A stretch of DNA of 64,000 nt from a virus, in the IMG/VR virus record IMGVR_UViG_3300025010_000010; one strand, given 5' to 3'. The notes below the pieces were generated by a model. It was given only the letters and a program-made list of their open reading frames with translations. It made no database searches and was not told where the DNA came from. Positions within the stretch are counted from its first letter, which is position 1. Every line of letters begins with the position of its first letter. This document shows, one piece after another, positions 1-64,000 of this stretch. The position numbers and the translations under genes are program-made.

Positions 1-1928
1 TCAGATGGACAACAAGAATCGCTTCAATGTGTGAAGGATTTGAGATAAAACAACAAGCTGTTTCTCTTCCCTCAATAATGGAATTTAAGGATGATGAAGA
101 AGAAAATGAATTTCTTTGGAGTCAAATTGTCCGGGGAATGAAACGTAAATTAAATCATTTGAGTGATGAGGAATATGTCAATTATTCTGCAAGAGTCGAC
201 GAAGAGATTGAATTAATCAAAAAGATGAAATTTCAAAGATACTTTTTGATTGTATGGGATTTGATTAATTGGTGCAAGAAAAATAATATTATGGTTGGCC
301 CTGGCAGAGGATCGGTGGGGGGTTCGCTTATCGCTTTTTTGCTGGGGATTACTGATGTCGATCCCATAATTCATAATTTGGTATTCTTCAGGTTCATTTC
401 TCCTGACAGAAATGATCTACCCGATATTGATCTTGATTTTGAGGATCATAAACGGTATCAAGTCCGGGAATATTTAGAGAATAAATATGGCAAGAATAAT
501 GTTGCTGGCCTTTCTACATTTATGTTGATGAAGGGAAGGAGTGTTATCAGGGATGTTGCAAGGGTATTTGATATTCCCCTGAATGAAGTTGATGTTGCTG
601 CAAAGGCAATGAATGATGATAATAAAAATAATGAACAAGTAAAGGGTTCATTTGAAAATATTATTGAATGTAAACAATTTAAACATAAATATCCTAAAAT
701 TGTAAAGATAGCGGAAAACCTTGAAGGTCAGGTACGCGGTTGCGGCCAACATGCCGCTGCTCTTTGTATTTCCTCGGAAGATTTAACAATCGGGACAAAA
801 TGTAATCTTGCTTTGAGAAGTAATCAAATTGTTGCAAATTGGGATAAGGATAATGCTGAATATTGTGGATTGATGAAACTTGATATTCTGGGATTATCAG
901 CCTTATCTGTCCTGAATGAAACAAAAAAAATGGTCAAGGAAAATCATAATGTTAATATTGATTTTCAAAAATTATCTCTTGATGATCAAAAAGTTTATGA
1001 CCAAATAAATAATGGAAATACAATAGGGGCATTTCAGATTGGAACTTATGGATTGACAAAATATTGTATTGATTTGGGGGTAGATAATTTTGAAGTTCTT
1101 TCTGCTGCTACCGCCTTGTTTCGTCCTGGTCCTTTGGATTCAGGGATGGCAGAAGAATTCGTTAAAAGGAAAAATGGTAAGGCTAAAATCAAAAGTATCA
1201 ATCCTGCTTATGACAAAATAACTGAAAATACTTATGGGATTATTGTTTATCAAGAACAAGTAATGCAAGTTATCAATAAACTTTCTGGAATCCCCATGAA
1301 TATTTGTGATAAAATTCGGAAGGTAATGGCCAAAAGCAAGGGGGAAGAAGCATTAAACAAATATTATGATCAATTTATTGAAGGATGCCTGAATAATAAA
1401 TCTGTCGATAAGAAAAAGGCAAAAGAAATCTGGAAAACAATATTAACATTCGGTAATTACGCATTTAACCGTAGCCATTCTGTTGAGTATTCCGTTATTA
1501 CCTATTGGGATATGTATTGTAAAACATATTTCCCTAATGAATTTATTGCTTGTTCCTTGACATTTGGAAGTAAAGAACATTCACCTAAATTGATTCAAGA
1601 AAGTAAAAGATTACGGATGAAATTGAAACTGCCCAAAATAGGAATTTCAAAAGCAAAAAGCTGGATTGTGGATACAAAAGGAAATCTATATGCTCCTTTT
1701 ATCTCAATTAATGGGGTTGGGGAAACAGTTGCCTTGAATCTTGAAAATGCTTCTGCTCAAAAACAAAAAAATAAAGGGTTTTTCAACTCTGATAATATGG
1801 AATCGACAAGTATAAAAGGAGTAAATAAGAATATTGTTTTGATATTAAAAGAGATTGGGGCCTATGAAAAAGAGAAGGTTTTTACCCCGATAGAGTATAA
1901 TAAAATAAAGCATTTATTTTCTTTTTGA
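1..1928 (+). CDS. dnaE: DNA polymerase III alpha-type replicative polymerase (DnaE family), C-terminal ~640 aa; 5' part lies upstream of the window
   Basis: Frame is open back to the window edge. Motifs GPGRGSVGGSLIAFLLGITDVDP, PDIDLDFED (catalytic Asp pair), LFRPGP, YGIIVYQEQVMQ and FNRSHSVEY are typical of the Pol III alpha palm and fingers. Confidence 0.9.
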   Translation, partial: RWTTRIASMCEGFEIKQQAVSLPSIMEFKDDEEENEFLWSQIVRGMKRKLNHLSDEEYVNYSARVDEEIELIKKMKFQRYFLIVWDLINWCKKNNIMVGPGRGSVGGSLIAFLLGITDVDPIIHNLVFFRFISPDRNDLPDIDLDFEDHKRYQVREYLENKYGKNNVAGLSTFMLMKGRSVIRDVARVFDIPLNEVDVAAKAMNDDNKNNEQVKGSFENIIECKQFKHKYPKIVKIAENLEGQVRGCGQHAAALCISSEDLTIGTKCNLALRSNQIVANWDKDNAEYCGLMKLDILGLSALSVLNETKKMVKENHNVNIDFQKLSLDDQKVYDQINNGNTIGAFQIGTYGLTKYCIDLGVDNFEVLSAATALFRPGPLDSGMAEEFVKRKNGKAKIKSINPAYDKITENTYGIIVYQEQVMQVINKLSGIPMNICDKIRKVMAKSKGEEALNKYYDQFIEGCLNNKSVDKKKAKEIWKTILTFGNYAFNRSHSVEYSVITYWDMYCKTYFPNEFIACSLTFGSKEHSPKLIQESKRLRMKLKLPKIGISKAKSWIVDTKGNLYAPFISINGVGETVALNLENASAQKQKNKGFFNSDNMESTSIKGVNKNIVLILKEIGAYEKEKVFTPIEYNKIKHLFSF

Positions 1929-1940
1929 ATGGTGATTTAA

Positions 1941-2306
1941 ATGTCTCTTTCTTGCTATGTCCCAGAAGATTATTATGGAGAAGGCTGGTATTATTATCCT
2001 CCTGATGATTTTACAATATTAAGAACTTTAAGAAGGAAAAGATGTTGTTCTTGTAAAAAATTAATTGATTACGGTTCTGAATGTTTAAAGTTTATTCGAA
2101 CAAGAGAACCAAGAACCGATCTTGAAATAAAAATATATGGAGATGGAGAAGATTCAATAACACTTGCTCCTTGGTATATGTGTTCTGCCTGTGGGGAACA
2201 ATTTTTAAATTTAAATGAATATGGATATTGTATTGATATAGCTGAAAATATGTTTGATTTATTGAAAGAACATAGAGAAATTAATGGAATCAAGATAGGT
2301 GATTGA
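1941..2306 (+). CDS. hypothetical Cys-rich (zinc-ribbon-like) protein
   Basis: 121-aa ATG ORF directly after dnaE; cysteine pairs CCSC...CSAC. Confidence 0.55.
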   Translation: MSLSCYVPEDYYGEGWYYYPPDDFTILRTLRRKRCCSCKKLIDYGSECLKFIRTREPRTDLEIKIYGDGEDSITLAPWYMCSACGEQFLNLNEYGYCIDIAENMFDLLKEHREINGIKIGD

Positions 2307-2568
2307 AATGATTAAGAAGGGGAAACAATGTATCGAATGCTTCAACAATAAAACAAAGATATTTAGAAACGAAAATGATTTGTTGAAATTTCTGGAAGAG
2401 AAAAGGATCAAATCAAAAGTTCCTAAAACATGGTTGGAGAAAATAATTGATGATGGATATATCCAATTGTTTTGGTGTTCTGAACAAAAGCCAACGAGAC
2501 CAACAGTAAATTTATTGAATCATGGAAATAATTATAAACGGGTAATTTGCCCTGGAATATCAAAATGA
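2299..2568 (+). CDS. hypothetical protein
   Basis: 89-aa ORF with an 8-nt overlap on the upstream ORF; co-directional operon context. Confidence 0.5.
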   Translation: MIEMIKKGKQCIECFNNKTKIFRNENDLLKFLEEKRIKSKVPKTWLEKIIDDGYIQLFWCSEQKPTRPTVNLLNHGNNYKRVICPGISK

Positions 2569-3407
2569 GGATTATTCGTATTTTCCCAAGAAAAACTTCT
2601 GCTACTCCCAATGATGAATTGGCCATAATAAATAGAAGGCCAGGATTTTATGATGAAGCCGATGAAATTCATATTTCTGTAGCTTTTGAGTGGGATTTAA
2701 AAAGAGCAGAAGAATTAGCTAAATATTGGGGGAAAGTTGCAAATGTGAAAATTGGTGGGCCAGCACTTAATGAACCTGGTGGAGATTTTGTTCCAGGAAG
2801 GTACCTTAAAAAAGGTTATATCTTAACATCAAGAGGTTGTCCAAATAGATGTTGGTTTTGTAAAGTTTGGATTAGAGAAGGTGGGGACGTAAGGGAGTTA
2901 CCAATAACTGAAGGAAATAATATATTAGATGATAATTTATTGGCTTGTTCAAAACTGCACATATTGAATGTTTTTAATATGCTTAAAAATCAAAAACAAA
3001 TTCAGTTTACTGGAGGATTAGAAGCATTAAAACTTCGTGAATGGCATGTCAAAGAATTTAAAAAATTAAGTTTAAGCCAATTATTTTTTGCTTATGATAC
3101 CCCTGATGATCTTGAGCCATTAATTGAAGCTGGAAAATTATTGAATAAATACGAAATAAATTGGCCTAAATTAAGAGCGTACGTTTTCATGGGTTGGCCT
3201 GAAGATAAAAAAAGAAAAATAAAAGCAGATACATTTGAAAATGCAGAAAAAAGACTTTATGAAACAATATCTGCTGGATTTATGCCAATGGCAATGTTAA
3301 TGAGAGATGAAAATGGAAATGCCAATTATAAATGGAAAACATTTCAAAGAAGTTGGGCAAGACCGGCAATGATATATAGAATGGCAAAAAATAAAAATTT
3401 AATATAA
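2565..3407 (+). CDS. radical SAM domain protein
   Basis: CPNRCWFC (CxxxCxxC) cluster after a Rossmann-like N-terminus. Start trimmed to the ATG at 2565, which forms an ATGA overlap with the upstream stop. Confidence 0.7.
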   Translation: MRIIRIFPRKTSATPNDELAIINRRPGFYDEADEIHISVAFEWDLKRAEELAKYWGKVANVKIGGPALNEPGGDFVPGRYLKKGYILTSRGCPNRCWFCKVWIREGGDVRELPITEGNNILDDNLLACSKLHILNVFNMLKNQKQIQFTGGLEALKLREWHVKEFKKLSLSQLFFAYDTPDDLEPLIEAGKLLNKYEINWPKLRAYVFMGWPEDKKRKIKADTFENAEKRLYETISAGFMPMAMLMRDENGNANYKWKTFQRSWARPAMIYRMAKNKNLI

Positions 3408-3415
3408 GGAAATTT

Positions 3416-4339
3416 ATGAGCCTTGCAATAGATCATCGCCCAGCAACATTTGATGAAGTAATTGGCAATCAAGGAACAATCAAGGGGATTAAATCGTTAT
3501 TTGAAAATAGGCAAGATAAATTTCCTCATGCAATCCTTCTGACCGGCCCAACAGGTTGTGGGAAAACCACGATCGGGAGAATAGTTTCAAATGCCCTCGG
3601 TGCACAGGAGGCAGATTTCCGGGAAATTGATACAGCTGATTTCCGGGGAATTGATACAATACGGGAAATCAGAAAACAAGTTCGGCTCAAGCCGCAAGAT
3701 CCAAAAAGCTCTTGCCGGGTATGGTTACTGGATGAATGTCACTCTATCAGTAAAGACGGTCAGAATGCCTTGCTAAAAGCCCTGGAGGATGCCCCTGGCC
3801 ACGTTTATTTTATCCTCTGCACTACAGACCCTCAGAAGCTCTTGCCGACCATACAGGGCAGATGCACCCATTTTATGGTATCCCCTTTGAACGAAGGAGA
3901 AATGAGCGTATTACTCAGAAAGGTTTGCAGAGCTGAAAAGATTACATTGCCGAACGAGGCCAGGGAATTGATTTATGAACAATCATTTGGTCATCCCAGG
4001 AATGCCCTCAAATTACTGGAGAAGGTTGCTGGTTTGAATCCAGAGGAAATGGCAGAAGTTATTTTTGAGGAAGCGGCAAAACAAAATGCTGCAATTGATC
4101 TTGCAAGAGCATTGATTCAGAAATCTTCCTGGAAAAAAGTTTCTTCAATATTGGAAGGATTGAAGAATGAAGAAGAAGAATCATTGAGACGAATGGTATT
4201 GTCCTATTGCAATACAATCCTTTTAAAGAAAGAAGATTTCCAGGCATTTATTGTAATGGATGAGTTTGCAGAACCATTTTATAATACTGGGAAACCTGGC
4301 TTGACATTGGCTTGTTTTAAAGCTGTTCATGCCCAATAA
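3416..4339 (+). CDS. AAA+ clamp-loader subunit (DnaX/HolB/RFC-like)
   Basis: Walker A GPTGCGKTT, Walker B LLDECH, sensor-1/SRC-like TIQGRC. Size and order match DNA polymerase III gamma/tau-like clamp loaders. Confidence 0.85.
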   Translation: MSLAIDHRPATFDEVIGNQGTIKGIKSLFENRQDKFPHAILLTGPTGCGKTTIGRIVSNALGAQEADFREIDTADFRGIDTIREIRKQVRLKPQDPKSSCRVWLLDECHSISKDGQNALLKALEDAPGHVYFILCTTDPQKLLPTIQGRCTHFMVSPLNEGEMSVLLRKVCRAEKITLPNEARELIYEQSFGHPRNALKLLEKVAGLNPEEMAEVIFEEAAKQNAAIDLARALIQKSSWKKVSSILEGLKNEEEESLRRMVLSYCNTILLKKEDFQAFIVMDEFAEPFYNTGKPGLTLACFKAVHAQ

Positions 4340-4367
4340 TTTTCAGCAGAATTTTTAGGTTTCTGAG

Positions 4368-4373
4368 TATAAT
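4368..4373 (+). promoter_or_regulatory. candidate -10 box (gagTATAAT) in the intergenic gap
   Basis: Perfect TATAAT in the 55-nt gap before the small ORF at 4395. The same AGTATAAT context recurs at 52481, 56174 and 58743. Confidence 0.3.
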
Positions 4374-4394
4374 ATAAATAAATAGGAATAAATT

Positions 4395-4574
4395 ATGAGA
4401 ACGTTTATTGAAACCAATGGAGTTAAAGAATCAGGAAAATCAATTATTGAATTAACTGGAGAAGAATCAAATTTAATAATTATTGCACTTGAAGAATATT
4501 GTAATAAAAATAAACGAAAGAAAATAGCAAAGAATTTACTTTATCAAATGGAAAATACCCTTCCAATAAAATGA
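4395..4574 (+). CDS. small hypothetical protein (59 aa, below ORF-track cutoff)
   Basis: ATG ORF fills the gap between 4339 and 4571; its stop forms an ATGA overlap with the next start. Confidence 0.4.
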   Translation: MRTFIETNGVKESGKSIIELTGEESNLIIIALEEYCNKNKRKKIAKNLLYQMENTLPIK

Positions 4575-4828
4575 ACTGGGTAAAATATAATGGCAATCCA
4601 ATTCCAAAAATAGCTCTTCCTGATGATGTTGATCGAGAATTGTTATTTTTGGTATTATCTGGAAAATGCCCTCATTGCAAAATAGGGAAACTTGTTGAGG
4701 CAATTGACAAGGAATATCCACCCAAAAAAGTTATTTGTGGAAATTGCCTTGCAAAAGGAATGGGAATGAAAATGCGAGAAGCATTTGTTGATTTAATCTT
4801 AAATGGAGATAAACAAAATGGGATATGA
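4571..4828 (+). CDS. hypothetical zinc-ribbon protein
   Basis: CPHC...CGNC cysteine pairs; 85 aa. Confidence 0.55.
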   Translation: MNWVKYNGNPIPKIALPDDVDRELLFLVLSGKCPHCKIGKLVEAIDKEYPPKKVICGNCLAKGMGMKMREAFVDLILNGDKQNGI

Positions 4829-5321
4829 AAATTATGATCTAAATCCGGAAAACGATATTAATGTAATCCCAGAAGATTTGGATATCGAATGGTTGCGGCA
4901 ATCAGGGCTTTTCCTAAAATATTCTAAGGCGGCAGCGGATTGTGAACTTGCTGTTAAAAATGCAATTGAAAATATTAAAATAATTCGTTCGGAATTAACT
5001 CTTGAGGCAAATTCAAAATTAGAAAAGCCGACTATTGCAAATGTTGAAGCATATTATCGTACTCATCCGAAACATCAAAGGGCAAAAGAAGATTTGTTTG
5101 CTGCTGAATATGAGCGGGATATTATCAATGCCGCAAAGTCAGCAATCTATATGCGGAAATCAGCCCTTGAGAACTTTGTAAAATTGGCGGCAATGGGCTG
5201 GACTTCTGTGCCGGTTGCTCCGAAAACATTTGAACAATTATCAGCAAAAATGGAGGAATATGAAAATCGTTCTGTAAATGAAAAAATCAGAGCTGCAACC
5301 AAACCAAGGAGGACAAAATGA
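4818..5321 (+). CDS. hypothetical protein
   Basis: Start chosen at the ATG at 4818, 8 nt after GGAGA. Helical, charged composition. Confidence 0.55.
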   Translation: MGYENYDLNPENDINVIPEDLDIEWLRQSGLFLKYSKAAADCELAVKNAIENIKIIRSELTLEANSKLEKPTIANVEAYYRTHPKHQRAKEDLFAAEYERDIINAAKSAIYMRKSALENFVKLAAMGWTSVPVAPKTFEQLSAKMEEYENRSVNEKIRAATKPRRTK

Positions 5322-5322
5322 A

Positions 5323-5493
5323 ATGGATTGGACTATTCAACATTGGATATATTTATTTTTTGGCTCATTGATTTGGGTTTATATAGCGTCAAGGTTATGG
5401 CATTCCGGATTGATTATAACAATTAGCCGGATTATTGAAAGAATCTTATCAACAAAACAAATAAGGGAGAACAAACATGGCGGCAAGAAGTAA
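5323..5493 (+). CDS. small membrane protein
   Basis: Internal ATG after AAGGAGGACAAA; one hydrophobic span (WIYLFFGSLIWVYIA). Confidence 0.45.
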   Translation: MDWTIQHWIYLFFGSLIWVYIASRLWHSGLIITISRIIERILSTKQIRENKHGGKK

Positions 5494-6685
5494 ATCAACC
5501 AGAAAGTATGGATCGGCTGCAGACAGGGCCAGGGCAGGAGCAGCCGTTGCTGGTCCGCAAGGTGGAAGTGGGACAATGTTCAAGAATCTCGGAGATGGAA
5601 CGGAGTTTTTTAATGTTGATATTCCCAAGGGTAAGACGGAGGTAAAATATACCTTGCGGCTCTTGCCCTATATCGTTTCCGATCCCAAACACCCAGATGG
5701 GCAGAATATTGCTCCTGTTGGGGAATTGTGGTATAAACGGCCCTTCAAGCGAGTTCGGCAGGTTGGGGTCGATAAGAAATCATACATCAGCCCTCTTTCC
5801 ATTGGGAAGGCTTGCCCGATTAATGAATATTACATTAAGGCAAAAGCTGATCCTTCTATTCCTGACGCTGAAGCGAATAAGTTCAAGGCCCAGGATTGCG
5901 TAATGTACAATGTTCAGGTAATCGAGAAAGGTGAACCTGGACCGATTATGTTCTGGTGGTTTTCTTACGCTTGTTTTGAAAAGCGGCTGAAAAAAGAATT
6001 GCTTGACCCGGATAATGATGAATACGCAACCTTTATGGATTTGGTTGGTGGATTTGATCTTCGGGTGCGTTTTCAGAAAGAGAACTTTGCCGGACATGAT
6101 TTCGTATCTGCTGATAGCATTTCTTTTATCGAAAGGGATGATATTGACGAATCTATTCTCGATGAGGCAATCAATCTCGATGATGTCTTGGTCATTAAAT
6201 CTTACGATGAATTGAACAATATTTTCCTCGAAATGGATTCCGGGGAAGAAACCGAAGACGAACCGGAAGAAAAGCCAGCAAAGGAGACAAGACAACGGAA
6301 AACAGCAAAGCCTGAACCACCCGAGGAAGATGAAGGAACAGGAGATGATGTACCGTTGAATGTTGGGGAAGAAGAAGATAGCGGTTCTGAGTGTCCTCAT
6401 GATTTGACATTTGCTGTTGATTTTAATTCCAAGAAAGTTTGCCGGAAGTGTGAAGTCAAAGATGAATGTGAGGAAGCGTTTGATGCGTTGCCGGAAGATG
6501 GAGACGGACCTGAAGAACACGGAGAGCAGGAACCGGAACCAGCTCCAGCCAGAAACAAGAAAACAGCAAAACCGAAAGGTGATTGTCCGCATGGATTTGC
6601 GTTTGCTGTAGATTGTGATAAGCATAAGCAATGTGATGTCTGCAAGGTTTGGGATTCTTGTATGGAAGCTCAGGAAAAGCTGTAA
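5477..6685 (+). CDS. putative ssDNA-binding protein (T4 gp32-like core) with acidic tail and two C-terminal 4-Cys modules
   Basis: The core pattern TLRLLPY...WYKRPF...CPINEYY...MYNVQV...WWFSY resembles gp32 OB-fold landmarks. It is followed by a long acidic linker and then two paralogous CPH..FAVD..C..C.....C modules. Confidence 0.45.
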   Translation: MAARSKSTRKYGSAADRARAGAAVAGPQGGSGTMFKNLGDGTEFFNVDIPKGKTEVKYTLRLLPYIVSDPKHPDGQNIAPVGELWYKRPFKRVRQVGVDKKSYISPLSIGKACPINEYYIKAKADPSIPDAEANKFKAQDCVMYNVQVIEKGEPGPIMFWWFSYACFEKRLKKELLDPDNDEYATFMDLVGGFDLRVRFQKENFAGHDFVSADSISFIERDDIDESILDEAINLDDVLVIKSYDELNNIFLEMDSGEETEDEPEEKPAKETRQRKTAKPEPPEEDEGTGDDVPLNVGEEEDSGSECPHDLTFAVDFNSKKVCRKCEVKDECEEAFDALPEDGDGPEEHGEQEPEPAPARNKKTAKPKGDCPHGFAFAVDCDKHKQCDVCKVWDSCMEAQEKL

Positions 6686-6742
6686 TTTAAGATTTGGAAA
6701 ACGTCAATTCCAATTCCCTCCCCTTATAAAATGGGCGTGACA

Positions 6743-6767
6743 GCCAGGAGAGACTGGCATTTTTATT
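6743..6767 (+). terminator. weak candidate intrinsic terminator
   Basis: GCCAG-gagaga-CTGGC hairpin followed by ATTTTTAT, 57 nt after the SSB stop. Confidence 0.35.
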
Positions 6768-6785
6768 AATTCAATGGAGGAAATT

Positions 6786-6923
6786 ATGAATGATAAGGGA
6801 TTTGCAAAAATTCAAATAATGACAATTATTGGTCTTATCCTTAGTACCGTTTTAAGTATTAGTATTTTAGGATTTATCGGCTGGGTAATAATTAAAACAA
6901 TGCAGCATTTTGGTATTATTTAA
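6786..6923 (+). CDS. small membrane protein (45 aa, below ORF-track cutoff)
   Basis: GGAGG lies 6 nt before the ATG; single TM (IMTIIGLILSTVLSISILGFIGWVII). Confidence 0.45.
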   Translation: MNDKGFAKIQIMTIIGLILSTVLSISILGFIGWVIIKTMQHFGII

Positions 6924-6935
6924 CGGTTATCAATA

Positions 6936-7985
6936 ATGGAAAGAACGAAAAGCAAAACAGTTGAAAGAGTCAAGGCAGCACTTTCCCAGAAGCATCAAAA
7001 ATCAGAAACAACCTATGATGGGGATTTCAATAATACAATTTCCACTGGTTCAACTCTTCTTGATCTTGCAATATCCGGGGAAATCATTCATGGTGGCGGG
7101 ATTCCAACCGGGATAGCAGTAGAAATATTCGGGGATTCATCTGCAGGTAAAACTGTCCTCATGTGTGAAATTGCTGGGGCTATTCAGCGAAAAGGTGGAG
7201 ATGTAATATTCAATGACCCTGAAGCAAGATTAAATAAAGAATTTGCTGCCCTTTTTGATTTTTCCATTACTGACAAAACAATTAAAGAACCAGATACAAT
7301 TGCAGAAGTATTCAATTTGTTCGATTCCTGGAAACCTTCTGGAAATCCCCCCCATGCCATAATTGCGGACTCAATAGCAGCCCTTTGTACTGAAGAAGAA
7401 ATGAAAGATGCCAAGGGTTATGACGGGGCGAAAAGAGCGAATGATTTTAGCCAGGGATTCCGGCGCACCTGTAGAATGCTAAAACAACGAGGCTGGCTTA
7501 TGGTATTTTCGAATCAAATTAGAGATACCATGGCCACTATGCCTTTTGCTAAAAAGACGAAAGCAACGGGCGGACATGCCCCTAAATTCTATGCTTCATT
7601 AAGATTGGAGATTTCTAAGAAACAAGTGATCAAGGCTGAAAAGAGTTTGTATGGGAAAGAGCATAAAGAATCAATTGGTATATTATCCCATATAGATGTT
7701 GTTAAATCCTCTGTGGGGAAGGGATATCGCTCTGCCGACATTTATATTATGGATAATTATGGGATTGATGATATCCGGGCTAATCTTGTTTTCCTGAAAC
7801 AGAATTCAAAATACAAGAAATATTCTATTGACGGGGAAGAAATATTTTCAAATAGCCTTGATGCAGCGATTTCTTATGTTGAAGAAAACGGAATTGAAGA
7901 AGAATTGAAAGAAGCAGTAATTGAATTATGGGAAGAAATACAGGCTCAATTTGTCCAGGATAGAATGCCGAAAAGGAGAATATGA
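6936..7985 (+). CDS. RecA-family recombinase (RecA/UvsX/RadA-like)
   Basis: GGIPTGIAVEIFGDSSAGKTVL (Walker A), AIIADSIAAL (Walker B), RecA-like core length. Confidence 0.8.
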   Translation: MERTKSKTVERVKAALSQKHQKSETTYDGDFNNTISTGSTLLDLAISGEIIHGGGIPTGIAVEIFGDSSAGKTVLMCEIAGAIQRKGGDVIFNDPEARLNKEFAALFDFSITDKTIKEPDTIAEVFNLFDSWKPSGNPPHAIIADSIAALCTEEEMKDAKGYDGAKRANDFSQGFRRTCRMLKQRGWLMVFSNQIRDTMATMPFAKKTKATGGHAPKFYASLRLEISKKQVIKAEKSLYGKEHKESIGILSHIDVVKSSVGKGYRSADIYIMDNYGIDDIRANLVFLKQNSKYKKYSIDGEEIFSNSLDAAISYVEENGIEEELKEAVIELWEEIQAQFVQDRMPKRRI

Positions 7986-8839
7986 AATACATCCTTTTTG
8001 ATTCTAATTATTTCTGCTGGCGAGCTTTCCATACCCCTGCCGGAAATCTTTCTTATGAAGATTTCGGGACAGGTATTATTCATTCATTCCTTGTTCAAGT
8101 ATTGATTCATTCCCGGAATTTTGGCTTAACATTTCCTGTTTTCTTTTGGGATTCAAAGAAGAAAATCAGAAAACAGATTTATGCTGGGTATAAGGACCGG
8201 CAACAAGAAGAAATGACAGATGATGAAATGGAAGCCAGAAAGGAACTTTATCATCAAATGGAAATTCTTCGAACAGAAATTCTCCCGGCCATTGGATTTA
8301 AAAACAATTTTATTCAAACCGGATATGAAGCAGATGATTTAATTGCAAAATTTGTAATTGATAATCCTAATCAATCTGTTATTTTGACAAATGACGAAGA
8401 CCTTTTGCAGCTTACTGATTATTGCTCCTGGTATTCCCCTTCAAAAAAGATATTGATTAACGGAAAAGAATTCAGAAAGAAATATGGAATTGAACCAAAA
8501 CAATGGATGGATGTAAAGGCATTAGCTGGTTGCAGCTCTGATAAAGTGCCTGGCATTTCGGGGATTGGGGAGAAATATGCAATCCAATATTTAAAAAATG
8601 AGATGAAATCTGACTCAATCAGGTATAATAAAATTGAGAGTGTAAAGGGGAGATGGGTCAGAAAGAGAAATGAAAAACTTGTTTCCCTTCCATTTCCTGG
8701 AACTGAAGAAATTGAATTGAAAGAAAATAAATTTAGCATTGATTCATTCCTGGAAGTTTGTAAAATTTATGGAATGCATCATTTGGCTGAACAAGCAAGT
8801 GAATGGCAAAATCATTTTAGGATTGGTTATGGATTATAA
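7982..8839 (+). CDS. 5'-3' exonuclease / flap endonuclease (FEN, RNase H-like)
   Basis: PIN-like N-terminus with acidic clusters (YEADDLIA, TNDEDLLQL) and H3TH motif DKVPGISGIGEKYA. Confidence 0.8.
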   Translation: MKYILFDSNYFCWRAFHTPAGNLSYEDFGTGIIHSFLVQVLIHSRNFGLTFPVFFWDSKKKIRKQIYAGYKDRQQEEMTDDEMEARKELYHQMEILRTEILPAIGFKNNFIQTGYEADDLIAKFVIDNPNQSVILTNDEDLLQLTDYCSWYSPSKKILINGKEFRKKYGIEPKQWMDVKALAGCSSDKVPGISGIGEKYAIQYLKNEMKSDSIRYNKIESVKGRWVRKRNEKLVSLPFPGTEEIELKENKFSIDSFLEVCKIYGMHHLAEQASEWQNHFRIGYGL

Positions 8840-9098
8840 AGACGGAGAAGAATGTTCACGCGGCTGCGCAAATCATACAACTCATCTATGTGAAAAATGT
8901 GGGCGAATAAATGCAAATATACAATCAACTACAGATTATTTAATCGATAAATTTGCTGAATATCTCGCGGATCTTATTGCATTTCAAATCCTTTATAAAA
9001 AGATTACTGGAAAGAAAATTCCTGGAAGTGATAGGACAAAGAGACTTAGAAAAAAGAAAATGTCAAGATTGTATAATGATTTTAAAAAATATAATTGA
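8829..9098 (+). CDS. hypothetical zinc-binding protein
   Basis: Track ORF 8739 trimmed to the ATG at 8829, which overlaps the FEN stop; CANHTTHLCEKCG. Confidence 0.5.
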   Translation: MDYKDGEECSRGCANHTTHLCEKCGRINANIQSTTDYLIDKFAEYLADLIAFQILYKKITGKKIPGSDRTKRLRKKKMSRLYNDFKKYN

Positions 9099-9105
9099 GT
9101 TGGTT

Positions 9106-9411
9106 ATGGAATATAAATCGATTTTATTGAATAATATTAATATTTCATCTGGATTGTTAAAAAAACTTAATGATTTAGGATTCACTGAAACTGGAAATTT
9201 TATTGATAGTGATGATATAATTTTTGTAAGATATTTAACAAAAGATGAATTTGTCAAATTGGCGATGGAAATTACACGATATAAAGCAGCAATTTTTTAC
9301 AATATAGAAAAATCAAAAGAAGACGAAACATTAAAAAATCTACCTTGGGCCTGCTGCGGGGCAAAAATCCCGGCAGGTGAAAGATGTCCTGTTTGTGGAG
9401 ATACGGAATGA
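9106..9411 (+). CDS. hypothetical protein with C-terminal zinc ribbon
   Basis: Track ORF 8953 trimmed to the ATG at 9106, just after the upstream stop; CCG...CPVCG. Confidence 0.5.
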   Translation: MEYKSILLNNINISSGLLKKLNDLGFTETGNFIDSDDIIFVRYLTKDEFVKLAMEITRYKAAIFYNIEKSKEDETLKNLPWACCGAKIPAGERCPVCGDTE

Positions 9412-9689
9412 CAAATGAAATACTTTATATTGGTCAAAAGATTTCTGTTGCTGGATATTTGTACGAAGTAATCCGGGGTTCAGGACCGTTTTTTACTCTT
9501 AAATGGAAAGGACCATGGGAGAAAGAAAAAGAAGTCTTTCCCACGAGATTGAAAAAGAAAGATCAATTTACAGTAAATGATGATATTCAGATAAAAGTGG
9601 TTGCTGTTTCTGGAACATTATTCAGAATAAAGGTGAAACGTGAACAAATCAGAATTTTGGAAAGTAATATGGATTCCGATAAAGAATAG
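9408..9689 (+). CDS. hypothetical protein
   Basis: ATGA overlap with the upstream stop. Confidence 0.55.
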   Translation: MTNEILYIGQKISVAGYLYEVIRGSGPFFTLKWKGPWEKEKEVFPTRLKKKDQFTVNDDIQIKVVAVSGTLFRIKVKREQIRILESNMDSDKE

Positions 9690-9867
9690 ATTGCCCCCAC
9701 GGATTGATGATTTTGTTTTGGTCTGGAATCCTATCTGGAAAAGAACATTTCTGATTGAATCATATATCGCTCATGAAGCAGCAAAAGTAATACTTGAAAA
9801 TGGATCAATAACAAACGATAGATTTTTTACCCATTGGTGCCAACCTTTTCCACCGGAAGGAAAATGA
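9640..9867 (+). CDS. hypothetical protein (start uncertain)
   Basis: 75-aa ORF overlapping the upstream gene by 50 nt. It fills the space before the endonuclease VII gene. Confidence 0.3.
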   Translation: MNKSEFWKVIWIPIKNRLPPRIDDFVLVWNPIWKRTFLIESYIAHEAAKVILENGSITNDRFFTHWCQPFPPEGK

Positions 9868-10355
9868 AAAGATCAAAGAATATTCAATTAACAAGTTCTA
9901 AAATTCCAAAAATCAGAAATCAATTACTTGAAAAACAAAATGGAATATGCCCAATCTGTAAAGAACAGGTAAAAAGTCCTTGTTTGGATCATCACCACAA
10001 AAGAAAAATAAAAGGGACCGGCCTTGTCCGGGGTGTCCTTTGCAGAAATTGTAATTCATTTATTGCAAAAGCGGAAAACAATTGTATCAGGTTTGCAATA
10101 GATCAATCAAAGTTACCTGAAATATTACGATCTGTTGCTAATTATCTGGAGCAGGATCATACAATATTTATTCATCCCTCTGAGAAACCGAAAGAAAAGA
10201 AATTAAAGAAATCATCATATTGTCAATTGAAAAAGGAATATCTTAAATGTCCTGTAAGAACTCTATTTCCTGATTATCCTAAATCTGGAAAATTGATAAA
10301 ATCATTAGAAAAATTATATCAATATTATAAACTTGAACCTGGATTTTATAAATGA
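9864..10355 (+). CDS. recombination endonuclease VII-like (T4 gp49 family) junction-resolving nuclease
   Basis: CPIC...CLDHHH....G.VRGVLCRNCN matches the Endonuclease_7 zinc/His-Me pattern. ATGA overlap at the start. Confidence 0.75.
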   Translation: MKRSKNIQLTSSKIPKIRNQLLEKQNGICPICKEQVKSPCLDHHHKRKIKGTGLVRGVLCRNCNSFIAKAENNCIRFAIDQSKLPEILRSVANYLEQDHTIFIHPSEKPKEKKLKKSSYCQLKKEYLKCPVRTLFPDYPKSGKLIKSLEKLYQYYKLEPGFYK

Positions 10356-11428
10356 TAAAACAACTTGAAATTATTAATCACGAATCCCATAAAAATACAA
10401 TTATTGATTTCTCCCCTGGATTGAATATTTTCATTGGGCCAACTGATGCCGGGAAATCATCTGCATTCCGGGCCGCCAATCTCCTATTTTTCAATGATCC
10501 TCTTGGGGATTCCATGTTACCTTTATTCTGGAAAGGTGATATGCGAATTACCGGAAGATTTTCAAATCCAGGTTGTGTTATTTCCCGGCTAAAAGGGAAG
10601 GGCTTAAATCATTATCAAGTTGATAACAATGAGCCAATTAATGCCGGTGCTGGTATTCCCCCTGGGGATATCCCTGAATTAATTGGAATGGATAAAGTAA
10701 ATTTTCAGACACAAATTGATCGTGCCTTTTTGATGTTTGAATCCACTGGGGAGCGGGGCAGGATTTTAAATAAGATTGCTGGCCTGGATGATATTGACCG
10801 GGTAATGAGTAATGCCAAATCTGATGAATTGCGGTTAAGCAGGGATTATCAAACGAAAAAGGCATTGTTAATTGATCTTGAAAAAGAGATTGAACAATTT
10901 AATGATATTGAAACAAGGGAACAGAAATTAATTGTTTGTGAACAACTTGAAAAACATATTCTGAATTCCTGGAACAAATCAAAGAAGCTAAAATGGATTA
11001 TCGAGAAGGTAAAACAAGTTGATATTGAACTGGAACCCCTGAATAATTTCCTGAAATGTGAACCACTCGTTAAAGAGGCGGAAACGACCCGTAGAACGAT
11101 TTCTGAAATTCTGAGTAGGGTAGATAGGATTTCATCTATAAATCGCAGGATCAGGCGAACAGATGCCTTGCTGAGTGAATTAAATGATCTGCTAGAAAGA
11201 GAAAAGAAGATTTCCGAGCTGAAGGGGATTTCCGGGAAGATTGATGAGAGTAAAAATAAAATAAAAAAGTTACGAAGAATTTGTTCTGAGTTGAGTATAA
11301 TAAAGGAAAAGGAAAATGAAAATGAGGATGAGATAAAATTGCTTGTATCACAAATTGTAATTGAGAAACAGAAACAACCAAAAATATGTCCAACTTGTGG
11401 GCAGGAGGTGAAGAATGAGGGGCCATAA
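10352..11428 (+). CDS. SbcC/Rad50-like ATPase, N-terminal half (Walker A head + coiled coil + CxxC hook)
   Basis: The N-terminus LEIINHESHKNT...FIGPTDAGKSS is Rad50/SbcC-like. It is followed by a long heptad-rich region. The protein ends with CPTCGQEV. Confidence 0.65.
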   Translation: MIKQLEIINHESHKNTIIDFSPGLNIFIGPTDAGKSSAFRAANLLFFNDPLGDSMLPLFWKGDMRITGRFSNPGCVISRLKGKGLNHYQVDNNEPINAGAGIPPGDIPELIGMDKVNFQTQIDRAFLMFESTGERGRILNKIAGLDDIDRVMSNAKSDELRLSRDYQTKKALLIDLEKEIEQFNDIETREQKLIVCEQLEKHILNSWNKSKKLKWIIEKVKQVDIELEPLNNFLKCEPLVKEAETTRRTISEILSRVDRISSINRRIRRTDALLSELNDLLEREKKISELKGISGKIDESKNKIKKLRRICSELSIIKEKENENEDEIKLLVSQIVIEKQKQPKICPTCGQEVKNEGP

Positions 11429-11807
11429 TGGAACCAAAAGTGTTAGAGTTTGTAAATATATGTTGGAAAATAAGGTGAAATTTAAGGGATTAACTGCCGA
11501 ACATATTACGAGAATTATAAGCAGAAATTTTGAACAAGTTAGTATAACAACTGTTCAAGATATAAATAGGATAATGAATTTTGAATTTTTTCCATGCACA
11601 AGAAAGAAAAACCCCGCTTTTTTTACTTCTAACTTGAAACGTGAAAATGCGATTGAAAAGTCAATCGATGATAACCAAGGCAAAAATATAGCTGATAATG
11701 ATTTAAATAAAAAAATTGATGATCTTTATTGGATTGTTAGTCTTTTGTGTGATGATCTTGGTGTTGATATTGAAGATTTGGCAAAAAGGGCTGATAATAA
11801 AAAATGA
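11415..11807 (+). CDS. hypothetical protein
   Basis: 130-aa ORF lying between the SbcC halves. Confidence 0.5.
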   Translation: MRGHNGTKSVRVCKYMLENKVKFKGLTAEHITRIISRNFEQVSITTVQDINRIMNFEFFPCTRKKNPAFFTSNLKRENAIEKSIDDNQGKNIADNDLNKKIDDLYWIVSLLCDDLGVDIEDLAKRADNKK

Positions 11808-11814
11808 GGAAACC

Positions 11815-12036
11815 ATGAAAAAAATTATAATTATCTGTCTACTTTTTCTTTCCGGCTGTGCCAGTATGAATACAATGATGGTTAACCCAGCAACAAACGA
11901 AACACAACCATGTCATGCATGGGGATTTGGCTTGATTGGGGTGCCAGTAGCTCTGGTTGCTCATAATAATTGTGTGAATAAATTTAAGGAAGCGGGATAC
12001 GTGCCAGCTGATGAAATAAAAATTTCTACCAAATAA
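11815..12036 (+). CDS. small lipoprotein
   Basis: GAGGAAA RBS; MKKIIIICLLFLSGC lipobox signal peptide. Confidence 0.6.
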   Translation: MKKIIIICLLFLSGCASMNTMMVNPATNETQPCHAWGFGLIGVPVALVAHNNCVNKFKEAGYVPADEIKISTK

Positions 12037-12045
12037 GGGGAAAAA

Positions 12046-12228
12046 ATGGCTGATATCCCATTGACGCTTCTTGAAAATTTACGAGAAATGCAAAAAAATA
12101 TGCCGATGTATTTAGAACTCATAAAAATACAAGCTGAATTGAAAAGAGTAAAATTTCTTGAATTAAAAAATCAAGGATTTACTGATGAACAAGCAATTGA
12201 GCTTTGTAAGGGAAACGCATTGATATGA
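12046..12228 (+). CDS. hypothetical protein
   Basis: 60-aa ORF with an ATGA overlap onto the next gene. Confidence 0.5.
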   Translation: MADIPLTLLENLREMQKNMPMYLELIKIQAELKRVKFLELKNQGFTDEQAIELCKGNALI

Positions 12229-13163
12229 AAGCATCGGCAATACTTACTGCAGATATCGAACTCAGGGCCTATGCCCCTTTGTGTCGGACTGATGATCATT
12301 GGAAAACCCAAGAACGAAAAATCAAATGGCTTAGGGAATTACAGGAGAAACATGACAATTGTCCTATTCTGGATGCCGGGGATTTATTTGACAAGAAATA
12401 TAAAGTCAATCCATCTCATGAACTGTTAGGTTGGGCAATAGAAAATTTACCAAGGCCATTTTATACTGTTCCTGGGAATCATGATCTTCCGGGTAAATCA
12501 ATTGAAAATTATCAGAATTCAGCAATGGCTGTATTGGAAAGGGCTGGTATTGTCACAAGTATAAATTTTCATAAATTTGATAGAAATATTTTATTAAATT
12601 ATCAAAAATGCAATATAGCAAATTTGGCATTAATCCCATGGGGGGTTGGTATTAAGCCGGATTTACCTGCAAATTGGGATAAGGGGATTAATATTGCCCT
12701 TGTTCATGCAATGGTTTACAAAGATTCTCCCCCATTTCCAGGTTGTGAAGGATATTCAGCAAAAGAATTAATGAATCTTCTTCCTGATTTTGATTTAATT
12801 GTTTCAGGACATAATCATCAAACATTTACCCATAAAATTGGGAATCGAATTCTTGTTAATCCTGGTTCATTGATGCGGAATGATGCGGACCAGATTGACC
12901 ATAAACCATCTGTATTTCTTTGGTTTGCGGAAACAAATGAAATTGAGCAGGTATTTGTCCCAATCAGAAAAGGAGTAATCAGCCGGGAACATATTGAAGA
13001 AGTATATGCAAGAGAAACAAGGCTTGATGCATTTGTAGAAAAATTAGGTGATACCGTTGAACACGGAATTGATTTTTTGAAGAATTTGGAAACAGCAACG
13101 GATAATAAAGAAATTCCTCAACCTGTGAAAGATAAGGTTTGGGGATATGTCGAACAAAAATAA
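12225..13163 (+). CDS. sbcD: SbcD/Mre11-like metallophosphoesterase nuclease
   Basis: Calcineurin-like motifs GDLFD, VPGNHD, ALVHA and SGHNHQ, in the position expected between SbcC-like pieces. Confidence 0.75.
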   Translation: MKASAILTADIELRAYAPLCRTDDHWKTQERKIKWLRELQEKHDNCPILDAGDLFDKKYKVNPSHELLGWAIENLPRPFYTVPGNHDLPGKSIENYQNSAMAVLERAGIVTSINFHKFDRNILLNYQKCNIANLALIPWGVGIKPDLPANWDKGINIALVHAMVYKDSPPFPGCEGYSAKELMNLLPDFDLIVSGHNHQTFTHKIGNRILVNPGSLMRNDADQIDHKPSVFLWFAETNEIEQVFVPIRKGVISREHIEEVYARETRLDAFVEKLGDTVEHGIDFLKNLETATDNKEIPQPVKDKVWGYVEQK

Positions 13164-13401
13164 ATCAAGGAAACAAGAAATGACACTTGATGAAATGACC
13201 AGAAAACTTGAACAGAAAAAGGAAAGAGCCGCTGAACTCCGAGGGGAGAAGACTTCACAAATTAAACGGCTTGCCGAGGAAGGATGTAAGACAATTGAAG
13301 AAGCCGAAAAGGAAATTGAAAAAGAAGAATTGAAAGCCGCAAAACTCCAGAAAGAATTTGACAAAAAACTTGAGCAACTTGAAACAGAATATGAGTGGTA
13401 A
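13147..13401 (+). CDS. coiled-coil protein (possible descending coiled-coil piece of the split SbcC)
   Basis: 84 aa, almost entirely charged heptad repeats (KLEQKKERAAELRGE...). Confidence 0.45.
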   Translation: MSNKNKSRKQEMTLDEMTRKLEQKKERAAELRGEKTSQIKRLAEEGCKTIEEAEKEIEKEELKAAKLQKEFDKKLEQLETEYEW

Positions 13402-14037
13402 ATGAATACTCAACAATTCAGATCAGCAATTGACCAGAGAAAGGGTAAACGGGATCAAATTCAAAATCAAATTGATTCTACCCGTTTGGAATCCCAAAAA
13501 CTCAGAAGGGAACACAGGTTAGCGGAACGGGCCAAAATCCTAATTCAAACGGTTGCTCAGCAAACTCAGGAAGAGTTGAAATATCAATTATCGGAACTTC
13601 CCAAACTCGCATTGCAGGGGGTTTTTGATGATCCTTATGATTTTGAAGTTGCAATTGAATTGAGAAGGGGGAAAACAGAAGCTGATTTTTGGTTTGTTAG
13701 GGATGGACAAAGATTGAATCCTAAAAAATCAACTGGCCTTGGCTCCGTTGATATTGCTGGAACAGCATTAAGGGCTGCATTATGGAGCTTAAAAAGGCCA
13801 AGAAACAGGCCAATTATATTTTTGGATGAACCATTTAAACATTTGAAAGGGCAAGAAACAAATATCAGAGCCTTGGCAATGCTAAAAGAAATTTGTAAAC
13901 CAAGACCTGAACAGAATTGGCCTGGATTACAAATTATAATGATTGCGGACGAGCGGGCATCAAGAGACGACCTTGAATTGGTTGCCGATAAAATATTTGA
14001 ATTTTCGATTAAAAACAGGGAAACAAAAGTAAAATAA
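13402..14037 (+). CDS. SbcC/Rad50-like ATPase, C-terminal half (signature-like + Walker B/D-loop)
   Basis: N-terminal coiled coil, then KSTGLGSVDIAGTALRAAL (signature-like) and PIIFLDEPFKHL (Walker B). Confidence 0.5.
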   Translation: MNTQQFRSAIDQRKGKRDQIQNQIDSTRLESQKLRREHRLAERAKILIQTVAQQTQEELKYQLSELPKLALQGVFDDPYDFEVAIELRRGKTEADFWFVRDGQRLNPKKSTGLGSVDIAGTALRAALWSLKRPRNRPIIFLDEPFKHLKGQETNIRALAMLKEICKPRPEQNWPGLQIIMIADERASRDDLELVADKIFEFSIKNRETKVK

Positions 14038-14049
14038 AAGGAGGACAAA

Positions 14050-14358
14050 ATGTTTCAATCAATTACGAATGCTCATGTAATAGGAATGCTTGTAGCCATC
14101 GCAATTTTCTTTAGCGGTGCAATATCTGGAATATGGTGGAAAGAATTAATTAATTTGGGAATTGTTAAAAATGGGGATTTTTTATCGAAAAGTGTAGAAG
14201 AAAAAATTAAACAAAAAGCAGTAAAACTTGGATATGCATTTTGGGAAGTTGATGAATTTGGAGAAACAGCCTTCACCTGGAAGGAAAATGTTAATATCAA
14301 TATTTATCAGGCAGGTGGGATAACAAGCCTCTGCGGAGAACGGGAAAATAAATTATGA
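14050..14358 (+). CDS. membrane protein
   Basis: GGAGGACAAAATG start context; N-terminal TM (VIGMLVAIAIFFSGAISGIWW). This is the last AT-rich gene before the compositional switch. Confidence 0.55.
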   Translation: MFQSITNAHVIGMLVAIAIFFSGAISGIWWKELINLGIVKNGDFLSKSVEEKIKQKAVKLGYAFWEVDEFGETAFTWKENVNINIYQAGGITSLCGERENKL

Positions 14359-14362
14359 ACAA

Positions 14363-14495
14363 GTACGGCGGTGGCGGAAAGGGTAGACGCTATGGATACG
14401 GCCCAGACCAGTGCGATATGGCCAATCGAGCTGTCGTAAGCGCAAATGCCTAAGTTGCTGGAGTGCAGAGTTCGATTCTCTGCCAGCCGTACACC
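14363..14495 (+). tRNA. aberrant tRNA-like element (tRNA-Leu-type acceptor/D arm and canonical T arm, ~40 nt too long, no foldable anticodon arm); possibly pseudo, intron-bearing or a novel tRNA-derived RNA
   Basis: The 5' end reads ACGGCGG-TG-GCG-GAAAGGGTAGA-CGC, which has the class II Leu D-arm architecture. The T arm is CAGAG-TTCGATT-CTCTG (14466-14482). The 3' acceptor strand CC(A)GCCGT pairs with the 5' strand with one bulge, and the discriminator is A14491. Confidence 0.45.
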
Positions 14496-14508
14496 TTAAG
14501 GAGGGGAT

Positions 14509-14820
14509 ATGCACTATACTGATAGCATAATGGATGGGGTAGATTGGGACGCGCCAGGGAGTAAAGAAAAATTAAACACATCAACACTGACCTTGCTTGT
14601 TCCTGCTTTAAGGCAATATCAGCACAATGATGGATCAGGGTTGCTTGCTGGATATGATAGGAATGAAACGGAAAGAATTGTTGCTGGCCTGGCCGCCCGC
14701 ATCCAGCAGCTCGAAGCCGAGCTTGCGCAGAAGGATGAGGCGCTGAGGGAGATAGAAACCATTGCTATATTGACAAAATTTATGGATATAGCCGACAAGG
14801 CCAGGGAGGGGCTGAAATAA
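14509..14820 (+). CDS. hypothetical protein (GC-rich island)
   Basis: AAGGAGG RBS; 103 aa; coiled-coil C-terminus. Confidence 0.6.
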   Translation: MHYTDSIMDGVDWDAPGSKEKLNTSTLTLLVPALRQYQHNDGSGLLAGYDRNETERIVAGLAARIQQLEAELAQKDEALREIETIAILTKFMDIADKAREGLK

Positions 14821-15053
14821 TGGAGGGAGCAATGGACACGGAAGCGAATGAGAAAAGCGGAGAGGTTGGCGCTCCGGTTGAGGCTGTGGTTATTTCACGC
14901 CCAGACGGAATTAAAAAAATGTTGTGCATGGAGGTGTTGTGCGCCCGGTGCGGTGAGGTTAATCATCACGAATATACGTCGCTCCCCACATTGGTTGAGT
15001 GTTTTTTCTGTGGGCTGAAGGGAGAGATATCCGACAAGGCCAGGGTGAAATAA
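14820..15053 (+). CDS. hypothetical zinc-ribbon protein (GC-rich island)
   Basis: TAATG overlap with the upstream gene; CARCG...CFFCG. Confidence 0.5.
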   Translation: MEGAMDTEANEKSGEVGAPVEAVVISRPDGIKKMLCMEVLCARCGEVNHHEYTSLPTLVECFFCGLKGEISDKARVK

Positions 15054-15223
15054 AACGCCCCACGCCGGGAGGGAGGTCCAGCATGGGGCAACCGTCCCGA
15101 GGAGGTGTAGGACGGAACTATTGATTCATTTCCTTCAGAGCTTTCATCATTTTACGGTGCTTCTCTTCCCGCCGCCGTTCAATCAGCGGAACAAGATTCA
15201 ATATTTTCTGTTTCGGAGGTTTC

Positions 15224-15607
15224 TTAACTCCGGTAGAATTCGTGGTTTCCAATCTTTTTCACCAGTGCCATACTCGCGGCCCAGGGTGGCCTGACAACGG
15301 AAGGATTGAAATAATGATCAGCGCCGTGCAGGGTAAATCCAGTCAGCCGCTCTGCAAAGGCATCCACCACAGACACCGCACATTTAATCATTTCCTGCGG
15401 CGATTTGATTGCCGGGATAGATCCGCCATTGTACCATGAGAACTGTTGCGACGCCCTAATTACCTCTTCCACGTCCTGCTTCCGTCGCTGTGCCCTGTTC
15501 AGCACGACATGACAGATTGCAATGCGTCCCTCATTCGATTCGCCCCGCGCCTCAAAATAGAGGTTGATGGTCAGCCAGAACAGCCAATCAATCCATTTTG
15601 CGTTCAT
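15224..15607 (-). CDS. cell-wall hydrolase, SleB/CwlJ (Hydrolase_2) type; likely endolysin
   Basis: NLYFEARGES..G..AI.HVVLNR ... QFSWY ... HYF pattern of Hydrolase_2. Start trimmed to the ATG at 15607 after GGGAG. Confidence 0.75.
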   Translation of the reverse strand: MNAKWIDWLFWLTINLYFEARGESNEGRIAICHVVLNRAQRRKQDVEEVIRASQQFSWYNGGSIPAIKSPQEMIKCAVSVVDAFAERLTGFTLHGADHYFNPSVVRPPWAASMALVKKIGNHEFYRS

Positions 15608-15795
15608 TCGATCTCCCTGAAATAAATACACTCCTGCGGGCAACACGCCTTTGCCGTGAGTATCAGCTCCTCAATATCATCGCTGCGCCTGCAAACAATC
15701 TGCCGCCCCCCATACATCGAGACAAAACCGGGTACCCATTCCTCACAGCATTCGCACATCGTGCAGGCTGGCCCAGCGCAGAGGATGAATTTCAT
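15604..15795 (-). CDS. small Cys-rich protein
   Basis: ATGA overlaps at both ends; CAGPACTMCECCEE. Confidence 0.5.
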   Translation of the reverse strand: MKFILCAGPACTMCECCEEWVPGFVSMYGGRQIVCRRSDDIEELILTAKACCPQECIYFREIE

Positions 15796-16325
15796 GGCCT
15801 GATTGTCCAAACGTCTATTGGCAGGCCGTGGTGTCGAATATCCTTTTTCGTCTCTTCGACAAACCGCACATTCGCCGGGTTCTCCAGGATAAACAGAATG
15901 CCGCCCCTGTCCCTCCCGGACAACCGCATGTACCTGAGGGCCTGCCCCATGGCTTCGTAATGCTTGAACCCTGCGAACTCCACCTCAACCGCGTGGGTAT
16001 CGGTCAGGCAATCAATCTCCTTGCTCTGGATGGTGACCACCTTCCCGCCGTGGGCATCACACCATTTCTTTTGGAAAAAGGATTCCGGCAAGGGATGGCC
16101 GGCAATTGCACTTGTGGTCACCGCATGAGCCATAAAACAGATTGTTGTCAATATTTTGCAAAATCTGAGCGACAACATCATAAAAAACACCACCAGCAGG
16201 TAGATTCGTACCCGCAGAACCAGAAATAAATGAACGTCAGGACCGGGCCGAGGATCGATCCGCCAATTATCAGATATTGTTTTGTGAGCCTGGTCATGCT
16301 TCGTGATTGATCGGTGGGATTTCAA
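15792..16325 (-). CDS. membrane-anchored or secreted protein with a PD-(D/E)XK-like motif (start uncertain)
   Basis: Hydrophobic segment YLLVVFFMMLSL, then IDCLTDTHAVEVEFAGFK...GQALRY. The function assignment is tentative. Confidence 0.45.
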   Translation of the reverse strand: MKSHRSITKHDQAHKTISDNWRIDPRPGPDVHLFLVLRVRIYLLVVFFMMLSLRFCKILTTICFMAHAVTTSAIAGHPLPESFFQKKWCDAHGGKVVTIQSKEIDCLTDTHAVEVEFAGFKHYEAMGQALRYMRLSGRDRGGILFILENPANVRFVEETKKDIRHHGLPIDVWTIRP

Positions 16326-16764
16326 GCTTGTTTGCTATTCTACCCAAGTAAACCAGGATGTTTGTTTTCCAGCGCTGGTCAGTATCTTTCCACCGTTGGT
16401 CTTCTTCCCTGGCCTTGTCGCGGGAATGGTCCATCTCATCCTGCCTTACTGATACGTCTGTCACTTTATCAAAAATAGCCTTCCGACATTTAACTGAATC
16501 AGCTTCGTGGTCGGACCAAGTTATGCAATGCTCTTTAAGCGCCGTGATCTCCCTGCCGTGACTTGATACAGTTTGGCGCATATCATCAAGTTTAGACACG
16601 GTTGCCCGCATGTCCTCAAGTTTGGATACAGTTGCCCGCATATCCTCAAATTGCTGATCCTTTGCCCCCTCGGCTCTTGCCCGTCTACGGTCAAGTGAGA
16701 TTACCGTTCCGATTGTTACAGCAGCAGACAAAACAGTTACCACCACCGAAAGTTCAATGTTCAT
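16294..16764 (-). CDS. type II membrane coiled-coil protein with decapeptide repeats (i-spanin-like architecture)
   Basis: Start trimmed to the ATG at 16764 after AAGGAG. N-terminal TM (LSVVVTVLSAAVTIGTVI), then EDMRATVSKL x2.5 and a coiled coil. Confidence 0.6.
   Translation of the reverse strand: MNIELSVVVTVLSAAVTIGTVISLDRRRARAEGAKDQQFEDMRATVSKLEDMRATVSKLDDMRQTVSSHGREITALKEHCITWSDHEADSVKCRKAIFDKVTDVSVRQDEMDHSRDKAREEDQRWKDTDQRWKTNILVYLGRIANKLEIPPINHEA
16561..16667 (-). repeat. ~3.5 tandem copies of a 30-bp unit (in-frame decapeptide repeat)
   Basis: Units are gcatatcatcaagtttagacacggttgccc, gcatgtcctcaagtttggatacagttgccc and gcatatcctcaaattgctgatcctttgccc, plus a partial leading copy. Confidence 0.85.
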
Positions 16765-16828
16765 CCCCAGCTCCTTTGCCCGGCCTGTTGAGGCTCGCGA
16801 GCTTTCATTTTTATTCCCTTTGCCCGGA

Positions 16829-17038
16829 CTACTTACGAGCGTACTTTTTTGGTATTGACTTAGTCCGCCCCTGTTCGTCTTTCCAAAATTCCCAACTCGC
16901 CGTCCCGTCCGCGGACCAAGAAGTACAGCCATTGGTGAAGCAGACTGCCGTACCATTTTTCCAATGTGAGAAATACCGCTTCTCCCATTCCAGGCCTGTG
17001 TTGCTCACGTAAATCTTGTCGTTCTTTTTCATTTTCAT
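16829..17038 (-). CDS. hypothetical protein
   Basis: 69 aa; ATGA overlap with the upstream gene. Confidence 0.5.
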   Translation of the reverse strand: MKMKKNDKIYVSNTGLEWEKRYFSHWKNGTAVCFTNGCTSWSADGTASWEFWKDEQGRTKSIPKKYARK

Positions 17039-17481
17039 GGTTTGAGCGCCTCATTGTTGAAGTCAGGCCAGAGGCCTATTTCTTTTTGTTTCTGCTTCAA
17101 TTCCCAGAATATCTGGCCCAATGCCAATTTTGTATTGACACCGCTGTAATAGACCATAGCCGTCTGTCGGCGCAACATCTTCAACCATTCCCACCTCGAT
17201 TTGTTGTCTATGATGGAAAGCGTGTTTAGCAAGAAGAGCCTATTCATCAACGTGAACCCGTCTTGCGTCGGCTCAGTCATTTCCATATCAGTGTCGTGGA
17301 AATAGCAAGCAGGGCTTATCCTGAGGAACCAAATGCGCTCTGGTACGACTTTCTCCCAAAACCCTTGTCCTGCCCCGCAGCAATCAGGGAACTCGCTCAA
17401 CGTCTTGTATGGAACCTCTATGCCCTTGCGAACGATGAAGGGTACACCATCAAGAGTGATGAGATCGTAGGTGTCGAACAT
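17035..17481 (-). CDS. hypothetical protein (possibly DUF1353-like)
   Basis: 148 aa; CYFHDTDM and downstream hydrophobic helix pattern. Tentative. Confidence 0.5.
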   Translation of the reverse strand: MFDTYDLITLDGVPFIVRKGIEVPYKTLSEFPDCCGAGQGFWEKVVPERIWFLRISPACYFHDTDMEMTEPTQDGFTLMNRLFLLNTLSIIDNKSRWEWLKMLRRQTAMVYYSGVNTKLALGQIFWELKQKQKEIGLWPDFNNEALKP

Positions 17482-17483
17482 GA

Positions 17484-17684
17484 CTATTCGCCGCGATTCG
17501 CCTTTACTGCCTTGTGTGCAAACCCACCACCTACGAACAGCAGCCCCAACTCATCACAGACGCCAGCCCAAATGATAAGATGAGGAAAATAATTCCTTAG
17601 AATTACTGATACAGTAAAAAGAAGTGAACCGATTGCAACTTTCTTCCCGCTGAAGAACTCCCATGCTTGCTCAAAAATGTTCAT
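17484..17684 (-). CDS. small two-TM membrane protein (holin candidate)
   Basis: 66 aa with two hydrophobic spans and a charged C-terminus (KAVKANRGE). Confidence 0.45.
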   Translation of the reverse strand: MNIFEQAWEFFSGKKVAIGSLLFTVSVILRNYFPHLIIWAGVCDELGLLFVGGGFAHKAVKANRGE

Positions 17685-17899
17685 AGCCCACCTCCCGGAA
17701 CCAGTGGAATGGTAACTTCCGGTTTGATGTCAGGGGTATTCGTCGCCCGCTCGTCGGTGTTCGACTTCATGACCTCCGTAGAAAACGGACTGTGGCAGAT
17801 CATAAATGTCCCGCCTTCGTGAACATGAATCGTCAGGTTTCGGCTTGAGTTTGCGCACCCGGCCAGCATCATCACCGCAATCAGTATCAGGTATCTCAT
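17681..17899 (-). CDS. small lipoprotein (o-spanin-like)
   Basis: MRYLILIAVMMLAGC lipobox; ATGA overlaps at both ends. Confidence 0.6.
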   Translation of the reverse strand: MRYLILIAVMMLAGCANSSRNLTIHVHEGGTFMICHSPFSTEVMKSNTDERATNTPDIKPEVTIPLVPGGGL

Positions 17900-18090
17900 A
17901 AGCCCCTCCTGTTCCAAATTTTAACGTCATACCTTTGCACAATCATCCGCGCCCCTTCGTCCTCGTTGATATTCCATTCCTGGTTGTTCAGCGATAGGAA
18001 GCAGTCCGGTTTGTGGTTTATGGCAAATGCTATTTCCCCAAGCGGTTCCGGCTCTGCTTTGCACCACGGGCATTTTTTCATTTTGACCAT
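17896..18090 (-). CDS. small zinc-binding protein (Lar-like N-terminus, tentative)
   Basis: MKKCPWCKAEPEP...; TGATG overlap with the upstream stop. Confidence 0.4.
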   Translation of the reverse strand: MVKMKKCPWCKAEPEPLGEIAFAINHKPDCFLSLNNQEWNINEDEGARMIVQRYDVKIWNRRGL

Positions 18091-18875
18091 CAATATTTGT
18101 GGTAACACTCTCCGGTATGCTTCTGGTAATCAGCCAGCCCGTCCCCGCGCCCGTCTGAATAGTGCTGATACTTCTTCCCGCCGATGGTCCAGACGAACAG
18201 GCCAGCGGTCTGCGTTTCGCTCTTTTTCTGGAAGTAGTGATTCGTCCACTGCTCCCGGCCTACGCCCTTGTCAAGTCCGTCTTTCATATGGAAGTGAAAT
18301 GCGGTATCATGAAAGGTCACACTGGTCACATCATCCCCGGCACAGAATACAATCGTGGTGCCTTGGCCATTCCAACTCATGTGATTGATGTGGGCGAACC
18401 GCTTTGATTCTACCGCACCATCAGCAGGAGGCGTTACCGGAGGGGTAACTGGTGGAGGAGTAACAGTCTCGCCGCTGGGATAGCTGATATACGCTTTCTT
18501 GTCCCGGAAGCTGGCAGGAGCGATTACAACCATCGTCCGCCGAGTCTCCGAGTTGCGAACTTCAACTTGAGAGTCCTTATAGGCCATCGAAATGGTGTAC
18601 TTTTTGTACGCACCGTCAACCCCAATAAAGAGATCAAACTTGCCATAGTCCGCAATCGGCTTGGGGAAGTACCAATCTGTTTCAGCCGAGAAAACAGCCT
18701 TCACCCCTTGCTCCGTAACTGATGTCTGCACTGGAGGTGGAGGAGTTACAGGCGGAGGGGTAACTGGCGGATTCACCGGCTTGCCGTCGAACCAGCCACC
18801 GGGAAGCGTGCCCTTTGCATACGCTGAACCGCAGGTGATGAATATTGCCAGCGATAAAATGATAAGTCGTTTCAT
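18090..18875 (-). CDS. secreted protein with two proline-rich PPVTPP linkers
   Basis: Signal peptide MKRLIILSLAIFITCGSAYA. Pro-rich linkers PPVTPPPVTPPPP (nt 18732-18770) and VTPPPVTPPVTPP (nt 18426-18464). Confidence 0.6.
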   Translation of the reverse strand: MKRLIILSLAIFITCGSAYAKGTLPGGWFDGKPVNPPVTPPPVTPPPPVQTSVTEQGVKAVFSAETDWYFPKPIADYGKFDLFIGVDGAYKKYTISMAYKDSQVEVRNSETRRTMVVIAPASFRDKKAYISYPSGETVTPPPVTPPVTPPADGAVESKRFAHINHMSWNGQGTTIVFCAGDDVTSVTFHDTAFHFHMKDGLDKGVGREQWTNHYFQKKSETQTAGLFVWTIGGKKYQHYSDGRGDGLADYQKHTGECYHKY

Positions 18876-19069
18876 TTTTTCTCCTTATACTTCACAAAAA
18901 CGTGAGGATTGATGATATAATACCGCAGCAGCTCCCCGCAGTTCGGGCACGGCCCGATCATCTTCTTCTCGGTCGCGGTCTTGATAAACTGCTCTCCGAC
19001 AATCTGCTTCTTGCAGTACGGGCATGATCCGAGGGGACTTTTAACCTTGCCGCTGAGTTTGATTTTCAT
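18872..19069 (-). CDS. small zinc-ribbon protein
   Basis: Trimmed to the ATG at 19069 (ATGA overlap); CPYC...CPNC. Confidence 0.5.
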   Translation of the reverse strand: MKIKLSGKVKSPLGSCPYCKKQIVGEQFIKTATEKKMIGPCPNCGELLRYYIINPHVFVKYKEKK

Positions 19070-19647
19070 TCTCTCCCCCGCATCAGCCACGGAATAATTA
19101 CCGTAGCCAGTACAACCTGAGTTTCGTTCACCTGCTCCGGTACCCGCTTTTTGTGATATCTCAAACATGGCAGACAGGCCGGTACCGCGTTCATCGCCGC
19201 GTCAAATGCTGCTTGTGCCCCTGCGCCGTTGCTCATCTCTCGGTAAAAAGTATCCTGCCAAGCTACTGTTTGCGGCCAGCACTCGCCGCACTCCGACTCA
19301 GACATATTGCAGTAGCCAACCGATTCATCTGCCGACTCCGCAAAAGTCCCATCAGCAACCGAGCACATCCCGTCGCAGCTCGCGAAGAATCCCAGTCGGT
19401 ACCCGGTAAGCTGGTCCGGGGTGATATCCGGTCTGCTGCACAGCGGGGTGATAAGCTGCGGCCCACCATGTGCGATCTCGTAGAACTGATCGGGCGCATC
19501 CCAGAAAGCTGCGTTCATTGCCCACGGGTGCCACTCCCAGGTGCAGCCCTCGTAGGCCCCTTCGATCACGGTGCCATGAGCCTGGACAGCAAGCGTCAGG
19601 AGGAGGGCGAGAATTACGGCTATTGCCCATTTATCCCAGGTGGTCAT
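19066..19647 (-). CDS. secreted Cys-rich protein with C-terminal hydrophobic anchor
   Basis: Signal peptide WAIAVILALLLTLAVQAHG, many Cys, C-terminal VVLATVIIPWLM. Confidence 0.55.
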   Translation of the reverse strand: MTTWDKWAIAVILALLLTLAVQAHGTVIEGAYEGCTWEWHPWAMNAAFWDAPDQFYEIAHGGPQLITPLCSRPDITPDQLTGYRLGFFASCDGMCSVADGTFAESADESVGYCNMSESECGECWPQTVAWQDTFYREMSNGAGAQAAFDAAMNAVPACLPCLRYHKKRVPEQVNETQVVLATVIIPWLMRGRE

Positions 19648-19649
19648 TG

Positions 19650-20225
19650 TTAATACCCCAGCACCGTCATCATCTGAGCAGTCTTTTCGGCCTGTCCCGC
19701 TGCGCTATAATGCGTTCCATCTGTAGTCATCGTTGCCCCATCATCCCCGCCCTCAAGCCATACTCGCTCATCATCTCCCAAATGTGCTATCAACGGACGA
19801 TCAGATACAATGGTGCCTATTGCCGCCGCTATTTGATTCCACTCTGTTCCTATTCGTGCCCACGGTCGGCTCAAATAAAAATCAGCGTTTGGGCATACAG
19901 TAGCCAGTTGGTCTATAAGACTTTCATAGTCAGATACCCATACCGCAACTTCACCAGCATTGTCAAAATCAATACTCGCTTGATCGTTTACCCCAAAATT
20001 AATTAATATTTTTTTAGTATTCTCAGGATCGTCTATTTCGGCGATTTTGTCATCTATCACAGCAAGAAAACTGGCAACAGTAGCACCAGAAATCCCGATG
20101 TTAAAATGTGTCCAGCCTGTTTCTTCTTCAACGTTTACAGCAGCATCAAGATCACTCGGCCACGAATTAGGCCAGGTAGCGTCTGTTTTGCTATCCCCGG
20201 CCATAACTATATTCTCCGTGACCAC
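19650..20225 (-). CDS. SGNH/GDSL-family hydrolase (esterase or deacetylase)
   Basis: Block I MAGDSKT, block III FGVND, block V DGTHYS. Confidence 0.75.
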   Translation of the reverse strand: MVTENIVMAGDSKTDATWPNSWPSDLDAAVNVEEETGWTHFNIGISGATVASFLAVIDDKIAEIDDPENTKKILINFGVNDQASIDFDNAGEVAVWVSDYESLIDQLATVCPNADFYLSRPWARIGTEWNQIAAAIGTIVSDRPLIAHLGDDERVWLEGGDDGATMTTDGTHYSAAGQAEKTAQMMTVLGY

Positions 20226-20243
20226 GGGTATATAGCATGTATC

Positions 20244-22352
20244 TCATAACCCAACGCATAAATAATTGAATTTTCCACTTTGTATATCGCCAGAAAATGT
20301 AACTGTTATTGCGGAGGTTGACGATGCTGATAAGTATGATGTTACGTTAGCTTGAGGAATAACTATGCATGACGGTTCAGCTGTAAATGCAGACGCGAAA
20401 GTTACTGTGCATGCAGTAACCGCGCCCCCTCCGCCAACTGTTACAATCCCTGATGTATCTGAACCTGTGATTGTCGGAGATGTCCCGCACGACGATACAG
20501 CCGGATCAGCCCCAGATGATACAATGTGCGATTTATTTGTTATCCTAAGTTGCGGAGTACCACCAACCTGTAAATTAACAATGTTATGCTCGCCAGTACC
20601 AATGGCTGTTTCTGTCCGGTTGATAAACAAATCATTAGCCCCGGCAGTATCAGTCTGGTTATATATTGGGAGTATTGCTACACCATTAAAGGTCTCGCCG
20701 GTCCCTTGCGTTAGTGTATGCCCTGATCCTCCAAAAAATTCGACTCCGTTATCCGTATTGTTGTATGTATTGGTCCCGTTAATAGCCAGAGTGCTATTAT
20801 TTGATCCATGTTTTATTAGTGGCCCAACAAATCCAGCGGTCGTAAGGCCCCCCGAAATAACGGAATCACCAGCATTTGATACATTAAATCTTGACGTTCC
20901 ATCCTTTCCAGACCAAATCAAATATGATGTACCAGGGGATGATGTATCGGTTTGGTTGATATACAGTCCGTAGTCAGCTCCACTTGTCGCCTTATTCGTT
21001 GTATACGACAAATTCAAAGCCTTTTCGTCCCCCGTTGCTTCGTCCAGCACGATAGGTGTTGTCGGGGTAATAGCGGTTGTCACTGCAGCGGTAAACGCCC
21101 CGGCACCACCATCGGCCTTGCAGTACCAAAGATCAGCATCGGCGTCATAGGCCACGACATAGTCATCAGTGCAACCCTCAGCCGTTGCAGCGGTCATGTC
21201 GAGCAGTTGTTTAGTCGCCGCCCCGTTGTAGTATCTCAACGCACCGCCGGTAAAATTGGTTACAGTCGAGTCGTGCCTGGTATACCCAGCTGTAGCCGTT
21301 ACGTCAGCGTTGGACGAAGGCAACTTGAACTGTGTGTCAACTGCAAAGTTGTTCGCGGTCCACAGGGAGGCGGAAGAGGTAAGTGTTGCGCTCTGGTCAT
21401 TCTGCCCGGATATCACCGCGCCGTCACCGAAGAAGACATCAGCCCATTCTACCGTTGCGGAGCCGAGTGCAATGGTGTTTGCGGCGTTGGGGACGGGGGC
21501 GCCTGTCATGGCAACCGAGCCGTCTGCCAGGAAATCACCAGCCCCAGCAGCTTCGGCCTTGCAGTAAAACAAATCTGCGTCGGCATCGTAGGCTACGACC
21601 TGATCGTCTGTACATCCTTCAGCCGTTGCCGCTACCATATCCACAGCCTGCCGGATATTCGTACCGTCATGCCACCTGACTGCACCGTGCGCATGATTGG
21701 TCACTGTCGTGTCATGGACAAGATACCCGGCGGTCGCGGTTGGGTCCGCATTGGCTGCAGGAAGCCGCCATGTGGCAGATGCAAAATCGAAGGCATTGGC
21801 CGGCGCGGTCCCCCCAGGGATATCGGCAAGATTTACCTGCCCAGCACCGGAGCCCCAATCAACATGCGTGTCTTTGACGTTATCGGTTCCTGCAGTGAGC
21901 AAGGCTGTTGGATCAGTTTCAGCAGTGAGATACGCCCCAAGATCGGAAATATCTGACTCGGTAATCCCGGCAGGCTCATACGTCCCCGACAAGTCCGGAA
22001 TATCATCAGCCACCAAAGCCCTGAAAGTAGGCGCGGCGGCTGCCCCGGAGGTCGGCCCGGCAAGCACATAATTCGCCACCTGCACATCCGCGCTCAACTC
22101 CTGACCCGCTGAGATACCAAAAATGTCAGTCAGGCTGGCGGCGAGAGTTACCGCATCGTGACCACCGGCAAGGGTTTCGATCTTTGCCGCAACTGCGGTA
22201 GCCGGAGCGTAGCAGTTTGCATATTGCGCCTGCCAGGACTCCGCGTTGTAGGGGATGGGGGCGCGGCAGGGGGGAGGGATGGCTGGTGGCCCAGCGGCCA
22301 TCACGATTGAATAATAAAATAATATAAATAAAACAACTATTAATTTTTTCAC
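20244..22352 (-). CDS. fibre/receptor-binding-like repeat protein with N-terminal signal-peptide-like segment (GTG start)
   Basis: 702 aa, rich in Ala/Gly/Thr/Asp/Asn. It carries the motif YVLAGPTSGAAAAPTFRALVADDIPDL, which I recall from phage tail-fibre proteins. Two ~72-aa paralogous modules. It lies downstream of the tail genes. Confidence 0.6.
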   Translation of the reverse strand: MKKLIVVLFILFYYSIVMAAGPPAIPPPCRAPIPYNAESWQAQYANCYAPATAVAAKIETLAGGHDAVTLAASLTDIFGISAGQELSADVQVANYVLAGPTSGAAAAPTFRALVADDIPDLSGTYEPAGITESDISDLGAYLTAETDPTALLTAGTDNVKDTHVDWGSGAGQVNLADIPGGTAPANAFDFASATWRLPAANADPTATAGYLVHDTTVTNHAHGAVRWHDGTNIRQAVDMVAATAEGCTDDQVVAYDADADLFYCKAEAAGAGDFLADGSVAMTGAPVPNAANTIALGSATVEWADVFFGDGAVISGQNDQSATLTSSASLWTANNFAVDTQFKLPSSNADVTATAGYTRHDSTVTNFTGGALRYYNGAATKQLLDMTAATAEGCTDDYVVAYDADADLWYCKADGGAGAFTAAVTTAITPTTPIVLDEATGDEKALNLSYTTNKATSGADYGLYINQTDTSSPGTSYLIWSGKDGTSRFNVSNAGDSVISGGLTTAGFVGPLIKHGSNNSTLAINGTNTYNNTDNGVEFFGGSGHTLTQGTGETFNGVAILPIYNQTDTAGANDLFINRTETAIGTGEHNIVNLQVGGTPQLRITNKSHIVSSGADPAVSSCGTSPTITGSDTSGIVTVGGGGAVTACTVTFASAFTAEPSCIVIPQANVTSYLSASSTSAITVTFSGDIQSGKFNYLCVGL
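21114..21770 (-). repeat. internal duplication: two ~72-aa modules (21555-21770 and 21114-21329) within the fibre-like gene
   Basis: Copy 1 is WRLPAANADPTATAGYLVHDTTVTN...ATAEGCTDDQVVAYDADADLFYCKA. Copy 2 is FKLPSSNADVTATAGYTRHDSTVTN...ATAEGCTDDYVVAYDADADLWYCKA. Confidence 0.85.
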
Positions 22353-22383
22353 AATTTATCAACCTCCTTTTATATTCTGCTTT

Positions 22384-22389
22384 ATTATA
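22384..22389 (-). promoter_or_regulatory. candidate -10 box (TATAAT on - strand) upstream of the fibre-like gene
   Basis: The - strand reads TTTTAGGATATAATAAAGCAGAATATAAAAGGAGGTTGATAAATTGTG. This gives TATAAT, then AAGGAGG, then the GTG start. Confidence 0.3.
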
Positions 22390-22421
22390 TCCTAAAACTC
22401 TTATATTTCTAAATTTTATTT

Positions 22422-22925
22422 TTATCTATCCGCATACAATCCATAAAACTTCAAATAAAATTTTGAACCAGAAACAGCATTGCCAGTAGTTGATATTGTC
22501 CAAATTTCAGAATATACCGGCCACAAATAGGTTGAAATACCAAGAAATGTATTTTTGCCCAATGTTTCCTGTTTCGTTGTTTCATCAATAAAATTCGTTC
22601 CATTTGCCCCAAGTAAGGAAAGTCCATCGGAATCAGTAATGATCAAATCAGTTTCATCAGTTGGAGCAGGAGAAGAAGGAATATATTTGATTTTATAAAT
22701 ATATTGTCCTGACAATTTCTGCATTGCAGATTCATCACCATTCGAGGCCAAAGGGGCAGAAAGAGAATTATCAGTATGATGAGTGCAAAGAATAGTCAGA
22801 ACTGTTCCAACTTTATTTCCCCGATAATCTTTGACAACTTCCCAATCTGTTTCTGTACAAGTTCCAGCGGCAAAAACATTCCCGTAAAACAATAATGCAA
22901 ATAATACAACAATAAACTTTTTCAT
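22422..22925 (-). CDS. secreted protein (signal peptide paralogous to that of the fibre-like gene)
   Basis: MKKFIVVLFALLFYGNVFAAG; GGAG RBS. Confidence 0.6.
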   Translation of the reverse strand: MKKFIVVLFALLFYGNVFAAGTCTETDWEVVKDYRGNKVGTVLTILCTHHTDNSLSAPLASNGDESAMQKLSGQYIYKIKYIPSSPAPTDETDLIITDSDGLSLLGANGTNFIDETTKQETLGKNTFLGISTYLWPVYSEIWTISTTGNAVSGSKFYLKFYGLYADR

Positions 22926-22936
22926 CTCATTTCTCC

Positions 22937-23203
22937 TTAATTTCTTTGAATCTGTTGACCAGCCTGTTTTGACATTCTTTTTGAGATGATTATATCCCTT
23001 TCTTTTGAGAAAATTACTTGAGCCTGATAAGGAATATGAATCATTTTATTATCTATTGTTGTAAAAAACCTAAATGGTTCAGGAAGGTTTATAAATTCCC
23101 CGGAATCAACCAGTCTTGAAGTAATTCCATCGCCTATTACATTTTTAATTGTTGTCCAAAACCAATCTTCTTTCAATTTATATTTAACCGTGTAACTGTC
23201 CAT
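22937..23203 (-). CDS. hypothetical protein
   Basis: 88 aa; AAGGAG RBS. Confidence 0.55.
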   Translation of the reverse strand: MDSYTVKYKLKEDWFWTTIKNVIGDGITSRLVDSGEFINLPEPFRFFTTIDNKMIHIPYQAQVIFSKERDIIISKRMSKQAGQQIQRN

Positions 23204-23236
23204 TTTAATTTTCTCCTTATTGTGGTTAATAAGAAA

Positions 23237-24169
23237 TTAAGCAACCTTCATGATATAAAAACATGAAAGAAAAAGTGGCCTATTTTCATTTGAACTTGCT
23301 GCTGTTGCATCTACTGCTGTATTTCCGGTTGCTGCTGCTGTATTCCCGCTTGCTGCCCCAGTATTCGTATAATTTGAAGCATAAGTTGAACCATGTTCAT
23401 GAGTTGCCCCAGAACCAGCAGAAGAAGAAGTATAAACACCTCCTAATCCTTTATTCGAAATATATTCAGCGCTATCAATCGTCCCGGAAGTAACCGTATT
23501 GATCATCTGAACTGTATGACTATGCGCTGGCAATTGAGCAATTGTCAATGCAACAGGAGGAGTTACATGTGTATGACTCTGCATCGAATGAACATGACTA
23601 TTCAATCCGTGCGTATGACTATTCATTCCATGACTATGGGAATGGGTATGGCTATTTGAAGCAGCGCCACCAATACTGCCAGCAGTTGTATCCCCCATAA
23701 TAAAACGAGAATCCGTTAAATTTGGAAGATATCGACTTGCCCCGTTAAATATCCCAGTTCCAGTATTTAAGGCAGCGCCGTTACAAACATACCAATTATC
23801 CGCATTAAGATAAGCATTTGCTAAAGCAACACTATTTCCTCCAAGCAAAACATCTGTATAACTTCCATTTGATCCGTCCCCAAAATATCCACCAATCCAA
23901 GGAACAATTGAACCAGCAGGAATTCCGGCGTCTACAGGTTGACGTTGAAGTTTCCAACGCTTATCCCCAGCAGCGGAATCATCAGGGGAAATAATACTCG
24001 GAGAACTTTCAGCAGCACCCGAATCAACATCTAATTGATAAAGATAAAATGTTGTTCCATTTGCAACAATACATAAATCCTTATCATTAAGAATTGAACT
24101 GTCAATTCCATCAAGATCAGTTGCCGCACCACCAGTAATCCCTTGCCGATAATAAACAATAACAGCCAT
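23237..24169 (-). CDS. tail fibre protein with phage tail-collar domain and His-rich repeat
   Basis: IVPWIGG...NWYVCNGAALN...YLPNLTDSRFIMG (tail-collar pattern). It also has HTHSHSHGMNSHTHGLNSHVHSMQSHTH and LTIAQLPAHSH (MdpB/COG4675-like). Confidence 0.65.
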   Translation of the reverse strand: MAVIVYYRQGITGGAATDLDGIDSSILNDKDLCIVANGTTFYLYQLDVDSGAAESSPSIISPDDSAAGDKRWKLQRQPVDAGIPAGSIVPWIGGYFGDGSNGSYTDVLLGGNSVALANAYLNADNWYVCNGAALNTGTGIFNGASRYLPNLTDSRFIMGDTTAGSIGGAASNSHTHSHSHGMNSHTHGLNSHVHSMQSHTHVTPPVALTIAQLPAHSHTVQMINTVTSGTIDSAEYISNKGLGGVYTSSSAGSGATHEHGSTYASNYTNTGAASGNTAAATGNTAVDATAASSNENRPLFLSCFYIMKVA

Positions 24170-24963
24170 TATCTTACCTCCGTTAATTGATATGTCAATT
24201 CTGTATATCCATTGAGTTCTGGTGAGTGCCTTCCTTTAGGATCAACCGTAAATCTTGCATAAACAAGCCATCTCGAATCATTCAAATCAGTAATAAGCCA
24301 AGCAGCAGGCCGCATCTTAACAATCTTTTTTACAAGAAATAAAAAATCATTAAAGGCACTATCCCTTGTAATTATGTGTCTATTGTCGAATGTTCTTAAA
24401 ACATCCCTATCTTTTACAAATACCGCCCCAGAATTATATTCATCAACAAAGGACAAATCTTTTGTCCCCTCCATAATTTCCCCATGAGGACCGGCAAAAG
24501 ATAAAATCAGTCCAGCAACAATAGTTCCGGCAAATACCGCAGCACCGGCAGAATTAGCAAGAGAAACAATTATTTCAAGATCAGCCGATACTTGATCCCA
24601 TTGAATCATAAATGCTCCGGTCTCATCGTCTTGGGCAGCAATAGTTTCTGTAGGAACAATAAAACTAGACCATTCAATACCGGCTTCCCATTCAACCCCA
24701 TCATCACCAGAAGATAAAACGGCTACTTCCCATTGAATTAAATTCGGATCACTTATTTGAGCCGAAATACTATCTGCATTTGTATTAAAAATTGCAAAAC
24801 CTGAACATAAACCAGAAATTGACACGGTTAAAGTTTCAGAAGCAGTATCCCCCTTCCAAATATGTCCAGGATATTCATCGAGCAAATTCTCGTCAGCATA
24901 ATCTGCACTTTCTTCCGATGAAGCAAGAACACCCGTAATTAAATTTTCAGAAATTACTTTCAT
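24169..24963 (-). CDS. minor tail / baseplate-associated protein (by position)
   Basis: 264 aa; overlapped starts and stops with both neighbouring tail genes. Confidence 0.5.
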   Translation of the reverse strand: MKVISENLITGVLASSEESADYADENLLDEYPGHIWKGDTASETLTVSISGLCSGFAIFNTNADSISAQISDPNLIQWEVAVLSSGDDGVEWEAGIEWSSFIVPTETIAAQDDETGAFMIQWDQVSADLEIIVSLANSAGAAVFAGTIVAGLILSFAGPHGEIMEGTKDLSFVDEYNSGAVFVKDRDVLRTFDNRHIITRDSAFNDFLFLVKKIVKMRPAAWLITDLNDSRWLVYARFTVDPKGRHSPELNGYTELTYQLTEVR

Positions 24964-26540
24964 GCTATTACTCCATCACCGGAAACAATTATTTTATAAT
25001 TCGCTAAATCAAAAGAAATATTTCTTGTATAAAGTGTAGCATCAATTCCAGCAACTGAATTATCAGGAGGAACCATTGTATCAGTAAACGTAATTGGTTG
25101 TCCCGGAACAGGAACATTTGCCGCAAGTAAATCCATTTTTAATGTAATCTGCGGCCTTTCAAGAATTGTTTTTCTATTCCCGAGATGAGTGGCCATTGCA
25201 GAAGCAGAAGCAACCACACTTGTATAAATTCCGCGATTACCCGAGCCAGAATAATTATACCAACTAAAATTAAACCCTTCTGTAAAGTCATCATAAAATA
25301 ATTCTTCCAATATTAAACCATTACTATCAACTTCATAGACAGCAACAAAATCAATATCCATTATCCCGGCGGCAGATGACGAATTAAATACCAATACCGG
25401 CCTAATATATTCTGTTATTACTGCACCTAAACTTGCATCATACATTGTTCCTGGACTAGCAATATTTGGTGCAGGAATATATGTAGCAGGATCGCTCCAG
25501 TCCTTTGAATAACCAGTACTTATTGTCCAATCAACATCATCTAATGATGCATTATTAGCACAATGCCAACAGGCAAGAGCATAATTTGTACCACCATTAC
25601 GGTCAACAATTGTTGTTCTATCAGATGCATAACCAAGAAATCCAGCAACAAAAGTACCAGTTCCGGCAGGCCGCCGAACTTTAACTTTCATCATATAATA
25701 TTTATTGGCTTCATAAGCGATAAAAAATGCTTGCGGCATTAACCAAAGTTGATCATTGCCCGAATTATTCCCGACCCTTCCATACAAATGTTCAATACTA
25801 TTTGCAACATCGGATGATTCAACAGTTCCATAAGCATAAGAACCAGCCAATTTATATTTCTTTATTGCCTCACTTGTATATTGTTTATATGCAGGTAAAT
25901 ATTTATATTCAGGTGGATAAATCCTTATTCCAGGAGTAAGAGCTGATCCATTACTCAATAACATATCTACAAGATAAAGAGTCCCATTTTTAATATAAAA
26001 AAGATGATTTGTTGCTTCCGCCAATTTGGAAAGCATATCAATTACAATTTCACCTTCTTCAAAAACATTATAAACACTTGGCTGTGTTACCCTTGCATAA
26101 GTAGTATTTAATGTCAACCCAAGATAAGCAGAGGCACAATATGTATCAAATACATCTGATAATGTATCATCAATATAAGTTTTTTCAGAAAGAGTTAATG
26201 AATATTCTTCTCCAAACAATCCATAAGAAATTTCAGATTGTCCTATTGATTCAAGATGAGCGGTTCCAGAAAACATTAATACTGCCGCTTCTTCCGTTGT
26301 ATCCGTTATATAAATTGATATTGCACAAGAAACAGGAGGTGGATAATCAGAAGCAAATAAATCAGGAGATAATACAATTTTGCCTGATTCTGGTTCAACA
26401 TATCCACCAACATAAGATTTTATCGAATATCTAGGTGGAGTCAAATCCTTAATTTTCCTCACCCATTGATGAGTCAAATAGCAATATTCATCGGAAATCC
26501 GATTAACTACACTATTTATTGTAAATTCGACAAGTATCAT
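24960..26540 (-). CDS. distal tail / tail-tip protein (by position)
   Basis: 526 aa, immediately downstream of the tape measure gene. Confidence 0.5.
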   Translation of the reverse strand: MILVEFTINSVVNRISDEYCYLTHQWVRKIKDLTPPRYSIKSYVGGYVEPESGKIVLSPDLFASDYPPPVSCAISIYITDTTEEAAVLMFSGTAHLESIGQSEISYGLFGEEYSLTLSEKTYIDDTLSDVFDTYCASAYLGLTLNTTYARVTQPSVYNVFEEGEIVIDMLSKLAEATNHLFYIKNGTLYLVDMLLSNGSALTPGIRIYPPEYKYLPAYKQYTSEAIKKYKLAGSYAYGTVESSDVANSIEHLYGRVGNNSGNDQLWLMPQAFFIAYEANKYYMMKVKVRRPAGTGTFVAGFLGYASDRTTIVDRNGGTNYALACWHCANNASLDDVDWTISTGYSKDWSDPATYIPAPNIASPGTMYDASLGAVITEYIRPVLVFNSSSAAGIMDIDFVAVYEVDSNGLILEELFYDDFTEGFNFSWYNYSGSGNRGIYTSVVASASAMATHLGNRKTILERPQITLKMDLLAANVPVPGQPITFTDTMVPPDNSVAGIDATLYTRNISFDLANYKIIVSGDGVIA

Positions 26541-29500
26541 TTAAAACACCATTGGGCGACCTTTCATCCCCCGTAAATCAGCTTGAACCCTATTATTATC
26601 AGCAATCTTCACAATTTGAGCATCAAGCTCTTTTGAGGCAGTAACATTTACATCAACAGAAATTTTTCTTGTTGTACTATCATTTGAATTTGAGCCGTAA
26701 TTTTCCCCTGAAGGATAGTCATTTCCTCCATCCCCGACACCGGCAAGCAAATCATTAATATTATAAACAGTATCCTCTGCAATTCTTACCATTCCATCTG
26801 CTGCCGTTCTTACTGCATTATGAACGTCACCAAGAGCATTTTCAAGATCGGTAAGGCCATAATCAAGAGTTCCAACAGTATTTACAAAATTCCGCAAACC
26901 ACTTGATGCAGAAGTAAAACTTCCTTCTATTCCTAACACATCAAGTCCTAATTGCTCAATAACAACACCAACTTGATCACTTGCTAAACCAAGTCCCTTT
27001 AATTCTGATTTAAGTTTTGAAGTATCTTTAGAAACACCAGAAATAATATTACTTACTTCATCAAAAATAATTGTTAATTCTTCACCCTCAACTCCCATAT
27101 TTTGTAAAGATTCAATTGCAATATCCAAACTTGTTTTCTGAGCATCGGTAATATTAATTAATTCTTCGGAAAGTCCTACAACGCCTGATTTTGCTTCAAT
27201 CATTGATGCAGCAGTGGACCGTCCCATCGTAGTTGCAAGAATTTCAAATGATTTAAACTCCCCACCTAGATCAATCCACATCTTTTTCTGGTTGTCATAC
27301 ATTTGCAAATTGATATCATTTATACTGTCTGCGGTTTCTCTAATCCCCAACCCGAGCCGTTTTGAGCGAGTCAGGATTGAACTTTCAGCATCCATCATAA
27401 ATGCTTCAAGTCCACCAAATACCGGGTTCATGCCCTGCTTAAAAGTATCCCCCATCGCATAAGCAAAAGCATCAGGGCCAATACCCATTTGATTCATCAA
27501 TTCTGACATAGGGGGGACGTCCTCTTTCATCATCTGTGCAGCCCAAAGAGAAATCCCAATAGCAAAAACAGAGGCAACTGCTGCACCACCTATCCCGCCG
27601 CTAACCCCTCCTAATCCAGCACTACCACCTTCTTCAGCAGCAATCCCACCTACAACACCCTCATATGCCCCACCATACATCCCAGTAATCGCGGCTTCCT
27701 GGGCGGCTTGAGCCGCTATTTCAGCGGCAATAGCCTCATAAGCAGCAGAACCCACAACCGTTCCTGCATATCCAACCCCGCCACCAACAGGACCACCAAC
27801 GGATACTCCAGATGCAGAAGTAGGAAGTAATGAACTTCCACCAGTTAAATATTGATACCCAGAATAAAGAGTTCCAAGCGATCCTAAACCGCCACCAAAT
27901 CCGCCGCCGCCACCACCACTTGAACCACCACCAATAAAGCTACCAATTGCTCCAAGAATCCCCCCAGAACCACTTAATAGATTGCCAATTGCCATCCGGC
28001 CCATATTCATAAGCCATGCAGCAACCATTTCGGCAAGCATATTTTTAAACATGCTAAGGAATGAATCAAAACTTATCTCACCTGTTTTTATCCATTCAGC
28101 CAATATATCTTGTATTCCATTATATGCTTCATCCCAACGATCTTGAATATATTTTGCAGTTTCATCTGTATCGGACTTATATAATTCATCAGTATTTATA
28201 ATCTCGGCCCTTAATACATCTTGGCCTTGTTGGAAATCAGATTGCATTACATCATAAGACATGCCTGTTTCCATTACTGATTCAGTAAGACCATCTTGTG
28301 CCAATCTCGCTTGTTTGGAGGATACTGTTAAATTGTCAAGTGCTTCTTTTAATCTATCGGCATTTGACGCACTCCCCCCAAGAGCTTCCTTCAAAAGCAA
28401 TTCGGCTTCATTTGCGTCTCTTATTTCCTTTTCAAGAGGGAGGTATGTATCAACAACCCTTTGAAGTGCGTTTGCATGATCTTTTGCTGCTTTTGTTACT
28501 TTTTCAGTTGTATCAACATTATTTTTATTACCCTTATTTAAATCATTAACTACGTCAGCTGTATCACCAACAACTTTAGCAACTTTTTTATAAACTCCAG
28601 CCTCTTTATACATTTCATCCGCAATTTCACGAGTTACAACAATTTCCTTATCCATTTCTGATACAAGTTGATTTATCTTCTCCTTATGATTATCAACCGC
28701 TACAGAAGAAATATTTAAACTATTACCAACATTAATAATTGCAGAACCAATCTTATCACCAAATGGCATAGCCGCCATTAAATTTCCAAGGTCAACAATC
28801 CATTCCTTGAATTTTAATTGCATTTCATAAATAATGGTATCCCATCCACTTTTAATTCCTTCAAAGGCAATTAACGCACCATATTTAATATACGTCCAAG
28901 ATTGATCTAAACTCGTTACAAGATTTACTCCAGCCTTTCTTACAATCTCAAATTCATCATATAAATATTTGCCTATTTGATATCCAATCCAACCAGCAAA
29001 TATCATATTTACAGCATTGCCAAGTGTCAAAAAAGAAAAAGTCGCCTTCTTTGCCGCTGCATCAGCAACAACAATTGCTTCTGCATGTCTTGCAGTCGCC
29101 CCTGCCGCTATAATTTGTGCTCTTGAATTATTAGCTACAGCGGTAGATAATTGAGCTTGTACAATTGCAGCTTCTTGAGTTGTTACGACATATCTCTGTT
29201 GTAACATTGAAACATCAGCAGTCGCCCTTCCCTCTACAATTAAAGTTTGAATCTGATTTTGTTCAGCAGTAATTAAGGCAAGTTTTGAACGTAATGAATT
29301 TATTTCAGAAGCAGACTGTTGAACCCTTGCAATAGCCAATGCCTCTACAGAAGCCAACTCTTGAACATTGGCTGCAGTTTTCATTGCAGTCGCTTGAGCA
29401 CTACTCAACATTACTGCATTTCCGGCAGCAACTTGCGTATGAAATTGAACAGTTGCTGCAACTGCCTTATATTTTAATGCTATCCAAGCACCAATAGCTG

Positions 29501-30428
29501 CCAGAACAGCAGGGCCATAAGCAACAACGATATAACCAGCAAAAATTTTAGTTGCAGTGGAAATTGTATTTATCAATGATACAACAGCATCTCTATTTTC
29601 TCCTAAAAATTTTGTCATTGCCTTCATTGCTTCTGTTGATGCCTTCAATCCAGAAGTCAATGCATCCATTACACCTGCTTCGCCAACCTCATTTTTAAAA
29701 TCCTTAAATGCAGTTATTGATCTTTTCCATGCGGCAATCGCATTATCAGAAGCATCAATTGCACCTTTTGCATATCTTTCATGTAATGCTTTTGCCAATT
29801 TAGGAAGCAAATCATCAGACAATACTTGTCCAGATTCAACCAACTTCGTAAAACTCTGTTGAGTCATCCCCATTGCACCAGCAGCCATTGCAAAAGCGCC
29901 CGGAAGTCTATCACCTAACTGCCGACGTAACTCTTCCATTGATACAACACCCTTTGACAACATCTGTTCAAGGGCATATAATGTACCTTTTGTTTGATCT
30001 GTCGAAAGTCCTAATGCGGTTGATGCTTCAATTACAGATGTAAAAATATCATGCTGTTGTTGTAATGATAAATTTGATGTTTTAGCAGCAGCAGAAAATG
30101 ACCGATATGCATCAGCAACAGAATAAAATTCTTGTCCAAGTTTATTTGTTATTTCTCTTACATAATCAAGTTCCTGTTGAGCAGCTCCAACTGAACCATT
30201 GATGGCGCGAAATGAATAATCAAGGCGTTGAACCTCCATTCCTGTTTGATAAAGTTCCTTAATCACTTCAACAATTCCAAATCCAGCAAATACTCCCATT
30301 GCTGTATTTTTTAAAGAATTTAATCCTCGTTCCATTGCTCCGGTAGACGATTTCAAATCCTTTTCGGCGCGCTTCAAGTCGGAGGTATCAACCCCCAAAT
30401 GGGCCATCAATGTTCCGATATTAGCCAT
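26541..30428 (-). CDS. tail tape measure protein
   Basis: 1295 aa, helical and Ala/Gln-rich with an internal Gly-rich segment, directly after the G/G-T chaperone pair. Confidence 0.9.
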   Translation of the reverse strand: MANIGTLMAHLGVDTSDLKRAEKDLKSSTGAMERGLNSLKNTAMGVFAGFGIVEVIKELYQTGMEVQRLDYSFRAINGSVGAAQQELDYVREITNKLGQEFYSVADAYRSFSAAAKTSNLSLQQQHDIFTSVIEASTALGLSTDQTKGTLYALEQMLSKGVVSMEELRRQLGDRLPGAFAMAAGAMGMTQQSFTKLVESGQVLSDDLLPKLAKALHERYAKGAIDASDNAIAAWKRSITAFKDFKNEVGEAGVMDALTSGLKASTEAMKAMTKFLGENRDAVVSLINTISTATKIFAGYIVVAYGPAVLAAIGAWIALKYKAVAATVQFHTQVAAGNAVMLSSAQATAMKTAANVQELASVEALAIARVQQSASEINSLRSKLALITAEQNQIQTLIVEGRATADVSMLQQRYVVTTQEAAIVQAQLSTAVANNSRAQIIAAGATARHAEAIVVADAAAKKATFSFLTLGNAVNMIFAGWIGYQIGKYLYDEFEIVRKAGVNLVTSLDQSWTYIKYGALIAFEGIKSGWDTIIYEMQLKFKEWIVDLGNLMAAMPFGDKIGSAIINVGNSLNISSVAVDNHKEKINQLVSEMDKEIVVTREIADEMYKEAGVYKKVAKVVGDTADVVNDLNKGNKNNVDTTEKVTKAAKDHANALQRVVDTYLPLEKEIRDANEAELLLKEALGGSASNADRLKEALDNLTVSSKQARLAQDGLTESVMETGMSYDVMQSDFQQGQDVLRAEIINTDELYKSDTDETAKYIQDRWDEAYNGIQDILAEWIKTGEISFDSFLSMFKNMLAEMVAAWLMNMGRMAIGNLLSGSGGILGAIGSFIGGGSSGGGGGGFGGGLGSLGTLYSGYQYLTGGSSLLPTSASGVSVGGPVGGGVGYAGTVVGSAAYEAIAAEIAAQAAQEAAITGMYGGAYEGVVGGIAAEEGGSAGLGGVSGGIGGAAVASVFAIGISLWAAQMMKEDVPPMSELMNQMGIGPDAFAYAMGDTFKQGMNPVFGGLEAFMMDAESSILTRSKRLGLGIRETADSINDINLQMYDNQKKMWIDLGGEFKSFEILATTMGRSTAASMIEAKSGVVGLSEELINITDAQKTSLDIAIESLQNMGVEGEELTIIFDEVSNIISGVSKDTSKLKSELKGLGLASDQVGVVIEQLGLDVLGIEGSFTSASSGLRNFVNTVGTLDYGLTDLENALGDVHNAVRTAADGMVRIAEDTVYNINDLLAGVGDGGNDYPSGENYGSNSNDSTTRKISVDVNVTASKELDAQIVKIADNNRVQADLRGMKGRPMVF

Positions 30429-30777
30429 TTTTCTTTTTTCCTTTCATGGAGTCCCGAAGTGATTTGAAAATATCTTTAACCGTTATAACATTTACTTTAT
30501 TTTTCTTATCAGATGCAGTTGGCACCATAAATTGATCAGGGGTAAACGGCTTTGTCAATTTCTTTGTCCGCATTGCAAAATTGGCAATTGTTGAAGCAAT
30601 TATCCCCATACCAATATCTTGATGCCTATTCCCAAATGGCTCAATCTCACTATATGCCTTCCACTCTGCCATTTGTTCACTCGTCAAATTCGCCAAAAGA
30701 AAATCCGGGTGAGGAAAGCCCAATGCCAGGCAGAGGCGAAAGGCAAAAACTCTGCCTGGCCGGGCAATTAGTTTTTT
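30421..30777 (-). CDS. tail assembly chaperone, -1 frame extension (gpT-like part of the G-T fusion)
   Basis: The -1 frame is open from the slippery site at 30771-30777 through to the stop at 30421. The track ORF start at 30723 is only a TTG inside this frame. Confidence 0.7.
   Translation of the reverse strand, partial: KKLIARPGRVFAFRLCLALGFPHPDFLLANLTSEQMAEWKAYSEIEPFGNRHQDIGMGIIASTIANFAMRTKKLTKPFTPDQFMVPTASDKKNKVNVITVKDIFKSLRDSMKGKKKNG
30725..30777 (-). promoter_or_regulatory. programmed -1 ribosomal frameshift signal (A AAA AAC slippery heptamer + 11-bp stem-loop)
   Basis: The - strand reads ACA AAA AAC TAA at the end of the gpG-like ORF. After a 10-nt spacer comes the stem GCCAGGCAGAG/CTCTGCCTGGC (30725-30735/30750-30760) with a 14-nt loop. 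Confidence 0.75.
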
Positions 30778-31166
30778 GTGAGTTCCTCAACATCCTGTTT
30801 CCCTATTTTGTTCAGGCGCATTGCAACAGTAAAAATCCGCTCAATTGCTGCAGCAGATTTCCCACCAAGCTGCTCAATTTCATCAACAGAATTAAACATC
30901 CTTTTTCCTTTCTCATTACAAATTGTTCTGGCACAAAGAGAAGCCCGGAAATTTTTCAAATTCCGTTCCGTGGTGCCATCTTCCTTCATAATAACCATAT
31001 CTTTTTCAAACTCATCCCTGCCGGTTGCGGTCATCATGGACACATAAATTGATCCATTCCATTCAGGGATATCCACCCTTTCCCGAATAAGATCGTCAGC
31101 GGCCAGAATTGCCTCACGAGTAAGAAAGGGAAGAGTTGCCATTTTACCAGTTTCATTTTTTTTCAT
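30768..31166 (-). CDS. tail assembly chaperone (gpG-like)
   Basis: 132 aa between the major tail protein and the tape measure; it ends in the slippery heptamer. Confidence 0.7.
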   Translation of the reverse strand: MKKNETGKMATLPFLTREAILAADDLIRERVDIPEWNGSIYVSMMTATGRDEFEKDMVIMKEDGTTERNLKNFRASLCARTICNEKGKRMFNSVDEIEQLGGKSAAAIERIFTVAMRLNKIGKQDVEELTKN

Positions 31167-31212
31167 TTTGATTCCTCTTTACTTCTTGGTTATTAATTCA
31201 AACCCTTATTGA

Positions 31213-31632
31213 TTAAGAGCTTACAGTAATCGAGCCAGTAATTTTAAAAGTAACATCAACAGCAATCTTTTCATCCGGTCCAGGAACATTACCGCCCATA
31301 TCCTGAACATACCCGGCAAAATCAATAGTCGTATTACTTGCATCAGGCAAAACAATCTGATAATTTACCGAACTATCAGAAAGTAAATCCGCCCGCATCG
31401 CAATATAAGTATTGCGGGTAAAATTCATATTGATTGTTACCTGTCCAGAATCCAGTAAGCCAGGGATAAACTCTCTTGCTGTACTGGAAAGATCGGTAAC
31501 ATCAATCATGGGCCGGGACTGTGAAGGCAGCCCAACACTATTAATTTCCGTCAAGGTAGCAAACACTTCATTGCTTGCCCCATCGCCTCTTTTAAAAACT
31601 GTCCCCTTGCTTACAACTGCACTTACAGACAT
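31213..31632 (-). CDS. major tail (tube) protein
   Basis: 139 aa. The pattern GTVFKRGDG...F..L.EINSVGLPSQSR..IDVTDLSS...EFIPGLLDSGQV is typical of siphovirus tail-tube proteins, and the position fits. Confidence 0.7.
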   Translation of the reverse strand: MSVSAVVSKGTVFKRGDGASNEVFATLTEINSVGLPSQSRPMIDVTDLSSTAREFIPGLLDSGQVTINMNFTRNTYIAMRADLLSDSSVNYQIVLPDASNTTIDFAGYVQDMGGNVPGPDEKIAVDVTFKITGSITVSS

Positions 31633-31652
31633 ATCATTGTCCTCCTGTTTTG

Positions 31653-32045
31653 TTAGGCCGATGTTCTTTGAATTTCAAAATTAATTGAAAACATTGGCCG
31701 GTTTTTATTATCGACTCCCAGGTAAAGCGGATCATGGCCCGCCTGAATCATCTTATAAATCGCTGAATTTACCGTTTCATTTACCAGTCCATGGAGAGAT
31801 ACCTTAACGGCTACGGCTTTCGCGTACACAGCCTGATAGCCACCTTCTACCCCTCTAATTAAAGCCTGCACCCCGGTATAATCCCACTCATATCTTGATT
31901 CTGGTTTTCCTAATCCCTGATTATCAGACAAACAAATACAAGAATCGGGAAGTTCGGGCATCATACCAATAAAAATATCAGTCCCTAATGACCCAATAGA
32001 ATCATCTTCAAGAATGTCTTTTATATCTTCGGCAACTGAGTTCAT
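31653..32045 (-). CDS. tail terminator / head-tail joining protein (by position)
   Basis: 130 aa, between the gp10-like gene and the major tail gene. Confidence 0.45.
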   Translation of the reverse strand: MNSVAEDIKDILEDDSIGSLGTDIFIGMMPELPDSCICLSDNQGLGKPESRYEWDYTGVQALIRGVEGGYQAVYAKAVAVKVSLHGLVNETVNSAIYKMIQAGHDPLYLGVDNKNRPMFSINFEIQRTSA

Positions 32046-32461
32046 CTAATTTTTGCATCCTCGGCAATTATTGATAAAATCTTATCTGCATTTTGATATA
32101 ATGCATTTCGTAAAAACTGCGGTTCAGCCCTTCCCTGTGGATCCCAAAATCTCCCCTTATGTGGCCTTGGCCTTGGTAATCCCTTCAATTTCCCAGATGC
32201 CTCATGAACAAAAGGAGCATAAAAAGCGGTATATCCAATTTCGACACCAAGTCTCCCCATGGAGTCATGAATTGGATCAACATAAGCGGATGCCTTCAAA
32301 TTTCCAATATCAACAGGGGTTTTCAACTGTGCTTCTCGTTTTACGAGTAAACCAGCAGTCATTAATCCTTTCTGCGTTCTATTTTCAATTGCTTTCACTT
32401 CTCGATTGAGATTTTGCAACACTTTGTCTAATCCGGTAAGATTCAAGCTCATATCAGCCAC
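32042..32461 (-). CDS. HK97 gp10-like head-tail joining protein
   Basis: KTPVDIGNLKAS motif and ~140 aa size, typical of the HK97 gp10 family. Confidence 0.6.
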   Translation of the reverse strand: MADMSLNLTGLDKVLQNLNREVKAIENRTQKGLMTAGLLVKREAQLKTPVDIGNLKASAYVDPIHDSMGRLGVEIGYTAFYAPFVHEASGKLKGLPRPRPHKGRFWDPQGRAEPQFLRNALYQNADKILSIIAEDAKIR

Positions 32462-32799
32462 GCAGTCCTTACAAAAACATTTGCTTTCGGATCAGGATTC
32501 TTCGAGAATTTCATAATTTCAAAAGACTCTTCATCTTCAGGAAGTTGGGAACTATTCAAATTATCAAGATCAGTCAAGGCCAATCTCCCCCCAACTTCAA
32601 CATCATCACTCAATGCAACAACAGCCTTTGAAAGAACTTCTTCCATATTCTGTAATACAATCTTTTCCTGTTTAACCATCCAACGACATTCAACTTCTAC
32701 AGGGGCAGCAAACGTCTTTCCTCCATACCCATCATTTACCGGAGAACCCCAATAAACAGCGGTTTGTCTCAACAGATTTTTTCTTACTCGATTGTTCAT
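32449..32799 (-). CDS. head closure / head-tail adaptor protein (by position and size)
   Basis: 116 aa, in the connector gene series. Confidence 0.5.
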   Translation of the reverse strand: MNNRVRKNLLRQTAVYWGSPVNDGYGGKTFAAPVEVECRWMVKQEKIVLQNMEEVLSKAVVALSDDVEVGGRLALTDLDNLNSSQLPEDEESFEIMKFSKNPDPKANVFVRTAWLI

Positions 32800-33183
32800 T
32801 TATACATCCGTCGAATAATCAATCATTCCGATACTTGCCCGTTTTCTACCAAGAGCCGCCAATCTGCCAGTAAAATCCAAAAGCAATGCATTCTGCCCAT
32901 AAGGAGTAGATTCAAGACCTTTTCCGAACTGGCCCATATATTTCACCCTTACCCCCTCATTACCGCCTGCCCATTCCTCTATTGTTCTCTGATCCCTGGA
33001 ACAAATAATATGAGCAACAATATATCGTTCAATTTCTTTTAATGTTGCATCACCAACTTGCGTATCCCCGGAAAATGCATTTGTTACCAACAAATTCCCA
33101 GCAGTAATAAATGGAGTGATATCAGTTATTGATGAATCAATATCAATTATTTCTCGAACTTCTGCGGAAGTAACCCGGCCCAT
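32800..33183 (-). CDS. head-tail connector (gp6-like) protein (by position and size)
   Basis: 127 aa, first gene of the connector series. Its start overlaps the sulfotransferase stop (TAATG). Confidence 0.5.
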   Translation of the reverse strand: MGRVTSAEVREIIDIDSSITDITPFITAGNLLVTNAFSGDTQVGDATLKEIERYIVAHIICSRDQRTIEEWAGGNEGVRVKYMGQFGKGLESTPYGQNALLLDFTGRLAALGRKRASIGMIDYSTDV

Positions 33184-33857
33184 TATTTTTTACCTCCATA
33201 TAAAGCAGGATCAACAAAGGCATTTACAAGATTCTGTTTCCATTCAAGCCCTAACCATTCAATCATTTGTTTCATCTCTAATTGATCCCCGGCAATTATT
33301 TTAGAGGGCCAAACTTCCATAATTTCAAGACCAGCCTTGTTCATTTGTCTGAATCTATCTTCATGAACTTTTACCCAATCCAACCAGCCATCTTTTGTCT
33401 TATAAGCACGCATGAAAGAAGTTCGCAAACAAGATTCAGCAATTTGATCAGCTTCACGTCTTACAATTACCCATTTAGCAGCAGGAAAGGCAAGATGCCA
33501 CATATACCAAAACAAACACATCTTCGCCCCCTTGTAATACCAAATCCCGTCCTTATATCCTTGATATTGTATTACTGATTGTATCCTTTTTCTCCATTGT
33601 TCTCCTTGCTGTTGAGTTACCTCAAAAACCTGCCGGGAATTAGGTAATGGCCTTTGCCCTAAAGGGTCACAACCAATGCTTTTCAAATATGGTTTAGTAA
33701 TTGAATTTCTTATTTCAAGATTTTCAAACATCCCCTTTTGATTATGAATATTCGGGCCTGCCGTATCCCCGCCAAATCCACCACAAATATGAATAATCCC
33801 AGCGGTCATACTTGTTCCAGAACGGGCAGCGCCGGTTATAAGGATAGGATCAATCAT
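33183..33857 (-). CDS. sulfotransferase-family protein
   Basis: PAPS 5'-PSB-like ILITGAARSGTS and 3'-PB-like WVIVRREADQIAES. Start trimmed to the ATGA overlap at 33854-33857. Confidence 0.6.
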   Translation of the reverse strand: MIDPILITGAARSGTSMTAGIIHICGGFGGDTAGPNIHNQKGMFENLEIRNSITKPYLKSIGCDPLGQRPLPNSRQVFEVTQQQGEQWRKRIQSVIQYQGYKDGIWYYKGAKMCLFWYMWHLAFPAAKWVIVRREADQIAESCLRTSFMRAYKTKDGWLDWVKVHEDRFRQMNKAGLEIMEVWPSKIIAGDQLEMKQMIEWLGLEWKQNLVNAFVDPALYGGKK

Positions 33858-36229
33858 ACCCAAATCTCCTTGACCCATTGATGTTTGCAAGTATGTGGCC
33901 GCTCTCTCCCGTGGAAACAAACAATATCAAACTCATTTGGCTTATTACTCGTACTTGAGCAATGCCTTTTGTATGATGCTATTCTTGAAAAACGGCCAAT
34001 TGATTCAATTTTAACTCCTCGTTTTTCAAGTGTCTTTGAAATATAAACCTGATCCCACCCCTCATAATTTTTACGATCAAATTTATCAATTAAATATCTA
34101 AAATCCCCATGCCAAGCCATTATCCCAGATGCCCACATCCCCTTTTCCCTCCTGGAAGAATTAAAAGGAGGAAGCATCCAAAATTGACCATTATCCATCC
34201 TTGATACAGAATTTACAAGTTTATCAATATTATGTAAAATTACTGTATCAAGATCAATATAAAGTACCGGACCATAAAGAGAAAATAATTCAAGTTTGGA
34301 CCACCAACCCGGAAAATTCTTTTTAAGTATAATTAATTCAATATCCTTAACATTCATATCAGTTAAAACACAAAACTTATAAGGAATTGTTACAGTCTTT
34401 TCAATCATTCGTTTCATAATCTGGACGTATTTTTCGTCATAATCCCCACCAGATTTGAGGACACAAGCAATTGTCAAACAAGGAGAACGTTTTAATTCAA
34501 CAGATTTAATAACCTTTTCATTTTTCTTTGTTTGAACTTCCCTCTTTCCTGTTGGCAAAGGAAGTTTGGAAGGTTTTGCAATCCCTTCGATTATTCCTAT
34601 TGATTTAGTTGTTAATGAATTAACATTAATCCCATTTGTATTTTCGGTAAAATATGTTTTATTCCAAACTTCCGGTTGAACACAATTCCAGGCAAAATCC
34701 CTATTATAATAATCGTTCCATATTGTAAGGGTTTTAATCCCCATCGAAGCAGAAAGAATTGTCAACCCGGAAGGATAACCAACAACCAATTCTGAACCTT
34801 TCAATAATCCAAACAATTGCTGAACAGTCGTCTTCCCTACAAGATCAATTGAGTCAGGAAAATTCTTTTTTATTTCATTCAATGGATTATCATCACCATC
34901 CCATATTGCTCCGGTAAATACTGCTTTCAATCCTGTCCGATTCAATACCTTCCTGATATACCCAATAATATTCTTAATTGGGAATTGCTGCGTCCAATAA
35001 CTATAAGTCCCACCAAAAATAAAATAAAAAACAATATATTTCCCAAATTGTTCTTGACACATCTTCTGAAAATTAAGTTGTTCAAGAGAAACAAACATTT
35101 TCGGATTCCAGGAACATTTCAAATCAGGATCAATCTCATTCATACTTTTGCCAATTCGTAAATGGCCATTATATGAAACGAAATAATTACAATTTAAAAC
35201 ATCTCTGAAAATTGTCCTTCCTTCTTGAGCATACGCTTCTTTCCAGATTTTTTTATTACTTTCCCCATCTGTAGAAAGAGAGAACCCGGAAGAATGAACA
35301 AAAGGAAACATTTCAATAAAAGGAAATGCCCTCTTGTGTCCGTTGTATTTTTTCTCTTTATTACAAGCAACTGCTATTTCAGGAATTCCAATATTTTCCC
35401 TTTCAATCAATGCCGGTAATTTAATCAAGGACCAATATGAGTCCCCAATCCCAGGAGGGAGCAAAATTGTTTTTCTATCTTCTTCTGGTTTGGCACAAGT
35501 AAATAATATTTTTGATTCAATTGGATTTTTTATTCCACTGATTATAAATCCTGTTTTTGCAAGCAATTCTTTTAATTGATCTGTATTAAAATACCAAATA
35601 TGTTCAATCTTCCAATGATGTTTTCCAGCCTCAACATGAAAATTGGGAAAATCAATAATACATTTTCCACCCTGTTTGGTAATTCTGAACATTTCCTTTA
35701 TAAAAGAAACCGGGTCAAGACAATGCTCTAATACATCATGGCACGTTACAACATCAAAATGATCAGTTGGGAATGCAATATCCTCCAACATCCCATTATA
35801 AATAAAATTCCCAGTAGGGGCATAGGCATATTGGGAAATCTCACAACCATAAGCCGCCGCACCCCTGGACCGGCATTCATCTACAAACGCCCCGGAACCG
35901 GAACCAACATCAAGCAAAATAAGTTCACAACCTCCATAAATTCCGTAATCATTTGCCCGTAATTTAGCAATTCTCAAGTCATGATCATAATCTTTTGCCT
36001 TATATTGTTCATTTACCGGCTGATATTCCTGATAATATTTCTTATATTCTGTTTTAACAAAAGGAAGAGTTGTCTGTCGAATAACCCCACAATCAAGACA
36101 TTCGGCCAATTTTATTCTTGATCCATTTTTAGCAATTACAGTTTCCCCTTCTGGGGTCACTTCATAATATTGTGATTCCCGCTCTGTGAAACGGTCACTA
36201 TTACAAATACATTTGGTTAATGCATTCAT
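33854..36229 (-). CDS. multidomain methyltransferase-glycosyltransferase fusion (Cys ribbon + class I SAM MTase + GT-B-like + GT-A-like)
   Basis: LLDVGSGSGAF with FDVVTCHDVLEH (SAM MTase). A middle segment PPGIGDSYWSLIKLPAL (heptosyltransferase-like, tentative). C-terminal LYIDLDTVIL (DxD). Confidence 0.65.
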   Translation of the reverse strand: MNALTKCICNSDRFTERESQYYEVTPEGETVIAKNGSRIKLAECLDCGVIRQTTLPFVKTEYKKYYQEYQPVNEQYKAKDYDHDLRIAKLRANDYGIYGGCELILLDVGSGSGAFVDECRSRGAAAYGCEISQYAYAPTGNFIYNGMLEDIAFPTDHFDVVTCHDVLEHCLDPVSFIKEMFRITKQGGKCIIDFPNFHVEAGKHHWKIEHIWYFNTDQLKELLAKTGFIISGIKNPIESKILFTCAKPEEDRKTILLPPGIGDSYWSLIKLPALIERENIGIPEIAVACNKEKKYNGHKRAFPFIEMFPFVHSSGFSLSTDGESNKKIWKEAYAQEGRTIFRDVLNCNYFVSYNGHLRIGKSMNEIDPDLKCSWNPKMFVSLEQLNFQKMCQEQFGKYIVFYFIFGGTYSYWTQQFPIKNIIGYIRKVLNRTGLKAVFTGAIWDGDDNPLNEIKKNFPDSIDLVGKTTVQQLFGLLKGSELVVGYPSGLTILSASMGIKTLTIWNDYYNRDFAWNCVQPEVWNKTYFTENTNGINVNSLTTKSIGIIEGIAKPSKLPLPTGKREVQTKKNEKVIKSVELKRSPCLTIACVLKSGGDYDEKYVQIMKRMIEKTVTIPYKFCVLTDMNVKDIELIILKKNFPGWWSKLELFSLYGPVLYIDLDTVILHNIDKLVNSVSRMDNGQFWMLPPFNSSRREKGMWASGIMAWHGDFRYLIDKFDRKNYEGWDQVYISKTLEKRGVKIESIGRFSRIASYKRHCSSTSNKPNEFDIVCFHGRERPHTCKHQWVKEIWV

Positions 36230-36877
36230 TTAATAATTGCTCCGGGTAATTGTAATCTCATTTATGTTTAATGATTTATAATTTTGACATAAATCAAAAA
36301 TAACTCTTGCAACTTCTTTCGGGTCAATAAGTTTATCCCAGTCAGGACGATGCTTTGTCATATCGGTTTTCATTGCCCCGGAATAAACATTCAAAATTTT
36401 TATATTGTATTTTGTGGCTTCAAATTTCAAAGAATCGAAGAACCCTTTTAAGGCGTGTTTACTGGCTGCGTATGCCATTTCTCCCTTTCCGGCTACTACC
36501 CCAGCCAGAGAGTTTAAATTAACGATACAGCCCCCATTCCGCCTGCGGAATAGCGGGAATAATTTCATAGTCAGAAGGACTGTTGCGAAAAAATTTACAT
36601 CCATTACTTTTTTAAGTTCTGCTTGATTAAATTCCCCATTAGCATAAATCCCGGCACAATTAATCAATATATCAATCCCATCAACCAATTCTGCTTCATG
36701 ACATAATGTATTGATTGTTGCGGGATGAGTTAAATCCCCGCTTACCACAACACCTTCTTCATGCAATTCATAAATGTCATTACGATTACTCATTATCAAA
36801 TAATTCCCATGGCCAGAAAATACATTAACAAGTTCTTTTCCAAGTCCCCGAGATGCACCTGTAATCATAACTTTCAT
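36230..36877 (-). CDS. short-chain dehydrogenase/reductase (SDR)
   Basis: ITGASRGLGKEL (TGxxxGxG), NSLAG, YAASKHAL (YxxxK). Confidence 0.85.
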   Translation of the reverse strand: MKVMITGASRGLGKELVNVFSGHGNYLIMSNRNDIYELHEEGVVVSGDLTHPATINTLCHEAELVDGIDILINCAGIYANGEFNQAELKKVMDVNFFATVLLTMKLFPLFRRRNGGCIVNLNSLAGVVAGKGEMAYAASKHALKGFFDSLKFEATKYNIKILNVYSGAMKTDMTKHRPDWDKLIDPKEVARVIFDLCQNYKSLNINEITITRSNY

Positions 36878-37356
36878 ATGAATGGCAGCCTCTCATTCTT
36901 CAAGCAAATTACCGCTGGAACTCCCATCAAATAAGCATCAAGCATTGCCTTTTCGGTCTCAAATTGATTTCTCGGAAAGAAACCATGAACATTTTTCAAC
37001 AAACCAATAAGCCCCTCGGGATTCAATGCCCTATGGGTCGGCCCATGCGTAGGATAGTCAGAATTGCCAACCAGTATTACTGGCAAATTCTGCTCATCAA
37101 TATCAATCTTTAATTGTTCAAATGGCCTTTCAATCAGGAACGGAGTCAAGGAATAAACAATTGGCCTCAATCCTTCACAAGCCATTCCAGCAGCTACAGA
37201 AAGGAGGGACTGTTCACAAATCCCCATGTTGTAAATCCGATCAGGAAACCGTCTCTGAAATTCATCCATTTCCTGAAATACATCACCGTGAAGAACGACA
37301 ATTCGTTTATCCTTCTCCCCAAGCCTTACAATAGTTTTACCGAACGCCCTTCTCAT
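36874..37356 (-). CDS. transketolase-like C-terminal subunit, truncated (Pyr domain only)
   Basis: FGKTIV.LGEKD..IVVL.GDV, NMGICEQSLLSVAAGMA, PTHGPTH. At 160 aa it is far shorter than the roughly 300 aa I recall for typical subunits. Confidence 0.65.
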   Translation of the reverse strand: MRRAFGKTIVRLGEKDKRIVVLHGDVFQEMDEFQRRFPDRIYNMGICEQSLLSVAAGMACEGLRPIVYSLTPFLIERPFEQLKIDIDEQNLPVILVGNSDYPTHGPTHRALNPEGLIGLLKNVHGFFPRNQFETEKAMLDAYLMGVPAVICLKNERLPFI

Positions 37357-37359
37357 ATA

Positions 37360-38136
37360 TCACCAAATAAAATTCTCTCTTGTATAGCCAAAAGAAGTCA
37401 TAAATGGAAAAATAATTGATGCCATATTCTGTAAATACTTAACACTTGCTTGTTTTTGTCCCAACAAATTCATTATCCCGTCAATATCCTTATTCTCATA
37501 CATTTCTTTAAATTTATTATTCGGTGTTATATTTTGTGGAATCCATTCTTCAGCATATTTATTGACAATACTTTCATCAAAATTATCAATTTCACAATGA
37601 TTTAATACCTTCAATAATAAATCTTTTCGTTGCTCAAATGAATAATTCAAATCAATAGGTAAAAACATAATATTCGGATGTTGAACAAATTCCGTAGCCA
37701 ATGCAACAAAATTATCAATAATATAAAAATGTCTGAATTGAGGATGCCTTACTTCTCTTGTCAATATTGCGGCCAATGGATCGCGCACCGGAATAACTGT
37801 TTTAAAAAAATTACAGAACAATAAAATTGTCGAAATCGGAAGACTTCTCATTGTCTCAAGATTACTTTTCCAACCATTATAAAATTGTTCATCCATTAAA
37901 TCAAGACCACTATCCTGCTGGACTATCGGTAAATGAATATGAGCAATTGTTTTTTTATCAAGAGGGCAATCATACTTGTATTGATAATTAATATGTTCTG
38001 CATCGTATTTCTTCCTATCTTCAAGCAACAAAGTAAGTTCTTTTTCTTGTTCAAAGAAATTCAAAAGAAAATTTATCACAAACCAAGTTCCGGTATGCTG
38101 AACAGATGGAACAAATATAATATCGTTCAATTTCAA
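37360..38136 (-). CDS. second sulfotransferase-like protein (tentative)
   Basis: VPSVQHTGTWF (5'-PSB-like) and IPVRDPLAAILT (3'-PB-like RDP motif). It separates the two transketolase subunit genes. Confidence 0.4.
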   Translation of the reverse strand: MKLNDIIFVPSVQHTGTWFVINFLLNFFEQEKELTLLLEDRKKYDAEHINYQYKYDCPLDKKTIAHIHLPIVQQDSGLDLMDEQFYNGWKSNLETMRSLPISTILLFCNFFKTVIPVRDPLAAILTREVRHPQFRHFYIIDNFVALATEFVQHPNIMFLPIDLNYSFEQRKDLLLKVLNHCEIDNFDESIVNKYAEEWIPQNITPNNKFKEMYENKDIDGIMNLLGQKQASVKYLQNMASIIFPFMTSFGYTRENFIW

Positions 38137-38855
38137 TTCAATTCCTCGAAAGCTAAATCCATAAATTCTTTATTAGGCCAATTGGCATGCCATTTAGGAT
38201 CATTTTCCATATAGGAAACACCTTTGCCCTTTGTCGTTTGGGCAATTATAAATTTAGTTGTTTTACAAGGTTCTTCAATTATCTTTCTCAATTGATCAAC
38301 ATTATGTCCATCAACAATCCAAGTATCAAAACCAAGAGCATTTGTTACTTCATACAAATTAAATGATAAAATATCTTGATTCCAGCCTGAACCTTGAATT
38401 CTATTTTCATCAACAATTACAATTAAATTATCAAGATTATGTTTTTTGGCAATTAACATTGATTCCCAAGTCGTACCCTCCTGGGCCTCGCCATCACCCA
38501 TCAAAACATAAACATTCCCTGATTCACCTTTCATCTTTTTGGCAAATGCCATTCCAACAGCAGCAGGAAAACCATGGCCCAATGATCCTGTTGTATAATT
38601 TATGCCATTTGCTACATCTCTTTCAGGATGTCCAGATAATTTCGGATTCAACCCATGTTCCTGAAGAATCACATAGAGCGGCCAACAAGCATGGCCCTTG
38701 CTCAATACAAACTTGTCATCTTCTTTAAGACAAAAATCATAAAGAGCAATTAAAATTTCAACAATTGAAAAACAACCACCATAATGATACCCACCGTTTG
38801 CAGTAGAAAGTTTTAATGTATCACGGCGAAGTTGTTTTGACCTTTCATTCAACAT
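38133..38855 (-). CDS. transketolase-like N-terminal (ThDP-binding) subunit
   Basis: SKGHACWPLY, GSLGHGFPAAVGMA, ThDP motif GDGEAQEG...LIVIVDEN. Confidence 0.85.
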   Translation of the reverse strand: MLNERSKQLRRDTLKLSTANGGYHYGGCFSIVEILIALYDFCLKEDDKFVLSKGHACWPLYVILQEHGLNPKLSGHPERDVANGINYTTGSLGHGFPAAVGMAFAKKMKGESGNVYVLMGDGEAQEGTTWESMLIAKKHNLDNLIVIVDENRIQGSGWNQDILSFNLYEVTNALGFDTWIVDGHNVDQLRKIIEEPCKTTKFIIAQTTKGKGVSYMENDPKWHANWPNKEFMDLAFEELN

Positions 38856-39595
38856 ATAAACCCCACATCAGGACGGTCATTCTTGTTAGGATAATCAAGC
38901 CCTTGGACACTCCCTTGATATTCAGCCGGTACAAAATTGTCCACCAAATTTTTATGGACAAATGTACATTCCAACAGCGGAGGAACCAGATATCCATTCA
39001 TTTCCCGCATTCCAAGTGAATTATTGGGATGGATATGGACAAGATGAAAACTATCCTTCAATTTTCTCAATATATCAAGATAAGCAGAAAACAATTCCTC
39101 ATTAAACTTTTCAAAAACACCAGAATAAAAACTATTGAAATATTTAGTCAATCCTTCTCTTGGTTCACAATGAACAAGATGAAATTCAATCACAATTTGA
39201 GAAGCACTATATAATTCAAGTGGGGCAATTTTGTTTAACGCTTCCCACTCATTATATTCAACATCAATTTTAAGCATTGGGGATTTATGGAATTTGAAAA
39301 ATTTCAACGAATTCTCAATTCCTTCTTTGACAAATACAAATCTCCCATTCTGTTTAGGTAATCCATCAATTGTCGGGTCAAACAAAAATGCCTTCTGAAT
39401 ATTAAGAAATCTATTCAATAAATCAAGTTCGAACTCAACATCATCCCCGATCCCATAGGAATATAATGCATCTGATTGTTCACAGATTTCTTTCAAAACA
39501 ACATAGCCACCATCATGATCAGGACCAACCCTAATCTTGGTCAATCCTATGTCAACCAGTTGTAATTCTTTCAGAAATTTGCCAACATTATTCAT
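38849..39595 (-). CDS. putative methyltransferase (FkbM/Methyltransf_21-22-like, tentative)
   Basis: VGPDHDGGYVV...YSYGIGDD pattern. Start trimmed to an ATGA overlap. Confidence 0.35.
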   Translation of the reverse strand: MNNVGKFLKELQLVDIGLTKIRVGPDHDGGYVVLKEICEQSDALYSYGIGDDVEFELDLLNRFLNIQKAFLFDPTIDGLPKQNGRFVFVKEGIENSLKFFKFHKSPMLKIDVEYNEWEALNKIAPLELYSASQIVIEFHLVHCEPREGLTKYFNSFYSGVFEKFNEELFSAYLDILRKLKDSFHLVHIHPNNSLGMREMNGYLVPPLLECTFVHKNLVDNFVPAEYQGSVQGLDYPNKNDRPDVGFIC

Positions 39596-40626
39596 TGATT
39601 CATCTCCAGAATACAACGACAAACTTTTCCTGATTTAACCATTTCAATTGCCTTGTTTACTTCACTCAATGGAAATCTCCTGGTAATCAAGTCCTCAAGA
39701 TTTATTTTCCCATTCAAATAAAGTGCGGCATATCGAGGAATATCAACAGTTGGATTGGTCAGCCCTCCTTGACTATCAATTATTGTTTTCCCGGTATACA
39801 TATTTCTTGCATTGGAAATCTTATAATCAACCCCAATCTTAGGTTGACCAACAAGAATTAATTTCTTCGATAAATGTAATCCCATATCAATAATTTCAGG
39901 GACTCCGGTACAATCGACAAATACATCTACACCCTTTCCACTTGTAGATTTGTTTATTTCGTCAATAATAAACTCTTGATCAATACTGGAATTAATCAAA
40001 TGAGTTGCACCAAATCTCATTGCCATTTCAAGTTTGCTATCATGAATATCAATACCAAATATTTTATCAGCACAAACAAGTTTTGCCCCTTGAATCACAT
40101 TAAGGCCAACACCACCACAACCAGCAACAGCAATGGATTGTCCAATCTTTAATTGTGCTTCATTATTTATTAAACCAAATCCTGTTGTAACCGCACATCC
40201 AAGTAAGGCCGAAATCTCAAAAGGAAGAGCAGAAGGCACCTTTGTTAAACGATTCTCTGAAACAACGGCCATTTCATTAAATGTTGTTACCCAACCGCCA
40301 CCAACAGTTTCTGCCCCAAGTTTATATTTTGGCGGTATTGCATTAATCCCTTCTCCTTTTCGCCAATGCAAACAAACATGATCCCCATTTTTTACAGTTG
40401 TTACTCCAGGACCAACTTTCTCTACAATACCACCGCCTTCATGCCCGAGAAGATGGGGAAGATATTTATCTGGCCCTTTTGCCCCAGATATTTCCCCAAT
40501 CTGAGCGCCACAAATACCAGAAGCAAATACCCTTACAAGTACCTGTCCAACATCAAGAATATTCGGAAGAGATATATTCGCAACAACCAAATTCTGATTC
40601 AGTTCTGTAAGTATTGCAGCTTTCAA
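39592..40626 (-). CDS. zinc-dependent medium-chain alcohol/sugar dehydrogenase
   Basis: GHEGGGIVEKVGPGV and the GCGGVGL NAD fold. Likely TTG start at 40626 (TTGA overlap with the upstream stop), giving MKAAIL... Confidence 0.8.
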   Translation of the reverse strand: MKAAILTELNQNLVVANISLPNILDVGQVLVRVFASGICGAQIGEISGAKGPDKYLPHLLGHEGGGIVEKVGPGVTTVKNGDHVCLHWRKGEGINAIPPKYKLGAETVGGGWVTTFNEMAVVSENRLTKVPSALPFEISALLGCAVTTGFGLINNEAQLKIGQSIAVAGCGGVGLNVIQGAKLVCADKIFGIDIHDSKLEMAMRFGATHLINSSIDQEFIIDEINKSTSGKGVDVFVDCTGVPEIIDMGLHLSKKLILVGQPKIGVDYKISNARNMYTGKTIIDSQGGLTNPTVDIPRYAALYLNGKINLEDLITRRFPLSEVNKAIEMVKSGKVCRCILEMNQ

Positions 40627-41252
40627 ATTAATTTCTCCAGCTTCATAAATGGAAAATCCTTTATTGCACTGTCCGGTGTTGCGTTGATGATTTCCAACCC
40701 AACTTCTGCCGCATCCCTTGCAATATACGGCCAACAGCGCATATGATTTTTATACGGGTCAAATGTCTTCGCTCTGGTCGGATAAAAATCATGAAAATTA
40801 TGTCGATCATTATCAGGATGCATATCAAACCCAAGTAAAACAATCCGCCGAGCACCAAACCAATAGGCAATATTAATAGCACTGGCACCAGAGTTGCCAT
40901 TCCAAGAAACAAATCCAACTTTCTTTGTTTCAATGCCATAATTTTTCGATCTTCCAACACGACGAATCCCCCTCCATCCTTTTCCAAGTTCTGGAACCCG
41001 CCCACAGCTAGTCACCTTAATTCCGGGCCACTGGTCGATACTTGGGGCAAGCTCCCTGAACTGACAATCCCCAAAGTAAGTTACGTCCACCCAAGGGTAA
41101 ACTCTGAATGCTTGATTTACTCCAATTACTCGTTTCAATCTTAAGCAATTCAGTTCCATACCCTTCAAAGATGGCCCGCCACCGATAATAAATATGGTAC
41201 TCTCCGACCATAGCTTTGGTATTACCCAGGGAGTTCTTTGACAGGCCGGCAT
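40623..41252 (-). CDS. DUF115/Maf-like putative (CMP-)sugar transferase (tentative)
   Basis: IFIIGGGPSLKG....LKRVIGVNQA pattern recalls the MAF_flag10/MptE-like fold. Confidence 0.4.
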   Translation of the reverse strand: MPACQRTPWVIPKLWSESTIFIIGGGPSLKGMELNCLRLKRVIGVNQAFRVYPWVDVTYFGDCQFRELAPSIDQWPGIKVTSCGRVPELGKGWRGIRRVGRSKNYGIETKKVGFVSWNGNSGASAINIAYWFGARRIVLLGFDMHPDNDRHNFHDFYPTRAKTFDPYKNHMRCWPYIARDAAEVGLEIINATPDSAIKDFPFMKLEKLI

Positions 41253-41791
41253 TACTCATTCAGCCCTCGCAATGCTTCCCTCAAATCATCGTCTGTTTCC
41301 CAATCATCATTCCATTCAACCCCGGCTTTCTCCAGTTCCTTCACCAGATCATCCCAGCCAAGTTCATTAATATTGATTGGTTTAACTTCACCTTGAGTCA
41401 ATTCAATCAAAAGTTTTTCTGCATCCTTCTTCCTGAGTGCCTTGGCATTTACCGGCTTATCAGGATTCAAGGAGTTGATTATATCGTAAAAAGCGGTTGT
41501 TCCACGTCTTACCATTTCAAGTTGGGCAACCGGCTTATTTTCTTCCTGAATAATTTCCTGTTCAATCTTTTGCTCTTCTGCATCTACCGGACCATTTGAA
41601 GTCAATGCATCAAACTGTTTCAGCCCATCAATTCCCAACTCAGAAGGATAACAATAAACAGTATTGCCGGGACGAAGGACAGCACGGCCCTGTACCGGCT
41701 GTCCATTCACCTTCGTCCCTTCCTGAAAATTACGAACCACATGCATTCCAGTATTTTTCTTTTTACGAAATGTTTGCCTTTCCATTTTCAA
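41252..41791 (-). CDS. hypothetical protein
   Basis: 179 aa with an acidic C-terminus, immediately downstream of the capsid gene. Confidence 0.55.
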   Translation of the reverse strand: MKMERQTFRKKKNTGMHVVRNFQEGTKVNGQPVQGRAVLRPGNTVYCYPSELGIDGLKQFDALTSNGPVDAEEQKIEQEIIQEENKPVAQLEMVRRGTTAFYDIINSLNPDKPVNAKALRKKDAEKLLIELTQGEVKPININELGWDDLVKELEKAGVEWNDDWETDDDLREALRGLNE

Positions 41792-41827
41792 TCTCCTTGG
41801 TTATGAGATAAATTATTGTTAAATCAA

Positions 41828-42910
41828 TTAAGCCGAAAGAACAGTAATACCACAATTGCCATTCTGATCAGCCCGGATCTGCGGAACCATAATGGCCATT
41901 ACCTTATAGTTGGTCGCAAAACCACCGCCCTCATCCCACTCAACAGTCGTAATTGCCATACCTTCAACAATCCGAACCGTTTCAGGACGCATTTCAGCAA
42001 GTACAACCTTGTTTGCGGTACACTTATCTGCAACCTTGATATCCTGAATACCGCCAATCTTCATGATACGCTCCCTGATCGTAGTCCCAGGAGTAGACGT
42101 ATCATAATCATTGTCTAGTACGGTTTCATAACCAGTCGGAACATACAATTCCCAAGGGCCTTGATGGAGGGCATCAATGCTGGCCTGTTTCATGGACAGG
42201 ACATCATCCAGAATTTCCGCACCAGTCTTGCCAGATGCATCCCAGTTCTGACTCAATGTTACACTGTTCTTGTTGGGATGATCCAGATACCCATACAGAG
42301 TCCCACCACCATAAGCATAAGACGATGCACCCTGAAAAAGGATGGTTTCAATCTTTTCTGCAACCTGGCGAGCAGCCAAAATACCAGTGGTCACATCAAT
42401 CGGCTGGCCAGTGGTCCGAGAAGCTGCCAGAACCCGAACATTAAAAGAAAAATCCTTATGAACAATGGGCAGAGGCAAATACTTCAGCTCATAATTCGGA
42501 CGATCCTTGGTGCTCCGGGTAATCGCGTCCATGGTCATTTCAGCAGCGGAAAGCTGATCAATGTCCTCATATTCCAAAACCGTTTTACCAAGACCATTAC
42601 CAATCCGGTAAACCAGATTCTTAGAATACAAGGATGCTACACCAACAAGCCGATCTTCGGCAGCCTGAACAAGAGCAGTATCAAGTTCGATCCACTCTTT
42701 CGTACGAAGGGTTGCATTCAGGTAAGGAGCAGGAACCGCAACAGCCTTGCCATTATACATCTTCGTTACATAAGCCCTGCCGTCCTTCCCCATATAGGGC
42801 TTCAAGCAATTGGGGTCCATTCCATTTGCAAGCAGTCGTTTACCTACGCTGCCACCAAGAATCATGGGCATTCCCTGCCCAGGGGTGATAATTTCAACAT
42901 TTGCTCCCAT
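41828..42910 (-). CDS. major capsid protein (DUF2184-like family, tentative)
   Basis: Start at the ATG at 42910, 8 nt after AAGGAG. ~360 aa, with strong expression signals, following the DUF2190-like and scaffold-like genes. Confidence 0.75.
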   Translation of the reverse strand: MGANVEIITPGQGMPMILGGSVGKRLLANGMDPNCLKPYMGKDGRAYVTKMYNGKAVAVPAPYLNATLRTKEWIELDTALVQAAEDRLVGVASLYSKNLVYRIGNGLGKTVLEYEDIDQLSAAEMTMDAITRSTKDRPNYELKYLPLPIVHKDFSFNVRVLAASRTTGQPIDVTTGILAARQVAEKIETILFQGASSYAYGGGTLYGYLDHPNKNSVTLSQNWDASGKTGAEILDDVLSMKQASIDALHQGPWELYVPTGYETVLDNDYDTSTPGTTIRERIMKIGGIQDIKVADKCTANKVVLAEMRPETVRIVEGMAITTVEWDEGGGFATNYKVMAIMVPQIRADQNGNCGITVLSA

Positions 42911-42938
42911 AATATATCTCCTTTTAAATTGATTAACC

Positions 42939-43406
42939 TTAAACAACCATTACTTTAATGCGACCAGTAGGATCGGCGGCAGACGAATCAGACATATCCA
43001 CCGCTTCCAGAGCCAAGGCCACAATAGCCCGAGGATAGATAGTACCAGCACCGGCAGAAGCCCACGTATCGGCCACATACTTCTGGAGAGTACCATCCCC
43101 GGCGGACTCCAGAAAATCACCTACAGCGATATTCTGACCATTGGCAAGCAGGGCATATACTTCATCCCCAGGCTGCATTACATTGTACTGAACCTGATCA
43201 GCAGCGGCATAAGCATCACTAATGTCATTACCCTGAAGATCATCTTCAACAGCAAACATCGGGATTGCATTACCAGAAGCAGTTGCGTGGACCCTGACCT
43301 TGCTGGTGCTCATCAGTTCCACAAGATGGCCGGGAGTAATAGCCGCATTGGCGACTGCTTCCCGACGAATTCCATGTCCTTTCAAAATTACTGCATTGTT
43401 AGCCAT
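42939..43406 (-). CDS. DUF2190-like head protein (decoration or auxiliary)
   Basis: GGAGGAAAC RBS; 155 aa; conserved position between the scaffold/protease-like gene and the capsid gene. Confidence 0.5.
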   Translation of the reverse strand: MANNAVILKGHGIRREAVANAAITPGHLVELMSTSKVRVHATASGNAIPMFAVEDDLQGNDISDAYAAADQVQYNVMQPGDEVYALLANGQNIAVGDFLESAGDGTLQKYVADTWASAGAGTIYPRAIVALALEAVDMSDSSAADPTGRIKVMVV

Positions 43407-43436
43407 TATTGTTTCCTCCAATAAATATTAAATTGA

Positions 43437-44924
43437 TTACTGTTTCTTGTTAAACATCGTTACAGGCACATATGCTTCTTCGGGCTCGGTCGAATTCGGA
43501 GTGAAAGAACCATTTGCCCCAAAATAAGCAGGAGTCTCAACAGCAACAGACTGTTTAGCCAGATGAGCAATAGCCTCAAGATTCTGAGTATCCATAGCCT
43601 TGAGCTGTTCATCTTTAAACATATTGTTGGGATTTTCCATAATCTGTTTCATCAGATCATTCCGCTTATTATCCAACTCCCGAAGGCCAGCGTTCAGCAC
43701 TGCCCGAATTTCATCAGGAGCAGATTCGAGATAAGATTTCATATCAACCTTAGCGGCAGTATTCACTACAGGAGCAGTCTCAACTTTCTTTTCCTCTTTC
43801 ATTTCGAGACTGTTGACAATCTTATCCAACTTGTCTTCGGTCAAACCTTCCAGAAATTCCTTATCTGCATCGGTGAAAGCCGATTTCTCGTTTGCGATTA
43901 GTGCAGCTACCTTCTTGGGGCAACAGGTCTTCTCAGCCATTTTCTTTTCCTCCGTATTTGTTTTAACTTGAATCGTTTCATTTGTTACCGGGATATATTT
44001 CAAATCTTCCCGCACTTCAGATATATCATCGCCAATAACAACTTTGTCATCTGCGTCAATTTGGAAATCACGTTTAAACAATTTCCTGCCCTGATCAGTA
44101 CGTTGGCTATATACAAAATGATCATCATATACAGCCTGGATCATATGCATTGATACATAATTCCCGTCTGATCCTCTTATATCCAGCCCATCAATAAACT
44201 GATAAAGCTGATTTGCAATTCCCTCATGGGATAATTCATTTTGGACATGTACGGCAGAGGCCAGATACTCCTTAATTTTTCCCGGCTCAATTTCTACCGT
44301 TCCGCCCACTGCCAGCACAACCTTTGTTTTCATCTTGTTTTTGTCCTCCTGATTCAATTTAATATTGGCCCTAACGCCACAACCATCATCCCACGAACAA
44401 GCACCCTGCGCCCCTGGGAGCAACGCAAGATGGTCCGGTATAATCTCAGTAATTGAACCTGAATATTGTTCTCCGTTCCAAGTTCCAGGTATTCCATCAT
44501 CAAGAGCAAGCAAACCAGTGCTTACATCCATCGGCTCATTTGCATCAATGGCTTCCAACAATCCAGGCTGTTTCTGTTTAGCCAATTCAATATTGATCCA
44601 TGCATCTGCCCTCAATTTACCATCGACAAACTTTGGATTTTCTAACCAACCAATTGACCACTCAGCGGAAACAATAGGATCATTACAAAGTAAGTATTCC
44701 CCAGTATTATCTTGAGGATGATAAACCGGAATCGGCATCCTTTCCCAATCCTGGACAGATGCGGCAATTACTTCCGAGGGATAAAATACAGGATTGCCAA
44801 TCGCCCCATGATGAACTCCTTCAACCAGCATCACTACAGGATAAACTGCATAATCAAAACCATTATGCTTCCGTTTTGTCCCGGTCCCGGAAAAATGTAC
44901 TTTGAATTCTCTAAATTGTTTCAT
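43437..44924 (-). CDS. prohead scaffold/protease-like protein (DUF2213-like)
   Basis: 495 aa with a globular N-terminus and a long charged helical C-terminus. It lies between the MuF-like and capsid genes. Confidence 0.5.
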   Translation of the reverse strand: MKQFREFKVHFSGTGTKRKHNGFDYAVYPVVMLVEGVHHGAIGNPVFYPSEVIAASVQDWERMPIPVYHPQDNTGEYLLCNDPIVSAEWSIGWLENPKFVDGKLRADAWINIELAKQKQPGLLEAIDANEPMDVSTGLLALDDGIPGTWNGEQYSGSITEIIPDHLALLPGAQGACSWDDGCGVRANIKLNQEDKNKMKTKVVLAVGGTVEIEPGKIKEYLASAVHVQNELSHEGIANQLYQFIDGLDIRGSDGNYVSMHMIQAVYDDHFVYSQRTDQGRKLFKRDFQIDADDKVVIGDDISEVREDLKYIPVTNETIQVKTNTEEKKMAEKTCCPKKVAALIANEKSAFTDADKEFLEGLTEDKLDKIVNSLEMKEEKKVETAPVVNTAAKVDMKSYLESAPDEIRAVLNAGLRELDNKRNDLMKQIMENPNNMFKDEQLKAMDTQNLEAIAHLAKQSVAVETPAYFGANGSFTPNSTEPEEAYVPVTMFNKKQ

Positions 44925-45925
44925 TGTTCAACCTCTGGAATCCAAGGAATAGCCACGCACCTGCATTGTGGGTGGGCAGGAATCATCCCTTTTATTTTCT
45001 GAATATCATATACCCTTCCGTCCATTGGGGCACAAATCTTACAAACCCTGGAATCCCCAGCGGTTGACCATTCAGCTTTTACTTTAACACCTAACAATCC
45101 TGCCCTTTCATATTCCGATATTGTAGCCATATGATGAGCACGGATTATTTCTGTCCTGGCCAATATTTCCGCTCTTCTCCTGCCCGGTATCCATCTCCCC
45201 AATGAATCAAATATTCCAAAATCTTCCCCCATTCCGGTAATAATTTTATCCAAAATAGAAGCCAACTCCATAGGGCCACGACCTTCTGCCATCCCTTGAG
45301 CCAATGCCCTGGAAATCATCGTGTCCATTGCGCTAGTAATTCCCTGCAAATCAGTAAATGTCCTAATATATACCAGTCCAACCCTTTCAACATTAAAGGG
45401 CTGATTAAATACAACTGTTAAGGAATCTTCTCCAGGCATATCCCCGAAATCAGGAATATCAATACCAGCATTCCTTAATTCCTGCCTGCCCCTCTGCAAT
45501 CCCCGCTGATAAGCAGCTTGGATATAAATATCAGTCCAATTCGCCTCTGTTATCCTTCCGGTTGGGGAAATAATCTTAATCCCCCTTGTACCACCAGACA
45601 GAATATATTCCTGATATTGATCCTGTAACCAACGCATAAACTCCGTTATTTTATCGGAGGATAATGCATAATCAAATTGAGCAGGACCAGCCTCAATATT
45701 TGTTCTAATTCTTGCCGGGGTATTCAACCCAAAACAATCATTATCCACAATCGAAATTCTAATTACTTTGGCAAGCTGGTTGAACCTTCTTCGCATTTCT
45801 TTAACAAACCTATTTCTCAATGTCAAAGTCCTGGTCGGATCAACCTGATTTATTCTTATGCCGTTTAAAGGGGCTGTACAGCAGCTACATTCCATTTTCT
45901 TATTCCCCTGTACCTTCCCCTTCAT
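44921..45925 (-). CDS. head morphogenesis protein (SPP1 gp7 / Mu F-like)
   Basis: C-terminal CKICAPMDGRVY...IPAHPQCRCV, characteristic of the Phage_Mu_F domain. An alternative start exists at 45895. Confidence 0.75.
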   Translation of the reverse strand: MKGKVQGNKKMECSCCTAPLNGIRINQVDPTRTLTLRNRFVKEMRRRFNQLAKVIRISIVDNDCFGLNTPARIRTNIEAGPAQFDYALSSDKITEFMRWLQDQYQEYILSGGTRGIKIISPTGRITEANWTDIYIQAAYQRGLQRGRQELRNAGIDIPDFGDMPGEDSLTVVFNQPFNVERVGLVYIRTFTDLQGITSAMDTMISRALAQGMAEGRGPMELASILDKIITGMGEDFGIFDSLGRWIPGRRRAEILARTEIIRAHHMATISEYERAGLLGVKVKAEWSTAGDSRVCKICAPMDGRVYDIQKIKGMIPAHPQCRCVAIPWIPEVEQ

Positions 45926-47390
45926 TTTCCCCAGAAGTCGCAGGAACAGCTAATTTGCCACCTTCCTGACCTATAAGATCGTCATCCCCTTCCCCGTCAT
46001 CCTGAATCAAGGTTTCATTCTGCTTTTGCCTTGCATCCATAATCCTTTTTACTTTCTCGGAATCCAAATCAAGAATTTCTTCAAGGAATGAATCAAACGG
46101 AATCAATAATTCAGTATCCGGGGCAGTTGCATAATTCTTAATTGAATCTGACCTGACCTTGCCAACATCGGCCTTATCTTTATCGGAAGGAGCAGACAAA
46201 TCAGCCCATTCAATTTCATATCCATCAGTTCCAGGAGCGGTTATTACTTGATTTTCAATAAGTTTATTGATAACCGGCTCAAGGATAAACGGATTAATAA
46301 AATAGATTCTCCGATTTTCCAATTTATCATTCCAATGCCCCTCATCCTGGGAAGAAGCCAATTCACCCCGTTCTGAGCCTTCCAGAATCCTTTTTGGGAT
46401 ACCAGTTGCAATTGAAATCATCAATAATTGTACATTAACATGATTAGAAGGATCAGCAATATCAGAGGACAATTTCTCAACTTCAATCCCCTGAAGTTTC
46501 ATATATCGCTTGAAATCATGAACATATAAATCAATTTCATCTTCCAATTCGGAAGCAGTAGCGGTTAAATCCGCATCAGCCTGAGCCTGAAAGGCAAATC
46601 CAGGGAAAGCCCCTTGCCAGAACATTTCTGCAGAACCGCCAACAATCAATTCGAGATTTAACAGGCGATTGTAAATCCTCTCCAATATCGGAAGGGCAAA
46701 TATGTTTGATTCAAGCAATCCTTCTGTTACATGTAAAACTCTTGAATGATGAACCAATAAATCATTTGTAATTTTTGCATTACTTCCCGGCTCAGTATAT
46801 GAAAGCTGGTATACTTCCGGTTTCCCATATCGCTCTGAACCAGGGTTTCTGTCCCAACTTTTTATTGTCGCATTCCCTTCCGAATAAGGCTGGAGATAAA
46901 GCAATTCGACCTTGCCAGTTACAGGTTTAGCCATATCCTCTTTTACTTTTACATCTGAGAAACCAAACAGCAAAACACCATATTGCCCAATTCTAATCAA
47001 TTTCTCCAAACGAATTATTGTTGAGTAAATATGATGCTTCTTTTCGAGTTCACTCCATTCCTTTTCAAAGATAGTTTCATTATCAACTGACTCAATTACC
47101 TCAGGCATGGACTGCCAAGCACCATCAACAGGAGCATCTATAATCCTTGCCGCTATATCTCCCCGGCGATACTTCCCGTAATAATCATCGAATGTTATTT
47201 CATTTAATTGAGGATAACCAAGGGCCTCGTACAAATCCCTTTTACCATGAAAGGACTGACCCAATTTATGAGCTAAAGAAGCCCTGGAAGTAAGCAACGA
47301 AGAGGACAAAACACGATGAATAGAAGATCGAAGCATTTTTCTTGCTTCTTCTTTTACATTTACAACTTGTTTTGGCTTTGTTCTATTCAT
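45900..47390 (-). CDS. portal protein
   Basis: 496 aa with an acidic C-terminus, positioned between the terminase (plus kdsB) and the MuF-like gene. Confidence 0.7.
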   Translation of the reverse strand: MNRTKPKQVVNVKEEARKMLRSSIHRVLSSSLLTSRASLAHKLGQSFHGKRDLYEALGYPQLNEITFDDYYGKYRRGDIAARIIDAPVDGAWQSMPEVIESVDNETIFEKEWSELEKKHHIYSTIIRLEKLIRIGQYGVLLFGFSDVKVKEDMAKPVTGKVELLYLQPYSEGNATIKSWDRNPGSERYGKPEVYQLSYTEPGSNAKITNDLLVHHSRVLHVTEGLLESNIFALPILERIYNRLLNLELIVGGSAEMFWQGAFPGFAFQAQADADLTATASELEDEIDLYVHDFKRYMKLQGIEVEKLSSDIADPSNHVNVQLLMISIATGIPKRILEGSERGELASSQDEGHWNDKLENRRIYFINPFILEPVINKLIENQVITAPGTDGYEIEWADLSAPSDKDKADVGKVRSDSIKNYATAPDTELLIPFDSFLEEILDLDSEKVKRIMDARQKQNETLIQDDGEGDDDLIGQEGGKLAVPATSGENEGEGTGE

Positions 47391-48118
47391 CTGTTCAACC
47401 TTTTTAAGTCAGCGGGACAATTTATATCGGGGCCACAATCATTATTAACAACTACACATTGAACATTTATCCCATTCTCCAACCATCTTAATTGTTCCAA
47501 CCTTTCATATTGCTCAAGTTTAGTTGGCTTTAATTTAGATACCTTTTGCAATATCTCGTTTCTATATGCATAAATCCCAATATGTTTATGCCAAATCGGA
47601 AATAGATCAACCGGATAAGGAGACGAATCAGGAATTGGTCTACGAGAAAAATACAATGCCTTATTATTTAAATCAAAAACAGCCTTAACCGTATTGGAGT
47701 CAAGGAAATCTCTCTGCTGTCCTACTCCTTGAGCGATTACCGGAGATGCTATATCAATATCCTTATTATCGACTAAACATTGAATAAGTTGTTCACAAAC
47801 TTTTGGATCAACAAAAGGAAGATCACCTTGAACATTTAATATAATCCTATCAGAACGCATTCCATTTGCTATTTCCGCAACTCTATCTGTTCCTGATTGA
47901 TGATTCTCGGAAGTAAATATTGCAATTCCGCCAGCATCCGTAACTGTTTTAATAATTAAATCACTATCAGTTGCAACAACAACGCCATCAATTCCTTGAA
48001 TTTCCCTAGCCCGCTTATAAACATGAAGAACCATTGGCCAGCCAGCAATAAGGGCAAGTGGTTTACCAGGGAACCTTGTCGACGCAAATCGAGCTGGAAT
48101 TACCGCTATTGCATTCAT
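47387..48118 (-). CDS. kdsB: 3-deoxy-manno-octulosonate cytidylyltransferase (CMP-Kdo synthetase)
   Basis: Near full-length resemblance to KdsB: AVIPARFASTRFPGKPL, HQSGTDRVAE, NVQGDLPF, ALYFSR, HIGIYAYR, LEQLRWLENG. Confidence 0.9.
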   Translation of the reverse strand: MNAIAVIPARFASTRFPGKPLALIAGWPMVLHVYKRAREIQGIDGVVVATDSDLIIKTVTDAGGIAIFTSENHQSGTDRVAEIANGMRSDRIILNVQGDLPFVDPKVCEQLIQCLVDNKDIDIASPVIAQGVGQQRDFLDSNTVKAVFDLNNKALYFSRRPIPDSSPYPVDLFPIWHKHIGIYAYRNEILQKVSKLKPTKLEQYERLEQLRWLENGINVQCVVVNNDCGPDINCPADLKRLNR

Positions 48119-49524
48119 CTTTGGGCAATGCTCACTTTAGGTTTTGAACCCCAAACACCAGCCACTTTAACATTAGTCAATTCATCAAACGCATCTGAAG
48201 CAGCGTCAATTTGATCCTTTGTTCCATCAGGAAAGTTTTCAGCTTCCAACAAAAATGATTCATTCCAACTTCCTCGTAACAATTTAACATTGCCGGCTTG
48301 TGCTTGTGCCGATAATGGAGTTGCTCTTGTCTCTTTGCTCCCGGAAACAGGATATGAAACAATATTATATCCGGCCATTTCAGAAATAAAATGTTTCGCC
48401 TGAGATTTCCCGGCCTGCCCCGGATCTTGCGGAATCCGCACTTTCGTTTTTACCCCATCCTGTGAAGCGGTATTCTTTATTGTCGAAAGAACTTTACTTG
48501 AATCAATTTGACTTCTTTCAATATCCTCAACAAAATAAATGCCCCCAACCTTGACCATCTTGACTCCAACAGTCCAAGCTGGCCCATCCGCCTTTTCCCG
48601 AATTTTCTTTTCAACAGGATCAGCTTTTGTCCCGGCCAAGTCCCAAGCCCTCACTCTTTTGCCACCTGCCGGAATAGCTGAAACAATCTCAAAATCAGAA
48701 CGCCGAAAAAACATACCGGCAGAGGGGCGAATATTCCAATTCCCTTCAAGAAGTTGTGCCCGCTCTACCCTTGGAAGGGCATGAAGTTTAGATAAATATG
48801 CCGGGTCTTTCTCCAACAAAATCCTATTATCAAAAACAGAAGAACGGATAAACGTAAAACTTGAAGGAATCAACATTGGATATTTATCAACCAATTCCTG
48901 TCTTGTTTCTCCCCAAACAACCTGATCCCCATCAAGAACAAACCAACGAATTACCCCAGAGCGAGATTTAATTACAAATCCATCTTCCCCAATATACCAA
49001 TCAATAAATTGCCGTACCCAACTATCAGGATCAGGATTACAAGTGCCAAGAATTTTCCCGGATACTCCAGAAGCAGACCTATTCCTAGAATACATATAAG
49101 AAAATTGTTTCCAGGTGAAATGAGTTATTTCATCGAAACCAATAAGGGGAATCTGGGAACCTTGCCAATCAAACCGATCCTTTTCATGTTGCATGTGAGC
49201 AAATGCAACTCTCATCCCCGTTGAAAAGGTAAATTTCAATTTATTTTCATTTGATTTTGCACCAAGTGGAGTATAAAGCCCGGTCGCCTCATCCCATAAT
49301 GCGCCTTCCTCCTGAATTTGTTTTGTTGTCCTCCTGAATATTACCGCGCCAAACTTGGAATTGTTAAAATTATAAAGAGGTTTCAACAATAACGCAAAGG
49401 ACTTGCCGCCCCCGGCACTCCCTCCGAAAAATACAACATCAGCCGGACACTGCAAGAAATCTGTCTGCGGTCCAGGCTGGGGACGAATCTCAATAATGTT
49501 CTGTTTAGGGCAGGCTTCACCCAT
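48115..49524 (-). CDS. terminase large subunit
   Basis: Walker A FFGGSAGGGKSF, Walker B-like LIGFDE, C-terminal nuclease-like region with a DAASDA acidic motif. Confidence 0.85.
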   Translation of the reverse strand: MGEACPKQNIIEIRPQPGPQTDFLQCPADVVFFGGSAGGGKSFALLLKPLYNFNNSKFGAVIFRRTTKQIQEEGALWDEATGLYTPLGAKSNENKLKFTFSTGMRVAFAHMQHEKDRFDWQGSQIPLIGFDEITHFTWKQFSYMYSRNRSASGVSGKILGTCNPDPDSWVRQFIDWYIGEDGFVIKSRSGVIRWFVLDGDQVVWGETRQELVDKYPMLIPSSFTFIRSSVFDNRILLEKDPAYLSKLHALPRVERAQLLEGNWNIRPSAGMFFRRSDFEIVSAIPAGGKRVRAWDLAGTKADPVEKKIREKADGPAWTVGVKMVKVGGIYFVEDIERSQIDSSKVLSTIKNTASQDGVKTKVRIPQDPGQAGKSQAKHFISEMAGYNIVSYPVSGSKETRATPLSAQAQAGNVKLLRGSWNESFLLEAENFPDGTKDQIDAASDAFDELTNVKVAGVWGSKPKVSIAQR

Positions 49525-50086
49525 TATTCAAACTCCGTTCAGGAGGGAGAATCACAACAACATTGCCAGCCTGGAGTGGTTCCCCATTAGGACCAGATAT
49601 TTCTTGCTGTTGATTTACTGTCCAGCGTTTATCAGGGGATAATTGTTTTGTCCGATTTGTAAGCCAAAGAGTTGCAGCGCCAACATCAGGAGGATAATGC
49701 TTTTTAATTGGGGTGATTGTTACCCCTCCCATATAACTGCTTATATGGACATCCTCATGGGTGTAACCGCAAGCTCTATGATATAAGGATTTGGCCACGT
49801 TAGCGTCTGCAATCTCCCTTCCCTCCCTTATGGCCCTAAAAAACTCATCATATTGTCTTATCCAATTTTCTATGCTAATCGTGGATACTCCTAACAATTG
49901 CCCCAATCTTTCATTAGTACAACCCAATAAACAAAACTTATGAGCTAATTCAGGGTGAACCTTTGAGTCATATATAGGGGGTCTGCCTTCTGGCTGTTTA
50001 GGGACAGGGGATACTCTTTGAGGCTTCTTTCTAGCCTTTTTAATTGGTTTGGGGGGAGATTTTGTTTTTGTACGAACCATTTTCAA
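49517..50086 (-). CDS. terminase small subunit
   Basis: Basic N-terminus, HTH-like LGCTNERLGQLLGVSTISIENWI. First gene of the - strand operon, overlapping the large subunit gene. Confidence 0.6.
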   Translation of the reverse strand: MKMVRTKTKSPPKPIKKARKKPQRVSPVPKQPEGRPPIYDSKVHPELAHKFCLLGCTNERLGQLLGVSTISIENWIRQYDEFFRAIREGREIADANVAKSLYHRACGYTHEDVHISSYMGGVTITPIKKHYPPDVGAATLWLTNRTKQLSPDKRWTVNQQQEISGPNGEPLQAGNVVVILPPERSLNNG

Positions 50087-50118
50087 TCTTTTTTATTAGG
50101 GTTGAATGACTTATTTAT

Positions 50119-50137
50119 CTTAAATATATAGGATTTT
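50119..50137 (-). promoter_or_regulatory. partial copy of the AAAA-NNN-TATATATTTAA motif, oriented toward the terminase operon
   Basis: The - strand reads AAAATCCTATATATTTAAG, about 33 nt upstream of the terS start. Compare the + strand copies at 50211 and 51503. Confidence 0.3.
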
Positions 50138-50204
50138 ATTAGGAAAATAAAGGGGTTGGATTTTTTTTGGGGTTTTTCCTCTTTTTTCTTACTTTTTCCT
50201 TTTC

Positions 50205-50270
50205 TTTTTTTTGAAAAGGATATATATTTAAATTAAGAGAGGGAGAAAAACAAACCCCAAGGAGGACAAA
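50205..50270 (+). promoter_or_regulatory. promoter/leader element, copy 1 (TTGAAAAGGATATATATTT core)
   Basis: The 19-nt core at 50211-50229 is identical to 51503-51521. Similarity continues to the RBS and start. It is preceded by a long T/C-rich tract (50161-50210). Confidence 0.5.
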
Positions 50271-50534
50271 ATGAAAGCAACAACGAGAGTAAGGTTTATC
50301 GGAACAGGAACAGCACAAAGATCGGCTTTATGTCCTTTTGAATTTGCTTATGTAGAGATAGAAACAAATGGTATCAGGTATCGGTGGTTTAATGAGCAGG
50401 GAGCGTGGGATGCCCATAAAATTTTTGGAAAGGAAGGATGTCTTTGTGATATCACTGCAAACTTCACAGAAAAAAGAACATTGCAAAGAGTAAGGGTATT
50501 AACAAGTAACATTCCCAATAATAACATGAGATAA
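50271..50534 (+). CDS. hypothetical protein
   Basis: AAGGAGGACAAAATG start context; 87 aa. Confidence 0.6.
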   Translation: MKATTRVRFIGTGTAQRSALCPFEFAYVEIETNGIRYRWFNEQGAWDAHKIFGKEGCLCDITANFTEKRTLQRVRVLTSNIPNNNMR

Positions 50535-50581
50535 ACTAACCTGTCCTGGGCATGACTCTAAACTGCCCAAGGGAGGACAAA

Positions 50582-50797
50582 ATGAAATGTACATGGTTTT
50601 ATTTTATTAATGATAATTTTTTAAGCGTTCGCCGTCAAATCCATGTTATTATTGATGGCCAATTTTATCGAATTTTCGGGACTGAAGACCGAGAAATTCG
50701 TAGAGTTGAATCTGCAACGAAACAACCCAAAATTCAAAATAAAAAAATTATTAATCAACTTTTAGAAGCGGTTGATAATTTTGCTCAAGTTATTTAA
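50582..50797 (+). CDS. hypothetical protein
   Basis: Trimmed to the ATG after GGGAGGACAAA. Confidence 0.55.
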   Translation: MKCTWFYFINDNFLSVRRQIHVIIDGQFYRIFGTEDREIRRVESATKQPKIQNKKIINQLLEAVDNFAQVI

Positions 50798-50808
50798 AAT
50801 TAATCAAA

Positions 50809-50994
50809 ATGACCAAACAATCTAATATCCTGGTAGTGCAGTGCTCATACTGCACCACTTTTATCCGGGTAATCGATTCCAAAGGAACCCAGGGTGGTCT
50901 TTCTCACGGGATTTGTGAAAAATGCTTTGAAAAATTAATGGAGGATTTTGAGCAATGCAAAGAACTCATTTCAAAGGAAAGGGACAAAAAATGA
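50809..50994 (+). CDS. small zinc-binding protein
   Basis: CSYC...HGICEKC. Confidence 0.5.
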   Translation: MTKQSNILVVQCSYCTTFIRVIDSKGTQGGLSHGICEKCFEKLMEDFEQCKELISKERDKK

Positions 50995-51473
50995 ATATCT
51001 TGGTCACAAAGCATATCAATCAGGCTCATTCTTTAGCTTGGTCCTTTTGCCGAACAACTGGGATTGATTTTGAGGAATTGAAATCTGAAGCCCTTTTGGC
51101 CCTTTGTATTGCTGTTGATAATTATAATCCTTCCAGGGGAAAATTATCAACCTGCGTCCACCATTATGTTACCAGGGCATTATGTGATTTCGTTAAAGAT
51201 CAAAAGGAAAATGTTTGTGATGAATATGAAGATATTGCTAAGAATATCAACACTGAAAATACAGCTGTTTTTCGGCATCTATTAAGCAATTTAGGGGAAG
51301 AGGCCAAAATGGTTGCGAATATTATCTTTTCTGGTCCTGCGGAAATTATGGGGATTGCTGCCGATACCTCCTATTATTCAATCAAGGGAAAAATCAAGGA
51401 ATTTTTAGTTGGTAAGGGAATTAAGAAATGCAGGATTGATGAGGCTTTTGAGGAATTAAGAAATTTATTTTAA
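50991..51473 (+). CDS. sigma-70-family (ECF-sized) sigma factor-like protein
   Basis: The region-2-like segment is DFEELKSEALLALCIAVDNYNPSRGKLSTCVHHYVTRAL. There is also a C-terminal HTH-like region. ATGA overlap at the start. Confidence 0.55.
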   Translation: MNILVTKHINQAHSLAWSFCRTTGIDFEELKSEALLALCIAVDNYNPSRGKLSTCVHHYVTRALCDFVKDQKENVCDEYEDIAKNINTENTAVFRHLLSNLGEEAKMVANIIFSGPAEIMGIAADTSYYSIKGKIKEFLVGKGIKKCRIDEAFEELRNLF

Positions 51474-51496
51474 AAAAGATTGTATTTACCCTTTAC

Positions 51497-51565
51497 TTTT
51501 GTTTGAAAAGGATATATATTTTAATCATAGAGAGGAAGAAATCAAACTCAACAAGGGAGAAAATC
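51497..51565 (+). promoter_or_regulatory. promoter/leader element, copy 2 (TTGAAAAGGATATATATTT core)
   Basis: Core at 51503-51521. The track ORF 'start' at 51503 is just the TTG of this motif. Confidence 0.5.
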
Positions 51566-51799
51566 ATGACTACGAAGGGCGAATATATCGAAAATCACCC
51601 CAAAAGCGAATTGGCAAGAAGATTAAATCTTAATGATTGGCCATCAGATACAAAAATCGAAATTATCGGAGGGCTTATTGCTCCTTATAACAAAAATAGT
51701 AATCTCTATAAGGCTTTGCAAATTACGACCAAAAAAGAATGGATAATCGGCGGCCACAGACGGTATGGTACAGAGGGCTGGTGGATTGCGGTAGCTTAA
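51566..51799 (+). CDS. hypothetical protein
   Basis: ATG after AAGGGAGA; 77 aa. Confidence 0.55.
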   Translation: MTTKGEYIENHPKSELARRLNLNDWPSDTKIEIIGGLIAPYNKNSNLYKALQITTKKEWIIGGHRRYGTEGWWIAVA

Positions 51800-51815
51800 C
51801 AAAAGGAAATAACTT

Positions 51816-52070
51816 ATGATCAGACAACAAAACATAACCGGCAAGGGCGGTAAAAGACCAGGGGCAGGACGGCCAAAACTGCCCCTTAATCGAAAAAAAG
51901 TAGCCTGGCTGGCTACCCTATCCCCGGAAGTGCGAGAATGGCTACAGGGGCAGAAAAACGCTTCCAGGATCGTAGAAAACCTTATCAGGGAGAAAATGAA
52001 AATAGGAATTGTTTTATTAATTGTTTACTCCTATCTTTTTGTCGGGTGGATCGAATGGATACCGATCTGA
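51816..52070 (+). CDS. small basic DNA-binding-like protein with C-terminal TM
   Basis: GGKRPGAGRPKLP motif; hydrophobic tail. Confidence 0.5.
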   Translation: MIRQQNITGKGGKRPGAGRPKLPLNRKKVAWLATLSPEVREWLQGQKNASRIVENLIREKMKIGIVLLIVYSYLFVGWIEWIPI

Positions 52071-52471
52071 AACAAGCCGAATTAATGGGGAATAAAATTA
52101 AATTTTCTTTTCCCCGAACTTTTATTGATGCCAGAAGGGCTAAACTCCTTTCAGGTCGAGGATATATTGAAAAATTTGATTTCTGGACCTGTGATCTTTT
52201 AATTCAGAATGTAATTGCCCTTAAACAATGGGGATTCACTTTTGAAACAAAATTAAATCATTGGCATTCCCAGAACAAACCAGAATTAAATGAATTATCA
52301 AACAATTTAAAAATCCCTTGGTATAGGATAGAAGAAACTGGAGAAAAACGCTGTAATAATTGTATTTATAATATCGCTTATGCCTGCGGAATTTGTTCAG
52401 AATTGAGAATACCGGCCGAAATATGGAATTATGGTTGTATAAATTTTAGATATTTTAACGGATATTTTTAA
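52055..52471 (+). CDS. hypothetical protein
   Basis: Trimmed to the ATG at 52055; Cys cluster CNNC...CGIC. Confidence 0.5.
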   Translation: MDTDLKQAELMGNKIKFSFPRTFIDARRAKLLSGRGYIEKFDFWTCDLLIQNVIALKQWGFTFETKLNHWHSQNKPELNELSNNLKIPWYRIEETGEKRCNNCIYNIAYACGICSELRIPAEIWNYGCINFRYFNGYF

Positions 52472-52480
52472 ACAATCCAG

Positions 52481-52486
52481 TATAAT
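52481..52486 (+). promoter_or_regulatory. candidate -10 box (cagTATAAT)
   Basis: In the gap before the small ORF at 52512. Confidence 0.3.
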
Positions 52487-52511
52487 AAAATAAACAAAGG
52501 AGGGCATAAAT

Positions 52512-52685
52512 ATGGATAATCTCAAAACAACAATTATGCGACGAGACAATCTTTCTTCCGATGAAGCGGATAATTTAATCAATGAAGCAAAACAAGAAGT
52601 GAATAATGGAGCTGATCCAGAAGAAGTTTTATATAATTATTTCGGGCTTGAACCGGATTATATTTTTGATCTTCTGGATTTTTAA
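52512..52685 (+). CDS. small acidic protein (57 aa, below ORF-track cutoff)
   Basis: AAAGGAGGG RBS 8 nt upstream. It ends 4 nt before the primase ATG. Confidence 0.5.
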   Translation: MDNLKTTIMRRDNLSSDEADNLINEAKQEVNNGADPEEVLYNYFGLEPDYIFDLLDF

Positions 52686-52689
52686 TAAT

Positions 52690-53613
52690 ATGCTCAACAT
52701 AAAACAATTATATCAGGATTTTCACCTAAATGGGATAACATCTGGACATAAACACTGCTCAGGTGGATGGATTCATATTGAGTGTCCATTCTGTTCCGGC
52801 AATCTCGGTTATCATTTAGGGTATTGTTTTGATATTCAATCTAGATTTTTTGATAAATTTGTTTGCTGGCGTTGTGGCGGGAAATCCCAGAGAAAGGCAC
52901 TTTCAGGACTTTTACGAATCTCAACTTATGAAGCTGATGAAATAATAAGAAAATATACCGTTTTAACAATTCAAAAAAAGAAAGAGATAAAACGAAAAAG
53001 CAATTTCAAATTTCCGGGAGGGATGACCGATCTACTGCCGCATCATGAAACATATCTCAAAAAGCGCAAATTTGACCCAGAACTGATTAAAAATAAATAT
53101 GGGGTAAGAAGTACCGGTCCACTTGCCCCACTGGAAATAGAGGGCAAAACACTCGATTATAGCCACAGAATAATTATTCCGGTTGAGTGGGAAGGTGAAA
53201 TTGTTTCATTTCAGGGACGGGATATTACTGGAAAACACAAATTGAAATATATCGCCTGTCCCCAGGAATTAGAAATAATCGAACATAAAACAATCTATTA
53301 TGGGAATCCAATAAATGAACGATGTGTAATTGTTGAAGGGGTTACGGATGTTTGGCGTTTAGGAAATGGGGCCATTGCTCTATTTGGGATCAAATACCGA
53401 TTGGAGCAAATCAGAAAATTAGCAAAAATGAAAGAAGTATTTTTATTATTTGACCCTGAATCTCAAGCCAGAAAACAAGCTGAAAAAATATATTCTGAAC
53501 TTTGTTTTCGAGGGATAAAATGTTGGAAATTACCGGATTTGAAAACTGATCCAGGGGATATGGAACAAGAAGAAGCGGATGAATTAATGTTTAAATTGGA
53601 GATGAGGAAATGA
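52690..53613 (+). CDS. DNA primase (zinc finger + TOPRIM)
   Basis: HKHCSGGWIHIECPFCSG zinc finger; TOPRIM motifs VIVEGVTDVWRL and LLFDPESQARKQAE. Confidence 0.75.
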   Translation: MLNIKQLYQDFHLNGITSGHKHCSGGWIHIECPFCSGNLGYHLGYCFDIQSRFFDKFVCWRCGGKSQRKALSGLLRISTYEADEIIRKYTVLTIQKKKEIKRKSNFKFPGGMTDLLPHHETYLKKRKFDPELIKNKYGVRSTGPLAPLEIEGKTLDYSHRIIIPVEWEGEIVSFQGRDITGKHKLKYIACPQELEIIEHKTIYYGNPINERCVIVEGVTDVWRLGNGAIALFGIKYRLEQIRKLAKMKEVFLLFDPESQARKQAEKIYSELCFRGIKCWKLPDLKTDPGDMEQEEADELMFKLEMRK

Positions 53614-53807
53614 AACAGATAGAATTTGATGAAGTAAAACAATATTTAGAAAACGGTTATTCCCAATTCATTTCAAAAGATTTTCTGACCCATTTTTCAA
53701 CTGAAGAAGGAGTTGTCAAAAGATTAAATCTTGAAACAAAAATGGAAACCGTTTATTCCAAGCTCCCAACAGGATTTTATATTGGGTTGATAAGGGAAAA
53801 GAAATGA
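53610..53807 (+). CDS. hypothetical protein
   Basis: ATGA-coupled 65-aa ORF. Confidence 0.5.
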   Translation: MKQIEFDEVKQYLENGYSQFISKDFLTHFSTEEGVVKRLNLETKMETVYSKLPTGFYIGLIREKK

Positions 53808-53995
53808 AAATACTAATTGATTTATCGGAAATCCCGGCCTGTGAATTGATCCATTTTCATAACGGAATCATTAAAAAATTGGGAGAAAATCACGAAACAG
53901 CAATTGCCATCCGGGAATATCTCTCAAAAGATAAATCTTGGACAGTTAAATATTTTAAAGGTAATAAAGAGATTTCATCTATCATCATAAGATAA
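53804..53995 (+). CDS. hypothetical protein
   Basis: ATGA-coupled 63-aa ORF. Confidence 0.5.
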   Translation: MKILIDLSEIPACELIHFHNGIIKKLGENHETAIAIREYLSKDKSWTVKYFKGNKEISSIIIR

Positions 53996-54042
53996 TGAAA
54001 TAATTAATAAAAATATCCCTTTATTTTCCCTTAGATTTTTAA

Positions 54043-54048
54043 TATAAT
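54043..54048 (+). promoter_or_regulatory. candidate -10 box (aaTATAAT)
   Basis: In the 240-nt intergenic region. A TTTTCCC element upstream also appears before the 56174 box. Confidence 0.3.
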
Positions 54049-54101
54049 AAGCCAGAAATAAGGATACCCTGACTGATCATCGGGGGAAGCTGCCCAGGCT
54101 G

Positions 54102-54135
54102 GAAGGTTGATATTACGCCAATTATATCAACCTTC
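54102..54135 (+). other. perfect 12-bp hairpin (10-nt loop) in the intergenic/leader region
   Basis: GAAGGTTGATAT-tacgccaatt-ATATCAACCTTC. A second hairpin, TTGCGG-attcacg-CCGCAA, lies at 54152-54170. Confidence 0.5.
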
Positions 54136-54236
54136 TTCCCTTTCAATTAACTTGCGGATTCACGCCGCAATTGGCGAGGTTCAAATGACATTTCTATTTT
54201 TTCATTGCCATTTGCAATCTCTAAAGGAGGTAGTAA

Positions 54237-54533
54237 ATGGGCCGATCAAAACAGCATTATGAACCAAATCTTACAATTAGCAAAAACCTTATAAAAGAAA
54301 TTGGTTCATTTCCAGCACTTTATTATTCTTATCTTCTTTCAAAAATACCTTTCATAAAAAATGAAAATAAATCCGGTAACGGCTATTTTTCTATTTCAAT
54401 CAAGGAACAATCCGAAGATTTAAAAACAGGTAAGGAAAAAATAAATTCACTTCGAATTGAACTTGCCTCATTAGGATTAATTTCTGTAATAAAATTTGGA
54501 TTTCCGGCTAAATTTTATTTTAAAATTTTATAA
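54237..54533 (+). CDS. small winged-helix-like protein, paralogous to the N-terminus of the next gene
   Basis: GYFSISIKEQSEDL...LASLGLISVIKFGFPAKFYFKI here, against GWFFLTEQEQMENT...INEVGFIEIKRKGIPAKLFYKI in the 54546 gene. Confidence 0.55.
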   Translation: MGRSKQHYEPNLTISKNLIKEIGSFPALYYSYLLSKIPFIKNENKSGNGYFSISIKEQSEDLKTGKEKINSLRIELASLGLISVIKFGFPAKFYFKIL

Positions 54534-54545
54534 TAGGTAAATATT

Positions 54546-55541
54546 ATGACTGAATCAAAAGAATTATTTTTTCAATTATTTTCACAAAATTCATTTCTAA
54601 AAATAAATAAAAAAATCCTCATGATTTTTGGCCCTGAATTTTCAGTCGTCCTTTTAAATTTAATTGATAAATTTGAATATTTTGATCAAAGGAATATGAC
54701 AGAGGATGGATGGTTTTTCCTTACAGAACAAGAGCAAATGGAAAATACAGGAATGTCATTAGAGAGACTTCAAAAAACAAAAAAGAATATTAACGAAGTT
54801 GGATTTATTGAGATAAAAAGAAAAGGAATACCGGCCAAATTATTTTACAAAATAAATTACCAAAAAATCATGGGATTTTTAGAAATAAATAAGGAAAATA
54901 CAACAATTGATGATGAAAATATTAGGATAACAACTAATAACAAGTTATGGCTAATATCGGTAACTGGAGGAATCAGAGAACGGTCACAAGTTATGGCTAA
55001 TATCGGTAACTATATAAGGAGACCTAAAGAAGGAGACCTAAAGAAGGAAACTAAAAATATGGAGCGTTCTCGTCTTCCTATTTCTCAGGAAAATAATTCT
55101 TCAAAAAAACCTTCCTTAAAAGAAAGGAATGAAAAGTTCCTCCCCTTGGCTGAAAAGCTATCAAAAACAATCTCCTCAAAAAAGAATATCATTCATACGA
55201 CCAAACAATTAAATCAATGGTCCAATGAATTTCGTATCCTTGAAGAACAAAATGGAATTGAATTAAAAAGACAAAGAAAAGTCCTTTATGAATATTCAAA
55301 GATTTTTGGGCTTGATTATGTTCCTGAAGCTGAAAGCGGTTCAGCTTTTCGGCAAAAGTTTATAAAGATTGAAGCTGCAATTGAGCGCCATAAAAATCCT
55401 CGTAAAAACAATCAACAATCCAAACCAACCAATAGATTCATGTCTAAAAATAATGCTCCTCGGGATAGGATCGATGTAGTTGTCGATAATGGAGTATGGA
55501 CAAGATTAACCAATGAGAATGGAGATAGACTCAATGTTTGA
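54546..55541 (+). CDS. replication initiator-like protein (wHTH N-terminus, basic C-terminus; carries iteron-like DNA repeats)
   Basis: It lies immediately upstream of the DnaC-like loader. The N-terminal wHTH-like domain matches the paralog upstream. DNA-level repeats sit in the linker-coding region. Confidence 0.5.
   Translation: MTESKELFFQLFSQNSFLKINKKILMIFGPEFSVVLLNLIDKFEYFDQRNMTEDGWFFLTEQEQMENTGMSLERLQKTKKNINEVGFIEIKRKGIPAKLFYKINYQKIMGFLEINKENTTIDDENIRITTNNKLWLISVTGGIRERSQVMANIGNYIRRPKEGDLKKETKNMERSRLPISQENNSSKKPSLKERNEKFLPLAEKLSKTISSKKNIIHTTKQLNQWSNEFRILEEQNGIELKRQRKVLYEYSKIFGLDYVPEAESGSAFRQKFIKIEAAIERHKNPRKNNQQSKPTNRFMSKNNAPRDRIDVVVDNGVWTRLTNENGDRLNV
54940..55011 (+). repeat. perfect 26-bp direct repeat x2 (54940-54965 and 54986-55011), period 46 bp
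   Basis: ACAAGTTATGGCTAATATCGGTAACT appears twice. The two copies are read in different codon phases, so this is a DNA-level rather than a protein-level repeat. Confidence 0.9.
55017..55058 (+). repeat. 14-bp tandem repeat (2 perfect + 1 degenerate copy)
   Basis: AGGAGACCTAAAGA AGGAGACCTAAAGA AGGAAACTAAAAAT. The period is not a multiple of 3. Confidence 0.9.
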
Positions 55542-56151
55542 AAAATTATTGGAATATGGAGTTCCTTCAAAGATTGCTAAAATTGCATATAAAATTTACA
55601 GAGAAGGGAATCAAAAATTTAATTTAGGTGAAAGTATTTATTTTACCGGGGAATCAGGAGCAGGCAAAACAATATCTTCTGTTCTTGCCTTGATTTATCA
55701 TATTGAACAATGGAAATTACATCCTAAATCATGGAATGATCCAAGAGCGGCAATTTTTATCAAGGAAAATGATATTGTTGAATCAATCAAAAACAGTTAT
55801 TCCCGACCAAATATAATAATCCGGGATTATGATGAAACAATAGAAGAAAATCCATATAGGGAACAAAAGGATTTTGTTTTTACCGCTTCTGAAATCCTGA
55901 TTAAAAGATACAAAGAAGTTGAATTGTTAATTGTAGATGATTTTGGAATAGATAAAACAACGGATTGGTCCTATGTTATGTTGTATTCAATCCTTGTTGC
56001 AAGATACGAGTGGGAAAGACAAATTATCTTTACTTCAAACTATTCCTTAAATGAATTGGCTGAAAAACTTCAAGACATCCGTTTGACTAATCGGATTTCT
56101 GATTGGTGTACTATTGTTCAGATGAAAAATAGAGATTTTAGAAAAAAATAA
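55534..56151 (+). CDS. DnaC/IstB-like AAA+ helicase loader
   Basis: Walker A YFTGESGAGKT, Walker B LLIVDDFG. Start chosen after GGAGA. Confidence 0.6.
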   Translation: MFEKLLEYGVPSKIAKIAYKIYREGNQKFNLGESIYFTGESGAGKTISSVLALIYHIEQWKLHPKSWNDPRAAIFIKENDIVESIKNSYSRPNIIIRDYDETIEENPYREQKDFVFTASEILIKRYKEVELLIVDDFGIDKTTDWSYVMLYSILVARYEWERQIIFTSNYSLNELAEKLQDIRLTNRISDWCTIVQMKNRDFRKK

Positions 56152-56173
56152 GCTAGATTTCTCTTTTCCCGAG

Positions 56174-56179
56174 TATAAT
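56174..56179 (+). promoter_or_regulatory. candidate -10 box (gagTATAAT) flanked by an 8-bp inverted repeat
   Basis: ATTTCTCT (56158-56165) and AGAGAAAT (56202-56209) bracket the box. Confidence 0.3.
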
Positions 56180-56314
56180 AAAGAAAAAGATAGCCGTCGG
56201 AGAGAAATTTATAATCTATTTTAAGAGTTTTTTACCTGACCCATATCTTCCTATTCATTTTAAAGAAAATCGTTCTACGGGCAAATTAGATATCTAGAAT
56301 CGAGTGTTGATAAA

Positions 56315-56590
56315 ATGAAAATAACCTGGAATTATATTTCAATATTTGTTATTGGATTTGGAATAGGAGCGTTATTTACCGAAAATTATCTTGATAAAAT
56401 CAATAAGGCAAAAAATCAGGAAGAACTTGAAATCAAATTGGAAGAATATTTAACTTATTGTGATGCAAGATTGCTTTCTGTCCTTAATTCACTTGATATG
56501 CGTTGCCTTGGAGAAGTAAATGCAGCAGATGGGGAAGTGATTTTATACCCTGATTGGGTAAAACCAAAATTTATAAAAGAAAAAGAATAA
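56315..56590 (+). CDS. membrane protein
   Basis: N-terminal TM (ISIFVIGFGIGALF). Confidence 0.55.
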   Translation: MKITWNYISIFVIGFGIGALFTENYLDKINKAKNQEELEIKLEEYLTYCDARLLSVLNSLDMRCLGEVNAADGEVILYPDWVKPKFIKEKE

Positions 56591-56602
56591 TTGGAGGATT
56601 CA

Positions 56603-56779
56603 ATGCCAGATATTAAATTTAAATATGATCTTGATCAATTGGTAACAACTGTTTTTGGTGATTCAGGAATTATTTCTATGCTTGGTTTTGATGAAGGTGG
56701 ACAAAAATATTTTGTCCAAACAAAACAGGATGGAATGTGGCTTAAAGAGGATAAAGTTTTTGAACATATCAAGGATTAA
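56603..56779 (+). CDS. hypothetical protein
   Basis: ATG after GGAGG. The track start at 56591 is a TTG. Confidence 0.5.
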   Translation: MPDIKFKYDLDQLVTTVFGDSGIISMLGFDEGGQKYFVQTKQDGMWLKEDKVFEHIKD

Positions 56780-56881
56780 CTTAAAATTTATAAAGGAGAA
56801 AATGCCTATGGAAAAATAAAAAAGCAATTTAGGAAATTGCAATTGTCTTCAATCAAAATTGGTTTGATTCGGAATGAATTT

Positions 56882-56917
56882 GGCCGGGAGGAAATTAAAA
56901 ACTCCCGGCCTATTTTT
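56882..56917 (+). terminator. intrinsic terminator
   Basis: GGCCGGGAG-gaaattaaaaa-CTCCCGGCC followed by TATTTTT. Confidence 0.7.
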
Positions 56918-56934
56918 GAATTTAAGGAGGGAAA

Positions 56935-57162
56935 ATGGCAAGAAAGAAAGGAGATTGCAGTGATATACTTTTAAAGGAATCAGTATTGACTGATTGCATT
57001 TGCCCAAGATGTAAAAAGAAACATCAAGTTAAATTGTTCTGGACTGGTCAACTTCCTGCCCGTAAATTCTGCCTTAGCTGTTTAGCAACTGTGAATAAAA
57101 TTGGTGATAATCCTCATTGCCAAAATAAAAATCAAGGATATGCAAGGCCAGGACAACCGTAA
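56935..57162 (+). CDS. small zinc-ribbon protein
   Basis: AAGGAGGG RBS; CPRC...CLSC. Confidence 0.55.
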   Translation: MARKKGDCSDILLKESVLTDCICPRCKKKHQVKLFWTGQLPARKFCLSCLATVNKIGDNPHCQNKNQGYARPGQP

Positions 57163-58691
57163 TGTCTGAGCAATTTATCGAAAGAAGAATCATTATTGGC
57201 CTGATTACCAATGATGAATTTCTAAGATTTATTTCTGAAAAATTTCAAGATCAATATTTTCAATCCCAAGCGGCAAATACCATTGCTTCATGGTGTATTC
57301 GTCATTTCAATACTCATAATAAATCACCACAAAGAGATATTGAATTAATTTTTGGATCATATAAAAGACGAAATATCCTTACCCAAGAACAAATTGAAGA
57401 TATTGACGATATTTTAACCAGCCTTTCGGGGGAATATGAAACCAATGAATATTCCTTTTCTGCATTAATTGATGAAACAATAAATTATTTTGATGAACAA
57501 AAGGTAATAAAACTTGCTGATGAAATCAAGCAGCTTGCAGAGCAAGGTGATTTATCACAAGCAAAATCAATAATTGAAAAATATTCCCCTTTTGAAAAGG
57601 AAGAAAAATCCGATCCCGATTTCTTTGCCGATAATATTGATCGAACAAGAAAAATATTCGAGGAAGTTTCCGAATCAATAATTGAATATCCTGGGAAATT
57701 AGGAAATTTATTGAATAGGCATTTTGTAAAAGGTGGCTTTGTTGGATTTCTTGGGCAAGAGAAAGTTGGCAAAACCTGGATCTTGATGGACATTGCCTTT
57801 CAAGCCATGAAAAATGGGAGGAATGTTGCCTTTTTCGCTGCTGGGGATATGAACCGGGAAGAAATGGAATTAAGAAAATATATCCATCTGGCAAGGAGAA
57901 GCAATGAAGTTGAATTTTGTAAAGAATTATTAATACCTGTTGCTGATTGCTGGAAAAATCAAACAGGAGAATGCCAATCTGCTCCTGGAAACAGCCCATT
58001 TATCGAGGAAAAGAAGCCATTTAAACTTGAGGGATTAGCCAAGAATTATTTACCGGCATTTAAAACCTATTCAGATCATATACCATGTGCCAAATGTGCT
58101 GGCACCCATGAATATATTGGTGCCCCCTGGTTTAGAATAAAGGAAAAATGTGAACCATTGACTTGGAAAGAAGGATATGAAATTGAACGTAAATTTGTAA
58201 AAACATTCAGGGGTGGAAAATGGAGATTTGCTGAATATCCGGCGGATACATTAACCACCAGGATGATTGATAATAAATTAGATGAATGGAAACAGGAAGG
58301 ATTTGAAGTCGATGTAATTTTGGTTGATTATCCCGATATTATGGCTACAGAAAAGGATGATCAACGTAAGGATTTCCGGCATGGGGAAAATTCTAAATGG
58401 AAAAAATTAAGGGCTATGGCCCATCGGCGGAATGCATTCATTGCCGCTGTTACCCAGGCAGATGGGAAAGCTCTTGGGAAAGAATGGATTTCACTAGATA
58501 ACTATTCGGAAGATAAACGGAAATATTCACATGCAACAGCCTTTTTTGGTTTGAATCAGACTGACGATGAAGCAGAGCTGGGGTTATTTAGGATAAATCA
58601 GTTGATGGTGAGGTCCGGGAAACGGGGTAAAAAATATGTTACAGTCCTTCAGAGATTGGAGATTGGCCGGGCATTTTTGGGGAGTTATTAA
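57162..58691 (+). CDS. DnaB-family replicative helicase
   Basis: DnaB-like N-terminal domain, Walker A GFLGQEKVGKTW, Walker B ILVDYPDIM, and a RecA-like C-terminal core. Confidence 0.75.
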   Translation: MSEQFIERRIIIGLITNDEFLRFISEKFQDQYFQSQAANTIASWCIRHFNTHNKSPQRDIELIFGSYKRRNILTQEQIEDIDDILTSLSGEYETNEYSFSALIDETINYFDEQKVIKLADEIKQLAEQGDLSQAKSIIEKYSPFEKEEKSDPDFFADNIDRTRKIFEEVSESIIEYPGKLGNLLNRHFVKGGFVGFLGQEKVGKTWILMDIAFQAMKNGRNVAFFAAGDMNREEMELRKYIHLARRSNEVEFCKELLIPVADCWKNQTGECQSAPGNSPFIEEKKPFKLEGLAKNYLPAFKTYSDHIPCAKCAGTHEYIGAPWFRIKEKCEPLTWKEGYEIERKFVKTFRGGKWRFAEYPADTLTTRMIDNKLDEWKQEGFEVDVILVDYPDIMATEKDDQRKDFRHGENSKWKKLRAMAHRRNAFIAAVTQADGKALGKEWISLDNYSEDKRKYSHATAFFGLNQTDDEAELGLFRINQLMVRSGKRGKKYVTVLQRLEIGRAFLGSY

Positions 58692-58742
58692 AAAAAAATA
58701 ATAAAAAGCAAAATATTTTGGTAGTTTTTTTATATTTTTCAG

Positions 58743-58748
58743 TATAAT
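58743..58748 (+). promoter_or_regulatory. candidate -10 box (cagTATAAT)
   Basis: In the gap between the helicase gene and the 58815 gene. Confidence 0.3.
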
Positions 58749-58814
58749 AATAGTGACAATAGGTTGTCGGCAAGATGCAGACAATATTTAAACCAAAATA
58801 TTTTGGAGGAAACC

Positions 58815-59576
58815 ATGAGTGAGAAGGAAACGGTAACGAGGGGTGAATTGGTCAAGGCAGCCAAGGAGCTTAATGATGTGCTGTTTGAGGAAGATGACAA
58901 GCAGCGCATTGATATCAAGGCAAATGCCAAGGTGCTTGATCAGAAAATCCGGGAAGCCAGCACCCTGCTGGCCGATGATGATGAGATGTCCGAGGAAACG
59001 CTTGCGACCCTAAAGACTATTGGTGCTGACTTGCCGGAATCAATGGGTGGTACGGCAGGCGGCGAAGAGGGTAACGAAGAAACCGGAATGACTGATGCCG
59101 AAGAGCGAGAACAGGGCGAGCCGGTTGAGACCGAAAAGATTGATACCACTGCTGCTGTAAAATCTGCCAAGGTTGCCAAGAAAGTTGCCGAACTTCAGGC
59201 TATTGCCAAGGAAATGGGTGTTCGGATTGCCCCGCCCTTCCTGAAGGACTTGAAGAAATGCCGTGACTATGTGGTTGAGAAGCTCCAGAAGCTGGCCACT
59301 GAGGGTCGGCCTGTAAAAATGGCGAATGCTACCAAGACACCTAAGAAATCTTCAGGTGAAAAGCGTTATACCAGGGCGCAGTCCTTAGCGGATGCCATCA
59401 AGGCCGGGAATACTGCCAAGGCAGAAATTATTTCTGAATCCAACCGCCTTTTTATCGAGAAGGGTGGCAAGGATAATGAAAAAGAAGCTGCCTGGATTTG
59501 TAGCCAGGGCCTTGCGGTTCTTGCCGCATACGGCGTTGTAACTGTCGAAGGCAATACCGTTACCATTGTGGAGTAA
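58815..59576 (+). CDS. hypothetical acidic/basic bipartite protein encoded by a GC-rich patch
   Basis: GGAGGAAACC RBS. Composition is clearly GC-richer than the flanks (hand count 35/60 at 59041-59100). TAATG coupling to the next gene. Confidence 0.6.
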   Translation: MSEKETVTRGELVKAAKELNDVLFEEDDKQRIDIKANAKVLDQKIREASTLLADDDEMSEETLATLKTIGADLPESMGGTAGGEEGNEETGMTDAEEREQGEPVETEKIDTTAAVKSAKVAKKVAELQAIAKEMGVRIAPPFLKDLKKCRDYVVEKLQKLATEGRPVKMANATKTPKKSSGEKRYTRAQSLADAIKAGNTAKAEIISESNRLFIEKGGKDNEKEAAWICSQGLAVLAAYGVVTVEGNTVTIVE

Positions 59577-60631
59577 TGGGTCACGGATTAAATGTGAGAG
59601 GGGACAGTGTATATTGCCCCCTCTCTTTTTCACTTGACAGTTATTGGAACTGTTTAACAAACTGTCATCATTGCTATCTGCGCAGATTAAACAGAACCTG
59701 GGGGCAAGACCTTCGCCCAACCTCCCCAGAAGAATTAGATATTAAATTGAGAAATGGGGTATTAAATAAAAATCCTAAATCCCCAATTGCGCATTGCCTT
59801 GCCAATAAAAAAACAATTCGTTGGGGTAATAAAACCGATCCTTTCCAAAAAATTGAACTTCAAAAACAAGTAAGCAAAAAGATTTTTGAAATTTTGATTA
59901 AACATAATTGGTCTTTTGTAATTCAAACAATGCACACAGATGTTTTGTTGAATTACGAAAGCCTAATTTTTAAGGCAGCTCAAAAGAAACTCATAACAAT
60001 AATGCCTGTTGTTTCCCCTGGCCTTGAAAGGGATTGGGAAATTTTGGAGCGGAAAAGAACAAATTCCCCATTGGAAAGGCTTGAGCATTTATCAAAATGG
60101 ATTAAACAAGGAATTCCGGGAGGAATAAATGGAGAACCATTTATTCCTGGTTTTCATAAAATATCTGAATTTGAAGATGCCGTCAAGTTGTTAAAAAATT
60201 ATAATATCAAAAGTTACAATACGTACAACCTTCATTTTAATGATCATGTGGCGAAAAATTTTCATAGTATTGGGTTAGATATTGAAAAAATATGGTTTAT
60301 GAATCAGGATCGACAATGGAAAAGAATTTTGAGGAAATTAATGGAAATTTCTCAAAAACACAATATCATCCTTGGTTGTCCTGATTTTGTTAATACCGGG
60401 CCTAAATGGATTGAAAAGGCGAATACTTGTTGCGGAATAAATGTTCCTACCCCAACAACATTTAATACTCATTTTTGGAAAAAGAAAATCCAAGAAGGGG
60501 TTAAACAAGAAGAATTTTTTGATCAGTCTTTTGATGGCTCTGGAGATTATGAAGAAGGAAAGAAAATAGTTTCGGAAAAATCATCAAAATTTTATACATT
60601 ATTTGATTCCGGGGTATATAATGATATTTAA
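59576..60631 (+). CDS. radical SAM protein (SplB/COG1533 'DNA photolyase-like' type)
   Basis: CLTNCHHCYL CxxxCxxC cluster close to the N-terminus; ~350 aa. Confidence 0.7.
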   Translation: MGHGLNVRGDSVYCPLSFSLDSYWNCLTNCHHCYLRRLNRTWGQDLRPTSPEELDIKLRNGVLNKNPKSPIAHCLANKKTIRWGNKTDPFQKIELQKQVSKKIFEILIKHNWSFVIQTMHTDVLLNYESLIFKAAQKKLITIMPVVSPGLERDWEILERKRTNSPLERLEHLSKWIKQGIPGGINGEPFIPGFHKISEFEDAVKLLKNYNIKSYNTYNLHFNDHVAKNFHSIGLDIEKIWFMNQDRQWKRILRKLMEISQKHNIILGCPDFVNTGPKWIEKANTCCGINVPTPTTFNTHFWKKKIQEGVKQEEFFDQSFDGSGDYEEGKKIVSEKSSKFYTLFDSGVYNDI

Positions 60632-61466
60632 TCATACCCCGATAGAATTATATAAAATTGATAATCATATTGTTTATGTTAAAAGAGAAGATAAAATTGT
60701 TTCCGATAATGGCCCAACCTTTTCAAAAATTAGAGGATTAATCCCGGTATTAAGCCGATTAAAACAAGCAGGTTTTATCCATATAGGATATACAGAAACG
60801 AATATTTCTATGGCTGGCTGGGGAGTAGCCTGGGCCTGTAAAAAAATCGGTTTAAAATGTATAATTTTTGATCCTCAATACAAAACAAAACAGCCATTAC
60901 TTGATTTTCATAGAAATCAATGGCGAGAATTTGAAGCAGAAATAATTCCTATTCAGGCCGGTAGAGCCAAGGTCAATTGGTATATTTCAAAAAAGAAACT
61001 CAAAAACAAATATAAAAATTCATACCTATTGCCGCTTGGATTGAAATTTCCTGAAACAATTGATGCAACATATGAAGAAGCCATTTGGACAAGAGCAAAT
61101 TCAAAAATAAAATTTAATACAATTATTTTGTGTATAGGAAGTGGAACTATTGGGGCAGGAGTCATTAAGGCATTTAATGATGCTAAAATTTACGGAATCA
61201 TAACCCGTTCCTGTAATGTTCAAAATAAGATACATCATATCGAGGATATTGGCGGATTTACTCAAAACGGTTTTTTTAAAAGGGATTTTGAATTAATTGA
61301 TGAAGGCTGGGAATATACAGAAAGAAGTAATATTGAACAATTGTTTCCTTGTCATCCTTGGTATGATTTGAAAGCGTGGGAATGGCTTTTAAACAACATA
61401 AATAAACTTAAAAAACCAATATTATTTTGGAATATTGGAGCCTTGCCAAAAGAATTTAAAGGATAA
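60621..61466 (+). CDS. PLP-dependent fold-type II enzyme (ACC deaminase / D-cysteine desulfhydrase / Trp-synthase-beta-like)
   Basis: Candidate PLP lysine in GPTFSKIRGL; Gly-rich phosphate loop CIGSGTIGAG. Confidence 0.5.
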   Translation: MIFNHTPIELYKIDNHIVYVKREDKIVSDNGPTFSKIRGLIPVLSRLKQAGFIHIGYTETNISMAGWGVAWACKKIGLKCIIFDPQYKTKQPLLDFHRNQWREFEAEIIPIQAGRAKVNWYISKKKLKNKYKNSYLLPLGLKFPETIDATYEEAIWTRANSKIKFNTIILCIGSGTIGAGVIKAFNDAKIYGIITRSCNVQNKIHHIEDIGGFTQNGFFKRDFELIDEGWEYTERSNIEQLFPCHPWYDLKAWEWLLNNINKLKKPILFWNIGALPKEFKG

Positions 61467-61470
61467 AATA

Positions 61471-62871
61471 ATGATTGATTATTATGAATTGAGAAAAATT
61501 GTTAGCAAAATCATTCCTCGTCAAACAAGATTAAAACTTGATAAGAATATAGTGGATGCTGTTAAGGAAAAGGGGAGGAAAACAGGATACCATCAATTCA
61601 ATATTAAGAATAAGGAATGGGTAAAACAAGAAAGATTGTTAAATACTGAAACAGTAAACAGTTTTCTGGAAATATCTATCAGGGCTGCTGCTTGCCCTAT
61701 GCCGCTGAATTTGGATGTTTGGGACGGACTTATATGTCCCTTCAAATGTATTTATTGTTTTGCTAATGCTTTCCGGGCCAGCCTTTATACCGCCTTTTTT
61801 GATAATTCCAAAACAATGGGATACCGCCATTGTAATCCCGATTTTTATAAAACAGAACTTGATAAATTAATGGGGAGTAGGGGGCAAAATCCTAAAGAGC
61901 TTTCTGATATTAAAAAAGCCCTCGCAATGGAAATTCCTATAAGGTTTGGAATTCGTTTTGAAGATTTCCTTTATGCGGAAGGAAAGAAGGGGATAAGTTT
62001 GGAGTTGCTTCAATATCTTGCCAATGTTGATTATCCTGTAATGATTAATACCAAATCTGATCTTGTAGCAAGGGAAGAATATTTGCGGGCATTGGCGGAT
62101 AACAAAGGGAAGGCTGCCGTCCATATTACAATGATTTCCTCAAATGAAGGAATATTGAAAAAACTTGAACCAGGTGCCCCGACATTCAAAAAAAGAATAG
62201 AAGCCGGGAAAAAATTGGTGGATGCTGGAGTAAGAGTTGTTGCAAGAATTGAGCCATTTTTATTGTTTGTAAATGATAATAAGGACGATGTTGAAGATTA
62301 TATTTCTCAACTTAAAGATGCTGGGATTAAAAACATAACATTTGATACATATAGTTATACCGCCCATAATCCCGGTATTCGATCCGCTTTTGTTTCTGAG
62401 GGATATGATTTTGAAAGATTATTTCTTCTTGGTTGTGACTCTCAGGCAATAGGATCATTATTGCTTGGTTCTTTTATGGATATTTTTCAGAAACAAGGAT
62501 TTAGTTGCTCGACATTTGACATGGGTAATACTCCTCAAAATAATCAAACGGTTTGTTGTGAGGTTGAAGATTGGTTTGGAGATGGATATAATTATGGGTG
62601 TACAGTTTGGGCTTCAAGATACATTCAACAACAAAATGGAAAGCCGGTAAATTGGTTTGAGTTTGAAAAATTTGTTGAAGGAAAGGGCGGGTTTCTTACT
62701 GAAAAAATCAAAGCAGATGTAAAACAACTTTGGAATTGCGACGGGAATAATGCTTATAGTCATTCTTGGGCAAAAGGAATGGAAGCTGTTGGAATAGATG
62801 AAAACGGATTAATATGGAAATTCGTTAAACAAAGTGACTTTAGACTTGATATTTTAAATTCTATCATTTAA
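61471..62871 (+). CDS. radical SAM protein (SplB/COG1533-like), second copy
   Basis: CPFKCIYCFAN cluster; 466 aa. Confidence 0.7.
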   Translation: MIDYYELRKIVSKIIPRQTRLKLDKNIVDAVKEKGRKTGYHQFNIKNKEWVKQERLLNTETVNSFLEISIRAAACPMPLNLDVWDGLICPFKCIYCFANAFRASLYTAFFDNSKTMGYRHCNPDFYKTELDKLMGSRGQNPKELSDIKKALAMEIPIRFGIRFEDFLYAEGKKGISLELLQYLANVDYPVMINTKSDLVAREEYLRALADNKGKAAVHITMISSNEGILKKLEPGAPTFKKRIEAGKKLVDAGVRVVARIEPFLLFVNDNKDDVEDYISQLKDAGIKNITFDTYSYTAHNPGIRSAFVSEGYDFERLFLLGCDSQAIGSLLLGSFMDIFQKQGFSCSTFDMGNTPQNNQTVCCEVEDWFGDGYNYGCTVWASRYIQQQNGKPVNWFEFEKFVEGKGGFLTEKIKADVKQLWNCDGNNAYSHSWAKGMEAVGIDENGLIWKFVKQSDFRLDILNSII

Positions 62872-62884
62872 TCAGGAGAATAAA

Positions 62885-63670
62885 ATGGGAAAGAAAATTT
62901 CAAAATTGGTTGAAGAAATATTTTCACTTGCAGTTTCTATGGATCAATCCGGGAAACTTCGTAATTCAATTTATGCAATCAAAAACAAAATTTATATTCT
63001 TAACAGTGATTCCACAGTTCTTTTGAGATTCTTTTTAAGAAAATTTGAAACACCATTTGATCATCCTGTTGCCTTCCGGGCAAATGATTATGATAGCAGG
63101 GAATTTGAAGAAAGAGATGGGAATATTGTTTTCATTACTAAAGAAGGCGGGTATTTGCGAGAAAAAAGTTGCCGGATTCCTGATTCAACTCCTGAAGAAA
63201 TTGAAAAACTTTATCTTTCATACGACACAGAAGAAGCTGATAACGAAGTGATTATTCCCAAAACTATTTTGAGCCTTTTGGAAGATGGATTGAGCCATAT
63301 TGAATTTCGTGGAGAAAATGGGAAATTGTATATGGTTCAGCGTGATATTTATAGTGGTTCCATTATTGAGATTTCAAAGGATAAGAGTGCAAGCGGATTT
63401 GGGATTGATGTTGATAAAAAAATAAGTGATTTTGGTCCTATTGGGATCAGAACAAATGATTTTACTTCTTTGTTTATTTTTCAAGATCAAGTCAATTTTA
63501 ATTTTTTCAATGACGATAAATCTGATTATATTTATATCAAAGGGTTGAGCAATACTGTAAATATGTCAGGATTTATTTCTTGTTGCCGATACGATGAACT
63601 TTCAAACATTACGAGAAGTCAGGAGGTAGAAGATGGGCGGGAAGAGCAGAAAGTCAGGCGGAGTAAGTAA
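62885..63670 (+). CDS. hypothetical protein (sliding-clamp candidate, speculative)
   Basis: 261 aa. No other clamp candidate is visible although a clamp loader is present. There is no diagnostic motif. Confidence 0.3.
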   Translation: MGKKISKLVEEIFSLAVSMDQSGKLRNSIYAIKNKIYILNSDSTVLLRFFLRKFETPFDHPVAFRANDYDSREFEERDGNIVFITKEGGYLREKSCRIPDSTPEEIEKLYLSYDTEEADNEVIIPKTILSLLEDGLSHIEFRGENGKLYMVQRDIYSGSIIEISKDKSASGFGIDVDKKISDFGPIGIRTNDFTSLFIFQDQVNFNFFNDDKSDYIYIKGLSNTVNMSGFISCCRYDELSNITRSQEVEDGREEQKVRRSK

Positions 63671-63806
63671 GAAATTGATTCAGACTCTTTTGAATAAAAA
63701 AGACGGCAAAAAGAGTAATTGTGGAAACAAAAAGAAAATTCCAAAAACAAGTGGTTTCTTCGGAAACATTTCTGGAAATTCTGGAGATGGGGAAGATAAC
63801 ACCTAA
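63633..63806 (+). CDS. small basic Gly/Lys-rich protein (57 aa, below ORF-track cutoff)
   Basis: AGGAGG lies 6 nt upstream of the ATG. It overlaps the previous gene by 38 nt. Confidence 0.35.
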   Translation: MGGKSRKSGGVSKKLIQTLLNKKDGKKSNCGNKKKIPKTSGFFGNISGNSGDGEDNT

Positions 63807-64000
63807 TTTTTGGTGTTCAAAAGAATATCTTGATTTACTTGATATTGATATTGTTATCGACAATAATATTATTGAATGTTATGATGACGATATTTTAATC
63901 TTTCCTCCAATAAATATTAATACTTTTGAAATTGACTTGTCAAATAATCCAAGACGTATTTGGTCGGATTTTGATAAAAAAGATATTCAAGGATATAAAA
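63787..64000 (+). CDS. hypothetical protein, 3' end beyond the window
   Basis: ATG ORF open to the window edge (MGKITPNFWCSKEYLDLL...). Confidence 0.3.
   Translation, partial: MGKITPNFWCSKEYLDLLDIDIVIDNNIIECYDDDILIFPPININTFEIDLSNNPRRIWSDFDKKDIQGYK

What the first reader, a model, noticed from the sequence alone, without database searches (positions are those of the whole stretch)
59576..62871. Radical SAM - PLP enzyme - radical SAM trio at the end of the replication arm (candidate nucleic-acid or nucleotide modification module)
Three translationally coupled genes (an 11-nt overlap at 60621-60631, then a 4-nt gap between the 61466 stop and the 61471 start):
- a SplB/COG1533-type radical SAM protein (CLTNCHHC);
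- a fold-type II PLP enzyme (SKIRGL lysine, GSGTIGAG loop);
- a second, larger SplB-type radical SAM protein (CPFKCIYC).

They follow the primase, loader and helicase genes. They are directly coupled (TAATG at 59576) to a GC-rich gene of unknown function.

Pairs of radical SAM and PLP enzymes are the tailoring steps in known phage thymidine hypermodification pathways (the ViI and M6 type). The kinase, pyrophosphorylase and hydroxymethylase partners of those pathways are not in this window.

This may therefore be a different chemistry: a DNA base or nucleotide-pool modification, or a repair activity.
Basis: partly seen in the sequence, partly recalled or inferred. Interest (0 to 1): 0.75.

Follow-up and report, generated by a model that had tools for sequence, protein, structure and literature searches.

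The report
Radical-SAM DNA hypermodification module in phage
Three coupled genes in an uncultured groundwater phage most likely decorate its DNA bases using finishing enzymes already known from other phages, but with two radical enzymes replacing every known starting step, which points to an undescribed way of starting such a modification.

Summary
The genes are rSAM_A (59576-60631), a PLP enzyme (60621-61466) and rSAM_B (61471-62871), with the stated motifs and overlaps.

- **PLP enzyme.** It is a full-length homologue of Pseudomonas phage M6 gp52, the decarboxylase that finishes 5-aminoethyl-dU in DNA. Identity is 37%, and the Schiff-base lysine K36 is conserved.
- **Radical SAM proteins.** The two are paralogues. 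They are remote, profile-level homologues of M6 gp53, and the closest solved fold is spore photoproduct lyase.
- **Conservation.** In 52 non-redundant, fully covered related contigs, rSAM_B is always present with an upstream partner: rSAM_A in 48, or a third paralogue plus DUF362 in 4. Beside the pair lies a variable slot. It holds the gp52-like PLP enzyme (27 loci), a homologue of the PaMx11 gp47 flavin lyase plus an aldo-keto reductase, other enzymes, or nothing.
- **Missing partners.** The roughly 66.4-66.9 kb genome has no dUMP hydroxymethylase, 5-hmdU kinase or aGPT-Pplase. Neither do about 95 related loci.
- **Position.** The trio is not at the end of the replication arm. A PCNA-like clamp and a possible aminoacyl-transferase-like gene follow, then DnaN and Pol III alpha.

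My best reading (confidence 0.58) is a post-replicative DNA hypermodification started by radical chemistry on a canonical base. No chemistry has been demonstrated.

The parts
58764..59576 (+). Acidic protein (270 aa, pI 5.0) encoded by a GC-rich gene and translationally coupled to rSAM_A. Its function is unknown. It is a conserved neighbour, and its membership of the module is unproven.
   Evidence: No Pfam, PHROG or NCBIfam family matches. Homologues clustered by BLAST sit between DnaB and the first rSAM gene in 44 related loci. The TAATG junction was read directly.
59576..60631 (+). rSAM_A: a radical SAM protein (351 aa, CX3CX2C at C26/C30/C33) with further conserved Cys (C14, C268, C285, C286). 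It is the paralogue closer to the M6 gp53 isomerase.
   Evidence: It hits phrog_13321 (E 2e-11) and NCBIfam PA0069-type rSAM (E 2e-12). It is 24% identical to rSAM_B (E 3e-12). hhalign gives 99.2% against rSAM_B and 96.7-96.9% against the gp53 family (E about 2e-10, about 255 columns). The large protein collection holds 509 90%-identity clusters, the best 120 listed all on contigs of at most about 112 kb. It is present in 48 of 52 fully covered loci.
60621..61466 (+). Fold-type II PLP enzyme (281 aa), a homologue of the M6 gp52 DNA-borne amino-acid decarboxylase. It is an optional tailoring step of the module.
   Evidence: It hits phrog_7093 (E 1.4e-52, full length) and Pfam PALP (E 6e-11). 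tblastn gives 37.5% identity and 98% coverage to M6 gp52 (E 1e-40). K36 in FSK(I)RG and the S-G-T loop are conserved in at least 95% of 41 aligned sequences. It occurs in 27 of 52 loci and never without rSAM_A.
61471..62871 (+). rSAM_B: a radical SAM protein (466 aa, CX3CX2C at C89/C93/C96) with invariant extra Cys (C75, C121, C362, C363). It is the invariant and most conserved gene of the module.
   Evidence: Pfam Radical_SAM scores 31.6 bits against a cut-off of 29.5. The AF2 model has pLDDT 81, and its top PDB fold hits are spore photoproduct lyase (E 1e-4, TM 0.36-0.50). Median identity across loci is 58%, against 28-42% for replisome proteins. There are 566 90%-identity clusters. Inteins are inserted at the cluster motif in several homologues.
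62885..63670 (+). PCNA-like two-domain clamp-fold protein (261 aa). It follows rSAM_B in every related locus with downstream sequence that was examined.
   Evidence: The AF2 model has pLDDT 88 and pTM 0.83. PCNA and 9-1-1 chains are the top PDB hits (E 3e-9, TM 0.5-0.6, full length). The median gap to rSAM_B is 32 nt. All 61 loci found with this protein as bait, and with enough upstream sequence, carry rSAM_B upstream. The pair persists in relatives at 33-39% identity, including a phage with a Pol A polymerase.
63721..64000 (+). 5' part of a 267-aa gene that runs off the window end. It may encode a DUF2156/LPG_synthase_C-like (aminoacyl-tRNA-dependent, GNAT-type) transferase. It is conserved after the clamp-like gene.
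   Evidence: The full gene was seen on the source contig (L014 10837-11640). It is present in 71 of the related loci examined. Of 27 family members, 11 hit Pfam PF09924 at E<=0.1 (best 3.5e-5). A profile search gives PDB 2hqy as best hit at E 0.022. This evidence is weak.

Best explanation
The trio is the centre of a DNA base hypermodification module built into the replisome operon of an uncultured siphovirus-like groundwater phage of roughly 66.4-66.9 kb.

**Shown**
- The PLP enzyme belongs to the M6 gp52 family. gp52 decarboxylates an amino acid already attached to thymine in DNA.
- The two radical SAM proteins are paralogues in the same remote superfamily as M6 gp53 and spore photoproduct lyase, both of which act on thymine in DNA.
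- rSAM_B is invariant across the phage lineage and always has an upstream paralogue, usually rSAM_A.
- The genes beside the pair vary like tailoring enzymes.
- The known starting enzymes (dUMP hydroxymethylase, 5-hmdU DNA kinase, aGPT-Pplase) are absent.

**Inferred mechanism**
1. After replication, rSAM_B cleaves SAM to a 5'-deoxyadenosyl radical. The neighbouring PCNA-like ring may hold rSAM_B on DNA.
2. That radical abstracts a hydrogen from a canonical base, most plausibly the C5-methyl of thymine.
3. The base radical captures an amino-acid-type group and gives a glycinyl-thymine-like adduct. It may first lose one electron to an auxiliary Fe-S cluster, which would give the same exocyclic-methylene electrophile that aGPT-Pplase2 makes from 5-phosphomethyl-dU.
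4. rSAM_A, the paralogue nearer gp53, rearranges or completes the adduct so that a primary amine is exposed.
5. The PLP enzyme removes CO2 and leaves an aminoalkyl base of the 5-NedU type.

The likely purpose is to shield phage DNA from host nucleases.
For: **PLP enzyme**
- Its only phage relatives are gp52 homologues (66 records, 98% coverage, E 1e-40). It matches phrog_7093 at E 1.4e-52. K36 aligns exactly with gp52 K36. gp52, gp53 and gp47 were characterised biochemically on DNA (PMC8989533, PMC11472151).

**Alternative tailoring genes**
- In sister loci the PLP slot holds a FAD enzyme that is 32% identical over 93% of its length to PaMx11 gp47 (E 5e-34). Its only PDB sequence matches are the 'flavin-dependent lyase' entries 8z2o and 8z79 (E 1e-36).
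- Other slot occupants are Amidoligase_2, GNAT-like, CmoA-like and aldo-keto reductase genes. Lee et al. reported flavin-dependent oxidoreductases and amidoligases around 5-HMUDK clusters and characterised an acetyltransferase.

**Radical SAM proteins**
- hhalign gives rSAM_A vs gp53 family 96.9% and rSAM_B vs gp53 family about 91%. All clades share an upstream Cys, the CX3CX2C motif, a PG motif in the (E/N)P..PG region, and a C-terminal Cys motif.
- SPL is the top solved fold for rSAM_B.

**Co-conservation**
- In 52 non-redundant fully covered loci, PLP never occurs without rSAM_A. This mirrors gp52's dependence on gp53.
- The rSAM pair is more conserved than primase, helicase, clamp and clamp loader.
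- Inteins target the rSAM_B cluster motif.

**Location**
- The module sits inside the replisome operon, next to a PCNA-like clamp.

**Missing partners**
- There are no hits to M6 gp51, gp54, gp55 or gp58 in the window or in about 95 loci, even at E 1e-2. No such Pfam domains appear anywhere in the genome.
Against: - No chemical evidence exists. The modified base, the target base and the DNA substrate are all inferred.
- Homology of the rSAMs to gp53 is visible only at profile level (BLAST E 0.001 at best).
- The structural match to SPL is modest (TM up to 0.5).
- The simple three-step scheme does not explain why loci with the gp47-like flavin enzyme keep rSAM_A. gp47 acts on the N-linked isomer.
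- It also does not explain what the MTase-fold, CmoA-like and aldo-keto reductase genes do.
- A divergent relative (L111) has rSAM_B and the clamp-like gene but no rSAM_A or PLP within 10 kb. rSAM_B may therefore have a stand-alone role tied to replication.
- CmoA-like genes are tRNA-modification enzymes elsewhere.
- The amino-acid donor is unknown.
Confidence: 0.58

Rival explanations
1. The module acts on a substrate other than DNA. Candidates are tRNA or other RNA, free nucleotides, a small-molecule metabolite or a protein such as the clamp. Under this reading, the gp52-like and gp47-like enzymes have been recruited to a chemically similar group that is not borne on DNA.
For: Some sister loci carry a CmoA-like carboxy-SAM synthase (TIGR00740 E 3e-40; phrog_4752 'tRNA methyltransferase' E 1e-67) plus a second methyltransferase-fold gene. 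The 267-aa neighbour weakly resembles aminoacyl-tRNA-dependent transferases. No direct evidence for a DNA substrate exists.
Against: The closest characterised relatives of the tailoring enzymes act on dsDNA, and a dsDNA-bound structure of gp47 has been reported (PMC8989533, PMC11472151). The closest solved fold to rSAM_B is the DNA enzyme SPL. The genes lie between the helicase and the clamps and are tightly linked to a PCNA-like protein. The window encodes no tRNA.
Confidence: 0.2
2. This is the ordinary 5-hmdU-based pathway of the M6 type. Under this reading, the hydroxymethylase, kinase and amino-acid transferase are replaced by non-homologous proteins that I could not recognise. Examples are the 267-aa transferase-like protein, the acidic protein, or an rSAM that hydroxylates thymine anaerobically. 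Alternatively, the host supplies them.
For: PLP-rSAM adjacency mirrors M6 gp52-gp53. Several conserved neighbours have no assigned function. Lee et al. note clusters in which 5-hmU may be made in situ on DNA by dioxygenases.
Against: tblastn with the M6 proteins found no thymidylate-synthase-like, P-loop 5-HMUDK or aGPT-Pplase homologue in the genome or in about 95 loci. Pfam found no such domain, and no other nucleotide-metabolism domain (dUTPase, dCMP deaminase and the like), in this genome. The replicative polymerase is a Pol III alpha type. Thymidylate-synthase and P-loop kinase folds are usually easy to detect.
Confidence: 0.1
3. The radical SAM proteins are DNA repair lyases of the spore-photoproduct-lyase type that travel with the replisome, and the PLP enzyme is an unrelated metabolic gene.
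For: Source databases annotate homologues as 'DNA repair photolyase'. SPL is the best solved-structure match. There are weak hits to PF20903 and TIGR04070. The clamp linkage would also suit a repair enzyme.
Against: - Scores lie far below the SPL family cut-offs (17 bits vs 400; 20.8 vs 27).
- Two or three paralogues are maintained.
- The PLP enzyme belongs specifically to the gp52 clade and co-varies with rSAM_A.
- The variable slot holds amine- and carboxyl-tailoring enzymes, including a gp47 homologue.
- The source contig comes from a groundwater metagenome, where I would expect little UV damage.
- The rSAMs are the most conserved genes of the replication arm.
Confidence: 0.07

Closest known systems
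5-NedU pathway of Pseudomonas phage M6 (gp51 aGPT-Pplase2, gp52 PLP decarboxylase, gp53 radical SAM isomerase, gp54 5-hmdU DNA kinase, gp58 dUMP hydroxymethylase; Lee et al. 2021, PMC8989533)
   Same: The PLP enzyme is a full-length gp52 homologue with the same lysine. It is followed by a radical SAM gene of about 470 aa, as in M6 (466 vs 480 aa). Both rSAMs are remote homologues of gp53. The cluster lies among replication genes.
   Different: There is no aGPT-Pplase, no 5-HMUDK and no thymidylate-synthase-like hydroxymethylase in the genome. A second radical SAM paralogue occupies the position of gp51. The rSAMs are only profile-level relatives of gp53. A PCNA-like clamp and a DUF2156-like gene are attached.
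5-AcNmdU pathway of Pseudomonas phage PaMx11 (gp46, gp47 flavin-dependent lyase/NGTO, gp48 acetyltransferase; PMC8989533, PMC11472151)
   Same: Sister phages of this window carry a gp47 homologue (32% identity, E 5e-34) in exactly the slot that the PLP gene occupies here. The same PLP-or-FAD alternation is seen between M6 and PaMx11.
   Different: In the new lineage the flavin enzyme is paired with an aldo-keto reductase rather than an acetyltransferase. It sits between two radical SAM genes. The window itself has the PLP version, not the FAD version.
Spore photoproduct lyase (SplB; PDB 4fhc, 4fhf)
   Same: It is the best solved-structure match to rSAM_B. It is a radical SAM enzyme that works on the thymine methyl/C5-C6 system within dsDNA.
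   Different: Sequence scores lie far below the family thresholds. The new proteins have extra N- and C-terminal regions with additional invariant cysteines. They occur as paralogue pairs with tailoring enzymes, in phages rather than spore formers.
PA0069 / Rv2578c-type radical SAM proteins (COG1533, 'DNA repair photolyase'; function unknown)
   Same: These are the best NCBIfam models for both rSAMs (E 1e-12 to 1e-15 over the core).
   Different: Scores (47-56 bits) lie far below the family cut-offs (360-430), so the proteins are not members. Those bacterial families are themselves uncharacterised.

Membership tests
M6 gp52-type PLP-dependent decarboxylase of DNA-borne amino acids (phrog_7093) | Full-length sequence homology to gp52 | tested here: met
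   Identity is 37.5% over 98% of the protein (E 1e-40). phrog_7093 matches at E 1.4e-52 over 1-274 of 279 profile positions.
M6 gp52-type PLP-dependent decarboxylase of DNA-borne amino acids (phrog_7093) | Schiff-base lysine (gp52 K36) and the PLP phosphate loop | tested here: met
   K36 in FSKIRG aligns with gp52 K36. The S-G-T loop is conserved in at least 95% of 41 aligned sequences.
M6 gp52-type PLP-dependent decarboxylase of DNA-borne amino acids (phrog_7093) | Decarboxylation of C-alpha-glycinylthymidine in DNA | not testable with these tools
   This needs an enzyme assay on DNA prepared with M6 gp54, gp51 and gp53.
M6 gp53-type radical SAM glycinyl-thymine isomerase | CX3CX2C radical SAM cluster motif | tested here: met
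   The motifs are CLTNCHHC (rSAM_A) and CPFKCIYC (rSAM_B). They are invariant in 61 and 65 homologues respectively.
M6 gp53-type radical SAM glycinyl-thymine isomerase | Sequence homology to gp53 beyond the generic radical SAM core | tested here: inconclusive
   BLAST is marginal (E 0.001 for rSAM_A, 0.15 for rSAM_B). hhalign gives 96.9% for rSAM_A and about 91% for rSAM_B over 220-255 columns. The clades share an upstream Cys and a C-terminal Cys motif.
M6 gp53-type radical SAM glycinyl-thymine isomerase | Supply of N-alpha-glycinylthymidine by an adjacent aGPT-Pplase2 and 5-HMUDK | tested here: not met
   No homologue of gp51 or gp54 exists in the genome or in related loci.
Thymidine hypermodification pathway via 5-hmdU (Lee et al. 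2018, 2021) | dUMP hydroxymethylase (thymidylate-synthase homologue) | tested here: not met
   tblastn with M6 gp58 gives no hit below E 0.06 in the window and none at E<=1e-2 in about 95 loci. No thymidylate-synthase Pfam domain appears among the genome's genes.
Thymidine hypermodification pathway via 5-hmdU (Lee et al. 2018, 2021) | 5-hmdU DNA kinase and aGPT-Pplase | tested here: not met
   The same searches with M6 gp54, gp51 and gp55 found nothing.
Thymidine hypermodification pathway via 5-hmdU (Lee et al. 2018, 2021) | Combinatorial tailoring enzymes (PLP, rSAM, FAD, acyltransferase, amidoligase) | tested here: met
   The variable slot holds gp52-like PLP, gp47-like FAD, Amidoligase_2 (E 4.5e-7) and GNAT-like genes.
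Spore photoproduct lyase (TIGR04070 / PF20903) | Score above the curated family threshold | tested here: not met
   rSAM_B scores 17.2 bits against a cut-off of 400 (TIGR04070) and 20.8 against 27 (PF20903). rSAM_A has no hit.
Spore photoproduct lyase (TIGR04070 / PF20903) | Structural similarity to solved SPL | tested here: inconclusive
   SPL entries are the top PDB hits for the rSAM_B model, but the match is modest (E 1e-4, TM 0.36-0.50).
PCNA-like sliding clamp (for 62885-63670) | Two-domain clamp fold | tested here: met
   The AF2 model has pLDDT 88. PCNA and 9-1-1 chains match at E 3e-9, TM 0.5-0.6, over the full length. Ring assembly and clamp-loader use were not testable.
LPG_synthase_C / DUF2156 aminoacyl-tRNA-dependent transferase (for the 267-aa gene starting at 63721) | Match to PF09924 | tested here: inconclusive
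   Of 27 family members, 11 match at E<=0.1 (best 3.5e-5). The window phage's own copy does not match. The profile-to-PDB best hit is 2hqy at E 0.022.

The most novel reading that the evidence does not exclude
A widespread lineage of uncultured phages installs amino-acid-derived hypermodified bases by direct radical C-H functionalisation of a canonical base in double-stranded DNA. The most likely target is the thymine methyl group. Under this reading:
- A dedicated radical SAM enzyme (rSAM_B), working with a PCNA-like clamp, replaces the whole hydroxymethylase, kinase and pyrophosphorylase front end.
- A second, gp53-like radical SAM enzyme then acts.
- Interchangeable PLP or flavin enzymes finish the base.

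If so, this would be the first de novo radical SAM route to a DNA modification that needs no 5-hmdU.
Probability: 0.3. Interest if true: 0.9.

Novelty: new variant of a known kind. Interest (0 to 1): 0.78.

Why it matters
All characterised thymidine hypermodification pathways start from 5-hmdU made at the nucleotide level, followed by a DNA kinase and an aGPT-Pplase. The published metagenome survey was anchored on that kinase, so it would not have retrieved kinase-less clusters like this one.

This module uses recognisable finishing enzymes of that chemistry (gp52-like PLP; gp47-like FAD in sister phages) but none of the starting enzymes. In their place are two strongly conserved radical SAM proteins.

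If the inference holds, three things follow:
- It reveals an oxygen-independent, C-H-activating way to start DNA hypermodification.
- It extends the set of enzymes known to act on DNA polymers.
- It shows that a lineage represented by more than 500 90%-identity protein clusters on phage-sized contigs, from many environmental samples, probably carries non-canonical DNA. That affects restriction and CRISPR evasion, sequencing bias in viromes and the design of enzymatic DNA-labelling tools.

The hypothesis can be tested directly by heterologous expression and nucleoside mass spectrometry.

Tried and rejected
- **DNA-level search.** blastn of the region against 50,697 phage records found no match.
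- **tblastn against cultured phages.** rSAM_B gave only one weak partial hit. rSAM_A and the 267-aa protein gave none.
- **PDB sequence searches.** Searches with rSAM_A, rSAM_B and the PLP enzyme returned nothing. The rSAM_A family profile returned only noise.
- **M6 gp51 in the rSAM_A position.** I tested whether rSAM_A corresponds to gp51 (aGPT-Pplase2). There is no similarity.
- **The 261-aa gene as the missing kinase or transferase.** It has a PCNA-like fold, so I rejected this.
- **The 261-aa and 267-aa proteins as paralogous clamp subunits.** hhalign gives 0.7% probability, so I rejected this.
- **The third radical SAM gene (2547-3407).** I tested whether it belongs to the same family. 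It is unrelated.
- **Host assignment.** The genome collection gave only five hits, on contigs of at most 56 kb (four under 28 kb) binned into MAGs of five unrelated taxa. This is uninformative.
- **Divergent rSAM_B relatives.** Three of four look-ups landed on contigs too short to show context.
- **Promoter and terminator scans.** These were uninformative.
- **Literature.** Searches for a kinase-independent radical SAM DNA modification, or for COG1533 functions in phages, found nothing relevant.
- **GNAT-like slot genes and the 267-aa family.** hhalign did not link them convincingly (3.4%).

Full report
**Observation**

- rSAM_A is 59576-60631 (351 aa), with CLTNCHHC at residues 26-33.
- The PLP enzyme is 281 aa from the ATG at 60621 to 61466. 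It carries FSKIRGL (K36) and the GSGTIGAG loop.
- rSAM_B is 466 aa from the ATG at 61471 to 62871, with CPFKCIYC at residues 89-96.

I read the junctions directly. The upstream gene's TAA shares an A with the rSAM_A ATG (TAATG). rSAM_A and the PLP gene overlap by 11 nt. Four nt separate the PLP stop from the rSAM_B ATG.

Family searches back the assignments.
- The PLP enzyme hits Pfam PALP (E 6e-11, above its cut-off) and phrog_7093 (E 1.4e-52, full length).
- rSAM_B hits Pfam Radical_SAM above its cut-off.
- Both rSAMs hit phrog_13321 and the NCBIfam PA0069/Rv2578c radical SAM models, though far below the cut-offs of those families.
- Primase, a DnaC-like loader and a DnaB-like helicase lie upstream.

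**Where the window sits**

The window proteins occur on near-identical groundwater-metagenome contigs of 66,438 and 66,880 bp. The window covers all but about 2.8 kb (my arithmetic from locus coordinates).

The replication arm does not end at the trio. After rSAM_B come:
- a 261-aa gene (62885-63670);
- a 267-aa gene that starts at 63721 and runs off the window;
- a 134-aa gene;
- a DnaN-like clamp (TIGR00663, E 4e-12);
- a 903-aa Pol III alpha, whose C-terminal part is window 27-1928.

Next come a clamp loader, a UvsX-like recombinase and nucleases. The phage has a siphovirus-like structural arm on the minus strand.

**The PLP enzyme**

A tblastn search of 50,697 phage records found 66 matches. 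All are homologues of Pseudomonas phage M6 gp52, in Pseudomonas, Bordetella, Stenotrophomonas, Sphaerotilus, Rhizobium and Pseudanabaena phages, at 98% coverage. M6 itself matches at 37.5% identity and E 1e-40. The ViI-type PLP enzyme was not among the hits.

In M6 the gene order is gp51 (aGPT-Pplase2), gp52 (PLP), gp53 (radical SAM), gp54 (5-hmdU DNA kinase), with the dUMP hydroxymethylase nearby. Lee et al. showed the steps biochemically (PMC8989533):
- gp51 attaches glycine to 5-phosphomethyl-dU in DNA;
- gp53 isomerises N-alpha- to C-alpha-glycinylthymidine;
- gp52 decarboxylates the product to 5-NedU.

In a 41-sequence alignment, the window protein's K36 lines up with gp52 K36. FSK.RG and the S-G-T loop are conserved in at least 95% of the sequences. 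The protein has no match in PDB sequence space, as expected for this divergent clade.

**The radical SAM proteins**

rSAM_A and rSAM_B are paralogues (24% identity, E 3e-12). BLAST to gp53 is marginal. Profile-profile comparison supports homology:
- rSAM_A vs rSAM_B, 99.2%;
- rSAM_A vs the gp53 family, 96.7-96.9% (E about 2e-10 over about 255 columns);
- rSAM_B vs the gp53 family, about 91%.

All clades share a Cys 12-14 residues upstream of CX3CX2C, a PG motif in the (E/N)P..PG region, and a C-terminal Cys motif (CC in the new proteins, QCHG in gp53). rSAM_B, the third paralogue and gp53 also share an L(E/S)PGA motif that rSAM_A lacks. The extra invariant cysteines are C75, C121, C362 and C363 in rSAM_B, with equivalents in rSAM_A. 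They could bind a second Fe-S cluster, as reported for gp53. I could not test this.

An AF2 model of rSAM_B (pLDDT 81) finds spore photoproduct lyase as the best solved fold, but only modestly (E 1e-4, TM 0.36-0.50). Among viral models, the best hit is an unnamed 469-aa protein. Its length equals that of the gp53 homologue of Rhizobium phage RHph_I72. I could not confirm that they are the same protein.

**Comparative genomics**

The large protein collection holds 566 90%-identity clusters of rSAM_B and 509 of rSAM_A. The best 120 listed for each lie on contigs of at most about 112 kb. At 50% clustering, 41 representatives match rSAM_B at E<=1e-30.

I fetched about 95 related viral loci and mapped the gene order by tblastn. 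The order is constant: DnaB, acidic protein, first rSAM, variable slot, rSAM_B, 261-aa gene, 267-aa gene, DnaN-like.

The 52 non-redundant loci in which the slot is fully covered divide as follows:

| First rSAM | Other genes | Loci |
|---|---|---|
| rSAM_A | gp52-like PLP | 22 |
| rSAM_A | none recognised | 10 |
| rSAM_A | aldo-keto reductase + methyltransferase-fold family | 5 |
| rSAM_A | PLP + methyltransferase-fold family | 4 |
| third paralogue | DUF362 protein | 4 |
| rSAM_A | FAD enzyme + aldo-keto reductase | 3 |
| rSAM_A | methyltransferase-fold family | 3 |
| rSAM_A | CmoA-like + second methyltransferase + PLP | 1 |

PLP never occurs without rSAM_A. It lies either between the two rSAMs or directly upstream of rSAM_A. 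Single loci add an Amidoligase_2 gene (E 4.5e-7) or GNAT-like genes.

The FAD enzyme is 32% identical over 93% of its length to PaMx11 gp47 (E 5e-34). Its only PDB sequence matches are the 'flavin-dependent lyase' entries 8z2o and 8z79 (E 1e-36). gp47 is the N-alpha-glycinylthymidine oxidase that has been crystallised on dsDNA (PMC11472151).

Two alternative occupants of one slot are therefore each homologous to an enzyme proven to work on glycine-thymine conjugates in DNA.

Median identity to the window proteins across loci is as follows:

| Protein | Median identity (%) |
|---|---|
| rSAM_B | 58 |
| rSAM_A | 52 |
| PLP | 46 |
| clamp loader | 42 |
| primase | 34 |
| DnaN-like | 33 |
| DnaB | 28 |

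The rSAMs are the most constrained genes of the arm. Inteins interrupt rSAM_B at the first cluster cysteine in several homologues. In my experience inteins favour essential active sites.

**Missing partners**

tblastn with M6 gp51, gp54, gp55 and gp58 finds nothing in the window. It also finds nothing at E<=1e-2 in about 95 loci. Precomputed and fresh Pfam annotation of essentially every gene of the genome shows no thymidylate-synthase-like, P-loop kinase, aGPT-Pplase or dioxygenase domain, and no other nucleotide-metabolism domain. Lee et al. anchored their metagenome survey on 5-HMUDK, so clusters of this type would not have been retrieved.

**Conserved downstream genes**

The 261-aa protein models confidently (pLDDT 88) as a two-domain PCNA-like clamp (E 3e-9, TM 0.5-0.6).
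- Using it as bait, all 61 loci with enough upstream sequence carry rSAM_B upstream.
- The median gap between the two genes is 32 nt.
- The pair survives in relatives at only 33-39% identity. One is a 46-kb contig with a Pol A-type polymerase and no rSAM_A or PLP within 10 kb.
- This suggests a functional partnership, possibly tethering of the enzyme to DNA, but shared lineage cannot be excluded.

The 267-aa protein gives weak hits to PF09924 (LPG_synthase_C/DUF2156, an aminoacyl-tRNA-dependent transferase family). Of 27 members, 11 match, with a best E of 3.5e-5. A profile search against PDB gives 2hqy as best hit at E 0.022. I treat this only as a lead for the amino-acid donor or an acylating step.

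**Mechanism**

Shown:
- the family memberships above;
- co-conservation of the pair;
- absence of the canonical front end.

Inferred:
- rSAM_B starts the modification on a canonical base in replicated DNA by H-atom abstraction. The thymine methyl is the most plausible site, because SPL, gp53, gp52 and gp47 all handle that position.
- The base radical captures an amino-acid-type group. Alternatively, one-electron oxidation first gives the exocyclic methylene electrophile that Lee et al. propose for aGPT-Pplase2, and that electrophile captures the group.
- rSAM_A, which is nearer gp53 and is required wherever PLP is present, exposes a primary amine.
- The PLP enzyme decarboxylates.
- In sister phages the flavin enzyme plus the aldo-keto reductase would instead convert the amine to a carbonyl and then to an alcohol.

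This scheme leaves several things unexplained: why flavin loci keep rSAM_A, what the methyltransferase-fold and CmoA-like genes do, and what the donor is.

**Rivals**

- A non-DNA substrate (0.20) is kept alive by the CmoA-like and aminoacyl-transferase-like genes and by the lack of chemical data.
- A conventional 5-hmdU pathway with unrecognised replacements (0.10) is disfavoured by the clean negative searches.
- SPL-type repair plus an unrelated PLP gene (0.07) is disfavoured by sub-threshold SPL scores, the maintained paralogue pair, the gp52-clade PLP that co-varies with rSAM_A, and the tailoring-enzyme slot.

**Novelty**

Literature searches found radical SAM chemistry in DNA modification only for M6 gp53. 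I classify the module as a new variant of a known kind. It is a thymidine-hypermodification-type toolkit with a different, radical SAM-based front end. It occurs in a large uncultured phage lineage with no relative among the 50,697 phage genome records searched.

Noticed in passing
window 33183-40734 (minus strand): A metabolic-looking gene block sits inside the structural arm, between the major capsid and head-tail connector genes. It holds a Zn-alcohol dehydrogenase, split transketolase N and Pyr halves, a short-chain dehydrogenase, a 791-aa methyltransferase (with a faint GT9 hit) and a sulfotransferase-like protein. It may serve sugar or virion-glycan modification (precomputed Pfam).
   Followed up: no
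window 47387-48118 (minus strand): A CMP-sugar-type cytidylyltransferase (CTP_transf_3, E 3e-50) lies between the portal and large terminase genes. It may belong with the sugar-metabolism block above.
   Followed up: no
window 14000-22000: G+C content jumps to 48-53%, against about 33-40% in most of the rest of the genome. The minus-strand genes there include a GDSL-lipase-like protein and a 702-aa protein with no family match. The gene just upstream of rSAM_A (58764-59576) is also locally GC-rich.
   Followed up: no
window 2547-3407 (plus strand): A third radical SAM gene (286 aa, CPNRCWFC; phrog_9298) lies between Pol III alpha and the clamp loader. It is unrelated to rSAM_A, rSAM_B or gp53 by BLAST and hhalign. 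It was not found in the more distant related loci.
   Followed up: partly
P0033; L080 8662-9900; L093-L095 upstream of rSAM_B: Inteins are inserted immediately before the first cysteine of the CX3CX2C motif of rSAM_B homologues. L095 appears to carry a second intein just after the motif.
   Followed up: partly
window 1-1928 and 63721-64000: Both window ends cut genes of the same replication arm. Pol III alpha (903 aa on the source contig) is truncated at the window start, and the 267-aa gene is truncated at the window end. About 2.8 kb of the roughly 66.4-66.9 kb genome is missing between them.
   Followed up: yes
L111 14946-17474 compared with window 27-1928: The replicative polymerase differs among phages that share rSAM_B, the PCNA-like gene, DnaN and the clamp loader. 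It is Pol III alpha here and in four loci, but a Pol A fused to a UDG domain in L111. Most other loci gave no hit to the Pol III alpha query.
   Followed up: no
window 50955-51473 (plus strand): A phage-encoded sigma-70 region-2 protein (E 4e-8) sits at the head of the plus-strand early/replication arm, at the strand switch near 50 kb.
   Followed up: no
L045 11401-12579; L057 6931-7536; L024 4663-5427, L057 4368-5075 and L076 7768-8619; L010 12471-13118: Related loci carry extra nucleic-acid enzymes in or beside the module. By reading the sequences I judged one RtcB-like ligase, one dCMP-deaminase-like protein and several N4/N6 DNA methyltransferases. One of the methyltransferases was confirmed by Pfam (N6_N4_Mtase, E 3e-17).
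   Followed up: no
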